Virus record (IMG/VR): IMGVR_UViG_3300011885_000055
Source: an uncultured virus (IMG/VR IMGVR_UViG_3300011885_000055)
Lineage: Duplodnaviria > Heunggongvirae > Uroviricota > Caudoviricetes
Direction: 5' to 3' (one strand)
Length of the DNA: 64,000 nucleotides
Numbering within the stretch: position 1 is the first letter of the stretch; every line of letters starts with the position of its first letter. The notes under the pieces were generated by a model. It had not been told where the DNA came from. It saw nothing but the letters and a program-made list of their open reading frames with translations, and ran no database searches. Position numbers and translations under genes: made by a program. Shown in pieces: positions 1 through 64,000 of the stretch.

Positions 1-733
1 TTATTCCATTTTATTGCTGGATGTGTTGTTGTATATGTATATCTTATAATTATTCAGTGTTAATTCAAAATTTACATACGACTGAAGTTTTTGTGTAAAA
101 GCATTTATTATTTTTACAGGTTTGTACCTTGTAACTCTATTTATGAAATCTTTTCTAATTTCTCTACTCTCCAAAAAATTCCTCCATATCAAATTCCTCA
201 TTCCCTTTGTATCGCCGTTTAATGACTTTTCATGAATATTGTATAAAAATGTTTTAAATTGTATAGAATTAACTATTATCAAAAAAATACTCCCCATCAT
301 CTAAATTTATTTTCTTTAAAACATTAATTATATATTCTTAAATAGCTCCTCCAGCCTCGCCTTTACTTTCCCCTCTTGCCGGACCGATTGGAATTATTGT
401 ATTGTTATAAATGCGATATTCTGATTTATGTGGTGACTCTAGTAAAATAATTATAGTTTTTAAAGCAATATTTTCTAAATCATCTTTCACTTTTTGTTTT
501 GTAATTACTCGCTTTTCTACATTTACTTTATACCTTATTTCATCATTAACTATTGATTGTTTTGAGAAAAAACTATCAATAATCTTTATGTTACTTTTAT
601 TTAAAGATATAAACCTATTGCATGATTGTTTTAAAATATTAAACTCTTTTTCTATTAATTCTAATTCTATTTGTATTTTTGTATTATCAAATAGTTTAAC
701 ATTAAAATTTAAACTATACATACTTTGCCCCAT
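1..733 (-). pseudogene. Split hypothetical gene (ORFs 338..733 and 1..300)
   Basis: ORF 338..733 stops just after a conserved-looking LLESPHKSEY...PARG motif and coding-like sequence resumes about 40 nt later; probably one disrupted gene. Confidence 0.4.
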
Positions 734-773
734 TTATAACTTATCTACAAATTAATTGTACTATAACTACATT

Positions 774-1358
774 TTATAGAATTAATATTCCTCTCTCATC
801 ATAAATACTGCAACAACTACCTTGATTCCTAATTGCTCTATCCAATGCCATTATAAGTGCCACAGCTCCATCAATCTTCTCTGTACTTTTCTCTTTATCA
901 TGCTTAATATTTCCTGCTGGATCTGTCTTAACATAAATGTTATCCATCATCCATCTAAGCACTGGGTTTCCTCCATGTGCTATTTTCTTCTCTAAAGTGA
1001 GCTTCATTAATTCCTTAGAAGGAGGTGACATATCTTTATACCCTTGTCCAAATGGAACCACTGTAAATCTCATTCTTTCTAGGTCCTGCACCATTTGTAC
1101 TGCTCCCAATCTATCAAAAGCTATTTCTTTAACATTATATTTAGTATGAAGTTCCTCTATAAATGTTTCTATAAATCCATAGTGGACCACATTACCTTCT
1201 GTGGTTTTTATAAATCCTTGTTTCTCCCATACATCATAAGGTACATGATCTCTTCTCACCCTGAGTTTTAGATTATCTTCTGGAATCCAAAAGTAAGGAA
1301 TTACTATATATCTTTCATCAGGTGTTCTTGGAGGGAAAACTAAAACAAAAGCAGTAAT
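774..1358 (-). pseudogene. terL: Phage terminase large subunit, C-terminal fragment only
   Basis: Reads ITAFVLVFPP...YFWIPEDNL...RRDHVPYDVW...HGGNPVLRWMMDN...EKIDGAVALIMALDRA, a typical TerL nuclease C-terminus; no ATPase half upstream. Confidence 0.85.
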
Positions 1359-1389
1359 GGAAGTTCATCGAAAATAACTGAATACACAT

Positions 1390-1546
1390 TAAGACCATGC
1401 TTTGATATAAATTCTTCAGCTTCTTTCTACCATGCATAAGCTTCACAGTATTCTGCCAAATCAACCATATCAACTTCAGTTAATACTCCAAGTTCCTCAA
1501 GTTCTTATATTTCATTTGACTTTGGTTTTCTCCCTCTTTGTGCCAT
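1390..1546 (-). pseudogene. terS: P27-family terminase small subunit relic
   Basis: RBS GGAGGTG then MAQRGRKPK; in another frame GVLTEVDMVDLAEYCEAYAW*KEAEEFISKHG, with stops and frameshifts; abuts the TerL fragment. Confidence 0.7.
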
Positions 1547-1624
1547 AGGTTTCACCTCCCATCTTTAAAATCTTTTATAAGAAAAGAGCCTACTTTATTT
1601 AGTACACTCTTTTAAAAATACTTA

Positions 1625-1906
1625 TTATTTAATACACCTATCTATAATTTTGGCTAGTTCAATATATTCATCACTCCAACCACTATCAATTGCTATCTCT
1701 TGTAAATCACCAGTAGGGGCAAATAAAAGTGAAATTTCCTTTTTACATGATAAATCATTAGTTTTAAGTTTAGCTATATATACATCTAAATCACTAATTA
1801 ATTGTTTTTCACTTTCACATGTTGAATAACTTAAATCCATTTCATAATTTTCAATTATTTCCCTTACCTTCTCTAAGGCTTTTATAACTTCTTTTATTTC
1901 ATTCAC
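1625..1906 (-). CDS. Hypothetical protein (93 aa)
   Basis: ORF with RBS-like AGTAGG; LFAPTGDLQEIAIDSGW motif; function not recognised. Confidence 0.55.
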   Translation of the reverse strand: MNEIKEVIKALEKVREIIENYEMDLSYSTCESEKQLISDLDVYIAKLKTNDLSCKKEISLLFAPTGDLQEIAIDSGWSDEYIELAKIIDRCIK

Positions 1907-2010
1907 CTACTTTAACCTATCTACCACTTTGTTTTAAGTTCATCTGTCTGCAGATATAACCCTACTTTCAAACCACCATTTCTCTGAGTCTTAGTGTTTA
2001 CCTCAACTTC

Positions 2011-2928
2011 TTATTTTATATTCAGTAGCTTTTTCAAACCTTCTTCTGCTCCTGCGCTTTCAAAATCTGTCTGTCCATGCATTATTCTAACTAATTTATA
2101 TCCATGCTTACTGGCTTCAATATCTCTTATACTATCATAATAAGCTCTTGTTTCGTCTCGATTGACTGGTTGTCTATGTTTTGCATTTATATCATTACAT
2201 GCCTTTATCCATAGTTGTCTATCAAAGTACACTGAAATATCTGGATAAGACAACAAAGATATTTTTCTTGCTTTTGAAAAATGCTGCCTTTCATCATACT
2301 CAATAATCAATTTTTCACTTTCACAAACAAAGTCACATCTTAATTGAACTTTCCTCTTTCCAAATGTATCATCTCCTCTGTAGTGAGATAGCGATTTGTA
2401 TAGATTCTCATAATCTCCTTCTATTATATCTGGTGTCCTCAACCAAGGAAATGTTTTTTCACATACAATGTCTCCATCGAACATTCTATTAAGCAATAAC
2501 TGTAATGCATTTTTTTGCTCTATGACAGCTTTTGATGGAATTTTAATTTTATCCGCTGATACCTGTTTTTCTGCAGGTGCTAACTTAGATTGTACTGTTT
2601 CAACATTCTCTTTCGATTGTTTTTGCTTTATAACTAATCTTGTATCTATATGCTCTGATTTACCTGTATAAAACATTTCAAATCCCAGTCTTTCAAAAAA
2701 ACGCACCGTCTCCATGCCACCACCAAAATCATTCTTGCTGATTTCTTGTCCATATGCTACCTTATATGCCATTCCACGAATATGCTTGGCTGGAAGCTTC
2801 TTACCATTATATATAAGAAATGTAGACTTCGGGCTTGGATACTCTGGATTTTCAATGTGAAAAAGCTCAATTGCTTTTATGACATCTTCCCTTGTAATAT
2901 CCAACCAATTGAATTTTGTCATTTTCAC
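2011..2928 (-). CDS. Putative endonuclease (N-terminal recognition-like domain plus C-terminal PD-(D/E)xK/Vsr-like domain)
   Basis: N-terminal ITREDVIKAI...YNGKKLPAKHI...FGGG...FFERLGF; C-terminal LRCDF...LIIEYDERQHF...YYDSIRD. Confidence 0.5.
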   Translation of the reverse strand: MKMTKFNWLDITREDVIKAIELFHIENPEYPSPKSTFLIYNGKKLPAKHIRGMAYKVAYGQEISKNDFGGGMETVRFFERLGFEMFYTGKSEHIDTRLVIKQKQSKENVETVQSKLAPAEKQVSADKIKIPSKAVIEQKNALQLLLNRMFDGDIVCEKTFPWLRTPDIIEGDYENLYKSLSHYRGDDTFGKRKVQLRCDFVCESEKLIIEYDERQHFSKARKISLLSYPDISVYFDRQLWIKACNDINAKHRQPVNRDETRAYYDSIRDIEASKHGYKLVRIMHGQTDFESAGAEEGLKKLLNIK

Positions 2929-3207
2929 CTCTCCATTTCATTCTTCTAAATTTGTTATAAATAATCCTCATCATCATTTAACACTTCACCATTAAACACA
3001 AATAAGTCATCAATTTAGATGTACCCTCGAATATACTATGTCAAATCAGCATCTGCAACGAATACTCCACCACAAAGCGATCCTTTGAAAATATATTTTT
3101 TATTCTCTACATCCGTTATTTCCATTTCCCAAATATCTATATCCGTTGCATAGCAAACCAGTTGTTCTACTTTATCTTTTGGAGAAGGTTCCATGTAAAC
3201 CTAGATA

Positions 3208-3429
3208 TTATATTTTTATTGTATTTAGTAAATCTTTTAATGTTTTTAACTCATCACTAGTTAATGTAACACCTTTACCTATTTTTTCATGTCCTGGTGC
3301 CCATTCTCTTAAATCATATTTAACCTATTTATCATTCCATCTAATTAAATTTAATTCTTTTTTCCATCCCTTAGCTGCTTCTGAAAGAACCCCTACAGTT
3401 TCTTTTATTTCAAATTTGATATTATCCAT
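3208..3429 (-). pseudogene. YdbC/PC4-like ssDNA-binding protein with an in-frame TAG (not in the ORF track)
   Basis: Manual translation MDNIKFEIKETVGVLSEAAKGWKKELNLIRWNDK*VKYDLREWAPGHEKIGKGVTLTSDELKTLKDLLNTIKI; TAG at 3325-3327. Confidence 0.8.
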
Positions 3430-3439
3430 AAATTCACAC

Positions 3440-4090
3440 CTACTCTTCTCCAATTCCTTCTACTAAAAGCATCGCCTTGAATATTGAAATTAATAAATGA
3501 TAAAAAATATCTTTACTTTTAATATCATCAAATAAATCATCTAATGATATTTTTGATATAACTATCCACTCTTTACCTTCATATTTTAATATTTCACCAT
3601 TAAATTCTTCTATAAATCTTTCTTTTCGATTTTCCTTTTTAGCTCTATCTTTTTCTAGACCTCTATATAATCTAACTAAAGCTCCGTTACCAGCTAAGTT
3701 AGTTATATTTTTTACTATATAAAGATTTTCCTTATCCTTAAATGCTTGTGATAGTTCTAACTGAAAACTATAGTCATGGAATTTAGATGAACCAACTATA
3801 ATATGAGTATTTTTTAATCTTGTTTTATATCCCCAATCTCCAAAACTTATAAATACTTCATGTAATTTATTTTTATACTCTAGTACATCATATTTATCAT
3901 TATTATCCATTAAACAGAATTCATTCATATCATATTCATGACGTTCTGACTTATAGCTTTCTGTAATGTTAAAAGCATTGATTTTATATTTACTATCTAA
4001 TACTTCTATATTGATTTTTTCTTTCAATCCTGTTCCATTTAATATATCTTTAATTCTATCTGCTTCATTTTGTGTTATTAATTCATACAT
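3440..4090 (-). CDS. Hypothetical protein (216 aa)
   Basis: Long ORF with RBS; no family recognised. Confidence 0.55.
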   Translation of the reverse strand: MYELITQNEADRIKDILNGTGLKEKINIEVLDSKYKINAFNITESYKSERHEYDMNEFCLMDNNDKYDVLEYKNKLHEVFISFGDWGYKTRLKNTHIIVGSSKFHDYSFQLELSQAFKDKENLYIVKNITNLAGNGALVRLYRGLEKDRAKKENRKERFIEEFNGEILKYEGKEWIVISKISLDDLFDDIKSKDIFYHLLISIFKAMLLVEGIGEE

Positions 4091-4180
4091 ACTCTCATCC
4101 CCTAATCTGAACTGAATATTCTCTATTGTGATATGTTTCCATTAGTACCTATACTCTTATATCATAATACTTAATACATT

Positions 4181-5329
4181 TTACTTGTATTTTTCTTTAA
4201 AAAATCTTGCTGTGCTATCAATATCACAGAATACTGTTGACTCATTAATATTAAATAACTTAAGTTCTTCTAAAATTGACTCCTTATAAGCAGAAGGTAT
4301 TAATAATACTTTCTGCTTATAGTCATTTTTATTAACATTAAAATCACCACATTTTCTTTTTTCCTTTTTTATACCAAAAATCACAAATGCACCACTTTGA
4401 TTTATTATTCTATCTATAGACCATTTAGGCTTTACTACTAAAGAAAAATTATCTAAATTCCTCATATCTACCTTTGGTAAAAAATATGCTTTTTCATCTC
4501 TAATAAAATGTACTAACTCTGATATTTGTTTAATCTTATTGAATTCATTTATTTTATCTGAATAAAACTCTTCAACCTTACTTTCTCTATCTGGTGCATG
4601 ATATCCAATAATTCTTAACCATTCACTTCCTACAAATGGATTATAACTAGATATATTAAATTCTTTCGAGCATTTTGCTATATTTGTAAGTACACTCACA
4701 GTATCACTATCATAATATTTTATTTTTTCTTCTGGAATATTAAATATATTTACCTCAGCATGTTTATTCTTCTCATTTTCACTAGATTTACAGGCAAAAA
4801 ATAATGCTATAAGTGGATTATCTGTTAAATCTAATAGTCTAGTTGGAATTCCATGATGTTGCATTTTAACCAATTTATCTAGTGTTGTCTCACAATCATT
4901 AAAAAAGTGAGGTTTTGATGAAATAATATCTCTAAACAATTTATCTTCTTTATCTAATATATTTTTATTATCTTCCCTATATATAGATGGTTGTAATAAG
5001 TATTTATAATTAGAATGTCCTCTATAATAAACTTGAGAATCTTGATTTCTATCTATTTTTAAAATATTTGAAACATATTCATTTAGATTCTTTATTATAG
5101 TTATATCAACTCTATTTTCATCATAAAATATTTTATACTCATTAAAATCAATATCTTCATCTTCTTTAAATGATATTTCAGACAAATTGCAATTACCAAT
5201 TTCTTTTTTTAAATTCTGTATGTTTCTTTCTTTAGTTTGTATAACTGAATCCTTATCACATATTTTATCTGGTAGCTTTATAATACAATAACCCTTTTGA
5301 TTAAATATATCTATCCATACTCTCCTCAT
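4181..5329 (-). CDS. FRG domain protein
   Basis: YYRGHSN...LQPSIYR...MQHHGIPTRLLDLTDNPLIALFFAC...RIINQSGAF motifs; likely start ATG 5329 after GAGGG. Confidence 0.85.
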   Translation of the reverse strand: MRRVWIDIFNQKGYCIIKLPDKICDKDSVIQTKERNIQNLKKEIGNCNLSEISFKEDEDIDFNEYKIFYDENRVDITIIKNLNEYVSNILKIDRNQDSQVYYRGHSNYKYLLQPSIYREDNKNILDKEDKLFRDIISSKPHFFNDCETTLDKLVKMQHHGIPTRLLDLTDNPLIALFFACKSSENEKNKHAEVNIFNIPEEKIKYYDSDTVSVLTNIAKCSKEFNISSYNPFVGSEWLRIIGYHAPDRESKVEEFYSDKINEFNKIKQISELVHFIRDEKAYFLPKVDMRNLDNFSLVVKPKWSIDRIINQSGAFVIFGIKKEKRKCGDFNVNKNDYKQKVLLIPSAYKESILEELKLFNINESTVFCDIDSTARFFKEKYK

Positions 5330-5372
5330 ATCTATCCCTCTTTTTTTATATAAAAATTTAATTGCACTTCCT

Positions 5373-7398
5373 CTAAACCCTATACTCCCCATTCTTCTCA
5401 GCTACCATATCTAGTGATAATTCATCCATATCAACATTTCCACACATAAGCTCTGCCTGTCTCATAACTACTTCCAAAGCATGCTTTGCTTGTTCTGGTG
5501 GATAATCATATTTTTTTAACAATCTCTTTATTATTCTTCTCATACCTGCTTGAGCACTTTTCCTTACACTCCAATCTATAGTAATATTATTTTTTATAGA
5601 CATTGTTAGCTCATGGGCTATTTTCTTTAGTGTATCATCATCCATAAATTCTTTAATTATATCATCAGCAGTTAAAGCATCGTAGAAAGCTATTTCATCA
5701 TCATTAAGTCCTAAATCTTTTTCTTTATCTTTCATTGCTTTTATTTCTAGAGCCATTTTAATAAGCTCTTCTATTACCTCTGCATTAGTTATAGCTTGAT
5801 TTCTATATTTATTAAGAGCTTTCTTTAGTTTTTCTGAGAACTTTTCAGACTTAACTAAATTTCTTTTCTCCATGGATTTTAAATTTCCTTCAAGAAGTTT
5901 TTTAAGCATTTCAACAGCTAAATTTTTATATTTAATAGCTTTTCCTCTTCTAAGAACTCTTCTGAAAGAATTGAAACTTCTGGTCTTTTAATACCAAGTG
6001 TATCAAAAACATCAATGACTTCTTCTGATATAATGGATCTTTCAAGCATCTGATTAACTCTTGCTTCAATTTCTTTTTTTGATTTTTTTATAACATTTTT
6101 TGAGTCAAGTTTTGCTAAACTTGCTTTAACAGCCTTAAAGTAAGCTACTTCTAAAGCTAAAGCTTTACCGACCTCTGTTGCTGCACATAAGGAATGAGCT
6201 TTCGCTAGTTCAATTGCAAACTGTTTAAATTCCTTTTGCTGCTTTTCTTCCATACCTAGAACTAAATTCATACCACTAGTTATAGCTCTAATTCTAGCAG
6301 CTTGAGAACTACCCATATATGCTGAGTAATCTAGTCCATGAACCATATCACGAAGAATTTCAAGTTTTTCAATCATTACAGATATTGCAGCTGATGTATC
6401 TATACCTGTATTTTGCTTATCATTATCTGTATATTGCTTCAGTGCTTTTTTTAAGCTCTCAAGAATTCCAAGATAATCAACTACAACACCACCTGATTTA
6501 TCTTTGAAAACTCTGTTTACTCTCGCTATTGCTTGCATTAAATTATGTCCTTGCATTGGCTTGTCTATATACATAGTATGCATTGAAGGAACATCGAAAC
6601 CAGTAAGCCACATATCTCTAACAATAACTATTTTTAGCTCATTGTTATTATCCTTCATTCTTTTAGCTAAAGTATCACGTCTTTGTTTTCCATCTATATG
6701 CTTTTGAAGTCTTTCACTATCAGCCGCACTTCCAGTCATTACAACCTTTATTTTACCTTTATTAACATCATCACTATACCAATCTGATCTAATCTTTATG
6801 ACTTCGTCATAAAGGTTTACAGCTATTCTTCTACTCATACATACAACCATAACTTTACCATCAATAGTTTTAGCTTTTTCTTCATAGTGTTAACTATATC
6901 TTCTGCCAGCTTTTTAACTCGGTTTGGTGATCCTACAACAGCTTCTAATCTTGACCACTTTAACTTATTATATTTCTCTCTGTCATTATCCTCTTGACCT
7001 TCTGTAATTTCTTCAAATTCCTCATCTATTTTTTTAAGTTCTTCATCATCAGTTTCTAATTTAATAATTCTATTTTCGTAGTATATTTTAACAGTAGCTT
7101 CATCTTCAACAGCTCTTGTCATATCATAAGTATCAATACATTCCCCAAATACAGATGTAGTTGATCTATCCTCTAAATCTATTGGTGTACCTGTAAATCC
7201 TATAAATGAAGCATTAGGAAGAGCATCTCTTAGGTATTTTGCATAACCATACTTAACTTCACCAGTTTTAGTGTCAGTTTTTGCTTCTAAACCATACTGA
7301 CTTCTATGCGCTTCATCTGCAATGATGATAACATTTCTTCTATCCGTAAGTGATGGCATTTCGCCATCTTCTGGCTTAAACTTTTGAATAGTAGTAAA
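5373..7398 (-). pseudogene. hsdR: Type I restriction subunit R, frameshifted and N-terminally deleted
   Basis: [43 protein letters not shown] and a DUF3387-type C-terminus, split over three ORFs; nuclease and Walker A region missing. Confidence 0.9.
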
Positions 7399-7754
7399 TG
7401 ATATGCAGATGTACTTGTTTCAGCAACTGCTTGTAAATATTCTGAATCCACTAAATCTTCTTTTGCTGATAATACTGAAAAACCAGTAGAAGCAATTAAA
7501 TTTTCTTCAATTTTCTTAATTATTCCATAGTGCTTTTGATTTGGTCTAACTGTAGATATTAGAATGTCATTTTTTTCTACTTTTCTCTTCGCTCTACTTG
7601 GTAATTTATCTTCTCCAATAATTAATTTTTGCAAATTATCTATTATACCTTCAGTCAAATTGGAAGTATCTAAATAATTAATAAAATCTAAATTATCCTT
7701 TGTCGATAGATTATTTTTATTTGTATTACAAATATCAGAAACTTTAAAACTCAT
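7399..7754 (-). pseudogene. hsdS: Type I specificity subunit S, N-terminal fragment fused to hsdR by deletion
   Basis: LPSRAKRKV...DILISTVRPNQKHYG...IASTGFSVL TRD motifs; runs directly into hsdR sequence. Confidence 0.8.
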
Positions 7755-8685
7755 ACCCAATCCCTCCTAGATTCTTTCTTATCTTATCCTCTAGACGTCT
7801 TGATTTTACAAAGAGTTCTCCTATTTCACTTGTTAATGCTTCCATCTTATCTTCAAAGGGAATTCCATCATCTTCTGCTTCTTCTATCCCTACATATCTA
7901 CCTGGTGCCAGTACATATTCATGCTCCCTAACATCTTCAAGTTTTGCTGCCTTACAAAATCCTTGAATATCTTCATAATTACCATTAATATTTCTATAAC
8001 AGTGATAAGTTTCTGCTATCTTTTTAATATCCTCATCACTTAATTCTCTATGTCTTCTATCAACCATTTCTCCTAAGTTTCTAGCATCTATAAATAGTAT
8101 TTCATCTTCTATACTTCTAAATTTAGGATTGTCTTTTCTATTTCTATTTAGTATCCATAGGGAAACTGGAATTCCTGTGGAGTAGAATAACTTATCTGGA
8201 AGTGCTACAATTGCATCTACTAATTTTCCTTCTACTAAATTCTTTCTAATTTCTCCTTCATTAGAAGTATTTGAGCTTAGTGCTCCATTAGCAAGAACTT
8301 TACCTGCACAACCATTTGGTGCTAATTGGTATACCATATGCTCTAGCCATGCATAATTTGCATTTCCTTCTGCGGTGTTCCATATTTCCATCTTACATCT
8401 TCTGTTAATTTATTTCCACCCCAGTCGCTTATGTTGAATGGAGGATTGGCTAGTATGTAGTCTGCTTTTAACATCTTATGAAGATCATTATGGAAGGTAT
8501 CATCATGGTGTGGTCCTAAATTTCCATCTAACCCTCTTATCGCAAGGTTCATTCTGCAAAGCTTCCAAGTTGTTGAGTTCAGCTCTTGACCATAAATTGA
8601 TAAATTTTCTATCTTTCCTTTATGCTCTTCTACGAACTTTTCACTTTGAATAAACATTCCCCCTGAACCACAAGTTGGGTCGGTT
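7744..8685 (-). pseudogene. hsdM: Type I methyltransferase M, N-truncated and frameshifted
   Basis: [23 protein letters not shown]; frameshift near 8380 then GNANYAW...LFYSTGIPVSLW...LAPGRYVG; sequence upstream of DPTCG is unrelated. Confidence 0.9.
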
Positions 8686-8763
8686 AAGACACCAACTTTG
8701 ATACAATCAATAAAAGGGTGTGCATTACCGTGTGCAAGGCAACCTCCTATAGTCTTATCATAA

Positions 8764-9231
8764 TTAAGCTCGATTATTATCAATAAATTTCTCGATATCA
8801 CTCCATTGTATTTTGTTTTTTATAAGCGAAACCATTTTATTTCTAGCAATAAAATCATTGTTAGCATAAATATTATCATTCGATAGGATTTCATCTACCA
8901 CTTCTTTTACTTTGTCTTGCTGGCCACATACCTCGGCTATCCACAACAAAAGTTCGGGGCATCTCAAACTGCACCACGAGCGTACTTTTTCATCCTTAAA
9001 ACCTGGATTATCATTAGTTTTGCATTTATACCATGAGTAATTAAAATGCCACTTCTGATTGGGTTCTCCTTCTAATTTATAAATCATCACACCATCTTCA
9101 ATTGCCTTGTGAAGGTATGTTCCATTTCCGCTACTTGTCTGCTGATATCTACTAATAAACCGTGTTGTATGTTCCGGTTTACTTTCTCTATTATCATCAC
9201 TCAAGAAACAATAAATTTCCTTATAAGTCAT
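8764..9231 (-). CDS. Hypothetical protein (155 aa)
   Basis: ORF with [22 protein letters not shown] motif. Confidence 0.55.
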
Positions 9232-9300
9232 ATACTTTATTCTCCTCCATTACTTACTTTTTATCAAGGAGAGCATTGCCATCAACAACAGCTACTGCAT

Positions 9301-10203
9301 TTAAATATCAGAATCGATTTTTTCATCAACAAAGCGATACTCTTTCTTTACTAGAGCATCTGGATTATCTCGCTCTTTCTCTTTTGTATAAGGTCGAACA
9401 TGAATCACTCTACCATCTGCCAAAGTACGTTCATGCCCTCGAACGCCCCAAGCCGGTAATGTATACTGACGGCCAGAATCCATTGCACCATATTTTATTT
9501 CATTACCTTCTTCATCAATACCTATTACCCTTTTTACAAGAATTATGGAATTATCTTTTTTCGCATTGCTCGATTCTGTATTTCTGCAATAGGACCTCTT
9601 TGCTCTACAACCCTTACTTCTTGTGGTCTGTTATTAAGTTCAAATTGTATTCCTAGCCATAAATTACCTAACCAATAAGAAATTTTAGCCAAATCGTCAA
9701 ATGTGAAATAATCTAACGTTTCAATATTAATAAAAACTGGTTGAATATAAGCAACTTCGTCCTGGCTTATTTCAACAATAGCCGCCTCCATTTCCATGCC
9801 TGTGTCTTTATCTACAAAACAAATTGTAAATGCACAGTACACAGATTTGTTTATGTACTTGTATGTTGCGTAGATTCCATATACCTCTGCTGTTGGTCTT
9901 AAGTGTTGTATATTTGCTAGTAAACCACCAATTTGCGAGTCAGGATTCACTTCTCCAAATACATACATTTCAAAATCTTTCATTGTTATAGGTTGTGAAA
10001 AGAAATCGATATCTCTACCAATTAGCGAAATCTTATCTGCTTTTTAATCAGTAAGGTCAAAATAATCTAACTGCTCGGTAAAATCATACATTTTATCTTG
10101 TATTGAAACTTCTGAAAATTTAGTTTTTTCATCAATGCATTTATTCCAATACCAAGTTATATCATCTGAAGCTGATGGTAATTTGTCATACTTAAAATTC
10201 ATT
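9301..10203 (-). pseudogene. Fragmented hypothetical gene(s)
   Basis: Collinear ORF pieces 9543..9983 and 9301..9483 (WGVRGHER...VRPY) after an RBS near 10210; internal stops. Confidence 0.4.
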
Positions 10204-10220
10204 CAACTACCTCCATTTCG

Positions 10221-10418
10221 CTATTTAGGGTCTGATTGTATTTTTGCTAGAGTTTCAAGAATCTGTTTACTGATATCCTCCGGGTCATGATTTAGTGCCT
10301 CGCAAACAAACCTAAGACCATCCGGTGTTAGTATTCTTCCATCGGCTCTATCTCTGCACAACTGCATATAGTCCTCATATTGCTTTTTGGTTATTGTAGG
10401 CATTGAATCACTCTCCAT
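10221..10418 (-). CDS. Small hypothetical protein
   Basis: ORF with GRILTPDGLRFVCEA; likely start ATG 10403. Confidence 0.5.
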   Translation of the reverse strand: MESDSMPTITKKQYEDYMQLCRDRADGRILTPDGLRFVCEALNHDPEDISKQILETLAKIQSDPK

Positions 10419-10421
10419 TTT

Positions 10422-11024
10422 TTATTCTAAATGTTCTTTATACCATTCGCTTATGGCATCTCTATCCGAATCGAAGAACTGTGTCGAAATATAAAAATCT
10501 ACACCTTCAAAATTTAAAGCTTTGGCTATATATCTCTTTTGAGTTGAATTACCCATGTTGTCACTTCTATTATTTGCTATCGCTGGATAATCGGTTAACT
10601 GGAATAAAGATTTTGTATATTCCTTTGTTCTTAGTTTTTCAATTTCATCTGATGAAATATTTGATGTTGTAACTAAATTCTCAATCAAATTGTAAAACAG
10701 TTTAGCAACCGGGATTACTCCCTCTAACCATGTATCTTCATCATTGATATCAAAAGGTATTTCAGATAAAGAAAAACTAAAATCTTCAGTATCAAGGCTC
10801 ATTTTTAATAATAGGTCTTTAATGAACGATATGATGTTATTAGCAGAAAGGTTTGCTTCATAATATATTCCGCTATTATCAATCTGTTTTGCTTTTCTCA
10901 ACTGTCTATTATCATTTGTTATATATACTCTTGTTGCATTTGGAATAGAGTAATTATGAGTAGCCAAATCGGTAAATAGTTCTGTATCCAGATCATACGC
11001 AACACCGATGAACTTAGTTAGCAT
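10422..11024 (-). pseudogene. Probable C-terminal fragment of a restriction-associated protein
   Basis: IYYEANLSANNIISFIKDLL motif seen in C-termini of restriction-associated proteins; no clear RBS; upstream sequence looks like a deletion junction. Confidence 0.4.
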
Positions 11025-11146
11025 TTTGAATCAACAAGCGTTGCTCCACTAGGTATAATCGCTCTGTATAATTCAACTTTATCTAAAGCCCTATTGTTCA
11101 TTGTTTTTGCAATCTTATCTGCAGCAGTAGGTATCATTTCAGAAAT

Positions 11147-11407
11147 TCATGCAACACCCTTTTTGTCTTTAATCTCAAATAGCGCTTTATCATCAATGAA
11201 ATGCGTCAACGGCAGTTGCTCAATTTTAACAATATCACTATTCTGAAATCGATCTTCTTCAAGTGAATCAAGCTTAAAAAGCCCTGTTTCATTGTAGCCT
11301 TCATCCCTTGAAATCGTTGTTTCTGTTCTTTTCCTTTGGACAACGAAAATCAAGACAGCTATTAATATTGTTATTATTCCGATTAGAAAGTACTCCATGA
11401 TTTTCAC
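11147..11407 (-). CDS. Membrane-anchored hypothetical protein, probably truncated
   Basis: N-terminal TM helix YFLIGIITILIAVLIFVV followed by KRKR-like basic residues. Confidence 0.45.
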   Translation of the reverse strand: MKIMEYFLIGIITILIAVLIFVVQRKRTETTISRDEGYNETGLFKLDSLEEDRFQNSDIVKIEQLPLTHFIDDKALFEIKDKKGVA

Positions 11408-11442
11408 CTCTCATTTTGCGGCAATTAATACTGTAAGGCTTT

Positions 11443-14400
11443 CTAGACACTCAACCTGCCATTAATCTGGTCAATAGCACCAATAATACGTTTTGCAACA
11501 TCGAGCTTACCATCAAATAAATGCATAACATTGCCACGCTTGTTAAATGGATGTTCATTGAGTACTCGTTTATCCAAACTACCGTTTTTAATCATATAAT
11601 TGACCACTAGTTTTACAAACTCCATTTGATTCAAATTAAGACTTTTGTCAGATAAAAACTCTGAAAAAACTTCATTGGCTGCTTGTGAGTCTAATCCTAC
11701 AATTTTACTCACCAGTTTGAGCAGTGGCTCATCACCAAATTCTTTTTCATAGTCTTCTCTTGTACCAAGTTCCTGCCAAAGAATCTTTTCAAAATACTTG
11801 ATATCATCTTCTATTAAAGGCTTGTTGTTTCTAAGTTTATAGATCACCATGTCATTCTGGTGGTCCATTAAGTACTTATTGACCTTTTTACGATAACTCT
11901 GCATGTCATTGACTGAATATTCACCAGGGTTTTCTTTTGTCTCCATAATCTCATCAGTGAAATTGGTATAGTAAATTTCGCCCGACTTGCTATCTAGGTA
12001 TTTGATTAAGTCTCTTAATGCTTCGCGCACTTCTTCATGGTCAAAAATATCTGCTTCTTCCCAATATTCATTGGTCTGAACTTTATAGATCAGTTCTTCC
12101 TGCTGTCTGACCTTCTCAATGGTGCCTTTAAATGTGAGTTTTTCTGCTGTATTTACAACACGATTCTTAGGCTTTGAAGCTGGTATACGCTTGATATCAG
12201 CATATTCAATGGTATACATCAAATAATCAAATCGCTTAGCTAGTTCGTCATCATCAATGGCTGGTACAAGTGGAGCAACGTGTTCTTCAAGGTCTCTAAC
12301 ATCAGCATCTGATAGACTTTCAAATGCACCTTCTTGATTGAACTTATGAATGAACTGAAGTTTCATTCTTGCATTGAACTTACTCTCATCAATGCCCTTT
12401 ATTTCCTTCAAGATACCTGCGATCAGAGCATTTCTATGTTCAATGTATTCCTCAGTCTGATAATCCATAATTTGTAGCCCTTTAATGATGCCAATACGGA
12501 TATTGAAAAGATTCTCAGTCAGTGATTTCATCATCTTAGCTTCTTTACCGTTTTTATTGGTTCTAAAGAACTCAAAATTGCCACAGTAATCAAAGATTCT
12601 AAAGCCTTCTTTATCCATTCCAACACCATATAAATCTTCACATAATCTGGTTCCACGACCTATCATCTGCCAAAACTTAGTCTTCGAACGTACCTTTTTG
12701 AAGAAAACAAGATTCAAAATCTCAGGAATATCAATACCAGTATCCAGCATATCCACAGACACAGCTATTTGTGGTAGCTTCGTTTTTACTTCAAAGTCGT
12801 CCATAGTACTTTCCACATAATTGATACCAGTATAAACAGGTTTAGCAAAGTTACCATGATATTCCGGGTAAAGGCTATTAAAACGTTCTACGATAAAATC
12901 TGCATGTTTTTTATTTTTAGCAAAGATGATGGTTTTGCCCAGCTTGTCGCCACCTTCAACTTTCAATCCTTTTGTCATAAGCTCTTGAAGGACTGTATCT
13001 ATAGTGTTGTCATTAAACAGGAATGAATTTAAAGCTTCCCCGCTGATATCTTTCACATCATCATCAAATGTTTCTTCAAACTGTTCTTTTTCTTCATCTG
13101 TCAGATCATCATAATGAATACCTTCTTCTAGGAATTTCATCTTAGTTTCTATGGTATGATAAGGCACCAAATAACCATCTTCAATAGCTTCACCTAACTC
13201 ATATGCATAAGTAGGTACATTATTTTCAAGTTCAAAAATAGAGTAGGTATTTTTATCAAGGTCATTCTTTGGCGTAGCTGTAAGTCCTAATAAAATGGCA
13301 TCAAAGTAATTGAAAATATCCTGATACTTTTTATAAATACTTCGGTGACTTTCATCAATAATAATCAGGTCAAAGTGACCGCTGGTAAAAAGCTTTTCAC
13401 TTCGTTTGTTCTTTACATCATCAATGGCATTCATCATGGTTGGATAAGTTGAAAATACCATTCTACTTTCAGGGTTATCCTTACTGTCTAATAAGTTACA
13501 AAGAGACAGTTCCGGTAACAGTGCCTTAAAATTTTTCTTTGCCTGTTTTACTAATGCTGTACGATCAGCAAGGAAAAGAATGTTTTTAACCCATCCTCTT
13601 TTAATCAGTACATCTACGGTTGATATAGCTGTCCTTGTCTTGCCTGAACCTGTTGCCATCACAAGTAGCGCTTTACGATTGCCTTTTTCAAGGGTATCAC
13701 ACACCGCTGTAATTGCCATTTTTTGATAATGACGGTTGGTGATGTCATCATCTATAACAGGATCTTTCAAAGATGATTTATTTTCTCGTTTAAAATGGAG
13801 CCATTCAAGCTCTTCTTTCGTGTAAATACCTGATACTAAGCGTTCTGGATAACTGGCATCGTCCCATAAATAATATTCAAAACCATTTGTATAGAAAATT
13901 ACTGGTCTGACCTTATACTGTTTTTCTAAACAATCTGCATAGCGTTGTGCTTGAATCTGCCCAACACGGGGATTTACACTGGTTTTCTTGGCTTCAATAA
14001 CTGCCAGGGGTTTGCCATTATCACCAAAAAGGACATAATCTACATAACCTAAACCTGCTTGATTAGGCATACCTTCCACTTCAACTTCTTCAAGACAATC
14101 CTTGCCGATAATCCAACCGTTAAGCTCAATTTCTAAATCAATGTACATCTTCCGTGTCTTGAATTCAGAAATCTCATCAACCTTGAAATCACGATTTTTC
14201 TTATTATCAACACGTTTTGCTGCATTAGCACGTCTTAATGCTTCATTTTCCTTAATAATTTCTTCAAGTTTACAGTCTTTTGAACCAAGACGCTCATATA
14301 AGTCTTTCAGTTCATCTCTGGTTTTTCTTTCTTTTTCATTCTCCCCAAGTAGGCTTTCATCAAAAGTAATCTCTTCATATTCATCCGAATAACAATAATC

Positions 14401-14766
14401 AATCCAAGAAACAAATTCAAAGAGATTGTGAAGGGCAAGTACTGCTTGGTCTCTTGAAATTGGCGTTGCTGAATGCACTGCTTTGTTACCAAGCTTTTGA
14501 ATGTAGGTAATCATGGGAAAAAGCTTGGTATCAATAATGCCTTTAAAACGGTAATCGTGAATTAAAGAAGCAAGGTTATCCTGATACGGTGCATCTAACT
14601 CATGGTCATAAGAAAACACCCACTTAACAGCCAATTCTAAGGCTCTACGTGCAAGTATGGCTGTACTGGCATAGGAAACCACCAAGCTCTTTTCAGCTTC
14701 TATACAGGCGTATGTAAAGTCCTTATATTTTTCTTCTTTTTTTAGGAAATCAAAGTTATAGCACAT
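11443..14766 (-). CDS. hsdR: Type I restriction subunit R (EcoAI/EcoEI-like, N-terminal DUF4145)
   Basis: VDYVL...VIEAKK nuclease motif, MATGSGKT Walker A, IIDESH, LTATP, SVDMLDTGID, QMIGRGTR; uninterrupted 1107 aa. Confidence 0.93.
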   Translation of the reverse strand: MCYNFDFLKKEEKYKDFTYACIEAEKSLVVSYASTAILARRALELAVKWVFSYDHELDAPYQDNLASLIHDYRFKGIIDTKLFPMITYIQKLGNKAVHSATPISRDQAVLALHNLFEFVSWIDYCYSDEYEEITFDESLLGENEKERKTRDELKDLYERLGSKDCKLEEIIKENEALRRANAAKRVDNKKNRDFKVDEISEFKTRKMYIDLEIELNGWIIGKDCLEEVEVEGMPNQAGLGYVDYVLFGDNGKPLAVIEAKKTSVNPRVGQIQAQRYADCLEKQYKVRPVIFYTNGFEYYLWDDASYPERLVSGIYTKEELEWLHFKRENKSSLKDPVIDDDITNRHYQKMAITAVCDTLEKGNRKALLVMATGSGKTRTAISTVDVLIKRGWVKNILFLADRTALVKQAKKNFKALLPELSLCNLLDSKDNPESRMVFSTYPTMMNAIDDVKNKRSEKLFTSGHFDLIIIDESHRSIYKKYQDIFNYFDAILLGLTATPKNDLDKNTYSIFELENNVPTYAYELGEAIEDGYLVPYHTIETKMKFLEEGIHYDDLTDEEKEQFEETFDDDVKDISGEALNSFLFNDNTIDTVLQELMTKGLKVEGGDKLGKTIIFAKNKKHADFIVERFNSLYPEYHGNFAKPVYTGINYVESTMDDFEVKTKLPQIAVSVDMLDTGIDIPEILNLVFFKKVRSKTKFWQMIGRGTRLCEDLYGVGMDKEGFRIFDYCGNFEFFRTNKNGKEAKMMKSLTENLFNIRIGIIKGLQIMDYQTEEYIEHRNALIAGILKEIKGIDESKFNARMKLQFIHKFNQEGAFESLSDADVRDLEEHVAPLVPAIDDDELAKRFDYLMYTIEYADIKRIPASKPKNRVVNTAEKLTFKGTIEKVRQQEELIYKVQTNEYWEEADIFDHEEVREALRDLIKYLDSKSGEIYYTNFTDEIMETKENPGEYSVNDMQSYRKKVNKYLMDHQNDMVIYKLRNNKPLIEDDIKYFEKILWQELGTREDYEKEFGDEPLLKLVSKIVGLDSQAANEVFSEFLSDKSLNLNQMEFVKLVVNYMIKNGSLDKRVLNEHPFNKRGNVMHLFDGKLDVAKRIIGAIDQINGRLSV

Positions 14767-14789
14767 GGTATTCCCCCTTTTGGTTTATT

Positions 14790-17700
14790 CTATTTATTTG
14801 TAATATATTTCAAAACATTTTCATATTCTGAATTTCTTAATCTTCTTGCTCCTTCATTAAACTCATATTTAACGCCAATATTTGTTTTGAACAAATTTGC
14901 TTCTGAACGATTAAGGTATAATTGCAAGGCATCTAATTCCTTATATAAATAATCATTTTTAATTTTCATCCATTTACACATAAAGTTACATTCTGAACAG
15001 GTACCGTTACTACCAATATCAATATCAAAATATGGTTTTAGTTCACCATCATCGTTACCACTTATTGAAAAATTTAGTTTACAGTTTTGGCTACTTTGTG
15101 TTCCAATCAAGTGCTTTACATCAAGATGAATGACAAAACTCACGTTTTCAATAATTGAACCAGGTCCGATCCAACTATGATTATCTTCCTTTTCTTTTCT
15201 GTCTTCAGCATCATAATTCACCTGAATATCTACATTTGAAATCGCCTTATGTGATAACCAATGAAAGCGTGTTGTAGCCGACATGCTGTTCTGACTATTA
15301 TCTAGAATAGCATTACTAATTCTATTAGATGACATATCTAATAGGTCTCCTATTCTTAGCAGAATCTTAATGTATTTTTCACTTACAATGCTTTCTTTAG
15401 CATTCGACTTGATTTTGTAAATTTCATCCACATCATAACCGTGTGCTTGGCTTATCTCGGCAACAATATCTTTCACTACATCTTCCACAAAATCGAAGTC
15501 ATTACTTTTTCTAATAAACCTCGCACTTTGTTTAGGATGATTGTTTCTTACATACCCCTCATAATATTGATCTAATTTTCCAAAAAAGTCTACTAATAAT
15601 TTCTTAATTGGCTGCTCTTGTATATAATCAATAGCCACTGTTGCTATCTTTCCTTGCCCATCTTTTTCTATTAAACTTTTTAAATTTCGCTTGAACTCAG
15701 AGTAAATTATATTTGATTCCTTATTATCTTTAATAAAGCTTTCCATTAAGTTCGGGTGCAGAACCATTGAAATATCATGTAAATAGCAACTAATAAAGAG
15801 AATATAGTAATCTCTCCTTGATATCTGGAAATAATTCACACTCTTCATAAACATGATAATTGATCTTATTAACTCTATAGCATGCTCTTGATTATGAAGT
15901 GTATAAAAGTGTAAGTATTTCGAACCATTCTTCCAGATATCACTTGTGTATTTGTGTACCATGATCAGATTATCGACATATACTGGATCTTGGACGAACT
16001 TTTCAAAGTAATCAATAACTTCAAACAAGGTATAATCTAGTACTTCGCTATTTCTGTAATCCTTAAACTTTGAATAGAAATTTTCTAATCTAAACTTTCT
16101 ATTTCTTAAAAAAAGTAAAACTCTTGCCTCATTGTAGTATATTGGCTTATTATTTCTTTTTGCCAAATACTTTAGATCATTTGCATCAATTGAAACAACC
16201 TCTGAAAAATATGTATTCATTAACATTCGATAAAGCTCATCAGTTTGCAATTTAATTAAATTGTACCGATTATTCAATGGTTCAATGAGTCCACTTTCAT
16301 TAATCACATTAATTATTGTGCAGTGCTCTTTGTTCTTATCTTGTCTAATCCCATTTTTAAAAACACTAAAAAACAGTTCAACAGCTTCTCTTATTCTCAG
16401 CTCTTTTTCTTGTTTACTTGACTTAGATATATTCCATACATTATCTCTTACGACTTTCAAAATACTGTCATATCTCGAAATGTCAGTTTCAATCTGTATC
16501 TTTCTTCTACGAGTCAGGCTCATACATATTTTATGAAAATAAGCTATTGTAAGTTCTTCACCATTTTGATTCCATTTATATGACTGAGTGTAAGTTTCTG
16601 TATTAAACTCATTAACAATTTTCTCAGCCTTCCCCCAGAAAATTGGACTATTCGCAAAGAAAAATCGAAACTCATTTAGCAGTATATCTTCATCATAAGC
16701 GTCAAAGAAACGTTTGAATTTTTCTTTATTTGTACTTCCGCTTTCAACCTTAAAGTTAGACAGTAATTCATTGATATCATTATCGTTAATATCATTACTT
16801 CTACTAAATTCCAACCTTCTTTGTCGGTACTTAAAAAACTTCTTGAATCTTAGAAGCACCTTAGTATAGTTAGAAGTATCTTCTTCTGGGTCAATCTTTC
16901 TTATCCTATTTATTTCATTTTCAACAGCTTGATAAATTGCTTCCAATTTTTTGGATAAGTTAATTTCTTCAGTATCAGAAAATATTTTACTCAAGTCATA
17001 AGAAGCCATTGACGCCAACTTGCTATAAGCATTCAAGTTAGCTTGTCCATATTTTGGATCTTGAATTTCTAATGCAGTACTTTTTTCACTTGCAGCATTA
17101 TGTACCTTAATCAAATAGTCAAATCTATCCAATATTTCAACAAACGCTTGTAAACTTGTTCCTTCAACCTCTCTCTTATACTCTTCAAGTTTACTCATAT
17201 ATTTATTACTCAACTCTTCAAGTTGCTTGTTAACGTCATTTATTTTTTCTGCCAGCTCACCTTCATCATTCAAATTATTAGTGTATATTACTGAGTCATC
17301 AACATAATAGAAAGCTTTACCATCTTCACCAGCAATAACTTTTTGAAAGATATCTGCAACCTTAACCATACAAATATTCCCGAAAAAATATGCATGAGGC
17401 AACCCTTGTGGTATTCCTTTCGTCCATACCTCACCATTTAAGAAATCAATATTACTACAGTCATAATACATTTTTTTGAAATCGTCTGACCTTAAATTAG
17501 AAATTTTGAACACCAACAGCTTAGATAATATTGTCTTAATACATTGAATGTCATTTGCATCATCATATTTTACAGAGTACTTGCTCATTATTTCATCATA
17601 AATAATTGCAGGATTTATTGAAGGAAAAAAATTCTTCAAGTCAAGGGTTACCTCAAACCTATATTCCTTCGTCTTGGTATACTCGTAGTAAGAACTCGTA

Positions 17701-18209
17701 ATAACATCGGTGTATTCTTTAAACTGATAATGCCAAGGCTTAAACAAATGCTCCGGTCTATCTGATGGAATATTACCATAAAAATTTGAAGGCAACGTTC
17801 TTGCAAGTTCTGTGAGTTCAATAGTTTTATCATCTTTTCCAATTTCAATTAAAAGAGTATTTAATAAAACAACACTTGCAATTAATGTATTTAAAGAGGC
17901 TGAATGAAGAGGTCTTGACTCAAGTTGATCTGTTTCTTTGTCAACCTTTTTAGGTCTGAAATAAACTTGTGCTTCAAAAAATTTACCATTGATAAGCACA
18001 TCATCAATTAAAGCTCTAACATTTTCGATGGTTTCATCAATGATTTTATGATTAAAGGGATCTCTTAGTTTCAACATCAAAGTATAGTCATCTTCATCAA
18101 GCAAGTCCTTTTCAAAAACATAACTCTCTAAAGAATAGATTGCCTTATATATAAAATCCTTTTCAGTGATCCTCTTGTATATATTACTACTTAGTAATTC
18201 GATCGCCAT
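14790..18209 (-). CDS. Reverse transcriptase fused to a C-terminal HD (HD-CE-like) phosphohydrolase; candidate defence-associated UG/Abi-type RT
   Basis: RT motifs YFRPKK, FYGN, LDLKNFFPSI, GIPQG, YYVDD (17295-17306); helical middle region; C-terminal YTLHNQEHA, YLHDISM (HD at 15774-15779), NNHP, AHG, RIGDLLDM. Confidence 0.85.
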   Translation of the reverse strand: MAIELLSSNIYKRITEKDFIYKAIYSLESYVFEKDLLDEDDYTLMLKLRDPFNHKIIDETIENVRALIDDVLINGKFFEAQVYFRPKKVDKETDQLESRPLHSASLNTLIASVVLLNTLLIEIGKDDKTIELTELARTLPSNFYGNIPSDRPEHLFKPWHYQFKEYTDVITSSYYEYTKTKEYRFEVTLDLKNFFPSINPAIIYDEIMSKYSVKYDDANDIQCIKTILSKLLVFKISNLRSDDFKKMYYDCSNIDFLNGEVWTKGIPQGLPHAYFFGNICMVKVADIFQKVIAGEDGKAFYYVDDSVIYTNNLNDEGELAEKINDVNKQLEELSNKYMSKLEEYKREVEGTSLQAFVEILDRFDYLIKVHNAASEKSTALEIQDPKYGQANLNAYSKLASMASYDLSKIFSDTEEINLSKKLEAIYQAVENEINRIRKIDPEEDTSNYTKVLLRFKKFFKYRQRRLEFSRSNDINDNDINELLSNFKVESGSTNKEKFKRFFDAYDEDILLNEFRFFFANSPIFWGKAEKIVNEFNTETYTQSYKWNQNGEELTIAYFHKICMSLTRRRKIQIETDISRYDSILKVVRDNVWNISKSSKQEKELRIREAVELFFSVFKNGIRQDKNKEHCTIINVINESGLIEPLNNRYNLIKLQTDELYRMLMNTYFSEVVSIDANDLKYLAKRNNKPIYYNEARVLLFLRNRKFRLENFYSKFKDYRNSEVLDYTLFEVIDYFEKFVQDPVYVDNLIMVHKYTSDIWKNGSKYLHFYTLHNQEHAIELIRSIIMFMKSVNYFQISRRDYYILFISCYLHDISMVLHPNLMESFIKDNKESNIIYSEFKRNLKSLIEKDGQGKIATVAIDYIQEQPIKKLLVDFFGKLDQYYEGYVRNNHPKQSARFIRKSNDFDFVEDVVKDIVAEISQAHGYDVDEIYKIKSNAKESIVSEKYIKILLRIGDLLDMSSNRISNAILDNSQNSMSATTRFHWLSHKAISNVDIQVNYDAEDRKEKEDNHSWIGPGSIIENVSFVIHLDVKHLIGTQSSQNCKLNFSISGNDDGELKPYFDIDIGSNGTCSECNFMCKWMKIKNDYLYKELDALQLYLNRSEANLFKTNIGVKYEFNEGARRLRNSEYENVLKYITNK

Positions 18210-18212
18210 ACA

Positions 18213-18761
18213 CTAATCCCCCAATCTGTCTATAAAAAATCGAATCGAATCAGTCAGGAATTTTATTAATTTCAAATTATCATCTGATACTAGATAATCT
18301 GAAAAAATACTTCCCTGACCATTATTAAATTGGCACTTTACATAAGTTTTATTGTTATCGACAGAATTAAGCTTTGGTATTTCACTGATTGTTCTTATCC
18401 ATTCACCAGTGCTATCTTCATAAGTATTATCAAATCTTAATTCCCAAGTATCATCAATCTGAATATTGAACTGACACTTTATACCATTGGGAATATGAAT
18501 TTTTTGAACTTCATTCAACATTTTATCTCTAAAGTCAACTTTTAAATTATATTTCTCAACATTAATCCAAAATTCAGGAATCATGTCTTTCAAATATGTT
18601 TCATTGTACTTATAGTCAGGATTTGTCAAATATATATAAGTTGCAAACAATTCAAGCAACCCATCTTTTTGAGGAGTCTTCTTGTGTTTACTCAGCTCTT
18701 TTAGCTCATTGATACACTTTAATCTATATTCTTTATCTCCCATAAAATCACCTCGTATCAT
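18213..18761 (-). CDS. Hypothetical protein between hsdS and the RT-HD gene
   Basis: 182-aa ORF, 3 nt from the RT start and 5 nt from the hsdS stop; likely start ATG 18743. Confidence 0.6.
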   Translation of the reverse strand: MIRGDFMGDKEYRLKCINELKELSKHKKTPQKDGLLELFATYIYLTNPDYKYNETYLKDMIPEFWINVEKYNLKVDFRDKMLNEVQKIHIPNGIKCQFNIQIDDTWELRFDNTYEDSTGEWIRTISEIPKLNSVDNNKTYVKCQFNNGQGSIFSDYLVSDDNLKLIKFLTDSIRFFIDRLGD

Positions 18762-18766
18762 TCAAA

Positions 18767-19927
18767 TTATAATCCATTACCGAATGACTTTTTCATCATA
18801 CTATGATAGTTGTTTTCTAACTCAGTTAAAGATGTATTAAGCAGTTTTCTTTCAGCTTCAATCATATCAATGACTTTACAAAAGTTCTTTTGGATATAGA
18901 GTTCAGGTAAAGGTATGTCTAAATCTCTTAGAATTTTCAGATTAATATTTTTTTGTGCTGACTCAGGAGCGTTAGCCTCAATAATCTTTTGTAAAAATCC
19001 AAACCATATTTGAACATACATTGATTCAACATTTTCATTTGGAATAAATGCAACAATACTATCTGGAAAACATGCATCAAATCCTAATATAGATGTTTTT
19101 GCAATATTTGCTGCAATAGTAACGCATAGAGTTCCCTTATCCCAAATTTTACTTTGTTGTAATCCTAGTTCAGAATAAGTTTGACTATAGTCATAAATAT
19201 ATAAGCCTGCATTGGCAATATCTCCAGTTTGAACAAGTGGATACTTTCCACCTAATAGTTCAGGGGCATTCCTAGGTCTATGCTTCGATTTTCCCCTCTC
19301 TAATGAACCTATTTCACCTAACTTCTTAACTTCCCACCCTTTAGGATTCGTCACCGGATCTCCAAACATCTCATAAAACACCGACTTAATCAACTCGTCC
19401 ATCAGCCGGATTTGCTCTTTTCTTGCATCAATAAGCCCCTGAGCCTTGTCCAAAACTTCAACGATTTTCTTTTGTGTTTCGAGAGGGGGGACTGGGATTA
19501 ATACATCTTTCAAAAATACTGTACTTAAATTCTTTTGTGCAATTCCATTAGAATTTTCAATACATATGTTTTCAAACTTATCACTATTTAAATAATAAAA
19601 CAAATATTTATAATAAATGTACTGGTTCTTTAGCCTAAGACATGCTACACGCTGATTTAGTGCGGCAGGCAGCAAAGATTTATCCATAATCCCTACTCTT
19701 CCAACGTTACCTGTCAAAGACATTAGAATATCATTTTCAAACAACTCATACTTTTTTAAATCCTCCATATCTTTATCACTGTAATATTGAGGAGCTTCAT
19801 CAACAATAACTCCTTTTTGCACATTAGTTATTCTAATTACTCTGTATCCCTTATTTGTGTATTTAGAACTTTTAAATGCATATCCATTTAATATGTCACA
19901 AATTTTTCCCAGTTTTAAATACTTCAT
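18767..19927 (-). CDS. hsdS: Type I specificity subunit S
   Basis: Two TRDs separated by IPVPPLETQKKIVEVLDKA...FYEMFGDPVTNPKGWE. Confidence 0.92.
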   Translation of the reverse strand: MKYLKLGKICDILNGYAFKSSKYTNKGYRVIRITNVQKGVIVDEAPQYYSDKDMEDLKKYELFENDILMSLTGNVGRVGIMDKSLLPAALNQRVACLRLKNQYIYYKYLFYYLNSDKFENICIENSNGIAQKNLSTVFLKDVLIPVPPLETQKKIVEVLDKAQGLIDARKEQIRLMDELIKSVFYEMFGDPVTNPKGWEVKKLGEIGSLERGKSKHRPRNAPELLGGKYPLVQTGDIANAGLYIYDYSQTYSELGLQQSKIWDKGTLCVTIAANIAKTSILGFDACFPDSIVAFIPNENVESMYVQIWFGFLQKIIEANAPESAQKNINLKILRDLDIPLPELYIQKNFCKVIDMIEAERKLLNTSLTELENNYHSMMKKSFGNGL

Positions 19928-19930
19928 TAC

Positions 19931-21394
19931 CTACACCATCCTCTCAATGTCATTAAGACCATCAAGAATCTGCTGTTCTAGTTCTTTGATTCTTTGAATA
20001 ATCACCTTTGATGCTTCATATTCCACTTCATCGTATTCAATTTCTTTATATCGATTGATAGATAAGTCATAACCATTATTTACAATTTCCTCTTTAGGAA
20101 CAAAGAAAGACTTCTCTGTACGCTTTCTACCCTTTTCATTTTCAAGATTATGATAACGACTGATAATATCAGGAATATCGTTCTCTTCAACTTGTTGGCG
20201 CTTATCGTCAAGGGATAGACCGTCTGCCTGCATATCATAGAACCAGACATTATTTGTGCCACCTGCACCAGTTTTAGTAAATATCATAATAGCAGTAGAA
20301 ACCCCAGCATAAGGTTTGAACACACCACTTGGCATTGAAATAATGGCTTGTAATTGATGGTTTTCTACAATCTCTTTACGAATAGACTTATGGGCATTTG
20401 AGCTACCGAATAGCACACCATCTGGTACGATGGAAGCACATCTACCACCTTTTTTGAGTGTTCTTAAAAACAAGGCTAAAAACAATAGCTCTGTCTTCTT
20501 AGTTTTAGTCACTTTCAATAAATCTGCCGATACACTGTCATAATCTAGTGAGCCTTTAAAGGGTGGATTTGCAAGAACGAGTGTATATTTTTCTCTATCT
20601 TTATTGGTTTCTGATAGAGAATCTCTATATTCGATATTCGGTCTATCAACACCGTGAAGCATCATGTTCATAGCACCGATACGAAGCATAGTTCTATCCA
20701 TGTCATTACCAAAGAACATATCCTTATGATAATGGTCTTTCAGTTCTTTAATAGTGAACATATCCTCATTATTTCGCTTTAAATACTCACCTGCCTCAAC
20801 AAGGAATCCTGCTGAACCAGCTGCTGGGTCTACAATAATATCCGTTGGAGTTGGTTGCATCAAGTCCACCATCATTTTAATGATGTGTCTTGGTGTTCTA
20901 AACTGTCCATTGGTTCCTGCTGTTGCTACTTTAGAAAGTAAATACTCGTATAAATCCCCTTTTGTATCATCCGTTGTGTTGCCTTCTTTAACTGGTAGTC
21001 CATCAATATTTGTAACAATCTTTTCTAGCATCTGTGGTGTTGGAATCATAAAGATGGCATCATCCATGTATTTGGTAAAAGCCGAATCCTTATCGCCATG
21101 CATGGTTTTGATGAATGGAAACACCTTTTTAGAAACTGTTTCATACATCCCTGTAGCACTCATTTGTTTGAATTTATGCCATCTTAGGTTTTGCTGATCG
21201 TCATTGAATATCTTGTTGAAGTCTGTACCGACAAACTCAGCCATTTTTTCTTCTTCTTTTTGCTTATCATCCAGTCCCTTTATAAATAAAAGATAGGTAA
21301 ACTGCTCGATAACAGACAGTGGATTGGTAATCCCACCGGTCCAGAATATCTCCCAAATTTTATCTACCTTACTTCTTAATTCACCTGTAATCAC
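19931..21394 (-). CDS. hsdM: Type I methyltransferase M
   Basis: GQFRTPRHII, DPAAGSAGFL, LANPPF, FKPYAGV; start GTG 21394 after GGAGG. Confidence 0.93.
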   Translation of the reverse strand: MITGELRSKVDKIWEIFWTGGITNPLSVIEQFTYLLFIKGLDDKQKEEEKMAEFVGTDFNKIFNDDQQNLRWHKFKQMSATGMYETVSKKVFPFIKTMHGDKDSAFTKYMDDAIFMIPTPQMLEKIVTNIDGLPVKEGNTTDDTKGDLYEYLLSKVATAGTNGQFRTPRHIIKMMVDLMQPTPTDIIVDPAAGSAGFLVEAGEYLKRNNEDMFTIKELKDHYHKDMFFGNDMDRTMLRIGAMNMMLHGVDRPNIEYRDSLSETNKDREKYTLVLANPPFKGSLDYDSVSADLLKVTKTKKTELLFLALFLRTLKKGGRCASIVPDGVLFGSSNAHKSIRKEIVENHQLQAIISMPSGVFKPYAGVSTAIMIFTKTGAGGTNNVWFYDMQADGLSLDDKRQQVEENDIPDIISRYHNLENEKGRKRTEKSFFVPKEEIVNNGYDLSINRYKEIEYDEVEYEASKVIIQRIKELEQQILDGLNDIERMV

Positions 21395-21424
21395 TATTGT
21401 TCCTCCCATAGTCTTTCATCTAAT

Positions 21425-21635
21425 TTAATAATCCAGTAAATGCTTGATCAGTTCTTCTTCTAGTCCCTTCGTTTTACAAAAATCATAAAGAGCTTTCTCG
21501 CTATTCTATTGGGACTGTTCTTACCATTTTCCAGCGGTTCACCGTGGCAAAGCTCACTTGAAGCTCTTTTGACAGTTGTTCTTGACTCATATTCAGATTA
21601 CTTCTAATTTCTTTAACTATTTGAGCAAATTCCAC
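21425..21635 (-). pseudogene. XRE-family HTH regulator (controller-like) with frameshifts
   Basis: GGAGG RBS, GTG start, EFAQIVKEIRSNLNMSQEQLSKELQVSFATVNRW, then continuity needs two frame changes to reach ...LYDFCKTKGLEEELIKHLLDY. Confidence 0.7.
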
Positions 21636-22008
21636 TTTATACGCCTCCAGCTCGTCACTTTATATTATAACAAATGTTATAATATATTCATACAATAATT
21701 TGAAAATTATCCCAAAGAAAAATCCACCGATATTACACCAGTGGATTCATATTTTTATTCAATTTCTTATGTCCCTACATTTCACATCCAAAAGCCAAGT
21801 CTAACGACAATCTCGTCTTTCAGTTCCTTATTTCTATAATTTACAATATCTTTCCTAAACATCAAATCTTGGTTTTAAGCGGTATATGGGCGAATACTAT
21901 TAGTCTTTTTTTGTATAGTGTTACTATAGTCTCCATATGTGTGTAGACAAGCTATCTATACTAATATACAAAAATATTAAGGCTATACCCCCTACGACTC
22001 TTTTGAAA

Positions 22009-23501
22009 TTAATGTGTTGTTTTTAAAACGGTGACTCTAGAAGATATAGCATTTAAGCTCTCAATGTTTACCAAGTAATTATCAAAATCTGAAAACTTAA
22101 TATTATTATAAAAAGTACTTTTATCATTAAAGTCTACCTTAGCATTAAAATTGTCATATTCATCCTTCTCTTTGAAAATCTTATTAATATAGCTTTCCTC
22201 TTTAAAATCCGATATCTTCAGATTAAGAAATGTTTCATAATTAATAGGTTTTGATAAAGTAAAACTGTCACATACTTTGCCATCCTTTCCATACTCACAA
22301 CCTTCAAAAACTGGTATTGCTAAGTTTACTCCGTGCGGATATTGAAAATCATTTTTTCCTTTTTTAGACAAATATGCAATGCCATCTATCTGTAACTCTT
22401 TCAAACAATGCATAATTAATTGAGAAATTATATATTCGGATTTAAATTTTCTTTCCTTTTCCAAAACTGTAAATGAAGTTGCAATGACGAGCGGAAATAA
22501 TTTCAACATTTCAATTTGTAATTTTTTCCTTATGCTCTGCTCACTTTCACATCTTCTATTAAAAATACCATTTATTAATGGTTGCGATATCACTAAATTT
22601 AGTATTTTTAACTTTTTACCATTTTCATTGAATTTATATGAGCAAACATTAAAATTTTGATTTTCGGGTTTATCTAATTCCTGCCAGCATACATATGAAG
22701 TTGTCCCAAGGTATATACATGGTATCCCAGCTATACTGAACCGTTGAGTTGCAATTATACCCCTCATATCAAATGGAATATGCAACATACCATCTCGGTC
22801 TTCAACATTACCTGTTCTAGCCTTATAAAAACTGAGAGGTTCTTCATTCATTTCTCTATATTCTTGTTCATAATTATTAGTTTGCAAATCGACAAATGGT
22901 GCTATCCCTCTAAAAGCATAACTTTTGTCTAACTCTGACACAAAAAAATTTTGATTGTTCGATTTATATTGTTCTAAAATCTCCTTAATTAACAATTTTG
23001 ATTTAACAATATCTCCTTTGTAATAATTTTCTATGGCACAATTAATTTTATTAATATTATATTCTATTTCTTTTAGTAGATTAGGTTCATCTTTAAATGC
23101 AACTTTATTATATAAAAAATCATAATATTTTTTTAATACTATAGACAATTCTTTAATGTAGTCACTATCTTTTTTAATTACTATTGGCAGTGAAAATCCA
23201 TTAATATTATTATCATAATATTCCATTCTAAAATTGTAGGCCTCCTTTTGTTCTGAACTTAATAAGTCCTCAATATTTATTTTAGAATATTCTATATATT
23301 CCTCATTCATGTTTACTTTCTGCAAATACTTATAATAGATGTTTTCTGAAATAATTTCATAATTACCCATTTGAGTTATTTTTTAAATTTACCAACAAAA
23401 CCTGATGCTCCATAATAATCTATAATTATCAAACTGTTACTAGGGTCTTTGTATATATTGGATAGTGGTATTTTATTAAGCAAAATTAAATATTTATCCA
23501 T
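22009..23501 (-). CDS. RES-domain-like protein, probably frameshifted near its N-terminus
   Basis: QRFSIAGIPCIYLG...CWQE and EYIISQL...IDGIAYLS motifs. ORF from ATG 23501 (RBS AGAGG) stops after an A6 run (23379-23384); one extra A would join it to 22009..23370. Confidence 0.6.
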
Positions 23502-23522
23502 CCCATAACCTCTACATACAAA

Positions 23523-24776
23523 TTATTCATTACTAGAATTCAGCATTTTACTTTTTCTTTCCTCTAGCATAGGTTGCTCAACTGAAGTGCCCTCTAATGC
23601 TTGTACTGGTACATATCTATTTGCAATGTTTTCAAGTATTCCAGCTGTAATTTGTCCAGTTTGTTCCACAATACGTTCTTTGCTTTGTAAAAACCCTTCT
23701 ATAATTTGACTTTGACGTTTTGAAATAGAATCAATTTGCATAGTATAATGTTTAGCTTGAAGCATCATATCATCTTCAATTCTTTTCCTATAAAGATCAT
23801 GTGATGGTGTTCCTATTTCATATCGTTCTAGTAAAGATAATAGCTGTGGCAATTTATCTGTATTATAAACATCATCATCTGCTTTAATTTTATCTCCTAA
23901 TTCATCATAAAACCCTTCTATTTCCTTTATGATTTGTAAAGAACCTTTTTCAATAATTGCTAAACGTTTTTCAGCCACCTCGTTAAGTTTTTCTTGCATA
24001 GCTATAATAGTTTGAGCCATATAGTTCAGACCTTTTGCTTTAGCTTCTTCAAGAGCTATGTTACTTTTATATTCAAATTCTAACATATCAAGACGAGCAT
24101 TTTTCATAAGCTCAATTCTTTCGTTTTCCTTATCAGCAAGTCTTAGTCTTGTATCGGCTTCAATTTCTGCCACTTTTACTTTATCTGGTTCATAATTATA
24201 TGTATTTGCAGTAGATGTTCTGCCTCCTCCGTTTGATTTTCCATTACCCCAAAATGCATTCCACGCATCACCTATTCTACTAAACAACCCCATATCATTA
24301 CCTCTCCTTTTCTTTGGCAAGCTACCGCCACCTAAAATAATATCAAATACTCTTTCGACTTGTTTGCTTCTAAATCTTCCCAATGTACACATATTAGCAA
24401 AATGCTCACAGTTGTTTATAACCAAATTGTAACCTGCATCCCCCAAACACCCTCTAGCATAATGAACAATATGTTCAACTGGATAAAGGTCATCCAATTC
24501 TTCCTCTGTATACTCTTTAACCTCAAGTTTTCCACCACGCAAAAAATCTTCCAAGTCAGTTTTTATAACTTCACACTTTGACCAATCCAATACGCTATCA
24601 TCATCTGTTCCGGTAAAATGAATTACTTCTTCATCTGAGATATAAACTCCATGATGATTATATAACCCCCTTGATACTCTTATATGATCTCCTTTTTTAG
24701 GATTTGTATAGTTCCAAATTTCTTGTGGCTCTACATCTAAAATTAATCCTATGTCCGGGCGTGATATTATGCTCAT
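23523..24776 (-). CDS. LRAT-family (permuted NlpC/P60) domain plus long coiled coil
   Basis: GDHIRV...YNHHGVY...VIHF and YNLVINNCEHFA motifs; helical C-terminal half. Confidence 0.8.
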   Translation of the reverse strand: MSIISRPDIGLILDVEPQEIWNYTNPKKGDHIRVSRGLYNHHGVYISDEEVIHFTGTDDDSVLDWSKCEVIKTDLEDFLRGGKLEVKEYTEEELDDLYPVEHIVHYARGCLGDAGYNLVINNCEHFANMCTLGRFRSKQVERVFDIILGGGSLPKKRRGNDMGLFSRIGDAWNAFWGNGKSNGGGRTSTANTYNYEPDKVKVAEIEADTRLRLADKENERIELMKNARLDMLEFEYKSNIALEEAKAKGLNYMAQTIIAMQEKLNEVAEKRLAIIEKGSLQIIKEIEGFYDELGDKIKADDDVYNTDKLPQLLSLLERYEIGTPSHDLYRKRIEDDMMLQAKHYTMQIDSISKRQSQIIEGFLQSKERIVEQTGQITAGILENIANRYVPVQALEGTSVEQPMLEERKSKMLNSSNE

Positions 24777-26845
24777 TGTTTCATCAAATCCTTTCTCATC
24801 TTGAAGATAAGAGAGTTATACTCCTTTTCACGCCTTTGTAATTCCTCACTATAAGCTTTGCTATCCGAAATATACACTTCAAAATTTTTGCGTTTTAAAT
24901 CAGCAAATTCTGTCAACACGTCAAGCGAAATTTTTGATAACTCATTATATTTAACAAAATCAAGTACCTCATCAATTTGTAAATCTAGTAAAACCTCTGC
25001 CCATTTTAATAAAAAGATCCTATCCTCTGATTTTTCAAGAGAAAATATAATGGATTGTAATTCCTTTTGTAATTTTGAAATAAGTTTATAAAGTTCACTT
25101 TCTGCTTCAAACTTTTCTTGTAAATCCCCACCGACTTGAAAAGCAAATTTTTGATAGATATTTTTTCTTTCTTCAAGATAAAACTTGTCAATCCCATCTT
25201 TATATCCTTGCAGTAATGCAAAAACTGTTTCGATAACAGTTGCCTTATTGTCAGCAATATCAACTAATCTCCCTTTTAAACCATATTCTATTAGTGGTAA
25301 AAATCTTTCTTCTACCACTAATCGTTTCTTTTGCCACTCATCATACCAAGCTGTATATACTTCACTTTCAATACTATCATCTTCACAAACATTTTTAAGA
25401 TCGTCTTTTAACGTGGTTTTAAATATCTTATAGTCTTCGTTCCAGCTATCCCATAACTTCACAGCATTTGTAGCAAATTTCTTATTTGACTCAAAAAACT
25501 CTATTTTCAACAATGCGTTTTTAATTATAGTTGCAGCATTTTCAACAATAAATTTAAAACTTGCACGTTCTTCCCTTTCTAAGATAGAAAGTTCCTTTAT
25601 TGAATTTTCACCGCTGTTAATCATCTCTATTCTATTTTCAATATCCTCTGCCTGCTTCTTTATTACCAATAACTTAGCATTCACAGAACTCATACCAAGT
25701 TCAAAATGCTTTTTGAAAAAGGCTTGTCTGTTTTTTAGAATCCTATTTTCATCATCAGTTAAATTTGGATTATCTTCATATTTTTTAGATAGCTTTAATC
25801 CAATTACATTGAAGTCACGAATTATTTCACTCTTTACTTCCTCGTAATAATGAAGCTTATCCATTAAATCATCTATTACAGATACTAATGCTTCGTGATA
25901 TTTTATAATTGATGCATCAATAGATTTAATATCATATTTCAACAATACTGAATTATAATCAAAGGTAGAAGATAATAATACTACCTGTTGTATATTTTGG
26001 ATTTGTTGTTCTAATTCATTTAATTTTTGCATTAATGCAGGCTTTTCAAAATAAATACTTTTGTATAGTTGTGAGATTTCATCATTATTAAATATAGGCA
26101 CTAAGCCGTTGTTAATAAATAGGTTTAATGCAAATTGCAAGCGTTCTTTTTCATTATAAATTTTGTTTTCAGATTCAAAATCTTTAACATACTGTTCATT
26201 TGTTAAAACAGAAGTACAGGGTATTATACACATTGCCGAACTATAAGTATATTTGCTTTCTACGGTATCTAAATTAGTGGTATTATAATCTTTTTCTAAT
26301 GCAAACCACCATTCATATTCATTTATACGCCAGTTAGAACCCTTAGCATAAGGGAATGTTTTATCTTTAATGGCTTTCCACAACTCATTATTAGTTGGGA
26401 AACGCCAATGTAAATAACTTTCAATATCTGTTTTATTAATTATTGTTTTAGCTTCATCATATGAATATCCATCTCCACTTTCCTTACACCATTTATAGTA
26501 ATCTAGATTAGCCCATATAATACCTGTGTCTCTATCCATTAATATTTTAGGTTTATTCTTAAAAAAATACCACCTTTGTTCTTTTATAGCTTGCAAAATT
26601 TTATCTATCCCATTCCCTGATAAAGATCTAGTTTCTTCACTAATTCTATTTAATTCATGCTCCATGATTGATAATTTACTAATTAAATTAGATTTTTCTG
26701 CTGCCAACTTTGCTTGTTTCATATTCAGTTCAGAGACCTTTTGTGCATTATTCTCATTATCTATACCTTCACAGTTTTCTTCTATTCCCCTTATTTTTGT
26801 TAGCAATTCGTCTCGTTGCTCCAACAATGTATTTATATCACTCAT
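24773..26845 (-). CDS. Coiled-coil protein with a DUF1566 (Lcl-C)-like domain
   Basis: DRDTGIIW...YDEAK...WRFPTNNEL motif flanked by long heptad regions; ATGA overlap with the LRAT gene. Confidence 0.65.
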   Translation of the reverse strand: MSDINTLLEQRDELLTKIRGIEENCEGIDNENNAQKVSELNMKQAKLAAEKSNLISKLSIMEHELNRISEETRSLSGNGIDKILQAIKEQRWYFFKNKPKILMDRDTGIIWANLDYYKWCKESGDGYSYDEAKTIINKTDIESYLHWRFPTNNELWKAIKDKTFPYAKGSNWRINEYEWWFALEKDYNTTNLDTVESKYTYSSAMCIIPCTSVLTNEQYVKDFESENKIYNEKERLQFALNLFINNGLVPIFNNDEISQLYKSIYFEKPALMQKLNELEQQIQNIQQVVLLSSTFDYNSVLLKYDIKSIDASIIKYHEALVSVIDDLMDKLHYYEEVKSEIIRDFNVIGLKLSKKYEDNPNLTDDENRILKNRQAFFKKHFELGMSSVNAKLLVIKKQAEDIENRIEMINSGENSIKELSILEREERASFKFIVENAATIIKNALLKIEFFESNKKFATNAVKLWDSWNEDYKIFKTTLKDDLKNVCEDDSIESEVYTAWYDEWQKKRLVVEERFLPLIEYGLKGRLVDIADNKATVIETVFALLQGYKDGIDKFYLEERKNIYQKFAFQVGGDLQEKFEAESELYKLISKLQKELQSIIFSLEKSEDRIFLLKWAEVLLDLQIDEVLDFVKYNELSKISLDVLTEFADLKRKNFEVYISDSKAYSEELQRREKEYNSLIFKMRKDLMKQ

Positions 26846-26861
26846 TTGCTATCCTCCATTT

Positions 26862-27752
26862 TCAATTTATTGGTTCGAATAGTACTTTAAATTCTTTTTT
26901 ATTAAATTCTATATCAAAAATATCTTTAATGTTATTTGTTTTAGCAATTTCTATTAAGTTTGTTCTTGCATCCTTGTCAATTTTACTTCCTAAATATAGC
27001 TCCTTAGGCTTTGGTGTACCAATTAGTTTACTTTGCTGTGTTTTGCATAAAGTACCAATAATTCTCCATTCATTTTCATACTTCCATACTGTCGATTTAC
27101 TCACAGTTGCATAAATTCCTGCAATGTACTTATTTTTAATGTGTAAATATTTTTGTATAGATGTCAACTCATCAGTATATACTACTGGTAAAATATTCTC
27201 TTTGTATAGTTCTATCATTTCTGAAAAATCATATCCAATACAAAAACCTTTGTAAGAATTTGCATAATGACTCCACATAAGCATTGAATTTCTATACTCC
27301 GATAAACAACATACTGCTATTTCTTTTTTTAATTTTTCCCAATCATTCTCTAATTCAATTTTCAATTTAACTAAATCTATTTCCATGTCTTTTTCCAATT
27401 TTTTTCTTTCTTTTTCATAGTGCCTTTTCGCTTCTCTATTTACAGAATATTTTCTTACTTCATTTTCAACCATACTCTTTGCAATTACTAATAATTGTTC
27501 AGAAATATCTATGTTAAGTTCACAATCATAAGGATCATTAAATTCTAATGGCGATGATAAAAACAACTGATTATTTTTAAAAGTTTCTATCTTAATTTTG
27601 TCTAATTCCGCATTCCCATTAACAGATAATGACACATATTTATATAACATAAATGGTTTTTTATCTGTAGGCATAATCAAAGATCTATCTGTCTTGGGAT
27701 TCTGCACTAATGAATTTACATAGCATTCTTTCCAATCAGCCTCTTTCTCCAT
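26862..27752 (-). CDS. DUF2971 domain protein
   Basis: LYKY, FNDPYDC, CLSE...LMWSHYANSYKGFCIGY, KSTVWKYENEWR. Confidence 0.85.
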   Translation of the reverse strand: MEKEADWKECYVNSLVQNPKTDRSLIMPTDKKPFMLYKYVSLSVNGNAELDKIKIETFKNNQLFLSSPLEFNDPYDCELNIDISEQLLVIAKSMVENEVRKYSVNREAKRHYEKERKKLEKDMEIDLVKLKIELENDWEKLKKEIAVCCLSEYRNSMLMWSHYANSYKGFCIGYDFSEMIELYKENILPVVYTDELTSIQKYLHIKNKYIAGIYATVSKSTVWKYENEWRIIGTLCKTQQSKLIGTPKPKELYLGSKIDKDARTNLIEIAKTNNIKDIFDIEFNKKEFKVLFEPIN

Positions 27753-28157
27753 TCCTATCCATCCTATCTTATATAACTATTTCTTACAGTTTCGATATTA
27801 GTTCTACCGTGTGGAGTGTTTCCATTCCCATCAATTATTGTAGCCTCATCTTCGCCAATTATTGGCTTCAATCTTGTCAAATACCAATCAGTTATACTGG
27901 TATTACTTGCAGCTTTTCGAGTGTAATTATAATTGCCATACTATGTAGATTTATTACTCCTAATAACGACTCTTATTTCCTCAAGTTAAAATATCTGACA
28001 TTCAAGTTCCGTTGCAGAAATATAATTCATTTTAAAAATCTCTCCTTCGATAAACTTCTACAAATAAAATTATAATTCCAACTATTTCCACTGTCAATAT
28101 GTTCAACCCTTATTTCTATACTTATCTGAATGTTATTAGCTACTTATTTTTGCGAGC

Positions 28158-28202
28158 AAAAAAAGCCAGTCAAAGTGAATCTTCATCACTCCAACTGGCT
28201 TC
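28158..28202 (-). terminator. Intrinsic terminator after the recombinases
   Basis: aagccagt...actggctt stem followed by a U-tract on the minus strand. Confidence 0.6.
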
Positions 28203-28213
28203 ATTAAAATCCC

Positions 28214-29625
28214 TTATTCAATTACAACTTCTATCTCCGTTCCATCAAGCAGGGTTACAATGATTTTCTCCCCTTCAAACACAGTCATCTTTTCAATAAT
28301 CCTAAAAAACAAATCCATATTAAATTCTTCTATTGGTTCTGCATTTTCTATAATTCTCATAAACTGCTTTGCCTTATATCTTTGAAGCAAGTTATCACTT
28401 TTTAAATGTTCCTTCCACTTCTCCATAAAATAATTCTTATTTTCAATAATTGCATTAAAGGTATTTATAAAAGCTTGGTATAAAACTCTATCATCTATAT
28501 GCTTATTCTCGCAGCTCTTCTCACCTTTTACAGTGTACTTCTTATTACATCTCCAAATAATTCTTCTAAGTCTTTCATTGTTGGAGTTCCATACCTTTCT
28601 CCCAAATGTACTGCCACAGTGTCCACAAATAACTCTTCCAGCAAAAGGATTATCAACTGTTGCATAATCTAATTTACTAATGTTATATTTTTCAGCAAAG
28701 GCTCTTCTTCTCTCCATTTCAAGCTGTACTGCCTCCCACATTTCTTTATCTATAATTGCTGGATGGCTTTCTTCTACATAGTATTTAGAAACCTCACCAT
28801 TATTCTCTACCCTTATCTTTGTAAGGAAATCCACCGTGTAGGTCTTTTGAAGCAGTGCATCTCCCTTATACTTTTCATTACTAAGCATTTTTCTTATGCT
28901 GCTTTCATACCACTTTGATTTTCCATTCCAATTAGGAACTCCTTCAACTTCAAGTTCCCTTGCAATCCTATTTGGGCCTTTTCCATCAATGTAATCTGTG
29001 TAAATTCTTCTAACTATCTTAGCTTGCTTTTCATCTATTATTAAGTTTCCTTCTTCATCCTTATCATATCCTAAAAACTTTTTATGGTTTACCATCACCT
29101 TACCTTGCTCAAATCTTCTTCTGATACCCAAGTAGAGTTTTCGCTTATACTCCTTGATTCATCTTGTGCCAATGAACTTAGAATCGTTAGTAAAACTTCA
29201 CCTTTAGAATCTAAGGTATTAATATTTTCTTTCTCAAAAATCACCCCAATACCTAATTCTTTAAGGCTCCTTACATAATTCAAAGTGTCAAGAGTATTTC
29301 TTGCAAATCTTGATATGGACTTTGTTATTATCATGTCTATTTTTCCTGCTTTGCAATCCTCAATCATTTTATTAAACTGCTCACGCTTCTTGGTATTAGT
29401 TCCTGAAATTCCTTCATCTGCGTAAATTCCTGCACATTCATAATCTGAATGTCCATTTATATAATTAGTGTAATAATTAACCTGTGCTTCATAGCTTGAT
29501 AACTGTTCTAATTGGTCTGTTGAAACTCTGCAATAGGCAGCCATTCTCTGTTTTGTTTGTGACTGCCTTTGAACTGAATTCCCCTGAACCTTTTTCGCTC
29601 GTATAACTGTAACACTTCTTGCCAT
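28214..29625 (-). pseudogene. Large serine recombinase, frameshifted by 1 nt
   Basis: [19 protein letters not shown], recombinase domain and Zn ribbon CGHCG; split at TGG-GTA (expected TGG GGT ATC, W-G-I-R-R) at 29127-29129. Confidence 0.88.
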
Positions 29626-30775
29626 CCTTAATTTCCTCCTTTACAATAGTTGCTTCCTTTATATTAAGTCTGCTGATTACTACATCATCAATTGATGTTC
29701 CTATGCAGGCATCTTTTCCGTTTTTAATATAATTACTACATTGCCATACTATCTTTTTACTAGAGTTTTTACTGTTCCAAGTTCTTCTCCTTAAGGTAGC
29801 TCCACATTTACTGCAGTAAAGCATTCCTGTTAATGGATACCTTTTAGTGTACTTATCTACGTCTCCTACAACGTTTCCTTTTGTTTTTCCTCTTCTCTTA
29901 ATTTCCTCTTGTACCTGTTCCCACATTTCTTTTGTAATAATAGGTGAATGATTTTCTTTTATATAGTAACTATCTATGACTCCATTGTTTCTAATTGAAG
30001 TTTTCTTTAAATGTTCTGGTGTATAGTATTTTTGAAGTATCGCATCTCCTTTGTATTTCTCATTCTTTAAAATCCCTATAATTGTACTATTGTGCCAAGT
30101 CTTATTTCCTACAGTAGGAATGTTTTCTTTATTTAACTCCTTAGCTATTTTAGATGAACTTTTTCCATTAATGTAATCATTAAAAATTCTATTTACTAAT
30201 TCTGCTTCTTCAATATTTATAACCAACTCTCCATATTCATTCTTGTCATACCCTAAGAACCTTGTAGTGTTAATCATTAACTCACCTTGTTGAAACTGCT
30301 TTCTAGCTCTCCATTTTAAGTTTTCACTTACATTTCTGCTTTCTTCCTGTGCAAAAGAAGAAAGGACGGCAATCATTAACTCACCGTCCCCTGATAGGGT
30401 ATTTATATTTTCTTTTTCAAATCTAACTTCTATACCTAATTTTTTTAATTCCCTTACAGTGTATAAAACAACAGCTGTATTTCTTGCAAATCTAGATATA
30501 GACTTTGTAATTATTATTTCAATTTTCCCTTCTCTACATAGATGAAGCATTCTTTGAAACTCTGGTCTATTATCTGTAAACCCTGTTATTCCTCTATCTT
30601 TAAAAACTCCAACATATTCATACTCTGGATTACTAGACATAATATTTTCATAATACTGTACTTGATTTTCTAAAGATTCTCCTTGCTTGTCATGAATAGT
30701 AGAAACTCTAGCATAAGCACATACTCTTTTCTTCTTTTGCACTTTTAATATAGGCTCAATAATTCTTACACGCAC
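29489..30775 (-). CDS. Large serine recombinase
   Basis: [40 protein letters not shown] Zn ribbon. Confidence 0.9.
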
Positions 30776-30887
30776 TCTAATTACTCCTTTCTATCAAATT
30801 GGTACTAACATATATCACTCTAAAAATAATAGAAGTCAAGAAATATAAAATTGAAAACCACTACCTAAACCATAAGTAGTGGCTATT

Positions 30888-30965
30888 TATTAAATATCAT
30901 AATTAAAGCATCAAATCCTGCTCTCTTCAACTTCTGTACTTGATTTCCTGCATTCTTTCTATCCC
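30888..30965 (-). pseudogene. C-terminal SPOR-like tail of a phage amidase (relic)
   Basis: Minus strand reads RDRKNAGNQVQKLKRAGFDALI, typical of endolysin C-termini found upstream of such recombinase pairs. Confidence 0.5.
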
Positions 30966-31447
30966 TTCATAAGAAGTGTAAAAAAATAACAGCAGTACAA
31001 ATTGGACTGCCGCTACCTAAAATCTTAGTATCTACAATATGTGATATTCCTACTAATATAAAGATAAGAACCTTTTTAAAAATCCCCTTAAACCCTAATC
31101 TGCTAGTAGCGTTTGTGCTCCTATAAGAGATGGCCCAAATGCATAGTAATAATAACTATAAGAACTTGATCCACTCTACACTCCAAAACAATAGCCATAA
31201 ATATGATTCTTGTTAAAGAAATACTTTCTATTATCTGCCGGGTAAACTTCCCAAAATAGTTATGATATCAACAGAAGTTGTTTTCTTGATGTTATTACCA
31301 CAAAAGAACATTCTCACTCACCCAAAACATCAATTTAATATTGACACTTATAGATATAAATGCTAATTTACAATTAGTGGTATTAAGATACAACCTAACA
31401 ATAGGAGAGCATAAAGTAAATGAATAAATTATTAGGAGGTGCTACTA

Positions 31448-32344
31448 ATGACAACAAGAGGAAAAAGTATAAATCTGTTCTTAATGGATGGTAATGCAAA
31501 CGGTCGTATGAAATGTACCCTTGCTAACTGGACAGGTGTTGCATATAAAATTCCACGTACTGAGTTAGATAAGTGTAAAGAAAGAGATGATTTAAAACAA
31601 AGTGGTGTTTACTTTCTATTTGGCACGTCAGACCAGACTGGGAAAAATGTTGTTTACATAGGTCAAGCAGGTGCAAGAAAAAATGGTGAAGGAATTCTCA
31701 ATCGCTTGCAGGAACATAAACGTAATGCTGAGAAAGATTATTGGACAGAGGCCATTGTTTTCACAACCTCTAATAATTCATTTGGTCCCACCGAAATTAG
31801 TTATCTTGAAAATCGTTTCTGTAATCTTGCAATGCAGGCAAACCGCTACACTATTAAGAATGGGAACGACCCAACTCCAGGCAATATTACAGAGGAAAAA
31901 GAAAGCGAACTTGAGGAATTTATAGATTATGCAAAAATCATAATGGGGACACTTGGACATAAGATATTCCTACCATTTACAGAGTCAAAAACTTTTATTT
32001 CTGAAGCTACCACGGACAGTGAACCAGAATTGATTCTATATCTTAAGAGAAAAACTCGAAAAAGTGGGCAGATCATTGAAGCCTCTTGCAAGCAGACTAG
32101 TGAAGGTTTTGTAGTTCTAAAAGGTAGCCATATTGAAACAATAGATTCTCCAAGCATCCCTGTGAGAATTAAGGAAGCCCGAAAAAATGCAAAAATAGAT
32201 AACCAAGAAGTATTACAAGAGGATGTTCTATTTAATAGCCCTTCCTATGCTGCTGCTTTCGTTATCGGTGGTCACGTAAATGGTCTAACCGAGTGGAAAA
32301 CTACAGAGGGAAAAACCTTGAAAGAGCTTGAAGAAGAACAATAA
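31448..32344 (+). CDS. GIY-YIG nuclease family protein with C-terminal DUF4357
   Basis: SGVYFL...VYIGQA...RLQEH; C-terminal FVVLKGS...FNSPSYAAAFVIGGHVNGLTEWK; AGGAGG RBS before ATG 31448. Confidence 0.88.
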   Translation: MTTRGKSINLFLMDGNANGRMKCTLANWTGVAYKIPRTELDKCKERDDLKQSGVYFLFGTSDQTGKNVVYIGQAGARKNGEGILNRLQEHKRNAEKDYWTEAIVFTTSNNSFGPTEISYLENRFCNLAMQANRYTIKNGNDPTPGNITEEKESELEEFIDYAKIIMGTLGHKIFLPFTESKTFISEATTDSEPELILYLKRKTRKSGQIIEASCKQTSEGFVVLKGSHIETIDSPSIPVRIKEARKNAKIDNQEVLQEDVLFNSPSYAAAFVIGGHVNGLTEWKTTEGKTLKELEEEQ

Positions 32345-32347
32345 AAT

Positions 32348-32416
32348 TAGGATTTCCAGGACTGAAAATCATTGCTGTAAAATTAACAGCAACATTTTCA
32401 ATCTCGGAAATCCTTT
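32348..32416. terminator. Long hairpin, possible bidirectional terminator
   Basis: aggatttcc...tgaaaat / attttca...ggaaatcct inverted repeat right after the GIY-YIG stop. Confidence 0.5.
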
Positions 32417-32554
32417 ATATTTAGGGCATTTTTATTTCCTAATACTAAAACACTCTTAGTAAGCTTACAACCGCCTCAGCAGTAGCTTTCTGCCATTCAA
32501 AGTTCGTCTGTGACTCCTTTTCATGGGAAAGCCTTGCATGGACATTCGTAGGTC

Positions 32555-32608
32555 TTACTTCGTCCCTGCGGTCCTTGTAAGACTAACGACTGTCTCAACA
32601 TGCGGCGT
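32555..32608 (-). pseudogene. rlmD: Orphan 3' end of 23S rRNA m5U methyltransferase gene; integration junction
   Basis: Reads TPHVETVVSLTRTAGTK*, the TxHVETV C-terminal motif of RlmD/RumA; the expected upstream DMFP is absent and an in-frame TAA lies just upstream. Confidence 0.7.
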
Positions 32609-32746
32609 GTCTTAAAATAATATCTCATATTATAATTTAGAATAACCCTAAATCATTTACCATGCATTATAAACAGTACTGTTTAAGGAAATTCAATACT
32701 TTATTAAAGTTTATAGTATTTTATAATAATTTAATATAATTTGTGT

Positions 32747-32768
32747 ATGGGCAACAAATGGGCAACAA
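32747..32768. repeat. Tandem 11-bp direct repeat ATGGGCAACAA x2 (integrase arm-site-like)
   Basis: Exact copies at 32747-32757 and 32758-32768 near the prophage end. Confidence 0.55.
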
Positions 32769-32777
32769 TGTAGCCAT

Positions 32778-32811
32778 AAAAAAGACTACGGTTTAATTAT
32801 CTTAGTCTTTT
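32778..32811 (-). terminator. Terminator downstream of the CRISPR array
   Basis: aaaagacta...tagtctttt stem with a U-run on the minus strand. Confidence 0.5.
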
Positions 32812-32824
32812 GTGCATTATAAAA

Positions 32825-33181
32825 GTGAACCTACTTCTCTTGTTAATATTAATCATTTAATTAATGTTGATAGCATTAATTAAATGGTTATTCAAACACT
32901 TCTCTTGTTAATATTGACTGTATAATGTAAGAGAACTCAGAAGATTAATTCCTCATTCAAATACTTCTCTTGTTAATATTAACTCTGAATGTGTATTATG
33001 GACAGATCACAGTGAAACTCCATTCAAATACTTCTCTTGTTAATATTAACTATGGCTAATAGTAGTCGAGCCACAAACCAGTAACCAATTCAAATACTTC
33101 TCTTGTTAATATTAACTCTTTTTCAATATAAAAATGGTATTATCTATTTGATATTCAAATACTTCTCTTGTTAATATTAAC
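32825..33181 (-). CRISPR. CRISPR array: 6 repeats of 29 bp (GTTAATATTAACAAGAGAAGTATTTGAAT), 5 spacers of 36-38 bp
   Basis: Repeats at 33153-33181, 33088-33116, 33022-33050, 32955-32983 (identical), 32890-32918 (2 mismatches) and 32825-32853 (degenerate trailer); spacers 36, 37, 38, 36, 36 nt. Degeneracy polarity implies minus-strand transcription. Confidence 0.97.
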
Positions 33182-33211
33182 TACTAGTATTAAAGTCATT
33201 CCAACAAAAGT

Positions 33212-33392
33212 ATACTTAAATATAAAATGAGAAGTATCGTAGTAGAACCCTAGTTTATAACTACTCCCCTACTAACCTTTACCAAGTAAAATATACTTGA
33301 GGCATTATCGAGTGTTAAATACCTTTAAATATAGTAATATCAATACATTTCATGTATTCACTTCTCGATTTAGGTTGGTAAATCAACCTCTA
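33212..33392 (-). ncRNA. Putative Cas12f tracrRNA
   Basis: Minus strand: hairpin AGGTTG/CAACCT, CGAGAAGTG...AACACTCG pairing, hairpin CAAGTA/TACTTG, hairpin AGTAG/CTACT, then anti-repeat ATACTTCTC (33229-33237) complementary to the repeat GAGAAGTAT. Confidence 0.75.
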
Positions 33393-33398
33393 TTGTTT

Positions 33399-34727
33399 TT
33401 AACTACATTTTACTACTTCTGTTTCTTTAATTATAATATCAACATTTGGAATAGATATATTCTTACTAGCATTTACATCTGCATTTTCCCTGTGATTACA
33501 AATTACACATTCAAATTTTCCTTGATTCTCTTTACAATTTCTATTATCTTCATGAATACATCCACAATTACTACATCTTTTAGATGTATACATAGGATCT
33601 ATAAAAATGACTTTAATACCTATCTCATCAGATTTATCTTTAATTTTTTGTTGCAAATCATAGTAAGACCATTCTTTTAGGAACTTTTTATGTACATCTG
33701 CAGTAGCCTTAGATAAATCCTCCATCTGAATTACACCACAATTATTTTTGATAGCAAAATCTACAATGTATCTACTAACTTTATGGTTATATGTGTTAGA
33801 AAAATTTGAAATTTTATTTCGTACTCTATTGATAGACTTCATTCTTGTTTTATATCCGTGTCCAGTTTTACCTTTACCAGGACATTTATTAGCAATAGAT
33901 AACTCTCTTCTTTTATTATATTCTTTTTGCCTAAACGCTATTAATTCCTTACCACTAATAACATTATTTTTCCAACTAAAATAATCCCAGTCTTTAGTAT
34001 TATTATCCCATATACTCATAGCTGCTACATTAACTATTCCTAAATCTATGCCTAATAACCTATTTACATCTAATTCTTTTAGTTGTGGCTCAAATGAAAA
34101 TGATATTATAAACTCAATTTTACCTTTTTTAGATATACTTAATTGAGATGAACCTTGTTTATATTCACCGCTAATAATCTTATTTAAAACAGATTTTTTA
34201 TTATTATCTAATTTGTCTATCTTAAATTCTATTTTATATCCTGCTTTTTCACCAATAGATTGTAATCCTTCTTTACTATATAATCCAATATCAACATAGT
34301 ATCCATTATAATTTCTCAATACATAATTATTATTCTTTATATAAACAGGAGTATCTAATTTATATGTAGGCAGATTGGCCCTATAATTAATCACATCTTT
34401 TTTTAATCTTTTCCAGTCATTTTGAACCAATTGTTGATGCATTGTACTTACATTAGAAGTATTACATATATTCATAATATCTTTCATATGCTTCTCAACA
34501 ACATTTCTATAGGTCTTCCCATAAGTATTTTTCTCATACTCACTTTGATCGAAGTTTTTATCTTCATTCTTTTTCTCAATAATCGATATAGCATAGTCTT
34601 TCCACATGGATATACCTTTATTAGCAGCTTTACATGATAAATAACTCATATCCTTTATTATTTTTTTCACTTCTCTAATATCTCTATTTAAACATTTATT
34701 TAACACTATCTTTATAGATTTATTCAT
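33399..34727 (-). CDS. cas12f: Type V-F CRISPR effector, Cas12f1-like (TnpB-related RuvC nuclease, about 442 aa)
   Basis: RuvC-I LGIDLG, RuvC-II IQMEDL, Zn finger YTSKRCSNCG...CVIC, RuvC-III NADVNA; IISGEYK, FEPQ, GHG, WSYYDLQQKI and IPNVD..I match AsCas12f1 as recalled; adjacent to the array. Second ATG (34727) fits RBS spacing better than 34733. Confidence 0.88.
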   Translation of the reverse strand: MNKSIKIVLNKCLNRDIREVKKIIKDMSYLSCKAANKGISMWKDYAISIIEKKNEDKNFDQSEYEKNTYGKTYRNVVEKHMKDIMNICNTSNVSTMHQQLVQNDWKRLKKDVINYRANLPTYKLDTPVYIKNNNYVLRNYNGYYVDIGLYSKEGLQSIGEKAGYKIEFKIDKLDNNKKSVLNKIISGEYKQGSSQLSISKKGKIEFIISFSFEPQLKELDVNRLLGIDLGIVNVAAMSIWDNNTKDWDYFSWKNNVISGKELIAFRQKEYNKRRELSIANKCPGKGKTGHGYKTRMKSINRVRNKISNFSNTYNHKVSRYIVDFAIKNNCGVIQMEDLSKATADVHKKFLKEWSYYDLQQKIKDKSDEIGIKVIFIDPMYTSKRCSNCGCIHEDNRNCKENQGKFECVICNHRENADVNASKNISIPNVDIIIKETEVVKCS

Positions 34728-34810
34728 ACTCATATCTCCTTTCTTTGGATATGGTATGTAAAATATTAAAATATATTCGTATTAGTTAAATTAATAAATT
34801 AGATTTTCCT

Positions 34811-35569
34811 CTAGGCATAGTTTGTTATTATTAATTCTTTATATTTTTTACGAGCTTCTGCTTCTCTTGATACAGAATAATTTACTTCAACTTCTCTAAT
34901 ATTAAATCCCTTATACCATTCATGTACCTTCTCATGGTCATTAATTGTTAATAAAAACTTACCTTTAATATTTTTTAGCTTATCTCTTAATATTATATGC
35001 TCTTCTTCATCAAACTTATTTCCATATCCACATGTCTCAAAGTAAGGAGGATCGCAAAAGAAAAAGCTATGCTCTCTATCATATTTATCTATTATCTTTG
35101 AAAAATCTAAATTCTCTACATATGTATTTTTCAGTCTTTGCGATAGCTCTGATAGTACATTCTTATAAAATATTTGTTGTGATGGCTTTCCAACTGTCGA
35201 ATATCCATAAACTCCACCTTTCCCTGCAAAGCTTTGAGTTATTGTATACAAAAATCTAACTGCTCTATTTATTTCTGTTAGATACTCTAAATTTAAATGC
35301 TTGTACTCTTCGAATACATCTCTTCCTGAAAACTCAAATTCAAGTTGCCTTTCTATTTCAGGAGCATGATATTTAATCATTTTATAGAGATTTATAAGCT
35401 CCTTATCTATATCATTTATTATTTCTGTTTTGCTCTGCTCTTTCCCAAAATAAACCCATCCAGCTCCAAAGAATAACTCAATATAGCATTTATGCTCTGG
35501 TATCATTTCTATTATTGTTTTTCTTAATTTAGATTTTCCTCCAACTCTACATATTGGTGGTTTTAACAT
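34811..35569 (-). CDS. DNA adenine methyltransferase (Dam/D12 class)
   Basis: RVGGKSKL, YIELFFGAG, INDID, FFCDPPY. Confidence 0.9.
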   Translation of the reverse strand: MLKPPICRVGGKSKLRKTIIEMIPEHKCYIELFFGAGWVYFGKEQSKTEIINDIDKELINLYKMIKYHAPEIERQLEFEFSGRDVFEEYKHLNLEYLTEINRAVRFLYTITQSFAGKGGVYGYSTVGKPSQQIFYKNVLSELSQRLKNTYVENLDFSKIIDKYDREHSFFFCDPPYFETCGYGNKFDEEEHIILRDKLKNIKGKFLLTINDHEKVHEWYKGFNIREVEVNYSVSREAEARKKYKELIITNYA

Positions 35570-35601
35570 ATCATCACTACCTTTACATTAAATACACTCT
35601 A

Positions 35602-35630
35602 ATTATACCGAACACATTTTCGTATGTAAA
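35602..35630 (-). promoter_or_regulatory. Sigma-A promoter with an embedded LexA/SOS box-like operator
   Basis: TTTACA-N17-TATAAT on the minus strand; CGAAC-ACAT-TTTCG at 35609-35622, one mismatch from the Bacillota consensus CGAAC-N4-GTTCG. Confidence 0.7.
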
Positions 35631-35729
35631 GTATATGTTTTCTTTTTAACTTTATTGCCCTGTGCATATAACTTACTTTAAGAGTTTATAATTTATTTGA
35701 GTTCATCCTAAATATTTGATTATTAAAAG

Positions 35730-35753
35730 AAAAAAGGTAGCAGTAATGCTACC
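35730..35753 (-). terminator. Intrinsic terminator
   Basis: GGTAGCA-TTAC-TGCTACC hairpin plus U-tract. Confidence 0.7.
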
Positions 35754-35785
35754 CTAACTTTTTATTATTACTCTTTGACTTTGTC

Positions 35786-36397
35786 CTATTTTAAATTGAA
35801 TTGAGCTTTAATCTCTAACTTATCACCACTAAAAGTAAAGTTAGCATTTGAACCATCTTTATTCATCCATGTGTACATTATAGATTCCATATCCATAATT
35901 CTTGTTTGAGAAGTTAATTGACCTTCACCTAATATTGCTTTAACTTCATCATATGTCATTCCTTCTGTAGCTTGATTATATTTTTCTAACGTTATCCCAG
36001 CGTCCATATTACCTAATCCAACTTGAGCTTTTGCAGTTACTTCATCATTTTGTATTGTAACATTAACATTACTTATTCCTGAACCATTCCAAGTATACAT
36101 TTTACTTTTAATGCCGCCTATTTCTGATGAACTTAACTCTTTTCCTTCTCCTAGTATTGCAACCACTTCATCATATTTAGCACCCATGTTTATTTTTAAG
36201 AAATTTTCATAATTTATTTTTGTATCTTCTTTCTTTTCTGATTTCTTTTCTTGTTGTTTTTCAGCTGATTTTGTTGAGTTTTCATTCTTTGTATCAGTCT
36301 TATCTTCTCCTCCATTAATTGCAGCAGCAATAACAATTATAACTATAATAAGCCAGAACCACCATCTTTTATAAAACTTCTTATTCCCTTTTGCCAT
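35786..36397 (-). CDS. Membrane-anchored DUF3862/BLIP-like repeat protein (moron)
   Basis: KKFYKRWWFW plus TM helix; two repeats of I..E.Y..I..GM.YDEV.AILGEG. Confidence 0.7.
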   Translation of the reverse strand: MAKGNKKFYKRWWFWLIIVIIVIAAAINGGEDKTDTKNENSTKSAEKQQEKKSEKKEDTKINYENFLKINMGAKYDEVVAILGEGKELSSSEIGGIKSKMYTWNGSGISNVNVTIQNDEVTAKAQVGLGNMDAGITLEKYNQATEGMTYDEVKAILGEGQLTSQTRIMDMESIMYTWMNKDGSNANFTFSGDKLEIKAQFNLK

Positions 36398-36534
36398 TTG
36401 ATTAACCCCCTAAATTTTTAGTTTACATGAATATCTTACCATTTTATAAGATATTGTCAATTCATTGTGTATAAATTTTAAATTATATGTCTATAATCTA
36501 AATACATCTTAAACAATATTCTCATACAAAAGAA

Positions 36535-36572
36535 AAAATAGGCTAGTAAGGATTTTATTCCCTACTAGCCTT
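36535..36572 (-). terminator. Intrinsic terminator
   Basis: aggctagta...tactagcct stem. Confidence 0.6.
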
Positions 36573-36659
36573 TAAATTATATTAAATTTTCAAATATCAT
36601 GATCCATCAAGTAAAACCTTACAAGTAATATTATTACCTCAAATTTTTAAATTACTATT

Positions 36660-36986
36660 TTATTTTTGTGAAGCATCAGATGTATTTTCTTCAATTTTAT
36701 TTTTCTTTTTAACCCATTTTATACAATATATAAAATAAACTCCTAGTAATATTATAAGAATGATACTTGCATACCATGGTATTCCAAATTGGTAACTATT
36801 ATTAAAACACCATATTAATTTATCTATACAACTAGTAGTATGTATCATCACTATAAGTAATAGACAAAATATACCGCCTATTAAATTTACTCTTCCTTCC
36901 TCACTGCTTGTTTCAGCCTTTATACATTCTATAAATGCACCCTTAATAATTTCTATAATTGAATCTTCCGGCCTATTTGTATCCAT
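36660..36986 (-). CDS. Hypothetical two-TM membrane protein
   Basis: Two hydrophobic helices; overlaps the upstream gene. Confidence 0.55.
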   Translation of the reverse strand: MDTNRPEDSIIEIIKGAFIECIKAETSSEEGRVNLIGGIFCLLLIVMIHTTSCIDKLIWCFNNSYQFGIPWYASIILIILLGVYFIYCIKWVKKKNKIEENTSDASQK

Positions 36987-37584
36987 ATTTACTCCTACCT
37001 GTTTTTATAGACACTAATCCTGTTGATAACCAGCCTAATCCCATTAGTACTCCAAAAATATAGATCACAGGATGAATAATATAAATTCCATTTGTGATAA
37101 ATAATACAATGCCCATAATTGAAAGCAAAATAACTACAGTAGATATTGAAATTATTTCAGTATGTGCATTTTTTAAAGCTTTAACTTTTTTTAATCTCAT
37201 ATTTTCATCCTCCTTACTAATTTCATTTTCCTTAATAGTATTATTATATTTTAATAGTACTGTAATATTCTCAAATGTAGCTTTATTATTAATTATTTTA
37301 TTTTCAAATTTATTATTGGGAACTTCTTTCTCAACAATTCTATCTGTATACATTATTTCTTTATTACTATCATTATATACACAAGTCTCATATATTGCAC
37401 TACCTAAATAATTAACATTTTGTGTATTATTTGATCTAACTATTCCATTGGCTGCTACAGTTATACAACATACAATCGCTCCTTTAGTTATAAAACTATT
37501 GATTGCAGGTCTATTATTTGAATTTAATACTTTTATTCCTATATCTTCGTTCATACTAGACATTGCCTTCTGTTGCCTTTGCAT
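36973..37584 (-). CDS. Hypothetical membrane protein
   Basis: Two C-terminal TM helices; true start likely near 37563 or 37554. Confidence 0.5.
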   Translation of the reverse strand: MQRQQKAMSSMNEDIGIKVLNSNNRPAINSFITKGAIVCCITVAANGIVRSNNTQNVNYLGSAIYETCVYNDSNKEIMYTDRIVEKEVPNNKFENKIINNKATFENITVLLKYNNTIKENEISKEDENMRLKKVKALKNAHTEIISISTVVILLSIMGIVLFITNGIYIIHPVIYIFGVLMGLGWLSTGLVSIKTGRSKYGYK

Positions 37585-37981
37585 AAATAATACTTTCGCC
37601 TATTTTCTCATCATTATAATAAACTTCACTTACATATAAACCCTCTTCCTTGATTACTACATTTCTAAAGTCCATATTTATCATAAATCCTCTCGCTTCT
37701 TCAGGTAAGGTAATCTCTTTTTCCTCAGGACTTTGTAAATTTTGATTTCCAGTATCAACTATTGCCTCAATTGAATCCTTTTTTTTGAAAACCACCCTAA
37801 AAGTTTTCATACCTTTTATATCTTCTTCACCAATATGCATAAAAATACTAAATGAAAACATTCCTGGAATAAACATTGGTGATAATGTTATTAATGGTCC
37901 TACTAAATGAGGCTTAGGACCATTTGGTGTAATTTCCATATTAACACCTTCACAATATAAAAATGATTTTAAACATGCCAT
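37556..37981 (-). CDS. Hypothetical protein (DUF6941-like beta-sandwich)
   Basis: FLYCE...IPGMFSFSI...NVVIKEEGLY motif; GGGGAG RBS. Confidence 0.55.
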   Translation of the reverse strand: MACLKSFLYCEGVNMEITPNGPKPHLVGPLITLSPMFIPGMFSFSIFMHIGEEDIKGMKTFRVVFKKKDSIEAIVDTGNQNLQSPEEKEITLPEEARGFMINMDFRNVVIKEEGLYVSEVYYNDEKIGESIIYAKATEGNV

Positions 37982-38161
37982 AATATCTCCCCTTAATTAC
38001 ATTTTGTAATTCAAATATTCGACATATATATCCAAATTCCTTTTTCCATAGTATATAATATAGTACCAACTTATATATAAACAAATACTATAAAAAGTAT
38101 ATAAAAAACATGCAAAATAAAAATAAGGGTAGCAAGTTTTACCTCACTACCCTTTAAAATA

Positions 38162-38989
38162 TTATTTTAAATGTTCATATACTGCCTGTGCAGTTTCATT
38201 TCTTCCAGCTCCATAATGGTGCTTAGTTGCTTTCATATCTTTTAATCCACCACCAACAGCATGTACAGAAGTACCTCTTATGAATCCTTTTTTATACTCT
38301 TCATCAGATACACATATAGAATCTTCATTTCTAGCATTAAGAATCCTATCAAAGAACTCTGCTGTAACTTTATCTGCAGTACCTTCTTTATAGACAATAA
38401 CATTTCTATATTTCTTAATATTAACATTGCTATTATTAGTCTTAATAGCAATACCTAAATGCTTAAGTATTCCATGAGCTATAACAATACCATTCCTTTT
38501 CTGCTCTGCTACTGTATCTGCTATTTGTACATCTTGTTTATTGTCTAGGAAACATACCTCAACTATTACTGCATCCATATTAGTATTACGGATCACATGG
38601 TAATAGTCTTTATTGTCACTACCTTTTTTCTCATAAACTTTCTTTTGTTGTCCTAATTTAGCAGCCATTTCATTTAAAATTGAATTAGCTAATTTTTGCC
38701 CCTTTCCTCTATAGATAGAGTGTATTCCTTCTCCTCTATCTCCACCACCAGCATTATGATGTATAGATACAAAATAATTTACACCTAGACTATTAGCCTT
38801 AGAAGTCCTTGCGTCTAGAGATACAAATACATCTGTTGTTCTAGCTTCACTTACAGTAACACCATGTCTTCTTAATTCAGCAGCACAAGAAAGTCCAGTA
38901 ACCAAATTAGCGTTTTTCTCTACTACACCATTTCCAACTGCTCCACTATCACTTCCACCATGTCCATAATCTAAAAATACCTTTGCCAT
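38162..38989 (-). CDS. Endolysin, N-acetylmuramoyl-L-alanine amidase (Amidase_3)
   Basis: VFLDYGHGGSDSGA...EK, FVSIHHNA, AVIVEVCFLDN; start ATG 38989 after AAGGAGG. Confidence 0.92.
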   Translation of the reverse strand: MAKVFLDYGHGGSDSGAVGNGVVEKNANLVTGLSCAAELRRHGVTVSEARTTDVFVSLDARTSKANSLGVNYFVSIHHNAGGGDRGEGIHSIYRGKGQKLANSILNEMAAKLGQQKKVYEKKGSDNKDYYHVIRNTNMDAVIVEVCFLDNKQDVQIADTVAEQKRNGIVIAHGILKHLGIAIKTNNSNVNIKKYRNVIVYKEGTADKVTAEFFDRILNARNEDSICVSDEEYKKGFIRGTSVHAVGGGLKDMKATKHHYGAGRNETAQAVYEHLK

Positions 38990-39048
38990 AATATATTCCT
39001 CCTTAAATTTTGAAAAATAAAAGAGTAGGATTGCTCCCACTCTGTAGA

Positions 39049-39300
39049 CTACTCTTTAGATATTTGCTTAATTAATTGATTGCCATATACTGCAGCTCCA
39101 GTTACCAATATACCTTGAATAACACTATCTGCACTAAAACCACTCATAACCCATACGCTTAATGCAATACCTATAGGTAATAAAATTACCGGTATATACT
39201 TATCTTTTATCCTCTCAGTGTTCTTTAAAATAGCTCCGATTATTAGCAGTACTGGTATAAGTATTAGAGCATTTTCTGTAATGTAATTAATAATTTCCAT
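39049..39300 (-). CDS. Phage holin
   Basis: Hydrophobic 83 aa with DKYIP...QGILVTGAAVYGNQLIKQ; directly upstream of the amidase. Confidence 0.85.
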   Translation of the reverse strand: MEIINYITENALILIPVLLIIGAILKNTERIKDKYIPVILLPIGIALSVWVMSGFSADSVIQGILVTGAAVYGNQLIKQISKE

Positions 39301-39315
39301 AATTATCTCTCCTTC

Positions 39316-39549
39316 TTATTTAAAAATATTATTTTGAATTGCATAAAAAAAGAACCCTGCAAAGGAACCTACAATTAAACCTATAAACCACTTCATTACT
39401 GTTGTTAATGATTTAAGGTTTTCACATAAATTTTTAAGCTCTGTCTTTAATGCAACACTGTCCTGTTCAAGCTTATCTAATCTCTTGCTATGATCATTTA
39501 GCCTAATATCATGCACTTCAATTTGATGTCCTATTAATTCCTCATTCAT
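39316..39549 (-). CDS. XhlA-family lysis accessory protein
   Basis: Coiled coil RLNDHSKRLDKLE plus C-terminal TM helix, in the lysis cassette. Confidence 0.75.
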   Translation of the reverse strand: MNEELIGHQIEVHDIRLNDHSKRLDKLEQDSVALKTELKNLCENLKSLTTVMKWFIGLIVGSFAGFFFYAIQNNIFK

Positions 39550-39635
39550 ATTGCACCTTCTTTTTTCATTTTATAGTTATAAAAAAGAGACTAGATTTCT
39601 CTAATCTCTAAGCTCTATTAGTTCACAATATAATT

Positions 39636-39767
39636 CTATTGTTCTAGAACTTGCTCCATTATAATTACCTTTTGCTCCTCTGTAATCCAACCTTTCTGTA
39701 TAGCTCGGTCTAGACCAATCTCTGGTAATCTTCCCTCTTTCCAAAGTCTTGTTAATGTTTCAAACAT
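39636..39767 (-). CDS. XkdX-like small phage protein (43 aa, not in the ORF track)
   Basis: MFETLTRLWKEGRLPEIGLDRAIQKGWITEEQKVIIMEQVLEQ; KGWITEE motif and position after the tail fibre. Confidence 0.65.
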   Translation of the reverse strand: MFETLTRLWKEGRLPEIGLDRAIQKGWITEEQKVIIMEQVLEQ

Positions 39768-39770
39768 ACT

Positions 39771-40046
39771 CTACACCCCCAATAAGTTAGATAATACTAG
39801 TTCTTCTACTGTTTCTTTTAATATTTCTAGTTCTGTTTTAGGAATAGGCTTATTTTTTATTTCTTCAATTTCCTGTACCGTTAACCCCTCTACCCATCCA
39901 CTACCATTCCACCTAGGTTTTTGAAATCCATTAGGGCATTCTAACTCTATACAGTCTTGTGGTGTAATTTCTCCATCTTCCAACACCACATCTTCCATAA
40001 AAAAGCCTTGTCTATCTATTCTCAATACCTTTTTCACAAAAGTCAC
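39771..40046 (-). CDS. Tail fibre assembly-type protein
   Basis: CPNGFQKPRWNGSGWVEG motif; position. Confidence 0.55.
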   Translation of the reverse strand: MTFVKKVLRIDRQGFFMEDVVLEDGEITPQDCIELECPNGFQKPRWNGSGWVEGLTVQEIEEIKNKPIPKTELEILKETVEELVLSNLLGV

Positions 40047-40050
40047 TCCT

Positions 40051-40527
40051 CTACTTTAATTTAAATGCTATATTTATAGAATGTGTTGCTGTAAAATTGG
40101 TAGCCATTTGAACATTTCCATTCAGAGAAGATATTGTTGCAACTCCAACCACCCATTGACCAGAAGTATTTGTACATGCTACAGGAACAGCTATTGTACC
40201 TATAGGTTTATACGCTGCAGGCAACACAAAAATAACCGAATTTACAGTTCCCCCCTTTATTACGCCCTGTATATGAACAACATTATTAGTGTCTTTCCAA
40301 TATTTAACGACGCTATACCCTTCATTAAAATTCACCCACCCATTTAAAAGCGTTGGATAAATTGCTCCAATTGTCATTCCTTGTATGAAATTCGTCACTT
40401 CTGCCAATTGCGACTCAACTGTTTTACCATCATTACAGAATACCTGTGCTGCTTTAGTCTTAAAATGTATCTCGTCAAAGTCTGTTCCATTGTCTACTTT
40501 ATAAACAGCATTTTTTATTGTTCCCAT
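40051..40527 (-). CDS. Tail fibre / receptor-binding protein
   Basis: LLNGWVN...YWKD...VHIQG...IFVLPAAYKP fibre-tip motif. Confidence 0.65.
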   Translation of the reverse strand: MGTIKNAVYKVDNGTDFDEIHFKTKAAQVFCNDGKTVESQLAEVTNFIQGMTIGAIYPTLLNGWVNFNEGYSVVKYWKDTNNVVHIQGVIKGGTVNSVIFVLPAAYKPIGTIAVPVACTNTSGQWVVGVATISSLNGNVQMATNFTATHSINIAFKLK

Positions 40528-40542
40528 CTTTCCACTCTCCTT

Positions 40543-43095
40543 TTACATAAGTTGTACCCATACTCGACCATTAACTTGCCCTGAAGGCTGAATTGCAGAG
40601 GTTATTATTTGAGTTCCATCTTTTCCTGGAGGACCTTGTGGCCCTGTTGCACCCACATCTCCTTTTATTCCCTGAGGACCTTGTGCTCCTGTAGCTCCTG
40701 TATCACCTTTTACTCCTTGAATCCCCTGAATACCTTGTATGCCTCTTGATGGTTTCCCGGTATCTGAACTTCCTAAGTACCAATTGCCATTAGTACCTAT
40801 AGTTGGAGTTATTCCATCATTTCCTTTTACCCCTTGAATACCTTGTATGCCTTGTGCTCCAGTATCTCCTTTAATTCCTTGTATTCCCTGAATACCTTGT
40901 GGCCCTCTAATATTTACAGTAGTAGGAATTGATGTACTTCCATTGTTGACCCAACTTAAATTACCATTTGAATCTATGCTAGGTCTCCATGTAAATCCAT
41001 TAGCTCCTGTTTGTCCTGTAGCTCCTATAGGACCTTGTAAACCTGTATCACCTTTATCTCCTTTTGGTCCTTGTGCTCCTGTAGATCCAACATCTCCCTT
41101 AGGGCCTTTTATATTCATTGATAATGGCGTTGTTGTTCCATTATTTAATACCCATGATATATTCCCACTTGAATCTACTGTAGGTCTCCAAGTATCACCT
41201 TTATCTCCCTTTAATCCCTGAATACCTTGTATGCCTTGTTCTCCTTTATCACCTTTAGGTCCTTGTAAGTCTACAACTGCCTGCATTGCTTCAATAAACA
41301 CTTTATCTTCTACATTTAATGCTATTTTAAAATTAATTGAGTTGCTGCTTTCCTCATTGAAAATCCTATTTGATACTCTTATCCCATTTAAATAAACCTT
41401 TATAGCATTTATTCCAATAGGATATACATACCCATCATTCCAAGTGAAAAGCGTTTGACCTTCTGTAGCTATAAAATGTTCATGAAATACAACATATGAT
41501 TGACCATTACCAGCAGGTCCTTGGACTCCTTGAATCCCTTGAATCCCTTGTGGCCCTTGTAATCCAGTATCACCTTTATCACCTTTAGCTCCTTTTAAAT
41601 CTACACCTAAATCATAAGTTCCATCTGGATTTTCTAGTTTTAAAGTAGTTCCTGACCATAAATGTTTTATTTTATCACCTTTTACACCCTGAATACCTTG
41701 TATTCCTTGTGCTCCAGTATCTCCTTTTATCCCTTGGGGACCAGTTAATCCTTGAGGTCCAATAGGACCAATATCTCCCTTGTCACCTTTTACTCCTTGA
41801 ATTCCCTGAATACCTTGGTCTCCTTTTTCTCCTTTAAGTCCTTGAACTCCTTGGTCTCCTTTTGGGCCTTGAATACCTTGAATACCTTGTGACCCAGTAT
41901 CTCCTTTATCACCCTTAGGTCCTTTAATATTTTGTACTAGTGGTCTTTCTAAAGAGCTTTTAATTTCCCAACTTAAATTACCAGTAGTATCTACTGTTGG
42001 ATACCAAGCCTTTTGAATTGTACCTGCTTCATTAGGTATAGATGAAACACTATTGTTTATTTGTTCCACTACAGTGGTTCCTATAGTTCCTACTGCTATT
42101 TCTATAGTTAAATCGCCTTCATATATCTCTCTTACTTCTGTTATTCTTAAGTCCTCATTTGTTTCTTTACTTTTTACAGTTACTATATCACCTAAATTCC
42201 AATCTCTCTCATACAGTAAATTTTTATTTATTATAGTAGATTCGGTATTTATGATATTATCAAATTGGCTTAATTTAGCTAATCCTCTACTTTCTATATT
42301 TTCAGCGTCTGATATATCTCTACCATCTATAAATACTTCTCTTCTATCTAATCCTATAGCATCATTCTTTTTAACTTCTTTAATTTCTCTTTCTACACCT
42401 TCACCCTGTCCACCAACATATGCAATGTTTTTATAATTTACAGAATTAGTAGTATGAACAGCATTAGTTATATTATTAAATTCACTTGAAAATATAACTC
42501 TTGAATTTACACTTTGTGTTGCAGCTCTGTTTACTCCTACCTCAATATCAAATATAAATTTCTTTGTCTTAGGATCTAAATAAATAAACCATCCTATTTC
42601 TCCAGTTCTAGATATACTCTCAGTTTCACTCATAAGATTTTTATATCTACTTTCCCAACTAATAATTGAACCTCTATTTTTATTAGGAGCAATTATTAAA
42701 TTTGGTATCCTCCTGTTTATATCTGCTGGATTAACACAACATACATCTACATAGTGCTTTATCACACTTTCAACATTTCCCTTGTATTTATCGTAAGCTT
42801 CACCATTAGGAGGTACTGTTACCCTTCTTTCGATTATGCTCTTTATATCTCTTCCTTTAACTGTTATTTGCTTCTTAGTTTCATCCTCTTCTACTTCTTC
42901 GATAATCATAGCTTTATTTTTATTTAAATATATATAGTTATCTTTTTTAAGAATAGAAGAGTATTTAATTGGTGCTACTAAATGAAACTCTTTAGCCTGA
43001 AAAAAGCTTCTTACAAAATAAAAAGAGATATAATCTTCTATATCTCCTATAAATGTAAGTTCACTATTTAATATTTTTAAGCTAACTCTATCCAT
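40543..43095 (-). CDS. Siphovirus Gp37-like minor tail protein with collagen-like repeats
   Basis: YVGGQGEG..R...RREVFID...DWNLGDIVTV; extensive G-X-Y (GIQ, GPQ, GDK) blocks. Confidence 0.85.
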   Translation of the reverse strand: MDRVSLKILNSELTFIGDIEDYISFYFVRSFFQAKEFHLVAPIKYSSILKKDNYIYLNKNKAMIIEEVEEDETKKQITVKGRDIKSIIERRVTVPPNGEAYDKYKGNVESVIKHYVDVCCVNPADINRRIPNLIIAPNKNRGSIISWESRYKNLMSETESISRTGEIGWFIYLDPKTKKFIFDIEVGVNRAATQSVNSRVIFSSEFNNITNAVHTTNSVNYKNIAYVGGQGEGVEREIKEVKKNDAIGLDRREVFIDGRDISDAENIESRGLAKLSQFDNIINTESTIINKNLLYERDWNLGDIVTVKSKETNEDLRITEVREIYEGDLTIEIAVGTIGTTVVEQINNSVSSIPNEAGTIQKAWYPTVDTTGNLSWEIKSSLERPLVQNIKGPKGDKGDTGSQGIQGIQGPKGDQGVQGLKGEKGDQGIQGIQGVKGDKGDIGPIGPQGLTGPQGIKGDTGAQGIQGIQGVKGDKIKHLWSGTTLKLENPDGTYDLGVDLKGAKGDKGDTGLQGPQGIQGIQGVQGPAGNGQSYVVFHEHFIATEGQTLFTWNDGYVYPIGINAIKVYLNGIRVSNRIFNEESSNSINFKIALNVEDKVFIEAMQAVVDLQGPKGDKGEQGIQGIQGLKGDKGDTWRPTVDSSGNISWVLNNGTTTPLSMNIKGPKGDVGSTGAQGPKGDKGDTGLQGPIGATGQTGANGFTWRPSIDSNGNLSWVNNGSTSIPTTVNIRGPQGIQGIQGIKGDTGAQGIQGIQGVKGNDGITPTIGTNGNWYLGSSDTGKPSRGIQGIQGIQGVKGDTGATGAQGPQGIKGDVGATGPQGPPGKDGTQIITSAIQPSGQVNGRVWVQLM

Positions 43096-43703
43096 ATATC
43101 TCCCACCTTATGAGTAGTTGGGGTAGTATTTTGAATATAAATACCTCTTATACTCTGCCCTTGCATATTAGTAAACCAATCTTGCCATATACTCTTTTGT
43201 TCACCCCATTGTTGGTTAAATAAGTTCCACATAGCTTGTAAATCATCTTTACCTGAGAAACTCATATAACCACACAATGAAGCCTGACCTCTTTCATCTT
43301 CAACTATTACTGTATCGTTCTTAATAGTTATCTTACATAAAGATAGTTCATGTACACTACTATTCCTGGTAAGATTCGGTGGAGCTATAGCTGTTCCTTC
43401 TAAAACTACTATATTAAGTGTTCTATTTGATATATCTAACCTTAAAACTATTCTTACAATCTTAGTTACTCCTGTAGGAATTGATTTAGTTAATTCAGTA
43501 CTATTAAGATATAGATATCCATTTATACAAGCACTGCCTGGTAATATTTTAATCTGTGAATTACTTACTTTAACTGCTCTTAAGCTATCTGTACTAGGAT
43601 TGATTCCATTACCTATAAATGTTTTAAAGTAATTTGCAAAATCTTCACTTTTATACTTTCTATCCCCATTTACACTATTAAAAAAACCTCCAAATTCAGC
43701 CAA
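43077..43703 (-). CDS. Baseplate / minor tail protein
   Basis: GFFNSVNGDRKY...FIGNG...GSACINGY...IVLRLD motif. Confidence 0.7.
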   Translation of the reverse strand: MAEFGGFFNSVNGDRKYKSEDFANYFKTFIGNGINPSTDSLRAVKVSNSQIKILPGSACINGYLYLNSTELTKSIPTGVTKIVRIVLRLDISNRTLNIVVLEGTAIAPPNLTRNSSVHELSLCKITIKNDTVIVEDERGQASLCGYMSFSGKDDLQAMWNLFNQQWGEQKSIWQDWFTNMQGQSIRGIYIQNTTPTTHKVGDIWIELA

Positions 43704-43714
43704 TTTGTCACCTC

Positions 43715-44587
43715 CTATAAACTAAAGTAATGGCATTTATATTTTATTACTACACTTTGTGGTAAAAAATCACCATCAGTAGCATAACTAATTAAGTTCT
43801 TGCCTGGATCTAGATTAAAGAATTTAGTATCAATATTTATATAATGATATGCCTGTTCTTCTATATCTCCTCTCATAACTTGTACAGCTTTATTATCAAA
43901 GGAGGTATTAATATAAAGTATCTCGTCATCTTCAAGGTTTCTATCAACTTTTATAAATTTACCATCATTTAAAGTTATTGATGGATTAAGTGCCGGGCCT
44001 TTAAAGAAAACTTCTAATGGTGCTTCTACGTTACCATAGTTATTAATTTCAATTTCATTAGGTCCTTTTCTTGCAAACTCAATTCCAAGAGAAGGCAATT
44101 CAAACTCAAATTCAAAACCACCTTCCCAAGTTTCAACATTTACTACAGTATCCTCTTGATCCATCCAAAACGGATTAAAACACTCAAAATTTACTGTAAA
44201 TGCTAAAGCACTTTTATTATTAGTTTTATAATCCGTTGAATATAATGGAGATTCATCACATGAACCTTCTATTTGTTTACTTATTCCATTATTATTATAT
44301 TTAATAATCACTTGATCTAATGGATTTAAAACATCATCTATATTCTTTTTTATTGTATTTCTCTCCATAATATCATTACTTAATATAATAGCCTTAATCT
44401 CTACAGGTCTTTCTTCTATAGATGTAGATAGCAATGATGAACCATATTGTCCAATGCCCTTAACCTTATTAAACTTTGCTGAAATGTTTCCTGGATTGAA
44501 GTAGGTTACAAGAACCCCAGTACTGTTTATATAAGATTCTAAAGTTATTGAATTATTGGTTCTTTTATTAATTATATCTATTCTCAT
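43715..44587 (-). CDS. Distal tail protein (Dit)
   Basis: Follows TMP; FECFNPFW, INNYGNVEAP, FFNLDPGKN. Confidence 0.8.
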   Translation of the reverse strand: MRIDIINKRTNNSITLESYINSTGVLVTYFNPGNISAKFNKVKGIGQYGSSLLSTSIEERPVEIKAIILSNDIMERNTIKKNIDDVLNPLDQVIIKYNNNGISKQIEGSCDESPLYSTDYKTNNKSALAFTVNFECFNPFWMDQEDTVVNVETWEGGFEFEFELPSLGIEFARKGPNEIEINNYGNVEAPLEVFFKGPALNPSITLNDGKFIKVDRNLEDDEILYINTSFDNKAVQVMRGDIEEQAYHYINIDTKFFNLDPGKNLISYATDGDFLPQSVVIKYKCHYFSL

Positions 44588-44598
44588 ATTTTATCCTC

Positions 44599-47500
44599 CT
44601 ATGCAAACTGCAAGTCTCTCATGCTCTTTTTACTAGCTTTAGCTACTTCATAAGGACTTTCTACTTTGCCATAGAAATTATTAGTAACATTTACTCCATT
44701 ATTCTTATTAGGCTCGATTTTAGTTTTTTCTATATCGGTACTAGGCATATTCCCATATACTCCTACACTCATATCTGTACTTAACCCTTTTATAGCATCA
44801 GTTACTAAATATTTGCTATTATTTATTCCTTTAGCTAAACCATCCATAAAGTCTGGCATCCATGTTTCGTAATCTGTTAAAGGCCCTTCATCCGGTACTG
44901 AGAAGTGCAAAAAGTTTCTTATCCTCTCTCCTACACTTGAAACTGCATCTACTACGCCACCTATCATTGATTTTATTCCATCAATTAATCCCTGAATAAA
45001 GTCCTTTCCCCATGTAATTGCTTGACTAGGTAATGATGTTATAAATTTTATAGCATCATTAAATCCATTTGTAATATAACTGCCTAAGGTATTAAGAATA
45101 GAACCTATTCCTTTCTTTAAGCTAGAGAAAATACTTACTCCTAAGTTATATAGTGTGCTGGGTAAATTTCTAAAAAAGTTAACTATCCCATTAAAAATAT
45201 TTACTACTGAAGTAGATACCCCATTACAGATAGATACTATTATGTTCTTAAATCCATTCCATGCACTTGAAGCAAGATTTTTAATTCCATTCCATATGCC
45301 ACTAAAAAAATTCTTTAGTCCATTCCAAATTGTTGTTGCTACAGTTACTATTCCATTCCATGCCGCAGTAAGAAAATTAGCTATAGCTGTTACAACTCCA
45401 GTAAATACTCCTTTAATCCCTTGCCATATAAGAGAAAATGCAGCTTTCAAATTATTAAATATTCCTTCTGCATCTGTTTTTAGCTTAGTAAAATTACCTG
45501 TGACTAAATCTATTATTAGAAGTATTGCTCCTAAGAATATATTTTTTATTACTTCCCATATACCCATAAAGAAGTCTTTTAAACCTATTAATATCATTGA
45601 TATACTATCTTTAAATAAATTAAACAGTATCATTACTCCATTTATAAAAGGTGTAATTATGGCCATCACTAAAGAAACTATACTATTCCAAACATTAAAG
45701 AAAACCATTTTAATACTTTCCCATACAATTTGAGTTATATCTCTTACTTGCCCCCACAGATTACTAAACCATCCTGGAATACTTTGAAAAAATAAAACTA
45801 ATCCATTCCACGCTTCTGGTATTGTAACTGTAAAGAAATTTACAAGTGCATCTATAAAAGCTCCTGTTAACTCTTTTATATTATTCCATAATCCAATCCA
45901 AAAGTTTCTAAAACCTTCTGACTTATTCCATAGAACTACAAAGGCTGCTACAACTGCTAATATAGCTATAACTATCCATGTAAGTGGACACGCTAGAAAT
46001 GCTAAATTTAATCCATTTTGTGCTACTGTTGCTGCTCCTGTGGCTGTAGTTTCAGCTGCAATTGCAGTGGTATGCAATGCTTTAGCTGTAGCTATTTTCC
46101 CATAAAGTCCTATTAATGCACTTACTCCGGTTGCCATCTTACCTACTATAATCAATAGTGGGCCTACTGCTGCTACTATTCCACCTATTATAATTATCAT
46201 CTTTTGTGTTTCTGGTGATAAACTACTAAATTTTTGTGCAATACTCTTTAAAGCTTCACTAACACTCTGAAACATTGGAGCTAATATATCCATTATTATT
46301 TCTCCAACTTCTCCCATTGTTACTTTTACATTCTGCATAGCAAGTTCTGCATCATATCCACCATCTACAAGCCCATCAAAAGTATTATCAACGGTTCCAT
46401 CTGCTCCAGCAATAACATTTAACATCTCTTCAAATTCAAATCTTCCACCTTTTATTGCATCTGCAAGGTCAGGACCTGCTTTAGCTCCAAATATTTCTAT
46501 GGATTTTGTTGTTGCACTTGCAATATCAGGACAAGATTTTATTTCTTCTAATGTTTTTTTAAATTCTTCTCTAGAATCTTTACCTTCAGCACTCCAATTA
46601 CTGATAGCTTTTTTCATACCACTAAAAGCTATCTCTGTATTTACTCCAGCTTTTTCCCAACTAGAGAATATTGCAATACTCTCTTGGGTTTCAAATCCTA
46701 AAGCTCTCATAGGAGCACCATACTTAGTAAGATTTTCAGTAAGTTTATCTATGCTTATTCCACTTGCTTGTGCTGCTACTGCTAAACTATCTAATACACT
46801 AGAATATTCACTAGAATCTATACCAGCATCACCCATAGCTCTACTAACTAATTGCACAGATGTTAATGCATCTGTTCCGGTAACTTCTGAAAACTTCATA
46901 AATTTTTCTGTACAGTTCTCTAATTCTTCACCTGTAAAACCAAATCTAGTATTTACTTCACCTAAAGTACTTCCTATATCTCCAAAATCACCAACTACAC
47001 TTTGTGCTACTTTTTTATAACTATTTTCTAGCTTTTCTGCTGCTTCTCCAGTTGCTCCAGTTGCTCTGATTACATTGTCAGCACCTTCATCTACAGCATT
47101 AAATGCAGCTACTCCTGCTGTACCTACTGCTGCTATTCCTGCAGTAACAGGTAATAATGCTTTACCTACTTTTGTAGTTTTAGTTCCAAACTCATCAATT
47201 TTATCTTTTGCATTTGTAAGACTTGAGCTCATACCAACTCCGAAATCTTTAGCTTCATTGGTTAACGATTTTAATTTATTTTCTGTACTTGCAATTTCTC
47301 TTTGGAAATCTCTATATTGTTCTGATGTTATTTCACCTTTATCAAATTGAGCTTGAACCTGTTCTTGTGTGCTTTTTAGTATAGTTAGCTTACCTTTTGT
47401 ATTAGTTATACTTTCAGTTAATAGGTCTTGTTTTTGTTTAATTAAATCAACATTGCTTGGATCCATTTTTAATAAACTATTAACGCCTCTTAATTCCCTC

Positions 47501-47601
47501 TGTAAAGACTTACTGTTGGAATCTACTTCATTAAGAGCCTTATTAAGTTTCGTAGTATCTCCACCAATTTCAACTGTTATACCTTTTATGCTTCCTGCCA
47601 T
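44599..47601 (-). CDS. Tail tape measure protein
   Basis: IKGITVEIGGDTTKL N-terminus, Trp/Phe periodic repeats, LHFSVPDEGPL. Confidence 0.93.
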   Translation of the reverse strand: MAGSIKGITVEIGGDTTKLNKALNEVDSNSKSLQRELRGVNSLLKMDPSNVDLIKQKQDLLTESITNTKGKLTILKSTQEQVQAQFDKGEITSEQYRDFQREIASTENKLKSLTNEAKDFGVGMSSSLTNAKDKIDEFGTKTTKVGKALLPVTAGIAAVGTAGVAAFNAVDEGADNVIRATGATGEAAEKLENSYKKVAQSVVGDFGDIGSTLGEVNTRFGFTGEELENCTEKFMKFSEVTGTDALTSVQLVSRAMGDAGIDSSEYSSVLDSLAVAAQASGISIDKLTENLTKYGAPMRALGFETQESIAIFSSWEKAGVNTEIAFSGMKKAISNWSAEGKDSREEFKKTLEEIKSCPDIASATTKSIEIFGAKAGPDLADAIKGGRFEFEEMLNVIAGADGTVDNTFDGLVDGGYDAELAMQNVKVTMGEVGEIIMDILAPMFQSVSEALKSIAQKFSSLSPETQKMIIIIGGIVAAVGPLLIIVGKMATGVSALIGLYGKIATAKALHTTAIAAETTATGAATVAQNGLNLAFLACPLTWIVIAILAVVAAFVVLWNKSEGFRNFWIGLWNNIKELTGAFIDALVNFFTVTIPEAWNGLVLFFQSIPGWFSNLWGQVRDITQIVWESIKMVFFNVWNSIVSLVMAIITPFINGVMILFNLFKDSISMILIGLKDFFMGIWEVIKNIFLGAILLIIDLVTGNFTKLKTDAEGIFNNLKAAFSLIWQGIKGVFTGVVTAIANFLTAAWNGIVTVATTIWNGLKNFFSGIWNGIKNLASSAWNGFKNIIVSICNGVSTSVVNIFNGIVNFFRNLPSTLYNLGVSIFSSLKKGIGSILNTLGSYITNGFNDAIKFITSLPSQAITWGKDFIQGLIDGIKSMIGGVVDAVSSVGERIRNFLHFSVPDEGPLTDYETWMPDFMDGLAKGINNSKYLVTDAIKGLSTDMSVGVYGNMPSTDIEKTKIEPNKNNGVNVTNNFYGKVESPYEVAKASKKSMRDLQFA

Positions 47602-47652
47602 ATTACCCTCCTTTCTTAAAATAAAAAATGAGCTATGTAATGATAGCTCATT

Positions 47653-47916
47653 TTACTTCTTACCTACTTTTTTTCTTAAAGCTTCTCTTTGAGGTTTTGT
47701 TTGTTCTATCCTCCAACAATTATCTAAATATTTTCGTCCTTCTTCTGTCTGCATATATCTATAAATAATTGCATCACGTAATAATAACCAAAACTCAAAT
47801 ACTTCTAATTCATCAATCCTATCAAAGTTATAACCGGTATATTCACTAACTATTTTTTCTTCAATGGTATTAACTTCATAATGCCCCTCTTCTCCTTCAT
47901 CAGGGTAATAGGGCAC
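47653..47916 (-). CDS. Tail assembly chaperone, frameshift extension (gpT-like)
   Basis: In the -1 frame of the upstream chaperone via C CCA AAC. Confidence 0.7.
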   Translation of the reverse strand: MPYYPDEGEEGHYEVNTIEEKIVSEYTGYNFDRIDELEVFEFWLLLRDAIIYRYMQTEEGRKYLDNCWRIEQTKPQREALRKKVGKK

Positions 47917-47918
47917 TT

Positions 47919-48215
47919 TTAGTTTGGGGAGTTTTTACTATTTGCAATCCATTCAAAATAAGCTGTTAAAATTTCATTCATCTCATCTAAATCTAGCTCC
48001 TCTACTAAATCATCACTTACATTAATATTATTTTTATTTTTTCTTAATATCATTTTAATGGCTTCCGATAAGTTTTCCATTGTATCTTCACCTTTTGATT
48101 TTGAAAGTGTAGTAAGCTTTTTTAATGCTTTAATTTTAGGGGGTTCAACCTCTAGTGTTGTATCCCCTATCTTTATACCAAAATATCTTTTATTTACTGT
48201 TTTTACATCAAACAT
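47919..48215 (-). CDS. Tail assembly chaperone (gpG-like)
   Basis: Between major tail and TMP; ends in a slippery heptamer. Confidence 0.75.
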   Translation of the reverse strand: MFDVKTVNKRYFGIKIGDTTLEVEPPKIKALKKLTTLSKSKGEDTMENLSEAIKMILRKNKNNINVSDDLVEELDLDEMNEILTAYFEWIANSKNSPN

Positions 48216-48229
48216 TGTCTATCCCTCCA

Positions 48230-48784
48230 TTATACTCCTGGTTCTGTTACTGGTATTTCTTCTTCATATAATATTAAAGTTCCCTCAGAATCCATTGGAA
48301 GTGCTTTAAATTCTACATCTATAACAGTTTCTTTATCTTTTGCGAAACTAAAGCTAAACCCAGCTTGGTTATTACCTACAATGGTAATTCTGATATCTCC
48401 ATCTGCTTTATCTTCATGCAAAAATCGTATTACATACTTCTTTCCATCTTGATTATTTATTCCACCTATTTTTACAGTTCTCTTCCCAGCTTCTTCTTTT
48501 ACAATTGCAGTACTGCATATCTTTTTTAATGTATTCCCACACCACGTCATAATACCACTTTTAAGAGTAGCTTCTTCATCTGTTAAAATAGTTTTTTGAA
48601 CCATTCCTAGATCATCTTTAGCATCATAGAACTCTGGTTTATACTCTAATGTAGCACCACCTTGTATAAATCCTAAAAGATTTTTTTCAGCTTCTATTAC
48701 CGTATTTTCCGGAATTTCTCCAGTGAATTCATCTACAAAAAGTTTTCCACTACCTAAAACAATTTTCTCTCCTGCTGTTGCCAT
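48230..48784 (-). CDS. Major tail protein
   Basis: IVLGSGKL...LGFIQGGATLEY...ETVIDVEFKA; position. Confidence 0.75.
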   Translation of the reverse strand: MATAGEKIVLGSGKLFVDEFTGEIPENTVIEAEKNLLGFIQGGATLEYKPEFYDAKDDLGMVQKTILTDEEATLKSGIMTWCGNTLKKICSTAIVKEEAGKRTVKIGGINNQDGKKYVIRFLHEDKADGDIRITIVGNNQAGFSFSFAKDKETVIDVEFKALPMDSEGTLILYEEEIPVTEPGV

Positions 48785-48795
48785 ATGAATACCTC

Positions 48796-49110
48796 CTATA
48801 TCTTTTCAATTAAATTAAAATCGTACACAGTTTGAAAGTATTCCTCACTTTCTATCCATGTACGATATTTCTCATATTCTATTGATTTATCTCTTAGCAA
48901 GGTTTCAATATTACTCTCAACCTCTTTATCTATTTTATTTGAATATAGCTCAACGCTTATATTTCTATTTGCTATACAAACTTTTAGATCTGCACCTACT
49001 ATATTTCTTTTTTCAGTAAAAATTATATATGGAAGACTTGGTGCCCTTGAAAACTTTTCTTCTTCAACCTTTAAGGTCAAGGTTTCTAACCAGGGTTTAA
49101 CGTCCAGCAT
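48796..49110 (-). CDS. Tail terminator-like protein
   Basis: LPYIIF...VELYS...WIESEEYFQTVY; position. Confidence 0.6.
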   Translation of the reverse strand: MLDVKPWLETLTLKVEEEKFSRAPSLPYIIFTEKRNIVGADLKVCIANRNISVELYSNKIDKEVESNIETLLRDKSIEYEKYRTWIESEEYFQTVYDFNLIEKI

Positions 49111-49501
49111 TTTCTATTATCTCCTTTGTTAATTGTTCCATTCGCTTTATTGCCAATTCCTCTCCATGCTTAATATGCGGAAATGCTCTAGTTCTCCCAC
49201 CTTGTTTTATAGCATGGCCATTCTCAAGTAAATGAGTTAACCTGTGTTGTCCATTAGCAACATACCAAGTCTTTGTTTTATCAAATCTCTTTTCTCTAGT
49301 TGTTTTTATTCTAAAAGACTTAACATACTTACCTGTATGTTCTTTAAAAGAAATATTCTTTTTAATTTCTTCATTAGTTTCCTTTGCTACCACATCAACA
49401 GCCTTTTTTATTCCTTCTGTAACTTCTTCTGAATAAGTATTCAGCTCTTTCTTTATTTCGCTAGTTAGTTCATCAATACTTATTTTATTCATTTCATTCA
49501 C
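49097..49501 (-). CDS. HK97 gp10-family neck protein
   Basis: TGKYVKS...RLTHLLENGHA...GGRTRAFPHI. Confidence 0.8.
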   Translation of the reverse strand: MNEMNKISIDELTSEIKKELNTYSEEVTEGIKKAVDVVAKETNEEIKKNISFKEHTGKYVKSFRIKTTREKRFDKTKTWYVANGQHRLTHLLENGHAIKQGGRTRAFPHIKHGEELAIKRMEQLTKEIIENAGR

Positions 49502-49833
49502 CTATCCATTTCTAGATGTCTTAAAGTTAAATCCTTACTTAAAGGATTTGTATCAAACTTATCTTGAATTAATTGAATACTATACTTACCCATACCTGGT
49601 ATTTCTAACGTATCATAACTATCAACCCCTGGTACATTAGGTATGCGAATTACTAAGTCGGTTTTTATTTGTACTGCTTTGGCTGCAAAATATCTATTAA
49701 ATCCTAATATACGATTATTAAACCCTAAACTTTTAAATTTATAAACTTTGTTTCCATCTTCATCTTCCGTATATATATTACATACTCCATCTGAAAAACT
49801 TATAAAATCAATGTTATCTACTTTTATCTTCAT
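49498..49833 (-). CDS. Head closure / head-tail adaptor
   Basis: SFSDGV...RYFAA...VIRIP; position. Confidence 0.65.
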   Translation of the reverse strand: MKIKVDNIDFISFSDGVCNIYTEDEDGNKVYKFKSLGFNNRILGFNRYFAAKAVQIKTDLVIRIPNVPGVDSYDTLEIPGMGKYSIQLIQDKFDTNPLSKDLTLRHLEMDR

Positions 49834-50163
49834 TTATGAGCTCACCTCTGTAGTATCTTCTATAGTTACAGCTTGATATTTAAGATGTAAGGATAATAAA
49901 TCACTTTGAAAGTTCTTTTCAAACATTTCTAAAGCTTGAGAATTAGCATATCTACAATAATCCATGAGTAAACTTTTTTCTATATCTTCTTCTGTAAACA
50001 CAAGAGTAGGCATACCTGCTACATCTTGCAAATATGCCATACCTCTTTTTATCATGCCAGTAAGATTTTTATTTGTAATTTCATCCTCCCAGGTTATATG
50101 CAAATAACATTTTATATCGCCTAATAATGTTTTTAAATCTTCTTCTGATATATTTACTGACAT
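49834..50163 (-). CDS. Head-tail connector (gp6-like)
   Basis: IKCYLHITW...LLMDYCRY...FEKNF; follows the capsid gene. Confidence 0.75.
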   Translation of the reverse strand: MSVNISEEDLKTLLGDIKCYLHITWEDEITNKNLTGMIKRGMAYLQDVAGMPTLVFTEEDIEKSLLMDYCRYANSQALEMFEKNFQSDLLSLHLKYQAVTIEDTTEVSS

Positions 50164-50178
50164 TCTATCACCTCACTA

Positions 50179-51372
50179 TTAAACCTGTTCTTTAGTTGCC
50201 ACGGTACCTTTAACTTTTACTGCAACTGTTGCCTCTTCTAGTTCAGATATATCTAATAGTATAAATGCATTATTATCTAACGCTCTACCATTACCATATA
50301 GCTTGGTTAAATAAACTCTCTCGTCATCTAAGAACTTGTATTCATCAGAATACTCTATTTTCCCTCCATTAGTTCCAGCACCAATACCCATAAAATACTT
50401 TTCTGGTAATCCAATTATAGCTTTTCCAGCATCTACTCCACATGATTGAATAGGGTCTGTTGGGAATGGGAATACATTATTTTTATAAGTTCCATCAGCT
50501 GATCTTATAGTAGTCGCTGGCATTACTTTTGTAAAATAATCTGTTGGATTTACAACCAAAATAACTTTATTAATCGGTCTTGACTTCCCATTAGGAGCCT
50601 TGGCTAATGTACTTAATAGTGCACCATATGTTTTAGGGGATAGATCTAATATTTTCACTTCTTCTTTTTTAGGATATACACCACCAGTTACAGTAACATC
50701 ATCTGATACATTTCTATCCATTCCTATTGGTTCATTATTACCAGTACCAGTAACTATTGCAGTTTCTAAAGCTAAAGCTATAGCTTCACTTAACGTTCCC
50801 CTTACATAAGCATCAATCCACTCTGGCCCTACTTCAAGCATATCCTTTGAAATTGGCATAAATGCACTAAGTTTACAAAGAGTTAAATCAATTTTACCTA
50901 TTGCCCCTTCAAGCTCTTTTGCAATTGCAGAACCTAAAGCTCCCCATTGTGCTAATTGCATCCCTTTTTTATTAACAATTATCTTTGTTAATACAGTTGT
51001 ATTCATAAAGTTTATCATAGATAAAAGTGGATGCTGCTCCTTAATGTCTGCTATTACATTGTCTATTACAGTTTCAGGGAAAGCATTATTAAGTCCTGTA
51101 AATGCTTGTCTAACATCATTTGACTTCATAGCATCAATAACACTTTGATAAAATTTATTCTCCTTTGCTGTTAATTGATGAACTCCTCTCTTTGCTAAAA
51201 TAGTTGCATCTGCTGTCTGCTGATATGCTTTAAATTCCTCAAGTACATTCTGTTGAACTGACTCTGCAAATTCCGTGAACGCTTGTGCTATTGCACCTTC
51301 ATCCTCCGATTTCATCGCATTTGATAAATTTGCCATCAATTCTTGTTTTAAAATATCTTTACTTTTCATCAT
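50179..51372 (-). CDS. Major capsid protein (HK97 fold)
   Basis: PETVID...HPLL...KLSAFMPISKDML...GTGNNEPIGM...YGNGRALDN. Confidence 0.92.
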   Translation of the reverse strand: MMKSKDILKQELMANLSNAMKSEDEGAIAQAFTEFAESVQQNVLEEFKAYQQTADATILAKRGVHQLTAKENKFYQSVIDAMKSNDVRQAFTGLNNAFPETVIDNVIADIKEQHPLLSMINFMNTTVLTKIIVNKKGMQLAQWGALGSAIAKELEGAIGKIDLTLCKLSAFMPISKDMLEVGPEWIDAYVRGTLSEAIALALETAIVTGTGNNEPIGMDRNVSDDVTVTGGVYPKKEEVKILDLSPKTYGALLSTLAKAPNGKSRPINKVILVVNPTDYFTKVMPATTIRSADGTYKNNVFPFPTDPIQSCGVDAGKAIIGLPEKYFMGIGAGTNGGKIEYSDEYKFLDDERVYLTKLYGNGRALDNNAFILLDISELEEATVAVKVKGTVATKEQV

Positions 51373-51376
51373 AATA

Positions 51377-52120
51377 TTATTTTCCCTCCAAATTTTTTAT
51401 TTTAAATGCTGCCATTAATTTTTCAGCATTTGTCTTTTGAGTTATTAATTGCTCTGGTACTTTTATTTCTTGTCTTAAACTCTCCATTTGTTGCTTTATA
51501 GCTTTATTTAATCTTTGTTGTGCCTTTGATATATTTTCATTCTCTTTTCCTGCTATTTCATCACATAATCCATATTGCAAACATTGTTCAGCATTTAGCC
51601 ATGTTTGATTATCAAGCAGCTGATTTAATGTTTCTCCTGAAAGTTTATCTCCTGCTTTAGCTAAATAACTTGAGCAACTTGCTTTGTCTATTACTTCAAC
51701 ATCATTAGCTGCTTTTCTAAGTTCTTCAGCATTGCCCCAGGCTCCCATTGATGCATGATGTATCATCATTAATGTGTTATTACCCATAATTACTTTGTCA
51801 CCTACCATGGCAATAACTGATGCTATAGAACAAGCAAATCCATCCACATATACTATCTTTTGTGCTGAATGCCTTTTTAATTGATTATAAATTGCTAACC
51901 CTTCTTTTACTTCTCCACCATAAGAATTTATAAATATATTTATTTGAGAAATATCTTTAGAGTTTTCTAATTGCTTTTGAATATAATTTGCTGATGTTTG
52001 ACTTTCTATTTTTTCATCTGTCCACCAATCGTAACTATCACCTTCTACATAGTCATAAATATATAAGTCTAGTGCATTAGGTTCTGTAGATTGTTTTATG
52101 AAATATATTGCTTTATTCAT
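51377..52120 (-). CDS. ClpP-like head maturation protease
   Basis: INSYGGEV, DGFACSIASVI, MMIHHA, TWLNAEQC..YGLCD. Confidence 0.9.
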   Translation of the reverse strand: MNKAIYFIKQSTEPNALDLYIYDYVEGDSYDWWTDEKIESQTSANYIQKQLENSKDISQINIFINSYGGEVKEGLAIYNQLKRHSAQKIVYVDGFACSIASVIAMVGDKVIMGNNTLMMIHHASMGAWGNAEELRKAANDVEVIDKASCSSYLAKAGDKLSGETLNQLLDNQTWLNAEQCLQYGLCDEIAGKENENISKAQQRLNKAIKQQMESLRQEIKVPEQLITQKTNAEKLMAAFKIKNLEGK

Positions 52121-53273
52121 CCTTCTCACCTCCTTCCATATCTTCTATAACATTGATATCTGAATAATTCTTTGTAATCCAATGCTTCTCACTCCAATCT
52201 GTTTTTAATAATGTATCTTTAAGCTTCTTTCTTAGTTCATCAATGCTATACATACCACTAGCTATTAACTTATCTACCTTTTCAGCTATAGCAAAAATAT
52301 CTATGTGTTTTATACAAGTTGTATCAATTCTTAAGTAAGATCCTTTAAAATAAGCTTTTTTTCCATATCTCTTACGATTAATTTCTTCACATATCATATC
52401 CACTAGTGGATCTATACAAAATGTTAAAAAATTATTTGTAATCTTTTCTATGTCAGCAATATCTCCTCTTAGAAGTGCCGGTGGTATTTTAAAGGCTTGA
52501 GCTGCTCTTTCAAAAGCTTCTTTAATTAAACTTTGAATATCCACCATTTCACTAGTGGATTTCTTGCTTCCTTCTCCATTTTTCTCCTCATACTCAACAC
52601 CTTTAGGTAAATCAACTATTGCATTTTCTGATTCAAAATAAGTCTTAAACTTTCTTGTAAATAAATCTTCAATTTCCTTTTTCTTTTTCTCATCACCTTT
52701 TGCAATTGCATCTAACTTAACTACACCTTTTCTTCCACCAGAACGTTTATATTTCCCTGTGGCCATTTGTAGCAAGTTATTATATCCTGACATTAGATTA
52801 GATAGTAAAACCCTCACATCTTTGTTATTTAACTTAAAATAAAGTACCTCACTCATCATGAATCTCTTCCCGAAAGTAAAATCTTTTCTAGTTACATTAT
52901 CAAAGTAATTTTCATTTATCGCATTCTCATGCTGTTCAAAGCTATCTGCAATGATTAACTGACCTTTTACTTCTACAATTAAACATTCATTTTTGAATAG
53001 TAGTTTAGATACAAACTCCTGGATAAACTCACTTGAATTTTGATTTGTATTAGGTTCAATATTCCACAAATAATATTCATCTTGTATTACTTCATTGTTG
53101 TTTAAATATGTCTTAAATTCACATTTAGAAATACACCCAGCTATTAGATTTATTGCTGTATTAATAGCAAAATCTTCTACTGCAAGTTTAGTAGCATCAC
53201 TATATATTTTTTCATTCAGGTATACCGTGTCTTTTGTTCCAAACATATCTCGTAAAAACTCTATTATTTTCAA
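52113..53273 (-). CDS. Portal protein (HK97 family)
   Basis: WNIEPNTNQNSSEF, AFKIPPALLRG, FCIDPL; likely start TTG 53273. Confidence 0.9.
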   Translation of the reverse strand: MKIIEFLRDMFGTKDTVYLNEKIYSDATKLAVEDFAINTAINLIAGCISKCEFKTYLNNNEVIQDEYYLWNIEPNTNQNSSEFIQEFVSKLLFKNECLIVEVKGQLIIADSFEQHENAINENYFDNVTRKDFTFGKRFMMSEVLYFKLNNKDVRVLLSNLMSGYNNLLQMATGKYKRSGGRKGVVKLDAIAKGDEKKKKEIEDLFTRKFKTYFESENAIVDLPKGVEYEEKNGEGSKKSTSEMVDIQSLIKEAFERAAQAFKIPPALLRGDIADIEKITNNFLTFCIDPLVDMICEEINRKRYGKKAYFKGSYLRIDTTCIKHIDIFAIAEKVDKLIASGMYSIDELRKKLKDTLLKTDWSEKHWITKNYSDINVIEDMEGGEKDE

Positions 53274-53322
53274 ATTCTCACCCCCTTTCAGGGCAAAATA
53301 AAAAGCCTTATTTCTAAAGCTT

Positions 53323-55005
53323 CTAATACGTGTAAACACCTAAGTCTAAATCATCTATACTTATTCTTTCACCACTATCCTCCAAGTCTGTACTTCCACA
53401 CATTGCTGCAATAAATGCTTTAAATCCATCTGTTTTACGACTTTTAGGTTCTATCTTCCCATAGGTTATGTTTCCTGCTTGAGAAGTTATCATACAAGTA
53501 TTATTTGTATACCACCTCATAAGTGGATTATCTCCCCAAACAATATTATGATTAACAAATGCACTTGTTATTACTGGAGCTATCAGCATTTCATTACTTG
53601 GTCTAGTTAGTCTTATATTATTAGCTCCTTTTTTATCTGTATCAAATCCAGCATCTCTAAGTGCTTTCGCTAGTAATGTATACCTATAATTATCCATCCA
53701 CATTGTAGTTACATTGTATTTTTGAGCTTGTTCTGCTAGCCACCTGGCTGGAATATCCGGTGGGATCTCTGGTCCACTTATGAAAGTTAGAAATTTAGCT
53801 TCCTCCCATTCTCTCAATGGAGCTTTTATTCTACCTAAATCATTACTACTTTCACATACCCACGAATGAGAAATCCATATATACTTCCCGTTATATTTAA
53901 AAAGTAACCCAGCACAAAGAAAATCTGTTGTTTTCATATAGTCTATACCTGCTATACAAGTGCATCCCGTTAAATCAGGAATATCTTGATTTGTTGCAAG
54001 AATGTTTTCCCATGAAGTAACTTCTACATCTTTATTTCCTTTAGGAATATTCATTCTTTTGGTCATAAAAGCTGAGTTGCTAATAGGATCATCTTTGTAG
54101 TTTATATATTCTTTTTTCATTTCTGCTTGTAGATGTGGAAAATGATGCAATGACGGATTAGCTTTATCCCACATTTTAGGCTTATCAACTTCCTTTTCAT
54201 CATCTAACTTACAAATAAACGGCAGCATTCCATTATCATCTATAGCACCATTAAGTATTTGTTCTGACCTGGCTATTAATTTATCCAGTGGCCCATCTCT
54301 TACGTCTCCATTGGTAGTTGTTATAGTTGTCCTTGGGTCTGCTTTTTTACCTAATCCAGTTAAAAATACATTTATAGTTTTATAATCTTCATACTGGTGG
54401 TATTCATCAAAATCTACTTTACCCTGCCTTCCACCATCTTTGGTTTTAGCATTACTAGTTCTAAATCTTAACTCACTACCAGTCTTTTTATTTTTTATTA
54501 CTTCTTTATTCCATGTAAAATGCTTTTCTAGCTTTGTTTTGTTTTCTTCTAAAACATCATAAACATCATTAAAACTAGTCATAGCCTGTTCTTCACTGTT
54601 AGCACATATATCAATATGATATTTTTTAACTTTGTTGTATTGACTTATAAGACAAAAATCTTCAAATGCTAAATAACCATTCTTTCCAGCTCCACGACCT
54701 ACCAAAATAAATAAGTCTGGCCACCTTAATATACCCGGTTTTGAATAAGTACAATTATGAAGTGTAAAGCAAAATACTTCCCATTCTAATAATTCAAATG
54801 GAAAGTATTTTTGTAATCCTAAATACTTTTTAAGTTGTTCTTCATCAATAAATAAATTTTCATCATTAAAGCACTTTTCAACATAGTCACATAATAAAAG
54901 CTGCTCCTTACAAACTTCTATGACACCACTTCTACCTAAATCTATATAATCCTGAATCTCTGGTATTAGCTTCTTATAACTCGTCATCGTCATCACTCTT
55001 AGCAT
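53323..55005 (-). CDS. terL: Terminase large subunit
   Basis: Walker A GRGAGKNG, Walker B FDEYH, WDKANPSL, GIDY, RKTDGF. Confidence 0.93.
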   Translation of the reverse strand: MLRVMTMTSYKKLIPEIQDYIDLGRSGVIEVCKEQLLLCDYVEKCFNDENLFIDEEQLKKYLGLQKYFPFELLEWEVFCFTLHNCTYSKPGILRWPDLFILVGRGAGKNGYLAFEDFCLISQYNKVKKYHIDICANSEEQAMTSFNDVYDVLEENKTKLEKHFTWNKEVIKNKKTGSELRFRTSNAKTKDGGRQGKVDFDEYHQYEDYKTINVFLTGLGKKADPRTTITTTNGDVRDGPLDKLIARSEQILNGAIDDNGMLPFICKLDDEKEVDKPKMWDKANPSLHHFPHLQAEMKKEYINYKDDPISNSAFMTKRMNIPKGNKDVEVTSWENILATNQDIPDLTGCTCIAGIDYMKTTDFLCAGLLFKYNGKYIWISHSWVCESSNDLGRIKAPLREWEEAKFLTFISGPEIPPDIPARWLAEQAQKYNVTTMWMDNYRYTLLAKALRDAGFDTDKKGANNIRLTRPSNEMLIAPVITSAFVNHNIVWGDNPLMRWYTNNTCMITSQAGNITYGKIEPKSRKTDGFKAFIAAMCGSTDLEDSGERISIDDLDLGVYTY

Positions 55006-55282
55006 TCTTAGTTGTTAATTGTAATTCCTTTAATATCGCTAGTTTCTGCTTATTGTACATTATTGCATTTTTAATGGAGGGATTATCTTTTTCATATTCA
55101 TATCCCTGGCTAGATGTAGTTTTATAACTTCTTCCACGTTCTTTTATATCCTTTTGCATAGCTTTTTCTTGATTAAAATACCAAATATAATCATCAATTA
55201 ACCCTAAAAAATGTTCTACATTTGCTCCTTTATCTTTAAGCTGCTTTATTAAAGAGTCCTTTATTTTTCTAGCATTTGCCAT
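54974..55282 (-). CDS. terS: Terminase small subunit (P27 family)
   Basis: IKDSLIKQL...LIDDY...DIKERG...KDNPSI...NKQKLAILKEL; upstream of terL. Confidence 0.8.
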   Translation of the reverse strand: MANARKIKDSLIKQLKDKGANVEHFLGLIDDYIWYFNQEKAMQKDIKERGRSYKTTSSQGYEYEKDNPSIKNAIMYNKQKLAILKELQLTTKNAKSDDDDEL

Positions 55283-55411
55283 ATTTTTAAATCCCTCCTT
55301 TTTTTCTGTTTTTTTATTTTTTTCTCACACGCGTAGGTGAGTTGTTTTGTCTTGAATCTCTCCCCGGTCTCTTAAATGCTATAGTTTTTTCGTTTTTTTA
55401 ACCAGGGGGTA

Positions 55412-55732
55412 TTACCATTTTTCCTCATTTAACTGTAGTTTCGGTTTATTTTTATGATGTATTTCAAAGTGACAATTATCACATAGTGCCATTAGGTTGC
55501 TATCTGTTAAAGCTAATTCAGGATGCTTTCGTAAGTACTTAATGTGATGCACTGTATCAGCTTTACTATATAAACCTTTTGCTTTACACACCTGACATTC
55601 ATTATTCTGTTGGTATAATATCTCTAACCTTTTATGCTTCCATGGTGTTGACACATAAAAGCCATGAACATTATTATTCCTTATAAATGTATTAACCCAT
55701 TGTACTAGCTCGGTAGTATCCATTTCTTTCAT
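55412..55732 (-). CDS. HNH endonuclease (cos-packaging associated)
   Basis: FY.STPW...CQVC...VHHIK...NLMALCDNCHFEIH. Confidence 0.9.
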   Translation of the reverse strand: MKEMDTTELVQWVNTFIRNNNVHGFYVSTPWKHKRLEILYQQNNECQVCKAKGLYSKADTVHHIKYLRKHPELALTDSNLMALCDNCHFEIHHKNKPKLQLNEEKW

Positions 55733-55950
55733 CTTTGCTCTATAGCTCCTCTAGAATTTCTCTTATACTTTCTAGCCTTCATGACTTCTCTTAGGTCGTC
55801 TGTTGCAAGTTCTTTTCTTACGCATCTAGCTCCACAATATGGGCAAGCTATGTACTTACCACTATTGACCGCATTTCTCAAATCAGAGTTTAATAATATA
55901 AATCCCCTATTGCAACCTCTGCATGCATAACTAGCATATATAGCTTCTAT
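55729..55950 (-). CDS. Zinc-ribbon protein with ATA start (73 aa, not in the ORF track)
   Basis: RBS AGGTGGTGA then ATA GAA GCT; CRGC...CPYC; stop overlaps the HNH start (ATGA). Confidence 0.65.
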   Translation of the reverse strand: MEAIYASYACRGCNRGFILLNSDLRNAVNSGKYIACPYCGARCVRKELATDDLREVMKARKYKRNSRGAIEQR

Positions 55951-56080
55951 ACTATCACCACCTTATAAACATAAAAGAAGAAGGCATCCAGCTTCTAACT
56001 GAATACCTTCTTCCTAATCATGGAGGACTAACCAAATCTTTATAATATTATATTACTATTGATTTTTACATCCTTCAATG

Positions 56081-56105
56081 GCATGTTTTGTGCACGTTTT
56101 GTGCA
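56081..56105. promoter_or_regulatory. Tandem repeat GTTTTGTGCA x2; candidate late-activator binding site
   Basis: Copies at 56085-56094 and 56096-56105, 11-bp period, upstream of a TATAAT and the packaging operon. Confidence 0.5.
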
Positions 56106-56231
56106 TTTAGTTTTTAATTATTATATATGTTTCCTTCTTGTTTTCAAATCCATATAGATATTTAAGTGAATTTAAAGGATATTTCTTTGAATTACCATAA
56201 TAATATTAATAAACCTTATTACTTTTTATAA

Positions 56232-56714
56232 TTAATATCCTACATCATACGGATATAATGTTATCGTTTTACTCTGTGACCCTGATAATACAGAAGTTGC
56301 TTTCGTCACAACTTCACATGAATACCTTGATTTTGATTTTACTGAAACAGAACCTGTAGTTCCAGGAACAGTACTATAAGACGTAACTTTTACATCTTTA
56401 TCAGGATCTATATATACGTCTACACCAATATATCTTAATTTATTACCTCTAGAATCAACTTCCCAATTTTCAGCACGTACAGTTGGTATAGAAATCTTAG
56501 CTGTTCCCACAGTTATATTAAATAATTTAATATTTATTGTTGGAGTAGTATCGTATCTATGATAAAATTTTTTAGTATAAACTGCTCCTCTAGTTGAAAT
56601 TTCTGTACTATTATCACTAATATCAGCAGCGAAAGCTGGTGTACAAGTTAATATTGAAAAAGCTGTTAAAATCAAACAGATTATCTTATTAAATTTTTTA
56701 TTAATTTTTCTCAT
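56232..56714 (-). CDS. Secreted hypothetical protein (moron)
   Basis: Sec signal peptide MRKINKKFNKIICLILTAFSILTCTPAFA; AT-rich flanks. Confidence 0.65.
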   Translation of the reverse strand: MRKINKKFNKIICLILTAFSILTCTPAFAADISDNSTEISTRGAVYTKKFYHRYDTTPTINIKLFNITVGTAKISIPTVRAENWEVDSRGNKLRYIGVDVYIDPDKDVKVTSYSTVPGTTGSVSVKSKSRYSCEVVTKATSVLSGSQSKTITLYPYDVGY

Positions 56715-56930
56715 GAATTATCCCCCTTTAATAATTATCTGAAAATTCTTTTTAAAGTTGCAACAATAGCTCCTATTATAAGAAAAAGAATAAGTAACAT
56801 TATAAAAGTATCCAAAATATCCCCTCCAAATTTCTAAAATATCCACATTATAGTACTTCTACTTCAATATAAAAATACCTTCTTTTTTCATCAATAAAAT
56901 AATCTCTTTATAGATAAAGACTTATATAAC

Positions 56931-57488
56931 CTAAATATTAAACTCTCTTATACTCTCAGGAAAAAGAATTGTTTTCATAGTATTTATAAGCCTACTTTTA
57001 TTCCTTGTTATGGTACTTCTATCCCTATCAAGCTTCTCTGCGATTCTTTCTTCGTTGTATCGTTCCCCATGATCTGACAAATACTTAAGCTTTATTATTG
57101 GATAATATCTATCATTTTTAATCTTATCTAATGCATTTTCTATCCTTTTAATTTCTCTTAATGTCTCAAGCTTCTCCAACTCGTACTTTTCTATTAAGTT
57201 CATATATCTATCTTGTCCACTAATATTTCCTCCTGAGGTTTGATAAACTACAATTGAACCGCTCTTTTGAGGAAGTCCATGGTCTTTTATATATTTAATA
57301 TCTTCATCCTTTTGTTTAAGTGCAGCTTTTAAATTATTATAGTTATATAACAATAATTCAACTTTTTTAAAATAACTCATTTCATTCTTAATCATCTTCG
57401 AGTTCCTAAGCTCCTGGATAACTTCCTTCGCTGTTTCCTTTGCTGTTTTCGCTATTGCATCTTCAATATTTACTGTCTTATTACCCAT
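56931..57488 (-). CDS. ArpU/RinA-like late transcriptional regulator
   Basis: IENALDKI...IIKLKY...IAEKLDRDRSTITRNKSRLI C-terminal HTH; position before the packaging genes. Confidence 0.7.
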   Translation of the reverse strand: MGNKTVNIEDAIAKTAKETAKEVIQELRNSKMIKNEMSYFKKVELLLYNYNNLKAALKQKDEDIKYIKDHGLPQKSGSIVVYQTSGGNISGQDRYMNLIEKYELEKLETLREIKRIENALDKIKNDRYYPIIKLKYLSDHGERYNEERIAEKLDRDRSTITRNKSRLINTMKTILFPESIREFNI

Positions 57489-57489
57489 A

Positions 57490-58014
57490 TTAATTTCCTC
57501 CCCCGTGTATATAATTTAAGAAAAGTACATTACCATTAAAATCAATCTTATATTTTTGAACATCCTCTATACTTACATATTGCCTACCATATATCTTTTT
57601 CATATCTCTCCATACTTCCCATGGTATAAAAAAGAAATCATCTTTTATTCCTATGCATACTGCTGATAGAGCTCCTAGCTCCATGTGATAATTCAATGAC
57701 TCCATTTGTTCTTTAGTTAGCACTTTTCTTTGCATTTTATCTGTCCTTGTATACTTAGCTTCAAACACTATAGAACGACCACCTTTTAAAGTACCTTGAA
57801 AATCAGGTTCAGCATGTGAAGTAAAGTATCCATAGAAGCTTCCATCATTATTTTTTCTTTTCACTCTAAATGGCTCAGGCATCTTGTCCACTTTTGCTAT
57901 ACCCCTATTTTTATAATACTCACAAGCTCCTTCTATATATTTTTCAAAGGAAAGTCCCCTTGCATTATTAATACCATTCCTATAGCTTTCCAGTAACTTC
58001 TTATCTTCCATCAC
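57490..58014 (-). CDS. recU: Holliday junction resolvase, RecU family
   Basis: RGLSFE...KMPEP...PDFQG...IVFEAKYT...LTKEQ. Confidence 0.8.
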   Translation of the reverse strand: MMEDKKLLESYRNGINNARGLSFEKYIEGACEYYKNRGIAKVDKMPEPFRVKRKNNDGSFYGYFTSHAEPDFQGTLKGGRSIVFEAKYTRTDKMQRKVLTKEQMESLNYHMELGALSAVCIGIKDDFFFIPWEVWRDMKKIYGRQYVSIEDVQKYKIDFNGNVLFLNYIHGGGN

Positions 58015-58289
58015 TATCTCTCCCTTACTCCAACTAACTTAAATTCATCTGAGATAATGCGTACAATGTACACACTATCTCCTACTTTTAATGAATTATA
58101 TATTTCTGGTCTATGGTCTATCTCTAATAAAAATTTGCCATCCTGAACTCTATCAAAGTTTCTTTTTATACAATAAACCTTATATCCCATAGCTCTATCC
58201 CCTTTTATAATTTTTATATAGTGTTAATACTAGTAGCATATTGAATATTAAAATTCCTAATATTGCTCTTATTAGCCACTTCATACTTC

Positions 58290-59306
58290 CTACAACCTTT
58301 CTTGCATTTTAGAAACTAATGTTTTTGTAGCAATAATATATTTATCTTTAACTTCTTCAGGCAGTTCACTTAATATTGAAAATAGGTCATTAAAATTCTT
58401 TACAAGAATATCAAAGTTAACTTTGAACTTACTAGTTATTTCTCCTAAACTAACTTTCTCTCTAAGTTTCTTTAACTCATTCTCTACTTCTTCTGGTACT
58501 TTTTCTATTGTTTCTACATCAACAGGCTTTTCTTTTAACTTTTCTTCTAGCTCCTGAATTTGTTGTAAGTAGTTATTTTCTTCATTCTGTTTTTTATTAA
58601 GTTCAGTTTGTAATCTCTCAATTTCTTCATTATCTCCACTTCCTTTAGCTTCTTTTAACTGCTTCTTTATATCTTTAATAGACTTATTAAGCTTATTAGC
58701 CTCTAACTTAGTTCCTTCTCGTTCTCTCTCCAAAATGTCCTGAAGCTTATCTATATTCTCTTTGCTAACCTTTAAAGATTCTTCCTTAACCCTTATATCC
58801 GATTCAAGGATTGCTTTCTCTTGTTCTATTTTCTGAGCTTTTTCTTTAAGATCCTTAGCTAGTTTAAGAGCTTCTTCTTTTTCCTTCTCAGCTTTTTCTT
58901 TAGCCTTAATTACCTGCTGCAATTCTCTACTAGACATATCTTCTACATTATTTTCTTTTATAAAAGCTTCTCTTTCCTCTATATCTGGTATTCCTAAAAG
59001 TGCTACTGCTTGGCTATAGCTCAAATTCGCAAACGCTTGCGAATTTGAAGCTCCAAACAAACTAATTTGATTAGACCCATACTCCTCAAAAATCCTCATT
59101 AAGTTATTGGCCGTTCTTTGAGAATAGTTAACTGATTCTTCTAACCATCTTCCCCATTGTCCATGCTGAATAATACTTTTAGCTTCTACTAGCCTTCTAC
59201 CAATTTCAATAGAATTATTTAATACCATTATTCTAGTTTGTTCTTTTATATTATTTATTTCTGCTGCTATAACTTCTATGTCTCTTATGTTTACTAATTC
59301 ATTCAT
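58290..59306 (-). CDS. DUF3102 domain coiled-coil protein
   Basis: IEIGRRLVEAK...HGQWGRWLEE.V.YSQRTANNLM. Confidence 0.85.
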   Translation of the reverse strand: MNELVNIRDIEVIAAEINNIKEQTRIMVLNNSIEIGRRLVEAKSIIQHGQWGRWLEESVNYSQRTANNLMRIFEEYGSNQISLFGASNSQAFANLSYSQAVALLGIPDIEEREAFIKENNVEDMSSRELQQVIKAKEKAEKEKEEALKLAKDLKEKAQKIEQEKAILESDIRVKEESLKVSKENIDKLQDILEREREGTKLEANKLNKSIKDIKKQLKEAKGSGDNEEIERLQTELNKKQNEENNYLQQIQELEEKLKEKPVDVETIEKVPEEVENELKKLREKVSLGEITSKFKVNFDILVKNFNDLFSILSELPEEVKDKYIIATKTLVSKMQERL

Positions 59307-59318
59307 CTTTTACTCCCC

Positions 59319-60869
59319 CTATGCTGTTAACTTCACTTTTTTATTTTTAAGTCTTTCCATTTCAAACAACTCTATAAATTCAGCCACTTCATTTTTAGGA
59401 TTGCAGTTACGCTTCCCATGGACTTGTTTTATACTATTGTCCTTAACTTCAACTGTAAAAAATGGCTCATTAGGTTTATTCTTATATCTAATTACCAATA
59501 TGTTAGTTTCCCCACTAGCATATTTTCTTGAATAACCACCAACACAGTGATTCAATGCTTTTCCTTCATCAATTAGCTCTAGTGAACTCGTTACTGGTCT
59601 TATGAATAACTCTTTATATTCAAAACAATATAATTTGTTTAGTTCATCTAATCTCTTCTCTATTTTTTTATTAAGAGCCTTGTCCTCTTTATACTTAATT
59701 TGCCTTATGGTATTTTGATGAGCTATTACAACATCTTTAGGGAACAGAACATCTTCCTTATTTAAATCCATTTTTAATTTTTTACAGTCTTCTATATAAT
59801 CACGCCATGTGATTATTAATGAGCCATTATTACTTTTTCCCTTTTGCTTTTGTTTTGCCAAATACTTATATGCTTTTTTTGTGTTGCAGTATTCCAATAT
59901 TTCTTCTAATTTTTCATACCCATATGAATCTGATATAGCTCTCTCTATCACTTTCACTTCATGAGGTCCTAAATTACTGTTATCTCTTATTGCTCTTTGA
60001 TATAACTTTAAAAACAATGGTGATATGAATACCTTGGATTCTCTTATATCCTTTAAATCTTTCTTTCCTATTTTCAGCATCTTATATATAGTTTTTCCTC
60101 TCCAATTTATACACCTCATCATGTTTTCACCATGAATTTTACATCTTATTAATTCTTTCATACCTACTTTTGTTAATGACTCAATAAGCGGATACTTTGT
60201 GTATAATTCAAAGAAACTCAACATATCACTACCAACATATTCTTCCCACATACTATATTTAAAAGGAGTATTCTTTACAGCTTTATCAATACTGTTATAG
60301 CTAATGCTATATGGATAATTTGCTAGTGAATTAATATTAAAACTATATATACTCTTAGCTTTTTCCCACCTCTCACCATAATAGTAACTAAACAATCTAA
60401 CTGCCATTTCTGCCGAACCTGGTTTAAATACATATACAGCTTCTTTCAAAAAGCTCGTTTTTACTTTTTTATAATCACCGCCATAATATCTTTCTGCATA
60501 AAATCCATTTGCTACTATAGCATCAGGATCTACTACAGATTTTTCATAATAAATAAAGCAAGCTCTATCAATTAATGATTTTCTTCCATACCTAGTAAGC
60601 TTTACTACACATTCACTACCACACTCTTTACAATGAGTAGTACTATTATGCTTTAGCTTCTCCACTTCATATTCATGGCCACAATGTGTACAATGCCCTA
60701 AATATTTAGTTTCTCTACGTTCAACAAACAAATACCTGCTCTTTAAAAAGACTTTCTCTATAGCATATTCTTTTATTTCATCACTAACATGTTCTTCTGT
60801 ATGCATCAATATATTTTCAATGACTTTTTCTGAATATAGCTTATTATCGTGAGCTCCCATCATGCACAT
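59319..60869 (-). CDS. PcfJ domain protein
   Basis: WRDY...FPKD...H...ELIDEGKALNHCVGGY...PFFTVEV...QVHG. Confidence 0.88.
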   Translation of the reverse strand: MCMMGAHDNKLYSEKVIENILMHTEEHVSDEIKEYAIEKVFLKSRYLFVERRETKYLGHCTHCGHEYEVEKLKHNSTTHCKECGSECVVKLTRYGRKSLIDRACFIYYEKSVVDPDAIVANGFYAERYYGGDYKKVKTSFLKEAVYVFKPGSAEMAVRLFSYYYGERWEKAKSIYSFNINSLANYPYSISYNSIDKAVKNTPFKYSMWEEYVGSDMLSFFELYTKYPLIESLTKVGMKELIRCKIHGENMMRCINWRGKTIYKMLKIGKKDLKDIRESKVFISPLFLKLYQRAIRDNSNLGPHEVKVIERAISDSYGYEKLEEILEYCNTKKAYKYLAKQKQKGKSNNGSLIITWRDYIEDCKKLKMDLNKEDVLFPKDVVIAHQNTIRQIKYKEDKALNKKIEKRLDELNKLYCFEYKELFIRPVTSSLELIDEGKALNHCVGGYSRKYASGETNILVIRYKNKPNEPFFTVEVKDNSIKQVHGKRNCNPKNEVAEFIELFEMERLKNKKVKLTA

Positions 60870-60881
60870 AATTTCTCCCCC

Positions 60882-61277
60882 TTACAGATTGTCCAATATA
60901 TCATCTAAATTTATATCTATGCCTTCCAGAGTTGATTTTTCTTTATAATCATTTATGCTTACAACCTTCGTTTCATTATTTTTTATATCTATTTTTTTAT
61001 TTATCCCAAAGTAATCCATAACTATTTTAAATCCTTCTGCATCCTCTATTACTGCACACCCATTTATTGCTCTTTGCTTTGCTACCTTCTTCATTTCATC
61101 TAGGCTTTTCATTATAGTCTTTCCTTCAGTAAGAATTGCTTTGGCTACCTCTTCATTTCCATTAACCTGTTGAATCAAAAACTCACCTATAACTCTTATT
61201 TCCTTCTTATCTTCTTTATCCATTTCTGAATTCAACTTTTCTATTGCCTTATTTATTAACTCTTTATTCTTTTCCAT
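60882..61277 (-). CDS. PcfK-like protein
   Basis: KTIMKSLDEM...A...CAVIEDAEGFKIVMDYF; directly upstream of pcfJ. Confidence 0.6.
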   Translation of the reverse strand: MEKNKELINKAIEKLNSEMDKEDKKEIRVIGEFLIQQVNGNEEVAKAILTEGKTIMKSLDEMKKVAKQRAINGCAVIEDAEGFKIVMDYFGINKKIDIKNNETKVVSINDYKEKSTLEGIDINLDDILDNL

Positions 61278-61315
61278 GATTACCCTCCATAAATATAAAA
61301 TTTAAAATATATAAA

Positions 61316-61513
61316 TTATGCCTTTAACCTTATACACCCTGCTGCAAAATCTTTTAGCATATATGTCTCTACGTAGTTCTTATGTTTAACTACTATAAAG
61401 TTTTGTGTTTCATCTAATACTATTCCTGGCTTTTCAATCCACACTTTAGTCTTTCCTGTTATTCTACCTCGTTCTAGTACTGTTACCTTACTTCCTTTGG
61501 TTAAATTCTCCAT
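61316..61513 (-). CDS. Hypothetical protein
   Basis: Short ORF with AAGGAGG RBS. Confidence 0.55.
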   Translation of the reverse strand: MENLTKGSKVTVLERGRITGKTKVWIEKPGIVLDETQNFIVVKHKNYVETYMLKDFAAGCIRLKA

Positions 61514-61532
61514 GTTAAATCCTCCTTAATTT

Positions 61533-62342
61533 TCATTCCTTTTTCCACATTTTCAAATATACTGACCAGCCTATTAACTCCTGATAAACTGGACTAGCTT
61601 CAACTACCCTATATCCTTTGTACTGCTCTTCCCAAAATCTAAAATCATTTTCTTTTATAAGCTTCTCTATTTTTCTCTTACTGTACTTATAATCATTTTT
61701 TATAGATTCAGGTCTTATTAAATTTCTTGAAGAGCTCCATCTCTTTTTACCTTTTTTGTTATTTCTGCTTTTGGTTATATATCTACTTATTCCTTCAAGT
61801 CCATTTTCATTAGGTTGTAATCTATCGGCATTTATAAATCCTATAGTGTCCCCTTCTTTTTCGCCCTTCTTTTTACGTTTACTCCAAAGCTCCTCAACTT
61901 CATCTCTGCTTAAACCTTTATTCATTAAAATGTGGTGATGTATTCTTATTGGCTTGTCCTCGTTTTCATCTGCCATAATATATTCTGTTACTAAAATGTA
62001 TTTCAAGGGTTCTAATCCTTTTTTCTTTCTTCTATGATTTAATCTTCTAAAAAAATTACTTATCTCTTTTTCTGCTTCTTCTGGTGTTTCAGGAAGATAT
62101 TTATCTTTATAAGTACAAGTAACATGTAAATCCCCCTTACCAAAATTTCCATTTGCAAGTTGAGTAATATATCTCTTAGAGTTTTTATCATTTAAGTTTT
62201 TCTGTTTAGGTTCAGATTCTTTTACTCTTTTTGCCCTTTTCCCCTTTACCGTTTTTTCTTGCCATATTGTCCTGGGGATTATATCCACTTCTAAATATTT
62301 TTTGCCACAGTATATCTTCTTCTCTCTCATGAAGTTTCTCAC
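61533..62342 (-). CDS. HUH-type rolling-circle Rep-like protein
   Basis: Motif I LHVTCTY, motif II IHHHILM, motif III SRYITK, then KRWSSSRNL. Confidence 0.72.
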   Translation of the reverse strand: MRNFMREKKIYCGKKYLEVDIIPRTIWQEKTVKGKRAKRVKESEPKQKNLNDKNSKRYITQLANGNFGKGDLHVTCTYKDKYLPETPEEAEKEISNFFRRLNHRRKKKGLEPLKYILVTEYIMADENEDKPIRIHHHILMNKGLSRDEVEELWSKRKKKGEKEGDTIGFINADRLQPNENGLEGISRYITKSRNNKKGKKRWSSSRNLIRPESIKNDYKYSKRKIEKLIKENDFRFWEEQYKGYRVVEASPVYQELIGWSVYLKMWKKE

Positions 62343-62548
62343 GGTACCCTTCCCCCTTTTGTCTCCTTATCAATCTGTATTGGTTTAAATCTATAACTAT
62401 ATTTCTTTTATTATTTTTAAATAGTTATAATGTTAATACCTCATACGAGCTCTTTAAGAGGTATTAAACTCTCTAATTTTGATTGATTAGTACCGTGAGT
62501 TTTGATATACTTAAATTGGTAATATAAATATACTTTCACGGTATATTT

Positions 62549-62590
62549 AGGAAATACTTTTCACGTCAATGGAAAGTATTTCCTTTTATT
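62549..62590 (+). terminator. Hairpin terminator-like element
   Basis: GGAAATACTTTTCA-CGTCAA-TGGAAAGTATTTCC followed by TTTTT on the plus strand. Confidence 0.5.
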
Positions 62591-62591
62591 T

Positions 62592-62879
62592 TCATCTTGT
62601 ATTTTCACATTTAGATATTCCTCCACACTTAGTACACTTAGTATTGTATTTTAAAGACCATGTAGAATATCCACAACTTGTACACACCTTTATCCACAAC
62701 ATATCTTTTCTTGTTACTAACTTATAAGTTGCTTGACAAAGCTCTGCTAACTTTTTAAAATTAGTAAATTTACTAAAATTAATATTATTCAATTTGATAT
62801 CATCCGTTACTATATTTAATATTTCATTAAACTCATCTTTGGTTGTATTTGCTGATAGATAATTTAAAAGCTCTATCAT
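62592..62879 (-). CDS. Hypothetical protein with C-terminal zinc ribbon
   Basis: CTSCG...CTKCG. Confidence 0.6.
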   Translation of the reverse strand: MIELLNYLSANTTKDEFNEILNIVTDDIKLNNINFSKFTNFKKLAELCQATYKLVTRKDMLWIKVCTSCGYSTWSLKYNTKCTKCGGISKCENTR

Positions 62880-62903
62880 AGTTCATCCCTCCTTGAAATA
62901 AAT

Positions 62904-63269
62904 TTAATGAAAATATTCTGTAAGTTTTTCACACATTGCTTTTATGGAATCATAAACCTCTACTTTGTTATATTTAGAACTATTGATTTTAACATCAATT
63001 TTTATAGCTTCTGATGAATCAATTACCGTACTATCTTCTAGCATGGCCATTCCATCATTAATTGCTCCTACTAAAGAAATCTGAGTTGGATATATATCGC
63101 AAAGCTGCTCATGAGCTTTACTCTCTTGAACAGCTTGTTTTAATATTTCTATTGCTACATCTAATGCTTTGATATCTTCTTCCTTAGTTTCAATACTTTC
63201 ATATTCTTTGTATAAATCTTTAAGAACATGCAAATGCTCCATAGCTTCTTTTGCATAATTATTATTCAT
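62904..63269 (-). CDS. Hypothetical phage protein
   Basis: ORF with RBS; overlaps upstream gene. Confidence 0.55.
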   Translation of the reverse strand: MNNNYAKEAMEHLHVLKDLYKEYESIETKEEDIKALDVAIEILKQAVQESKAHEQLCDIYPTQISLVGAINDGMAMLEDSTVIDSSEAIKIDVKINSSKYNKVEVYDSIKAMCEKLTEYFH

Positions 63270-63474
63270 CCTTATTCTCCCTTTTTAAAAGTTCATATAT
63301 CTTGATGCCTTCATCCATACCAGGAGAATTTTCAACATACTTAAGCTTATATTTTTCAAAGTAAATATATCCTACTGGAACATTATTCTTATTACATATA
63401 AATGCAACATTAGGTTCCATCTTGCTCAAGCTACATCTTAATGATCCAAACTCTCCAGTTATTCTAATTTCCAT
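63262..63474 (-). CDS. Hypothetical phage protein
   Basis: Short ORF in the early operon. Confidence 0.5.
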   Translation of the reverse strand: MEIRITGEFGSLRCSLSKMEPNVAFICNKNNVPVGYIYFEKYKLKYVENSPGMDEGIKIYELLKRENKDE

Positions 63475-63490
63475 TCTTACTCACAACTCC

Positions 63491-63688
63491 TTATAAATTT
63501 ATATAAACAATGTTGTCCAATGCTTCTCTAATTAAATTTCCTAAAACTGAATCGTTAAAAAATTTAATCTTATACTCTTTTTCTAAAGTGTTTTTTATAG
63601 CACATAAATCAACCTCTTTATTTATTTCTAGTACACTCTCTGTTGCCTGTTGAACTTTTACCTTTATATCTTTAGATATTGTTTTCAT
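63491..63688 (-). CDS. Hypothetical phage protein
   Basis: Start ATG 63688 (MKTISKDIK) after AAGGAGG. Confidence 0.55.
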   Translation of the reverse strand: MKTISKDIKVKVQQATESVLEINKEVDLCAIKNTLEKEYKIKFFNDSVLGNLIREALDNIVYINL

Positions 63689-63905
63689 GTTGCTCCTCCT
63701 TACTAATGTCTCTAATATCCCTAGGATTTGTAATATCCTTTCCTTCATATCTAGATAGAAATTCCTCAAGTGATACTTTCCTAATTTTATAACTTCCTAG
63801 TTTTAATACTGGAAGTAATCCTGCCTTTATAAGTTCATATACATAGGTTTTATTAGTTTTAATTAGCTTTGAAACTTCTGGTACTGTATAAAGAATATCC
63901 TCCAT
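63672..63905 (-). CDS. Excisionase-like HTH protein
   Basis: LYTVPEVSKLIKTNKTYVYELIKAGLLPVLKLGSYKI (HTH_17 pattern). Confidence 0.8.
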   Translation of the reverse strand: MEDILYTVPEVSKLIKTNKTYVYELIKAGLLPVLKLGSYKIRKVSLEEFLSRYEGKDITNPRDIRDISKEEQHENNI

Positions 63906-63924
63906 GTTTATACCTCCCCCTTAA

Positions 63925-64000
63925 TTAACATCTCATATTAGATGATTTAAACAATTCCTTAAAATCACATTCCGGAAAAAACTTTTCATGGATTAGCAAT
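63925..64000 (-). CDS. Partial gene, C-terminus of a Cro-like HTH protein
   Basis: ...LLIHEKFFPECDFKELFKSSNMRC*; runs off the window edge. Confidence 0.45.
   Translation of the reverse strand, partial: LLIHEKFFPECDFKELFKSSNMRC

Follow-up and report, generated by a model that had tools for sequence, protein, structure and literature searches.

What does a reverse transcriptase (RT) fused to an HD phosphohydrolase do between the specificity and restriction genes of a type I restriction-modification (R-M) operon, and does its position there matter? We addressed this question for a 64,000-nucleotide stretch of DNA (the window) from the uncultured virus record IMGVR_UViG_3300011885_000055. The setting is a defence island adjoining a prophage, and elsewhere the window carries PDC-S15, a degraded second type I R-M system, PDC-S31, PDC-S14 and a Dam-like methyltransferase.

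A UG24 cassette between hsdS and hsdR

Five genes on the minus strand follow one another in the order hsdM-hsdS-orf182-RT/HD-hsdR, with intergenic gaps of 3, 5, 3 and 23 nt from hsdM to hsdR (Table 1). Type I models cover HsdM, HsdS and HsdR, encoded in this one operon, from end to end (DUF4145 being N-terminal in HsdR), and the R-M operon is therefore intact at the level of its open reading frames. The tight gene order and intact R-M genes of the original prediction were thus confirmed, as was the spacing of 3 to 23 nt with one correction. Translation of orf182 probably begins at the ATG at 18743, which would give a 176-aa product, since this codon follows a GAGGTGA ribosome site and is the point from which relatives are homologous; the gap between hsdS and orf182 then becomes 23 nt. 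A scan for promoters and terminators gave no signal better than chance.

Table 1. Coordinates of the R-M operon, the embedded cassette and their domains in the window.
Feature	Position	Strand	Size or residues	Supporting match
hsdM, type I methyltransferase	19931..21409	minus	492 aa	Pfam N6_Mtase (E 3e-66) and HsdM_N; PADLOC MTase_I (E 2.5e-191, residues 6-492 vs 2-489 of 491)
hsdS, specificity subunit	18767..19927	minus	386 aa	Pfam Methylase_S, two stretches (E 5.8e-45); PADLOC Specificity_I (E 5.7e-73)
orf182, RTas1299-type accessory gene	18213..18761	minus		PADLOC RTas1299 (E 4.7e-13)
UG24 RT-HD phosphohydrolase fusion	14790..18209	minus	1139 aa	PADLOC RT_UG24 (PDLC03762)
RT core	17214..17744	minus	156-332	Pfam RVT_1 (E 9.3e-8, above curated cut-off)
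YVDD, inside RT core	17295..17306	minus	302-305	
HD-CE phosphohydrolase domain	15195..15908	minus	768-1005	Pfam PF24391 (E 7e-27)
Cys cluster in C-terminal alpha/beta sub-domain	14976..15083	minus	C1043, C1071, C1074, C1078	
hsdR, restriction subunit	11443..14766	minus	1107 aa	Pfam ResIII, HSDR_N, EcoEI_R_C and DUF4145; PADLOC REase_I (E 3.3e-168, residues 3-1075 vs 8-1075 of 1107)

PADLOC, which the original prediction had proposed to run, named RT/HD as RT_UG24 (E = 1.6e-295, 981 bits, residues 8-1137 against 2-1035 of 1036) and orf182 as RTas1299. The runner-up RT model for RT/HD, RT_UG6, reached 41.7 bits, and the UG1 and UG5 models gave no match at E ≤ 0.01. RT/HD and orf182 almost certainly constitute a UG24 system, belonging to class 3 of the UG/Abi RTs, an assignment made here by best profile match. 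According to Mestre 2022 (PMC9226505), UG24 is a class 3 group with a C-terminal phosphohydrolase (COG3294), linked to genes of clusters 1808 and 1299 or to a DnaG-type primase (cluster 192), for which a defence role was predicted from individual loci.

The window shares with UG24 the full-length profile match, the succession of RT core and C-terminal phosphohydrolase, the RTas1299 gene directly upstream and the defence-island setting. Unlike UG24 loci with more partners, it has neither RTas1808 nor the DnaG-type primase and represents a two-gene form, in which the next gene upstream is hsdS; RTas1808 is present in 6 and lacking in 38 of 44 lineage representatives (PADLOC). What sets the window copy apart from the described UG24 loci is its location inside a type I R-M operon, a setting that the consulted part of Mestre 2022 (PMC9226505) does not mention for UG24. 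The locus is thus a two-gene UG24 module of a catalogued type and not a new kind of system, and novelty of the architecture is not supported, given a full-length UG24 member accompanied by a published accessory gene. The description of the protein as a defence-type RT that is little characterised and carries a fused HD hydrolase stood: within the class 3 defence RTs, UG24 forms the branch with a phosphohydrolase, classified but never tested in the literature searched, in which we found no experiment on any UG24 member. The locus provides a compact, apparently intact two-gene example.

Conserved features of RT/HD and RTas1299

Pfam recognised both parts of the predicted fusion, the RT core with its YVDD motif and the C-terminal HD-CE domain with its metal ligands, on either side of a putatively helical middle at about residues 340-740. 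In an alignment of 30 homologues of 33-96% identity, D190, Q268/G269 and YVDD of the RT are invariant, and so are H772, H776, H811-D812, H891, H923, D955 and D958 of the HD domain, which were again invariant when 34 C-terminal domains were aligned as a further set. Searches of PDB sequences with the whole-protein profile returned only a weak match to the group II intron RT GsI-IIC, spanning motifs A and C, and those for the HD part gave no useful match. The fold and the H...HD...H...D metal site are those of HD-superfamily phosphohydrolases, including the defence dGTPase; the dGTPase model of PADLOC did not match RT/HD.

Structural alignment of the predicted HD domain (pLDDT 81) returned HD-superfamily folds throughout. 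The top neighbours were C-terminal domains of GppA/PPX (Z 12.8 and 12.4), followed by a generic set comprising HD-GYP proteins, SidE-type and cyclic-nucleotide PDEs, YpgQ and Rel. Foldseek against the PDB gave nothing at E ≤ 0.001 for either the HD or the RTas1299 model, the best E-value for the HD fold being only 0.02, and neither this nor the generic set of fold matches points to a particular substrate of the HD domain. The C-terminal Cys cluster is a putative zinc site; C1043, C1074 and C1078 are invariant in the A5 alignment of C-terminal domains, where conservation of a fourth Cys column reaches at least 90%. A literature search on HD-CE and iHD-CE found nothing relevant.

RTas1299 carries an invariant Y46, with N47 and D97 conserved in at least 90% of the sequences. 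Its AF2 model (pLDDT 89.8) is helical in the N-terminal half and beta-alpha in the C-terminal one. Residues 64-176 came nearest to T7 Gp1.2 (Z 7.1, rmsd 3.2, 77 aligned), with HPF/RaiA next (Z 6-6.9) in the VIA-align comparison; scores of Z 6-7.1 are in the range of a common arrangement and give a lead only. Of 57 complete loci, 56 have a homologue of RTas1299 directly upstream of the RT; among the 29 loci that had been left out of HMM building, the figure is 28. The conserved unit is the two-gene cassette of RTas1299 and RT/HD. No fused RTas1299-RT forms were seen among the longer proteins searched, an observation that counts as weak evidence.

Mobility of the cassette and its link to type I R-M

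Pairwise comparison with an 86% identical cassette at locus L001 delimited the mobile unit. DNA homology spans exactly positions 18754 to 14779 of the window, starting at the orf182 ribosome site and ending 11 nt beyond the RT stop; these limits mean that the cassette has no conserved non-coding flank, and it appears to have been inserted into the hsdS-hsdR (S-R) slot without flanking non-coding DNA. The L001 cassette stands without any hsd gene, and an integrase near it is 65% and 58% identical to S-R slot integrases of related R-M operons. At L002 a 5′ remnant of hsdR lies right after the RT, and broken copies of the cassette occur at L003, L043/L044 and L051. The closest database proteins (P0006-P0019) are 84-96% identical to RT/HD. 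The UG24 profile detected one of 401 genomes sampled from L001's phylum, L001's own, the 400 others being negative; it confirmed no relative in IMG/VR viral contigs, phage records or plasmids, the plasmids yielding two distant HD-domain matches only.

The link of UG24 to type I R-M is rare. PADLOC found type I R-M genes within 10 kb of the RT in 2 of 44 lineages and a neighbouring type IV REase in 6; one further locus keeps an hsdR remnant. Other defence neighbours among the 44 lineages are Qat, Hachiman, AbiG, AbiL, Dnd-like, DISARM, type III R-M and Cas10. The question raised by the original prediction, whether homologues recur between hsdS and hsdR, has a narrow answer: the cassette occupies this slot only in the window and in its closest relatives from two public runs, and in none of the other UG24 loci examined. 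The same embedded order as in the window is found in X1, represented by DNA contigs, and in X4, whose 11.1-kb contig stems from an RNA library with possible DNA carry-over; in both relatives the two target-recognition parts of hsdS have been replaced by other sequence while the flanks still align. The distant UG24 lineages L037 and L013 lie just downstream of type I hsdR genes. Among related R-M operons (hsdR 40-49% identical), the slot is empty at L085 and L087 and elsewhere holds other cargo, namely PDC-S32/AbiJ_NTD4, PDC-S31, an integrase with a second hsdS, or genes coding for unknowns.

That this slot hosts embedded defence genes, as had been stated for the locus, is known from the Payne 2024 preprint ('guilt by embedding') and the TgvAB paper. 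The cassette shares its hsdS-hsdR position and tight packing with PrrC in EcoprrI and TgvAB in Vibrio cholerae VPI-2, whose protein families are unrelated to UG24. According to Payne 2024, PrrC is almost exclusively embedded in type I R-M, unlike UG24, which is mostly outside R-M; the part of the preprint consulted lists a single embedded 'DRT type III' case and 0 occurrences of UG24.

Proposed mechanism and competing explanations

The tight packing bears on how the RT could be templated. Since the gaps measure 3-23 nt, there is no room for a flanking template RNA; no Rfam match was obtained at E ≤ 1 in 9000-24000, and 10000-23500 contained no meaningful repeats, only low-identity AT-rich ones. 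The prediction that no adjacent msr-msd, intron or template-repeat RNA could be accommodated was therefore borne out, and the features of retrons, DGRs and group II introns (msr-msd RNA, TR/VR repeats, intron RNA) are not found at the locus. No dedicated ncRNA template was found, as in DRT1-like class 3 systems. For class 3, the consulted part of PMC13436386 identifies no ncRNA, and DRT1 and DRT5S/L are reported to make DNA in a way that is protein-primed and template-free, abortive defence by DRT1 needing both RT and effector activity (PMC13275509). UG24 resembles these systems (PMC13275509, PMC13436386) in being a large multidomain class 3 protein that joins an RT at the N-terminus to a hydrolase effector at the C-terminus. 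It differs in the effector, which is an HD phosphohydrolase in UG24 and a nitrilase in DRT1 and DRT5S/L, and in its obligate small partner gene.

On balance, we favour as the explanation of the whole a two-gene UG24 cassette carried as cargo in an R-M operon and working by a class 3-type mechanism. The best reading of the cassette itself is an autonomous class 3 defence RT, and its carriage as cargo would be an ordinary kind of arrangement. It would be co-transcribed with the R-M operon and act alone, not through the R-M enzyme, and an autonomous anti-phage role is quite likely. By analogy with DRT1 and DRT5S/L, the RT domain would use a protein residue as primer and synthesise DNA with no RNA template. 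The DNA adduct or assembly state, together with RTas1299, would restrain the HD hydrolase at the C-terminus until a phage cue sets it free; the released enzyme would then hydrolyse an essential phosphoester, either of the nucleotide pool or in nucleic acid, thereby aborting infection. We put forward this protein-primed, template-free gating of the HD effector tentatively, its chances being somewhat short of even. Control of the HD effector by RT activity, as originally proposed, agrees with what is reported for DRT1, a class 3 relative, and for UG24 we infer it by analogy. Other class 3 DRTs do not conserve the priming serine of DRT1 (PMC13275509); candidate priming residues in the window, judged from sequence, would be the invariant S400 and K376 of the RT, its S377, a position with at least 90% conservation, and the invariant Y46 of RTas1299.

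The original prediction had also suggested that the module guards the R-M complex. As a PrrC-like guard, it would monitor the R-M system, fire on a phage anti-restriction factor and depend on the hsd genes. Its place in the S-R slot, the almost exclusive residence of PrrC inside type I R-M (Payne 2024), the persistence of the embedded order in X1 and X4 despite differing hsdS recognition parts, the hsdR remnant after the RT of L002, the slot-type integrase of L001 and the location of L037 and L013 all agree with such a role. Near-exclusive co-occurrence with type I R-M, however, is not what the 44 lineages display: only 2 have it within 10 kb, and type IV-like REases are commoner neighbours (6 of 44). 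Moreover, no locus among those examined has the cassette in the slot beyond the window and its close relatives, in which persistence is explained by descent from one insertion, and the L001 cassette does without hsd genes. With homologues overwhelmingly outside type I R-M, dedicated guarding was not upheld and is improbable. An elaborate form is likewise improbable, in which the UG24 cassette would be fixed in the type I R-M operon of a clostridial lineage through several HsdS specificity changes as a built-in second line, a PrrC-like guard released when restriction is blocked; RTas1299, resembling T7 Gp1.2, an inhibitor of dGTPase, in its C-terminal half, would brake the HD domain.

A mechanism like that of class 2, in which the RT copies a specific RNA template lying inside the coding sequence or elsewhere into functional cDNA, would follow the precedent of the ncRNA templates used by DRT2, DRT9 and DRT10, and a template overlapping the coding region is compatible with the sequence. 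Nevertheless, the narrow gaps, the movement of the cassette without non-coding flanks and the negative Rfam search argue against it, as does membership of class 3, for which the cited work describes template-free synthesis by DRT1 and DRT5S/L (PMC13275509) and knows of no ncRNA (PMC13436386), making it very unlikely. A role outside defence, whether as a selfish addiction or stabilisation module or as a nucleotide-metabolism enzyme hitch-hiking in mobile islands, would accord with a mobile and patchy cassette found in a single genome of those sampled in the phylum, with its broken copies and with the existence of HD-CE domains as stand-alone proteins. We consider it very unlikely in view of the defence-gene neighbours across the 44 lineages, the strict conservation of the catalytic residues of RT and HD, the anti-phage activity of tested class 3 relatives (PMC13275509) and the absence of the cassette from the collections of phages, plasmids and viral contigs that we searched.

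Natural comparisons are at hand, since the cassette occurs with and without a surrounding R-M system and this R-M family also has members whose slot is empty or holds other cargo. They make a convenient start for asking whether class 3 RTs combine one regulatory logic, in which a hydrolase is gated by a DNA adduct, with interchangeable effectors; the locus also bears on what the HD domain degrades and on whether embedding in R-M matters beyond co-expression.

Two minor observations concern the contigs compared with the window. X1 contains a joint of 13665 to 20388 (side 39 nt), and X3 leaves the stretch at 14781; we draw no reading from either. Separately, the retention of the cassette inside the R-M operon in relatives with a different hsdS could also mean a functional tie.

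UG24 within a type I R-M operon

Five genes on the (-) strand (window 11443-21409) form a block in the order hsdM, hsdS, a 182-codon ORF (orf182), a 1139-codon ORF and hsdR, with successive intergenic gaps of 3, 5, 3 and 23 nt. Pfam analyses assigned complete type I R-M domain sets to the three hsd products and both a reverse transcriptase (RT) and an HD domain to the 1139-codon product. The true start of orf182 is most likely the ATG at 18743, which is preceded by a GAGGTGA site and gives a protein of 176 aa. The RT motif residues D190, Q268-G269 and YVDD, as well as the HD ligands H772, H776, H811-D812, H891, H923, D955 and D958, are invariant among 30 homologues sharing 33-96% identity, and a separate alignment of 34 C-terminal domains shows them invariant as well. 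The Pfam matches, the motif conservation and the short gaps (3-23 nt) thus bear out the original prediction of an RT core and an HD domain inside a tight type I R-M operon.

NCBIfam contains no model for the 1139-codon product or the small ORF. PADLOC matched the former end to end with RT_UG24 (E 1.6e-295; second-ranked RT model UG6, 41.7 bits) and orf182 with RTas1299 (E 4.7e-13). Mestre et al. 2022 (PMC9226505) place UG24 in class 3 of the UG/Abi RTs, describe a phosphohydrolase domain at its C terminus and predict its defence role from individual loci; it lies outside the set that they tested. Given these matches and the published description, both the architecture and the accessory gene were already on record. 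The original interpretation is partly supported: a defence-type RT/HD protein fits the evidence, whereas novelty of the architecture is not supported. The window carries the two-gene form of UG24 inside a type I R-M operon. No experiment on UG24 was found in the literature searched, where the experimental work concerned other DRTs. The locus is of modest interest because UG24 is untested and because the window's lineage offers natural comparisons with and without R-M.

At the operon, which lacks non-coding space, a template RNA search gave no Rfam match and a repeat search returned no meaningful repeat. These absences fit class 3, for which, according to PMC13436386, no ncRNA has been identified, and for which PMC13275509 reports template-free, protein-primed synthesis by DRT1 and DRT5S/L.

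Features of the window and of two relative loci
Feature	Location	Remark
RVT_1	residues 156-332	1139-codon product; Pfam
HD-CE	residues 768-1005	1139-codon product; Pfam
YVDD	residues 302-305	RT/HD protein
FRG-domain/PDC-S15 gene	4181-5392	adjoins degraded R-M
Degraded hsdR	5373-5909, 5918-6850, 6835-7359	at least three pieces
hsdS fragment	7287-7760	degraded second R-M
Degraded hsdM	7744-8391, 8343-8801	two pieces
PDC-S31/DUF2971	26862-27752	
Serine recombinase	28214-29131	without catalytic N-terminal domain
Serine recombinase	29489-30775	
PDC-S14/DUF4357	31439-32344	
TnpB-like gene	33399-34733	
Dam-like MTase	34811-35569	
Prophage lysis cassette	38162-39549	amidase, holin, XhlA
Prophage tail fibre	40543-43095	collagen-repeat
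L037 locus	1-10066	hsdM-hsdS-PDC-S32/AbiJ_NTD4-orf118-hsdR-RTas1299-RT
L013 locus		hsdM-hsdS-PDC-S56-truncated hsdR-HATPase_c_4/wHTH gene-RTas1299-RT

The conserved cassette and its genomic contexts

UG24 is a large yet patchy family. Matches at E <= 0.001 were obtained in 641 proteins among 8000 candidates. Among 585 metagenome stretches, 369 passed confirmation, and 80 of these were retained as 75 loci. Species-representative genomes yielded four loci; the only positive among 401 sampled genomes of the phylum of L001, whose cassette is the one compared with the window's below, was L001's own genome. No confirmed relatives were found in the viral contigs, phages and plasmids searched. RTs from the fetched loci form 44 clusters at 90% identity. 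Using an HMM of the accessory protein, we detected an RTas1299 homologue immediately upstream and in the same orientation in 56 of the 57 loci whose RT is full-length and that reach 600 nt or more upstream of it, including 28 of 29 outside the HMM building set. The sole exception is L079 (6107-9917), in which about 3.2 kb, possibly an insertion, separates the homologue from the RT. Since the accessory gene is nearly always directly upstream and RTas1808 occurs in few loci (6/44 cluster representatives), the conserved unit is the two-gene cassette that the window carries. The RT is broken into two ORFs in L003, L043/L044 and L051, which are probably pseudogenes. A PrimPol-helicase fusion (~1000 aa) immediately precedes the cassette in L007 (3197-6205), and another lies 5.5 kb upstream in L060 (1012-3963); they are reminiscent of the primase-associated UG24 variant but are AEP-type, not DnaG-type.

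In one representative per cluster, we scanned the three ORFs flanking the RT on either side (213 proteins), then 94 of the 106 other ORFs that lie within 10 kb and encode 330 aa or more (12 too large were left out), and phmmer searches with the window Hsd proteins covered all ORFs. Type I R-M genes occur in two of the 44 lineages, L037 and the L012/L013/L023 cluster. None of the fetched loci carries the cassette between hsdS and hsdR, the position for which the original prediction proposed a check. Identity between L037 and the window is 48% for hsdR, 63% for hsdM and only about 35% for the RT; in L037, the AbiJ_NTD4/PDC-S32 gene and a 118-aa ORF fill the hsdS-hsdR slot, and the distant UG24 cassette lies directly past hsdR. 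Type IV-like PLD-helicase restriction genes (PADLOC mREase_IV) adjoin the cassette in 6/44 lineages (L004, L011, L032, L041, L063 and L078) and are commoner than type I R-M; these cassettes often also have small mad2-like methyltransferase or PDC-S07 genes in their vicinity. The remaining neighbours are Qat, Hachiman, AbiG, AbiL, Dnd-like, DISARM, type III R-M, Cas10 and candidate systems.

The window and L001 are homologous at the DNA level (86%) over 18754-14779 and no further at either edge; this stretch begins at the orf182 ribosome site and extends 11 nt beyond the RT stop. Unlike the wider family, contigs from two public sequencing runs, X1 and X4, share the window's gene order. The X4 contig (11.1 kb, RNA library, about 7.5% diverged) is unbroken over hsdR, RT and orf182 (14056-18754) and also matches hsdM; the two recognition parts of its hsdS are swapped for 635 and 361 other nucleotides. 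Contigs from X1, a DNA metagenome, span the RT-hsdR junction and link orf182 to hsdM over 1362 nucleotides of a different hsdS. One X1 contig (depth 50) seemingly joins hsdR to hsdM at 13665/20388, omitting 6722 nt, with a shorter side of 39 nt; its source may be another organism or a cassette-free rearranged R-M. Two other close relatives, L002 and L001, bear marks of this history: L002 (83%) retains the first hsdR codons directly past the RT, and L001 has an integrase akin to those of R-M slots, as described below. A single insertion into an R-M operon that was later inherited and in part decayed accounts for these close relatives. Beside the L001 cassette, a tyrosine recombinase/integrase (8323-9324) is 65% and 58% identical to slot integrases flanked by hsdS copies in related R-M operons (L082 5889-6857 and L084 1139-2134), which hints that slot cargo and hsdS shuffling share one recombinase family. 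Among related R-M operons in viral contigs, the slot is empty in L085 and L087 and elsewhere holds other cargo, for example DUF2971/PDC-S31, an integrase and second hsdS, or unknown genes. This variety matches the view, expressed in Payne 2024 and the TgvAB paper, that type I R-M operons often house embedded defence genes.

Predicted structures and proposed mechanism

The model of the C-terminal 399 residues (pLDDT 81) shows a helical HD domain and, after it, an alpha/beta sub-domain that carries a conserved cluster of Cys residues. Every strong structural neighbour belongs to the HD superfamily of enzymes; GppA/PPX ranks first (Z 12.8 and 12.4), ahead of HD hydrolases, SidE-type and cyclic-nucleotide phosphodiesterases, HD-GYP, YpgQ and Rel; the top Foldseek E-value is 0.02. 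Such generic fold matches to a predicted model do not indicate a candidate substrate. HD-CE domains are also found as stand-alone proteins. In the RTas1299 model (pLDDT 89.8), the N-terminal half is helical and the C-terminal half beta-alpha; the top fold matches of this model, T7 Gp1.2 (Z 7.1) and ribosome hibernation factors (Z 6-6.9), cover a range that may mean a common arrangement only. T7 Gp1.2 is an inhibitor of an HD-domain dGTPase.

The module most likely acts as an autonomous abortive-infection-type defence. The R-M operon transcript would express it as cargo, the RT could, by analogy with DRT1, make untemplated, protein-linked DNA, and this DNA together with RTas1299 would keep the HD hydrolase inactive until a phage supplies the cue. 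In DRT1, according to PMC13275509, RT-made DNA adducts enable and also restrain a nitrilase, and both activities are required. The direct observations are the gene content, the conserved residues, the absence of a template locus and the contexts in which the cassette occurs; synthesis mode, priming residue, trigger and HD substrate belong to the proposed part of this scheme.

Rest of the window

A second, degraded type I R-M system occupies 5373-9231, and further island content lies at 26862-35569. A siphovirus-type prophage (35786-63769) also encodes a tape measure, capsid, ClpP-like protease, portal, terminase and HNH protein. Outside it, a TerL nuclease fragment at 774-1259 suggests the remnant of a second phage.

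Follow-up and report, generated by a model that had tools for sequence, protein, structure and literature searches.

A predicted type V-F1 CRISPR-Cas12f1 locus carried as cargo of a siphovirus-type prophage, with an array resembling clostridial type I-B designs

What does a small nuclease gene followed by a repeat array do in the genome of a virus, and how could such an array gain spacers when no adaptation gene lies beside it? These questions are raised by a locus in the window analyzed here (the whole stretch of 64,000 nucleotides from the uncultured Caudoviricetes virus record IMGVR_UViG_3300011885_000055 of IMG/VR). The sequence-only reading of this DNA had proposed a miniature, phage-carried CRISPR system with a Cas12f1 nuclease, a tracrRNA, and an array. 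Based on the sequence comparisons reported below, the locus is very probably a type V-F1 (formerly V-U3) CRISPR-Cas12f1 interference module, carried as cargo by a temperate prophage of the siphovirus type in a Clostridium-like host.

The cas12f1 gene (33399..34733, - strand) encodes 444 aa when read from its first ATG. The second ATG (34727) is the likely true start; it is preceded at about 8 nt by a ribosome-binding site (AAAGGAGA) and gives a product of 442 aa, the same length as a database protein of identical sequence (P0001). The reading frame is intact and encodes the full set of catalytic and zinc residues, namely, D230 (in GIDLG), E338 (in MEDL), and D419 (in NAD) of the RuvC domain and the Zn-ribbon ligands C387/C390 and C409/C412. 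In a family alignment of 32 sequences, E338, D419, and the four cysteines are invariant, and D230 is conserved in 90% or more of the sequences. The three acidic residues and the Zn ribbon also line up with the same motifs of the solved AsCas12f chain.

When the protein was compared with PDB sequences by phmmer, the best matches were AsCas12f chains (8j12, 8j3r, 8j1j, 7wju, and 8dzj; E values of 8e-69 to 3e-67, residues 5-438), followed by OsCas12f (1e-54), SpCas12f1 (8e-51), CnCas12f1 (7e-29), RhCas12f (2e-28), Al3Cas12f (7e-28), and Un1Cas12f1 (2e-20); the names of these chains follow the accessible text of PMC13186708. Both the Cas12u3 (E 2.1e-116) and the Cas12f (E 3e-110) models of PADLOC were matched over their full length. 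Pfam returned Cas12f1-like_TNB (E 3e-18) and OrfB_IS605. Among the NCBIfam models, guided_TnpB scored above its cut-off (145.9 bits vs. 100), no Cas12f1 model scored above its own, and IS200_TnpB reached 54.9 bits against a cut-off of 425. By these profile and sequence comparisons, the full-length homology is closer to characterized Cas12f1 than to TnpB. A total of 553 homologues were found. Relatives were retrieved with an alignment as the query; a single-protein query matched nothing in the viral or genome collections.

Downstream of the gene and in the same orientation is a CRISPR array (32825..33182, - strand) with a period of 65-67 nt. It contains six 30-nt repeats (33153-33182, 33088-33117, 33022-33051, 32955-32984, 32890-32919, and 32825-32854, all on the - strand) and five spacers (33118-33152, 33052-33087, 32985-33021, 32920-32954, and 32855-32889, - strand; 35, 36, 37, 35, and 35 nt, respectively). 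The fifth repeat has two mismatches, the sixth is degenerate, and the five spacers are all distinct. Since a 30-mer recurs here in six spaced copies, the array is not a chance product. The array begins 216 nt from cas12f1, and the whole unit spans 1909 bp. Just past the array is a terminator-like hairpin with a U run (32777..32811, - strand; 9-bp stem), which is weak given its z of -1.1 and was not called as a terminator in a consensus scan.

The 216 nt between the cas12f1 stop codon and the first repeat (33183..33398, - strand) form the putative tracrRNA-coding region. Its sequence is conserved among relatives, and the gap between gene and array measures 190-226 nt in the eight relatives that have downstream arrays. 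The consensus fold of this region comprises 51 pairs, and compensatory changes are seen in 12 of these; the single-sequence fold has a z of -2.6. A hairpin at the 5' end (AGGTTG-ATTTAC-CAACCT; 33372..33389, - strand) keeps its pairs in the relatives, with some two-sided changes. A candidate anti-repeat (33213..33238, - strand) was found as an inverted repeat, and its core (33230-33238) pairs with nucleotides 17-25 of the repeat. Over eight loci, 93% of the cells of this 9-bp helix are paired, compared with 32-50% when the partner is slid; 13 cells carry double changes, and the score was reached by none of 500 shuffles. As judged from these alignments, anti-repeat and repeat covary over the eight related loci. 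Searching positions 30500-35000 against Rfam gave no match at E values up to 1. A promoter scan returned 13 sites against 20.9 expected and is thus uninformative.

The setting of this unit is that of a prophage. On the - strand, the packaging, head, and tail genes (40051..55282) are ordered as terminase (TerS and TerL), portal, ClpP protease, capsid, tape measure, Dit, and a gp37-like tail protein. They are followed on the same strand by a lysis module (38162..39549) of XhlA (39316-39549), holin (39049-39300), and amidase (38162-39040), then by cargo genes and serine recombinases. The latter are large phage-type enzymes at the prophage end (28214..30775, - strand; one intact at 29489-30775 and the other split into ORFs 29095-29625 and 28214-29131), have Recombinase and Zn-ribbon domains, and lie 2.6 kb from the Cas12f1 locus. 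The gene directly upstream of cas12f1 encodes a D12-class (Dam-like) N6-adenine DNA methyltransferase (34811..35569, - strand) and has 75.6% DNA identity to the methylase of Clostridium phage phiSM101. Neighboring cargo includes a gene for a DUF4357 protein (31439..32344, + strand; phrog_12629), which corresponds to the PADLOC candidate defense gene PDC-S14 (E 1.7e-114). A relative at 85% identity (L080) keeps the order XhlA, holin, amidase, Dam, cas12f, and array, and its methyltransferase copy, 93% identical, is in the same place. Relatives also occur in IMG/VR records that have direct terminal repeats or are classed as provirus. Given the modules for packaging, head, tail, and lysis in this order, plus a recombinase, the Cas12f1 locus is cargo of a temperate siphovirus-type prophage.

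Among the 106 window ORFs of at least 60 aa, no Pfam match to the Cas1, Cas2, Cas4, or Y1 transposase families was found, and there is no type I-B cas operon within the 64-kb window. The structural claims of the sequence-only reading, i.e., a RuvC nuclease of 442-444 aa with three acidic motifs and a Zn finger, about 215 nt of structured RNA, a six-repeat array on the same strand, a unit of less than 2 kb, placement in the post-lysis cargo slot of a siphovirus, and a window free of cas1, cas2, cas4, and tnpA, all hold.

By analogy with AsCas12f, OsCas12f, and SpCas12f1, the array transcript and the tracrRNA would form a duplex, a Cas12f1 dimer would bind it, and a single RuvC site would cut double-stranded DNA next to a 5' PAM. 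With interference of this kind, lysogen and prophage would be shielded against plasmids or other phages. The earlier proposal that the module is directed against competing mobile elements goes beyond the evidence, and its plan to read the PAM from protospacers in phage and plasmid databases yielded no credible protospacer: searches with the five window spacers gave no credible target among 50,697 phage records and 72,556 plasmid records (all matches at E values of at least 0.1). What speaks for such targets is limited to a spacer from the array of a relative, which matches a tail-like gene of another viral contig. When searched against the fetched related loci, the window spacers gave 17-nt matches only; against 37 related genomes and records, they gave only repeat-to-repeat matches and matches of about 22 nt (E about 0.01 per genome). 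The array could therefore be old or aimed at unsampled elements.

Comparisons with relatives provide information on how these arrays change. Of 43 related loci (L001-L022 and L080-L100), 30 have a small array next to the gene. Cas1 was found in none of 20 related viral records, five of which are at least 90% complete. In the host genomes of relatives, Cas1 is present elsewhere in the genome in 13 of 18 and absent from the other five. A Cas12f1 locus of this kind would be unable to acquire spacers by itself. A contig with a 97%-identical gene and the same flanks has wholly different spacers and one unit fewer, and the relative at 85% identity has its repeat in common with the window array but no spacer. 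Near-identical loci with different spacer sets point to recent spacer turnover. One more spacer is present at the leader end of L085 than in L001, for which a deletion in L001 is an equally possible explanation. The exact 3' 22 nt of the window repeat were found only in the viral contig of the 85% relative and, as a single copy, in one 3.3-kb metagenome contig; no host type I-B array with the exact repeat of the window was found.

The design of the window array, with its 30-nt repeat and 35-37-nt spacers, fits that of clostridial type I-B arrays (29-30-nt repeats ending in ...GTATTTAAAT-like sequences and 35-37-nt spacers). The window repeat is identical at 24 of 30 positions to the repeat beside a cas6-cas8b-cas5b-cas3-cas4-cas1b operon typed as I-B, a level that none of 20,000 shuffles reached; this comparison array comes from a host genome other than the window's own. 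In three relatives, the repeat of the Cas12f array and the Cas1-linked repeat of the same genome agree at 26/30, 26/29, and 24/30 positions. One of the four same-genome pairs that were statistically tested is dissimilar (13/28, reached by 1480 of 20,000 shuffles), and in five further pairs the Cas1-linked repeats (30-38 nt) are unrelated to, or loosely like, those of the Cas12f arrays.

At the leader-repeat junction, the window motif AATGACTTTAATAC (33187..33200, - strand) starts 18 nt before the first repeat, and it has one mismatch to the motif found at the same offset in five of eight host Cas1-linked arrays. When one mismatch at most is allowed, six of the 13 distinct leaders of Cas12f arrays have the motif AATGGCTNNNNTAC at this offset, as do those five host arrays, and the other seven Cas12f-array leaders lack it. 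The background of AATGGCTNNNNTAC is 139 matches in 4.2 Mb of strand sequence. A scan of five host genomes for degenerate repeat tails was too noisy, save for an excess in the one genome that has I-B arrays.

Given that the leader end, the 30-nt repeat, and the 35-37-nt spacers are all of clostridial I-B design, a host type I-B system most likely supplies the Cas1-Cas2-Cas4 that inserts new spacers in trans, a proposal that we regard as about evenly poised; the shared array design could reflect ancestry rather than present use. A broader hypothesis, which we consider possible but slightly short of an even chance, is that the phage locus borrows host I-B adaptation. As the junction, repeat, and spacer size are kept to the I-B specification, host Cas1-Cas2-Cas4 may be able to load the phage array. 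The tracrRNA anti-repeat would then co-evolve with whichever I-B repeat variant the array carries, and the same crRNAs might serve both the host Cascade and the phage Cas12f1. Within the family as a whole, the repeat type of each Cas12f array would follow that of its host, with I-B repeats in Clostridium or Sarcina and another repeat family, of 32 nt, elsewhere.

The I-B features also bear on which nuclease uses the array. It may be a phage-borne type I-B array used by the host Cascade, with the Cas12f-like gene either not using it or sharing it (dual use). Repeat length, spacer length, repeat sequence, and leader junction would all agree with this, and prophage-borne I-B arrays have been described in Clostridioides difficile (PMC4173771 and PMC4556805, as far as the available text of each goes). 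However, the window contains no I-B cas gene, and the covariation of the anti-repeat beside cas12f with the repeat in eight loci, together with the conserved gene-array spacing, strongly indicates that Cas12f uses the array. Dual use may occur; use by I-B only is unlikely, and we consider this explanation as a whole improbable. Even less probable is that the Cas12f1 locus is a decaying relic, carried along and no longer expressed or active. None of its five spacers has a target in the collections searched, and terminal repeats are degenerate, but degenerate repeats at the trailer end are normal for CRISPR arrays. Furthermore, the intact frame with all catalytic and zinc residues, the conserved tracrRNA region and anti-repeat, and the different spacer sets of near-identical loci all argue against decay.

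The least probable explanation, which we regard as very remote, is that the protein is an IS200/IS605- or IS607-type TnpB with an omega RNA, such that the unit is a transposon rather than a CRISPR system. The guided_TnpB model of NCBIfam does pass its cut-off whereas no Cas12f1 model does, and both PHROGs and public records label relatives as "transposase." Nevertheless, no Y1 transposase is present among the 106 window ORFs, the serine recombinases close by are of the large phage type, and the five different spacers stand against the single guide of an omega RNA. All of the closest relatives with solved structures are CRISPR-associated Cas12f proteins, and arrays recur across the family. The window has one copy of cas12f1.

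For the CRISPR-Cas12f1 module that we favor, the significance lies less in novelty than in what its array may tell. Virus-borne V-F1/V-U3 effectors (PMC12607003, in the text available) and clostridial copies borne on mobile elements are already in print, and the window locus is of this known kind. The sequence-only reading had presented the protein as a candidate new compact editing ortholog; a natural 442-aa ortholog it is, but the novelty was overstated, with hundreds of close homologues and the kind already published. The AsCas12f clade gains one more such ortholog, whose tracrRNA region and repeat are defined; it may be usable as an editing candidate with nothing special among its homologues. 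A more useful question is how V-F1 arrays that lack adaptation genes gain spacers. The I-B-like repeat, spacer length, and junction, combined with the spacer turnover, make the in-trans idea of a preprint (10.1101/2024.04.09.587696) directly testable. These patterns suggest that temperate phages may use the adaptation machinery of their hosts to arm a nuclease of their own.

Among the characterized systems, AsCas12f1 of Acidibacillus sulfuroxidans (type V-F1, formerly V-U3; PDB 8J12, 7WJU, and 8DZJ) gives the best match of any solved structure, with full-length coverage and an E value of about 1e-68. V-U3/Cas12f1 systems without adaptation genes have been reported from Clostridia and Bacilli (PMC7229846; PMC10691335; in the portions available), and the absence of these genes here is as the former states for V-U3. 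The window protein differs from AsCas12f1 by its diverged sequence (434 residues with gaps in the HMMER alignment), its repeat and tracrRNA also differ, and the window copy is in a prophage. OsCas12f, SpCas12f1, CnCas12f1, RhCas12f, Al3Cas12f, and Un1Cas12f1 are more distant than AsCas12f, and several of them are longer (497-529 aa). IS200/IS605 TnpB represents the ancestral family, and Pfam OrfB_IS605 and NCBIfam guided_TnpB both match the window protein; in contrast to TnpB, the window locus has a spacer array and a separate tracrRNA and lacks TnpA. CasPhi and Cas-lambda, which are not known to need a tracrRNA, belong to other Cas12 branches, whereas the window system is an ordinary V-F1 with a tracrRNA. 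In common with phage-encoded Cas12j/CasPhi, Cas12l/Cas-lambda, and viral V-F1/V-U3 systems (PMC12607003), it is phage-borne and compact, lacks adaptation genes, and has a small array.

The type V-U "Cas14a" loci of Clostridium novyi sensu lato, found on a BoNT phage and a putative PICI (PMC8473940), are similar in being clostridial, in having a TnpB-like Cas12f gene adjoining an array, and in their location on a mobile element. According to the accessible portion of that paper, they have solitary arrays with 29-30-nt repeats, lie beside restriction-modification genes, and occur in genomes with type I-B systems. They are on a PICI or a large phage-plasmid, compared with the cargo slot of a siphovirus prophage here, and hosts and repeats differ; a tracrRNA and a leader motif are given here and are not described for them in the part of PMC8473940 consulted. 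A literature search, outside of which lay subscription journals and bioRxiv supplements, found no description of this locus or of its leader-junction motif. The closest precedent for adaptation in trans is the PAMPHLET preprint (10.1101/2024.04.09.587696), which, in the text available, proposes that V-F1 systems use the type I-B adaptation module, on the grounds that the two co-occur and that 14 of 26 pairs share predicted PAMs. Both that work and ours are computational; the evidence here consists of repeat and leader-junction identity with I-B arrays, tracking of the repeat by the anti-repeat, and spacer turnover in phage-borne loci.

The Cas12f1 locus is a 1909-bp unit on the minus strand (window 32825-34733), and the sequence-only reading described it accurately as an ORF followed on the same strand by an RNA region and a six-repeat array. 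The cas12f1 ORF (33399-34733) encodes 444 aa from its first ATG; a second ATG at 34727, ~8 nt after the ribosome-binding site AAAGGAGA, gives a product of 442 aa, as in the identical database protein P0001. The Pfam models Cas12f1-like_TNB (E 3e-18) and OrfB_IS605 match this protein. Among the NCBIfam models, generic guided_TnpB alone passes (145.9 bits; cut-off 100), and Cas12f2 and IS200_TnpB score far under their cut-offs. The PADLOC Cas12u3 model aligns end-to-end (E 2.1e-116), and the V-F Cas12f model reaches 3e-110. Among all PDB chains, the best sequence matches (8j3r, 8j1j, 8j12, 8dzj, and 7wju; residues 5-438, E 8e-69 to 3e-67) are AsCas12f and its engineered forms, followed by OsCas12f (9nzq, 1e-54), SpCas12f1 (9i8y, 8e-51), CnCas12f1 (8hr5, 7e-29), and then RhCas12f (9nzp), Al3Cas12f (9nzo/9nzr), and Un1Cas12f (7l48/7c7l, ~1e-20), as these entries are named in PMC13186708. 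Across 32 aligned homologues, no variation occurs at E338, D419, or the four zinc cysteines, and at least 90% retain D230. Together, the profile and PDB matches and the conserved catalytic and zinc residues identify the protein, at the level of sequence, as a Cas12f1 that is intact and belongs to the AsCas12f/V-U3 branch; the full-length AsCas12f and Cas12u3 matches support the identity first proposed.

The surrounding gene order is that of a phage. Read down the minus strand from ~63.9 kb, it begins with an HTH protein, replication-type genes, RecU, and an HNH protein, which are followed by TerS, TerL, portal, a ClpP-type protease, and capsid, then by tail genes, tape measure, Dit, and a gp37-like tail protein, and then by the lysis genes for XhlA (39316-39549), holin (39049-39300), and amidase (38162-39040). 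Cargo genes come after these, namely DUF6941, two unknowns, a DUF3862/BLIP-like lipoprotein, and lastly a Dam-like methylase (34811-35569) before cas12f1 and its array. An IMG/VR viral contig carrying an 85% relative has the same order (XhlA, holin at 92%, amidase, Dam at 93%, cas12f, and array). Related IMG/VR records include five classed as provirus and five with direct terminal repeats. Two cultured phages, Bacillus phage Mgbh1 (L126) and Alicyclobacillus phage MMB025 (L127), also encode Cas12f1 homologues annotated as 'transposase' (that of Mgbh1 is full length at 33% identity), with mini-arrays just upstream of the gene (two repeats at L126:2809-2909 and three at L127:2497-2669). The claim of a prophage cargo slot is therefore borne out, and phage carriage is common for this Cas12f1 family.

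Beyond the array lies a plus-strand DUF4357 gene, the PADLOC candidate PDC-S14 (31439-32344; E 1.7e-114), and then large serine recombinases (28214-30775). One of these is intact (29489-30775) and is overlapped by a second one split into two overlapping ORFs (resolvase domain, 29095-29625; Recombinase domain and Zn ribbon, 28214-29131), which reflects either a frameshift in the gene or a sequencing slip. A second PADLOC candidate defence gene, PDC-S31 (DUF2971; 26862-27752; E 3e-54), follows. The flanking of the recombinases by PDC-S31 and PDC-S14 places the Cas12f locus within a run of putative defence-type cargo. The PDC-S14 gene and the array are separated by an AT-rich spacer that contains a G+C-rich, strongly folding stretch (32490-32625; minus-strand fold z = -3.94, equalled by 0 of 200 shuffles), for which Rfam gives no match at E up to 1.

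Further along, the window encodes a type I restriction-modification system, HsdM (19931-21409), HsdS (18767-19927), and HsdR (11443-14766), with a defence-type reverse transcriptase (14790-18209; PADLOC RT_UG24, E 1.6e-295) and a small RT-associated protein (18213-18761) between hsdS and hsdR. The segment at 774-8801 holds what is left of other elements: a TerL nuclease-domain fragment (774-1259), an FRG-domain protein (4181-5392), and a second type I system broken into short ORFs (HsdR pieces, 5373-7359; N6_Mtase pieces, 7744-8801).

Downstream of cas12f1, a 216-nt non-coding region (33183-33398, minus strand) leads to the array and contains a 25-nt anti-repeat (33213-33237, minus strand), an inverted repeat complementary to the array repeat. 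An alignment-based scan for relatives yielded 79 loci in species genomes plus 28 in IMG/VR, and a small array adjoins the gene in 30 of the 43 closest loci (L001-L022 and L080-L100). In eight relatives with a downstream array, the gap from stop codon to first repeat is 190-226 nt. Sequence is conserved across eight aligned gene-to-array regions, for which RNAalifold predicts that nt 17-25 of the repeat form a 9-bp helix with the anti-repeat. Standard pairs fill 93% of the cells in this helix vs. 32-50% with the partner slid by 1-3 columns, a control that retains the kinship among relatives. Two-sided changes occur at five of the nine pairs (13 cells changed on both sides), and the covariation score was reached by 0 of 500 shuffles, a count that is not a probability because the relatives are kin. 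The consensus fold of the five closest sequences has 51 pairs, 12 with compensatory changes, and includes a 5' hairpin (33372-33389, minus strand); the window region folded alone gives z = -2.6. These comparisons are good evidence for a predicted tracrRNA encoded between cas12f1 and the array.

The array (32825-33182, minus strand) has six 30-nt repeats with a period of 65-67 nt and five spacers of 35, 36, 37, 35, and 35 nt. Repeat five carries two changes and repeat six is degenerate; the end of this sixth repeat forms a 17-nt inverted repeat (94% complementary) with the oldest spacer (32850-32890). For comparison, Cas1-linked arrays were taken from 12 Cas1-bearing host genomes of relatives, three of which (G002, G031, and G032) have systems typed by NCBIfam as I-B (Cas6, Cas8b, Cas5b, Cas3, Cas4, and Cas1b). 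By right-aligned identity, the window repeat matches the I-B repeat of G031 at 24/30 positions, which none of 20,000 shuffles reached, and the Cas1-linked repeats of G032, G028, and G002 at 22/30, 21/30, and 20/30. Cas12f-array and Cas1-linked repeats of the same genome agree at 26/30 in G032 (Sarcina ventriculi), 26/29 in G034, and 24/30 in G002 (C. brassicae; last 21 nt identical), each with 0/20,000 shuffles. The pair in G033 agrees at 13/28 only (reached by 1480/20,000 shuffles), and in the other five pairs (G004, G027, G030, G035, and G036) the host repeats, 30-38 nt long, are unrelated, with a loose 20/32 resemblance in G036 by hand count. Cas12f-array spacers of 33-38 nt match I-B spacer lengths; the guide in characterised Cas12f enzymes is only ~20 nt long. 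The resemblance extends to the 20 nt ahead of the first repeat. The junction motif AATGGCTNNNNTAC (at most one mismatch) begins 18 nt ahead of repeat 1 (33187-33200). It is found at that offset in the window and five others of 13 distinct Cas12f-array leaders and in 5/8 host Cas1-linked arrays, with a background of 139 matches per 4.2 Mb of strand sequence. In repeat, spacer length, and leader junction, the window array can thus be regarded as built like a type I-B array.

Other arrays of the family show further features. The viral Cas12f array at L087:9543-9977 (and L122) has a 32-nt repeat ~27/32 like the Cas1-linked repeat of the unrelated host G036 (hand count), which suggests that other family branches may copy another host array type. 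In Clostridium ihumii (L010:3774-3879), one 38-nt spacer is present twice consecutively. A Sarcina ventriculi contig has the same array with identical spacers at two sites ~40 kb apart (L011 and L017), which reflects either duplication of the element or an artefact of assembly.

Adaptation genes and tnpA are absent from the window, as the sequence-only reading stated: none of 106 ORFs of at least 60 aa matches the Cas1, Cas2, Cas4, or Y1 transposase families. A PADLOC Cas2 match (E 1e-4, no stretch passing alone) inside a 690-aa protein was disregarded. Cas1 (PF01867) was found in 0/20 related viral records, five of them at least 90% complete; 13 of the 18 host genomes bearing a relative (3/5 and 10/13) have a single Cas1, at a site away from the locus. 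The array of the 85% relative has a repeat identical to that of the window and no spacers in common. An 18,441-nt public-run contig, equal in length to the longest contig listed for the 97% protein P0002, spans the locus; it conserves the flanks and gene, differs densely at all spacer positions, and has one repeat-spacer unit fewer (36 nt stand for 100 nt). Between the near-identical proviruses L085 and L001, the former has one extra leader-proximal spacer, which deletion explains equally well as gain. Because of this spacer turnover and the type I-B array design, the simplest reading is that new spacers may be acquired in trans via type I-B Cas1-Cas2-Cas4, although this inference is weakened by the unlike same-genome pairs and by its reliance on the host genomes of relatives.

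The proposed spacer search of phage and plasmid databases for reading the PAM yielded zero credible protospacers for the five window spacers (all matches E ≥0.1). The fetched related loci gave no match, and 37 related genomes and records gave repeat-to-repeat and ~22-nt chance matches only. The spacers of 23 related arrays, 145 in all, were compared with the fetched loci, and two of them had convincing non-array matches. A C. paraputrificum provirus spacer (L001/L082/L085) matches a tail-like gene at L081:20371-20405 (32/35; 5' flank ...GTCA). The matched gene lies on a viral contig of 131 kb, where a 64% Cas12f relative is also encoded; no array was found within 10 kb of the latter. The match fits inter-phage conflict, and a single case cannot define a PAM. 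The other case is L097, an IMG/VR phage record of 118 kb that has terminal repeats and encodes a Cas12f relative at 38% identity; its third array spacer matches its own holin-like gene (34/34; 5132-5165 and 11431-11464; 5' flank ...TTCC) and is a self-targeting spacer.

Overall, the original observation is confirmed and its interpretation supported, and the locus belongs to an already described kind of system. In PMC7229846, V-U3/Cas12f1 systems are described as having small effectors that cleave double-stranded DNA in a PAM-dependent manner and as occurring chiefly in Clostridia and Bacilli; they have no adaptation proteins, and a putative tracrRNA lies between their gene and array. The window locus resembles them in its small effector, the position of its putative tracrRNA, and its lack of adaptation genes. 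Clostridial 'Cas14a' genes adjoining solitary arrays with 29-30-nt repeats are reported in PMC8473940, on a toxin phage and a putative PICI, and PMC12607003 groups many virus-encoded effectors with V-F1/V-U3, in phages described there as lacking adaptation genes. Borrowing of type I-B adaptation by V-F1 has already been proposed in the PAMPHLET preprint, and our leader and repeat evidence is an incremental addition to that concept rather than a new one.

Follow-up and report, generated by a model that had tools for sequence, protein, structure and literature searches.

We conclude, with a probability that we put at about 85%, that a short stretch of the minus strand of this viral DNA encodes the tracrRNA of a type V-F1 (AsCas12f-like) CRISPR system that a temperate phage carries in its accessory region. 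The DNA analysed, referred to below as the window, is 64,000 nucleotides long. On the minus strand, the cas12f gene is followed by a gap of 216 nt (33398-33183) and then by the CRISPR array (Table 1). The original prediction, made from the letters of the DNA, proposed that this gap holds a tracrRNA with the stem order of AsCas12f1. This reading is borne out by a covariance-model match, by the covariation that stem 1, stem 4 and the anti-repeat show, and by the Cas12f1 gene that directly precedes the stretch. In design the locus follows the known AsCas12f pattern, and it is a further natural example of the AsCas12f-type family.

The cas12f gene and its phage setting

Judging from its sequence, the 444-residue open reading frame upstream of the gap is a Cas12f1 with intact RuvC residues. 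It matched the Pfam families Cas12f1-like_TNB (3e-18) and also OrfB_IS605, and PADLOC models for Cas12u3 (2e-116) and Cas12f (3e-110). The best solved relatives in the PDB are the AsCas12f entries 8J3R, 8J1J, 8J12, 8DZJ and 7WJU (E ~1e-68), and none of the RuvC residues D230, E338 and D419 varies among 18 aligned homologues. No match to Cas1, Cas2 or Cas4 was found among the 52 ORFs scanned in the window.

The phage is a tailed, temperate one, and the cas12f locus is part of its accessory region. Two candidate defence genes reported by PADLOC, PDC-S31 (26862-27752) and PDC-S14, flank the integrase region that adjoins the locus. Elsewhere in the window, a type I restriction-modification operon (hsdR, hsdS, hsdM) occupies 11443-21409 on the minus strand; in it, hsdR and hsdS are separated by an inserted 1139-residue reverse transcriptase (PADLOC RT_UG24) together with a small RT-associated gene. 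A second type I restriction-modification system is present in fragments at 5373-8801. Loci homologous to the cas12f locus are present in 26 IMG/VR viral contigs, among them L081, which is 85% identical. The related loci used below were found by an alignment-based search of genome contigs; a single-protein search of contigs gave none. The DNA of the locus had no match in the phage collection.

Table 1. Features of the cas12f locus and landmark genes of the phage (positions in the window)
Feature	Position	Strand	Description
tracrRNA gene	33201-33392	minus	Covariance-model match at 33391-33281 and nhmmer match with the close-relative profile; predicted ends
Stem 1	33372-33389	minus	AGGUUG (33389-33384), loop AUUUAC, CAACCU (33377-33372); pairs kept in 17 loci
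Short anti-repeat	33383-33379	minus	Stem-1 loop bases AUUUA; pairs with repeat end UGAAU; loop covaries with repeat end
Stem 2	33309-33367	minus	CGAG (33367-33364) with CUCG (33312-33309); encloses conserved GAAGUG / AACA and a variable inner stem
Stem 3	33283-33299	minus	Hairpin CAAGUA (33299-33294), loop UAUUU, UACUUG (33288-33283)
Stem 4	33240-33274	minus	Two-tier hairpin: 8-bp outer stem, internal loop, 5-bp inner stem
Long anti-repeat	33215-33237	minus	Core AUACUUCUC (33237-33229) pairs with GAGAAGUAU of the repeat; tail partly pairs with the repeat 5′ half
Second anti-repeat-like element	33201-33222	minus	UAUUUAAGUAUACUUUUGUUGG; complementary to almost the entire repeat, last bases included; the duplex has G-U pairs and a bulge
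Leader-proximal box	33183-33200	minus	AATGACT and TTAATACTAGT; abuts repeat 1
CRISPR array	32825-33182	minus	Six repeats, five spacers of 35-37 nt, start-to-start 65-67 nt
Identical repeats (four)	33153-33181, 33088-33116, 33022-33050, 32955-32983	minus	
Repeat with two changes	32890-32918	minus	
Last, degenerate repeat	32825-32853	minus	
Weak terminator-like hairpin	32778-32810	minus	AAAAGACUA ... UAGUCUUUU, then UU; seen by eye; -7.4 kcal/mol, z -1.7
cas12f	34733-33399	minus	444 aa; type V-F1 / V-U3 effector; RuvC D230, E338, D419 and zinc ribbon
D12 adenine methyltransferase	34811-35569		Precedes the cas12f locus in the listed order
BLIP / superinfection-exclusion-like protein			Between endolysin and D12 methyltransferase in gene order
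Endolysin	38162-39040		
Tape measure protein	44599-47601		
Terminase	53323-55005		Then portal and major head protein
PDC-S14 candidate defence gene	31439-32344		PADLOC; between the cas12f locus and the integrase in the listed order
Serine integrase	29489-30775		

Homology and covariation of the scaffold

A covariance model, R1 (135 positions, 23 pairs), was built from 11 As-like loci, with the window and its close relatives left out. Run against both strands of the 64-kb window, R1 gave a match at 33391-33281 on the minus strand (35.9 bits, E 2.9e-7), the next match having an E-value of 2.7. The 5′ half of the window RNA, comprising stems 1 and 2, aligned well to the model, whereas the 3′ half did not. 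Alignment to a covariance model of this kind had been suggested as a check on the original prediction, and its result is favourable. Against 162 related loci, R1 gave 131 matches at E ≤ 0.01, all of them on the cas12f strand. A search of Rfam gave no family for the region, the best match within 30000-37000 being at chance level (E at least 0.48). Compared with shuffled sequences, the folding of the 216-nt stretch had a z-score of -2.5, and -3.8 with repeat 1 included.

Stems 3 and 4 differ from those of the As-like loci, and their backing comes from the close relatives of the window. A profile of eight close loci, including the window, gave 31 matches among the related loci, and from these we drew 17 contiguous stretches, each beginning at stem 1 and closing with repeat 1, which were aligned with MAFFT (alignment A3). 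In the RNAalifold consensus of A3, stem 1 and the outer stem 4 are present, and repeat 1 is paired with the long anti-repeat. We then counted pairs on A3 for a structure that we named ourselves; besides stem 1 and the outer stem 4, it has the last five repeat bases paired with the stem-1 loop and the repeat paired with the long anti-repeat. In this structure 96.0% of 423 cells were paired, compared with 86.7% after shuffling and 26-47% when the partner was slid by 1-3 columns. Changes on both sides were found in 14 of the 25 pairs, and none of 500 shuffles reached any of the five measures, these shuffle statistics being inflated by kinship among the loci. Stems 2 and 3 were left out of the count because the MAFFT register shifts there; stem 2 rests on the 11 As-like loci and stem 3 on folds of single sequences.

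The hairpins, the CGAG/CUCG frame and the anti-repeat described in the original prediction are all present on the minus strand at the positions given in Table 1. The location of stem 2 is matched by R1, and in the 11 As-like loci its CGAG/CUCG frame is invariant while the inner stem covaries. The motif of AsCas12f1 that is equivalent to the stem-2 motif forms base triples according to a preprint (10.1101/2023.07.03.547593). The two strands for which pairing had been claimed here, CGAGAAGTG (33367-33359) and AACACTCG (33316-33309), are both present on the minus strand, but they pair directly with each other only through the 4 bp of CGAG:CTCG; the remaining helix comes from the flanks of the inner stem. 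A hairpin was found at the place of stem 3 in all 17 related loci when each was folded singly. The predicted hairpin arms AGTAG (33273-33269) and CTACT (33245-33241) lie within the two-tier stem 4, a shape that was seen in 16 of the 17 loci, again folded singly, and four of the five outer pairs of stem 4 that were counted on A3 show compensatory changes. By eye, position 6 of the stem-1 loop and a base before stem 4, which correspond to G14:C92 in AsCas12f, may form a covarying tertiary pair.

By analogy with AsCas12f, the tracrRNA's 5′ end would lie 3 nt before stem 1, and its 3′ end would probably fall between 33215 and 33183. A consensus scan for a promoter of the tracrRNA or the array gave 13 sites, compared with a mean of 20.9 in shuffled sequences, and none of them was convincing. 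A -10-like TAAAAT is visible by eye at 33412-33407. In related loci where no gene precedes the tracrRNA, TATAAT-like hexamers can likewise be seen by eye 10-20 nt before stem 1.

Two contacts between the tracrRNA and the repeat

Over its first nine nucleotides, the long anti-repeat is perfectly complementary to GAGAAGTAT of the repeat, and complementarity falls to 76-77% over the remainder, in agreement with the perfect and then partial pairing that had been described for this element. The duplex of the long anti-repeat and the repeat has an energy of -11.5 kcal/mol in the window (z -3.4), and its z-scores range from -1.4 to -4.8 across all 17 loci. Both sides change in six of the nine pairs of this helix in the 17 loci, and the sequence of the anti-repeat follows that of the repeat from locus to locus. 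Pairing begins 7 nt in from the end of the repeat, and the last six repeat bases are left free.

Across the family, the stem-1 loop is complementary to the repeat-end bases that the long anti-repeat leaves free. This pairing of AUUUA with UGAAU is a contact that the original prediction missed; it is the short pseudoknot known from AsCas12f. On A3, 96.5% of the cells of the helix between the stem-1 loop and the repeat end are paired. The combinations include AUUUAC with UAAAU or UGAAU, GCUUAA with UUAAGU, and GUUCAG with UGAAC, and further ACUCGG with CGAG, ACUCCA with GGAG, and ACUGCU with GCAG. We compared cognate and non-cognate combinations (32 distinct combinations from 42 loci), with the repeats of eight loci and the loops of five set by hand beforehand and L037, which contains an N, dropped. 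The mean Watson-Crick run was 4.09 for cognate and 2.56 for non-cognate combinations; with G-U pairs allowed, the means were 4.50 and 3.51. None of 10,000 permutations reached the observed value in either comparison. Both base-pairing contacts are shown by covariation. In AsCas12f, a long repeat/anti-repeat duplex is accompanied by a short pseudoknot of 5-7 bp, the latter being needed for targeting (PMC11246509), and the AsCas12f1 sgRNA comprises stems 1-4 together with R:AR-1 and R:AR-2, of which R:AR-2 stacks on stem 1 (10.1101/2023.07.03.547593).

The array, its spacers and the type I-B repeats of hosts

The degenerate last repeat of the array fits transcription from the tracrRNA side. The hairpin that follows the array is absent from the list returned by the consensus terminator scan. 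The spacers had no match at E ≤ 0.05 in phage and plasmid collections. L081 (85% protein identity) has the same repeat as the window and different spacers. We also compared the DNA contigs of four sequencing runs. Run X2 yielded an 18.4-kb contig that covers the locus; X1 and X3 contributed short pieces, and X4 nothing. The X2 contig differs from the window mainly in its spacers, one repeat-spacer unit being replaced; it carries at least 61 substitutions, and all 40 of those listed lie at or below position 33126. The differing spacers in L081 and in the X2 contig indicate that the array changes among near relatives, although the locus has no adaptation genes.

Four of the five host genomes of related loci carry cas1. 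In Clostridium brassicae (L002, L188 and L191), a full type I-B operon (Cas8b, Cas7, Cas5b, Cas3, Cas4, Cas1b, Cas2) shares a contig with the cas12f locus, and the repeats of the I-B array and of the Cas12f array are identical over their last 17 nt. These 17 shared bases are exactly the part that is contacted by both anti-repeats. In Sarcina ventriculi (L014 and L189), the repeat of the Cas12f array is very like the repeat next to cas1. In the other two cas1-bearing genomes, the repeats next to cas1 are unrelated 37-38-mers. In Clostridium novyi, Cas14a-like genes with similar repeats have been described on mobile elements and only in I-B strains (PMC8473940). The likeness of the repeats, as read from the sequences of relatives' hosts, suggests that spacers may be acquired in trans and that guides are possibly shared. 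An extension of this idea, of which we are doubtful, is that both anti-repeats of the window are tuned to a repeat family shared with I-B systems; the phage Cas12f, which comes without cas1, cas2 and cas4, could then gain spacers through host I-B adaptation and might load host I-B guides.

Linker, second anti-repeat-like element and competing folds

Exactly 32 nt separate the long anti-repeat (33215) from repeat 1 (33182). The short distance noted in the original prediction is thus real, but a comparison of 42 loci shows that it is the family norm and not a special property of the window. Measured from the tracrRNA start, repeat 1 is reached after 113-153 nt in 14 of these loci, about as many as the model has positions (135), so that the anti-repeat there abuts the array. 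In 17 close loci including the window this distance is 169-215 nt, and in two loci that carry inserted boxes it is about 320 nt; among the As-like loci, it is 179-218 nt in four and 259-285 nt in five, including L024. In most related loci, AATGGCT and about 11 further nucleotides stand at the place before repeat 1 that is equivalent to the AATGACT box of the window. L014 and L017 carry three copies of an AATGGCT-type box, about 45 nt apart, in a longer linker. Candidate roles for the AATGACT box are a promoter, a processing site or a protein site.

On the side of this box away from repeat 1, the second element UAUUUAAGUAUACUUUUGUUGG covers the repeat bases required by the stem-1 loop. No other site in the window forms a better duplex with the repeat: its energy is -15.8 kcal/mol, compared with -13.3 kcal/mol for the first 30 nt, the part containing the long anti-repeat. 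The best site begins at the long anti-repeat in 14 of the 17 loci and lies downstream in three (the window, L107 and L005). An element complementary to the last 14 repeat bases beat all but 0-6 of 300 shuffles in 8 of the 17 loci. For the window, 22 of 300 shuffles did as well, the search span cutting the element short. We rejected the second element as a family-wide feature, since it stands out in these eight loci only. It may be a decoy masking repeat 1, a processing duplex by which the tracrRNA's 3′ end is set, or part of an array promoter.

Co-folding, which had been suggested as a check on the pairing of the flagged anti-repeat with repeat 1, gave a divided answer. The 17-locus consensus contains this pairing, whereas in the minimum-energy fold of the window repeat 1 pairs with the second element (33222-33201). 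In the minimum-energy fold of the isolated RNA, the long anti-repeat pairs with the tracrRNA's own GAGAAGU. The middle of the repeat is identical to the conserved stem-2 motif GAGAAGU of the tracrRNA (window 33360-33366 and 33230-33236; also in L081), and the long anti-repeat can therefore pair with the 5′ part of its own RNA.

Scaffold copies and a fused guide in relatives

L107 (62% identity) carries two scaffold copies after cas12f. At L107:2896-3135, stems 1-4 are followed by a 22-bp anti-repeat:repeat hairpin, UUAAGU, a guide-like tail and a terminator-like hairpin, and the UUAAGU matches the stem-1 loop of the same scaffold. This segment is, on its modelled fold, a putative natural single guide. 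No second match to the guide within three mismatches was found in L107. The first eight guide bases recur in the cas12f promoter region (~1391), a match that we set aside as too short to count. Two to four tracrRNA-like scaffold copies each, on the cas12f strand, were also seen in L032, L147, L165/L166 and L020. At L090:4231-4500, a scaffold copy precedes a minimal array, made up of one full repeat, 19 nt resembling a spacer, and no more of a further repeat than its last 11 nt.

Alternative readings of the stretch

A reading of the stretch as a mere 3′ UTR with an array leader, or as the decayed omega-RNA of a TnpB transposon, either without helper-RNA function, has to accommodate the covariance-model match and the compensatory changes in four helices, as well as an anti-repeat that tracks the repeat between loci, a protein that PADLOC assigns to Cas12u3 / Cas12f, and an array whose spacers differ in relatives. 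Pfam and PHROGs label the Cas12f protein family as transposase, and short complementarities arise easily in this region because it is AT-rich; even so, we regard this reading as very improbable and retain that of a tracrRNA.

A second question is whether the tracrRNA and the array form one transcript in which, by folding in cis, the anti-repeat, a 32-nt loop, repeat 1 and spacer 1 would make up a natural single guide used by Cas12f, as the original prediction had raised. The consensus scan found no terminator-like site on the minus strand between 33240 and 33183, which allows read-through, and the only terminator-like hairpin, a weak one, is 3′ of the array. We consider read-through transcription from the tracrRNA into the array a realistic prospect, at slightly less than even odds. 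The topology in cis equals that of engineered sgRNAs, the 17-locus consensus fold joins the long anti-repeat to repeat 1, and a truly fused form occurs in the related locus L107. In addition, the tracrRNA and the array stay adjacent and co-oriented even in L082, L095, L098 and L003, where they lie upstream of cas12f. However, there is one tracrRNA gene for five spacers, and a fold in cis covers spacer 1 at most; the tracrRNA would therefore act in trans for most of them. The minimum-energy fold of the window would mask the short repeat segment, and the short distance to the array is what the family generally has. Furthermore, spacer 1 is not conserved in L081 or in the near-identical contig of run X2, and because it differs in both, the window locus has no fixed guide. 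The AsCas12f and SpCas12f1 proteins, moreover, yielded separate tracrRNA and crRNA (PMC8548392). Taken with these points, a functional unprocessed single guide is unlikely and somewhat disfavoured relative to a tracrRNA that would act separately from its crRNAs.

Comparison with known systems

According to published work, Cas12f1 tracrRNAs are situated between nuclease gene and array, and covariance models have served to predict them (10.1101/2025.08.14.670346), and the AsCas12f1 tracrRNA is a 169-nt RNA between gene and array (PMC8548392). The AsCas12f motifs named in the original prediction are real: the Sulfoacidibacillus thermotolerans locus L024 reads CCGAGAAGTG ... AACGCTCGGTAAGG. All nucleotides numbered in the AsCas12f1 preprint (10.1101/2023.07.03.547593) fit L024 when counted from ATTCG, namely G14, G27-G32, C63-C67, G74-A76, G88-A90, C92, C101, A103-C107 and G109-A111, and because of this fit, L024 appears to be a fair stand-in for the published AsCas12f1 RNA.

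As in the window, the tracrRNA of AsCas12f1 is flanked by cas12f and the array, and all are on one strand (8J12, 7WJU, 8DZJ; PMC8548392; 10.1101/2023.07.03.547593). The two RNAs also share the order of stem 1, a CGAGAAGUG...CUCG stem 2, stem 3, stem 4 and the long anti-repeat, and the pairing of the stem-1 loop with the last repeat bases, and AsCas12f is the best solved relative of the window protein. On the other hand, the window tracrRNA aligns to the As-like model in its 5′ half only, its stem 4 has an extra inner hairpin, and pairing of its long anti-repeat starts 7 nt in from the repeat end. The window further differs from AsCas12f1 in its AT-rich 29-30-mer repeat, in the second anti-repeat-like element downstream, and in the 32 nt between anti-repeat and repeat 1, which number roughly 130 in the Sulfoacidibacillus locus. 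In relatives of OsCas12f1, RhCas12f1 and MG119, the tracrRNA directly precedes the first repeat (PMC10090079; 10.1101/2025.08.14.670346). The start-to-repeat distance there is the 113-153 nt given above, and the window has about 30 more linker bases, in which the second element and the AATGACT box lie.

The idea behind the single-guide proposal is that of the natural single guide tracr-L of Cas9, in which the tracrRNA is joined in cis to a repeat-like segment (Workman et al.; 10.1101/2020.05.21.102756; 10.1101/2023.03.03.530964). The guide of tracr-L, as described there, is short and fixed and is directed against its own promoter, whereas the window has an ordinary, variable first spacer; the fused form was seen in the related locus L107 alone. 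In TnpB proteins derived from Cas12f1, the tracrRNA and a half repeat are re-fused into an omega-RNA (PMC10691335), so that a half repeat near a tracrRNA is part of a path described in this branch. Those TnpBs are nuclease-dead and RpoE-linked and have lost the array, whereas the window retains the catalytic residues and a six-repeat array. Cas14a-like (V-U) genes of clostridial phages and PICI-like islands resemble the window in lying on mobile elements without cas1 and cas2 and in having repeats of a similar kind (gttgagaatcaacaaaggatatgtttaagc as printed), and all V-U strains listed in that report carry I-B as well (PMC8473940). They differ from the window in protein and host, and the term tracrRNA is absent from the main text of the report.

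Proposed mechanism and significance

By analogy with AsCas12f and SpCas12f1, the RNA would be expressed with the ends given above, would be processed, and would act in trans. It would begin just past the stop codon of cas12f and fold into stem 1, stem 2 (CGAG...CUCG), stem 3 and the two-tier stem 4. The long anti-repeat 3′ of stem 4 would pair with the middle and the 5′ half of each repeat of the pre-crRNA, and the stem-1 loop AUUUA would pair with the last five repeat bases UGAAU to form a short pseudoknot beside the guide. A Cas12f dimer would then bind this scaffold, and the spacer would direct it to DNA adjoining a T-rich motif.

The two-site contact with the repeat was earlier shown in AsCas12f by structure and mutagenesis, and the comparative set adds support from natural covariation. 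The second anti-repeat-like element, the I-B-like repeats and the fused single guide of a relative are more open matters than the tracrRNA itself. With an apparently intact AsCas12f-type system of 444 residues, the locus adds one more candidate for a compact editor, and the mapping of the scaffold from stem 1 to the long anti-repeat, together with the short pseudoknot, is enough to design a single guide. The locus is also an example of a phage that bears CRISPR against its rivals.
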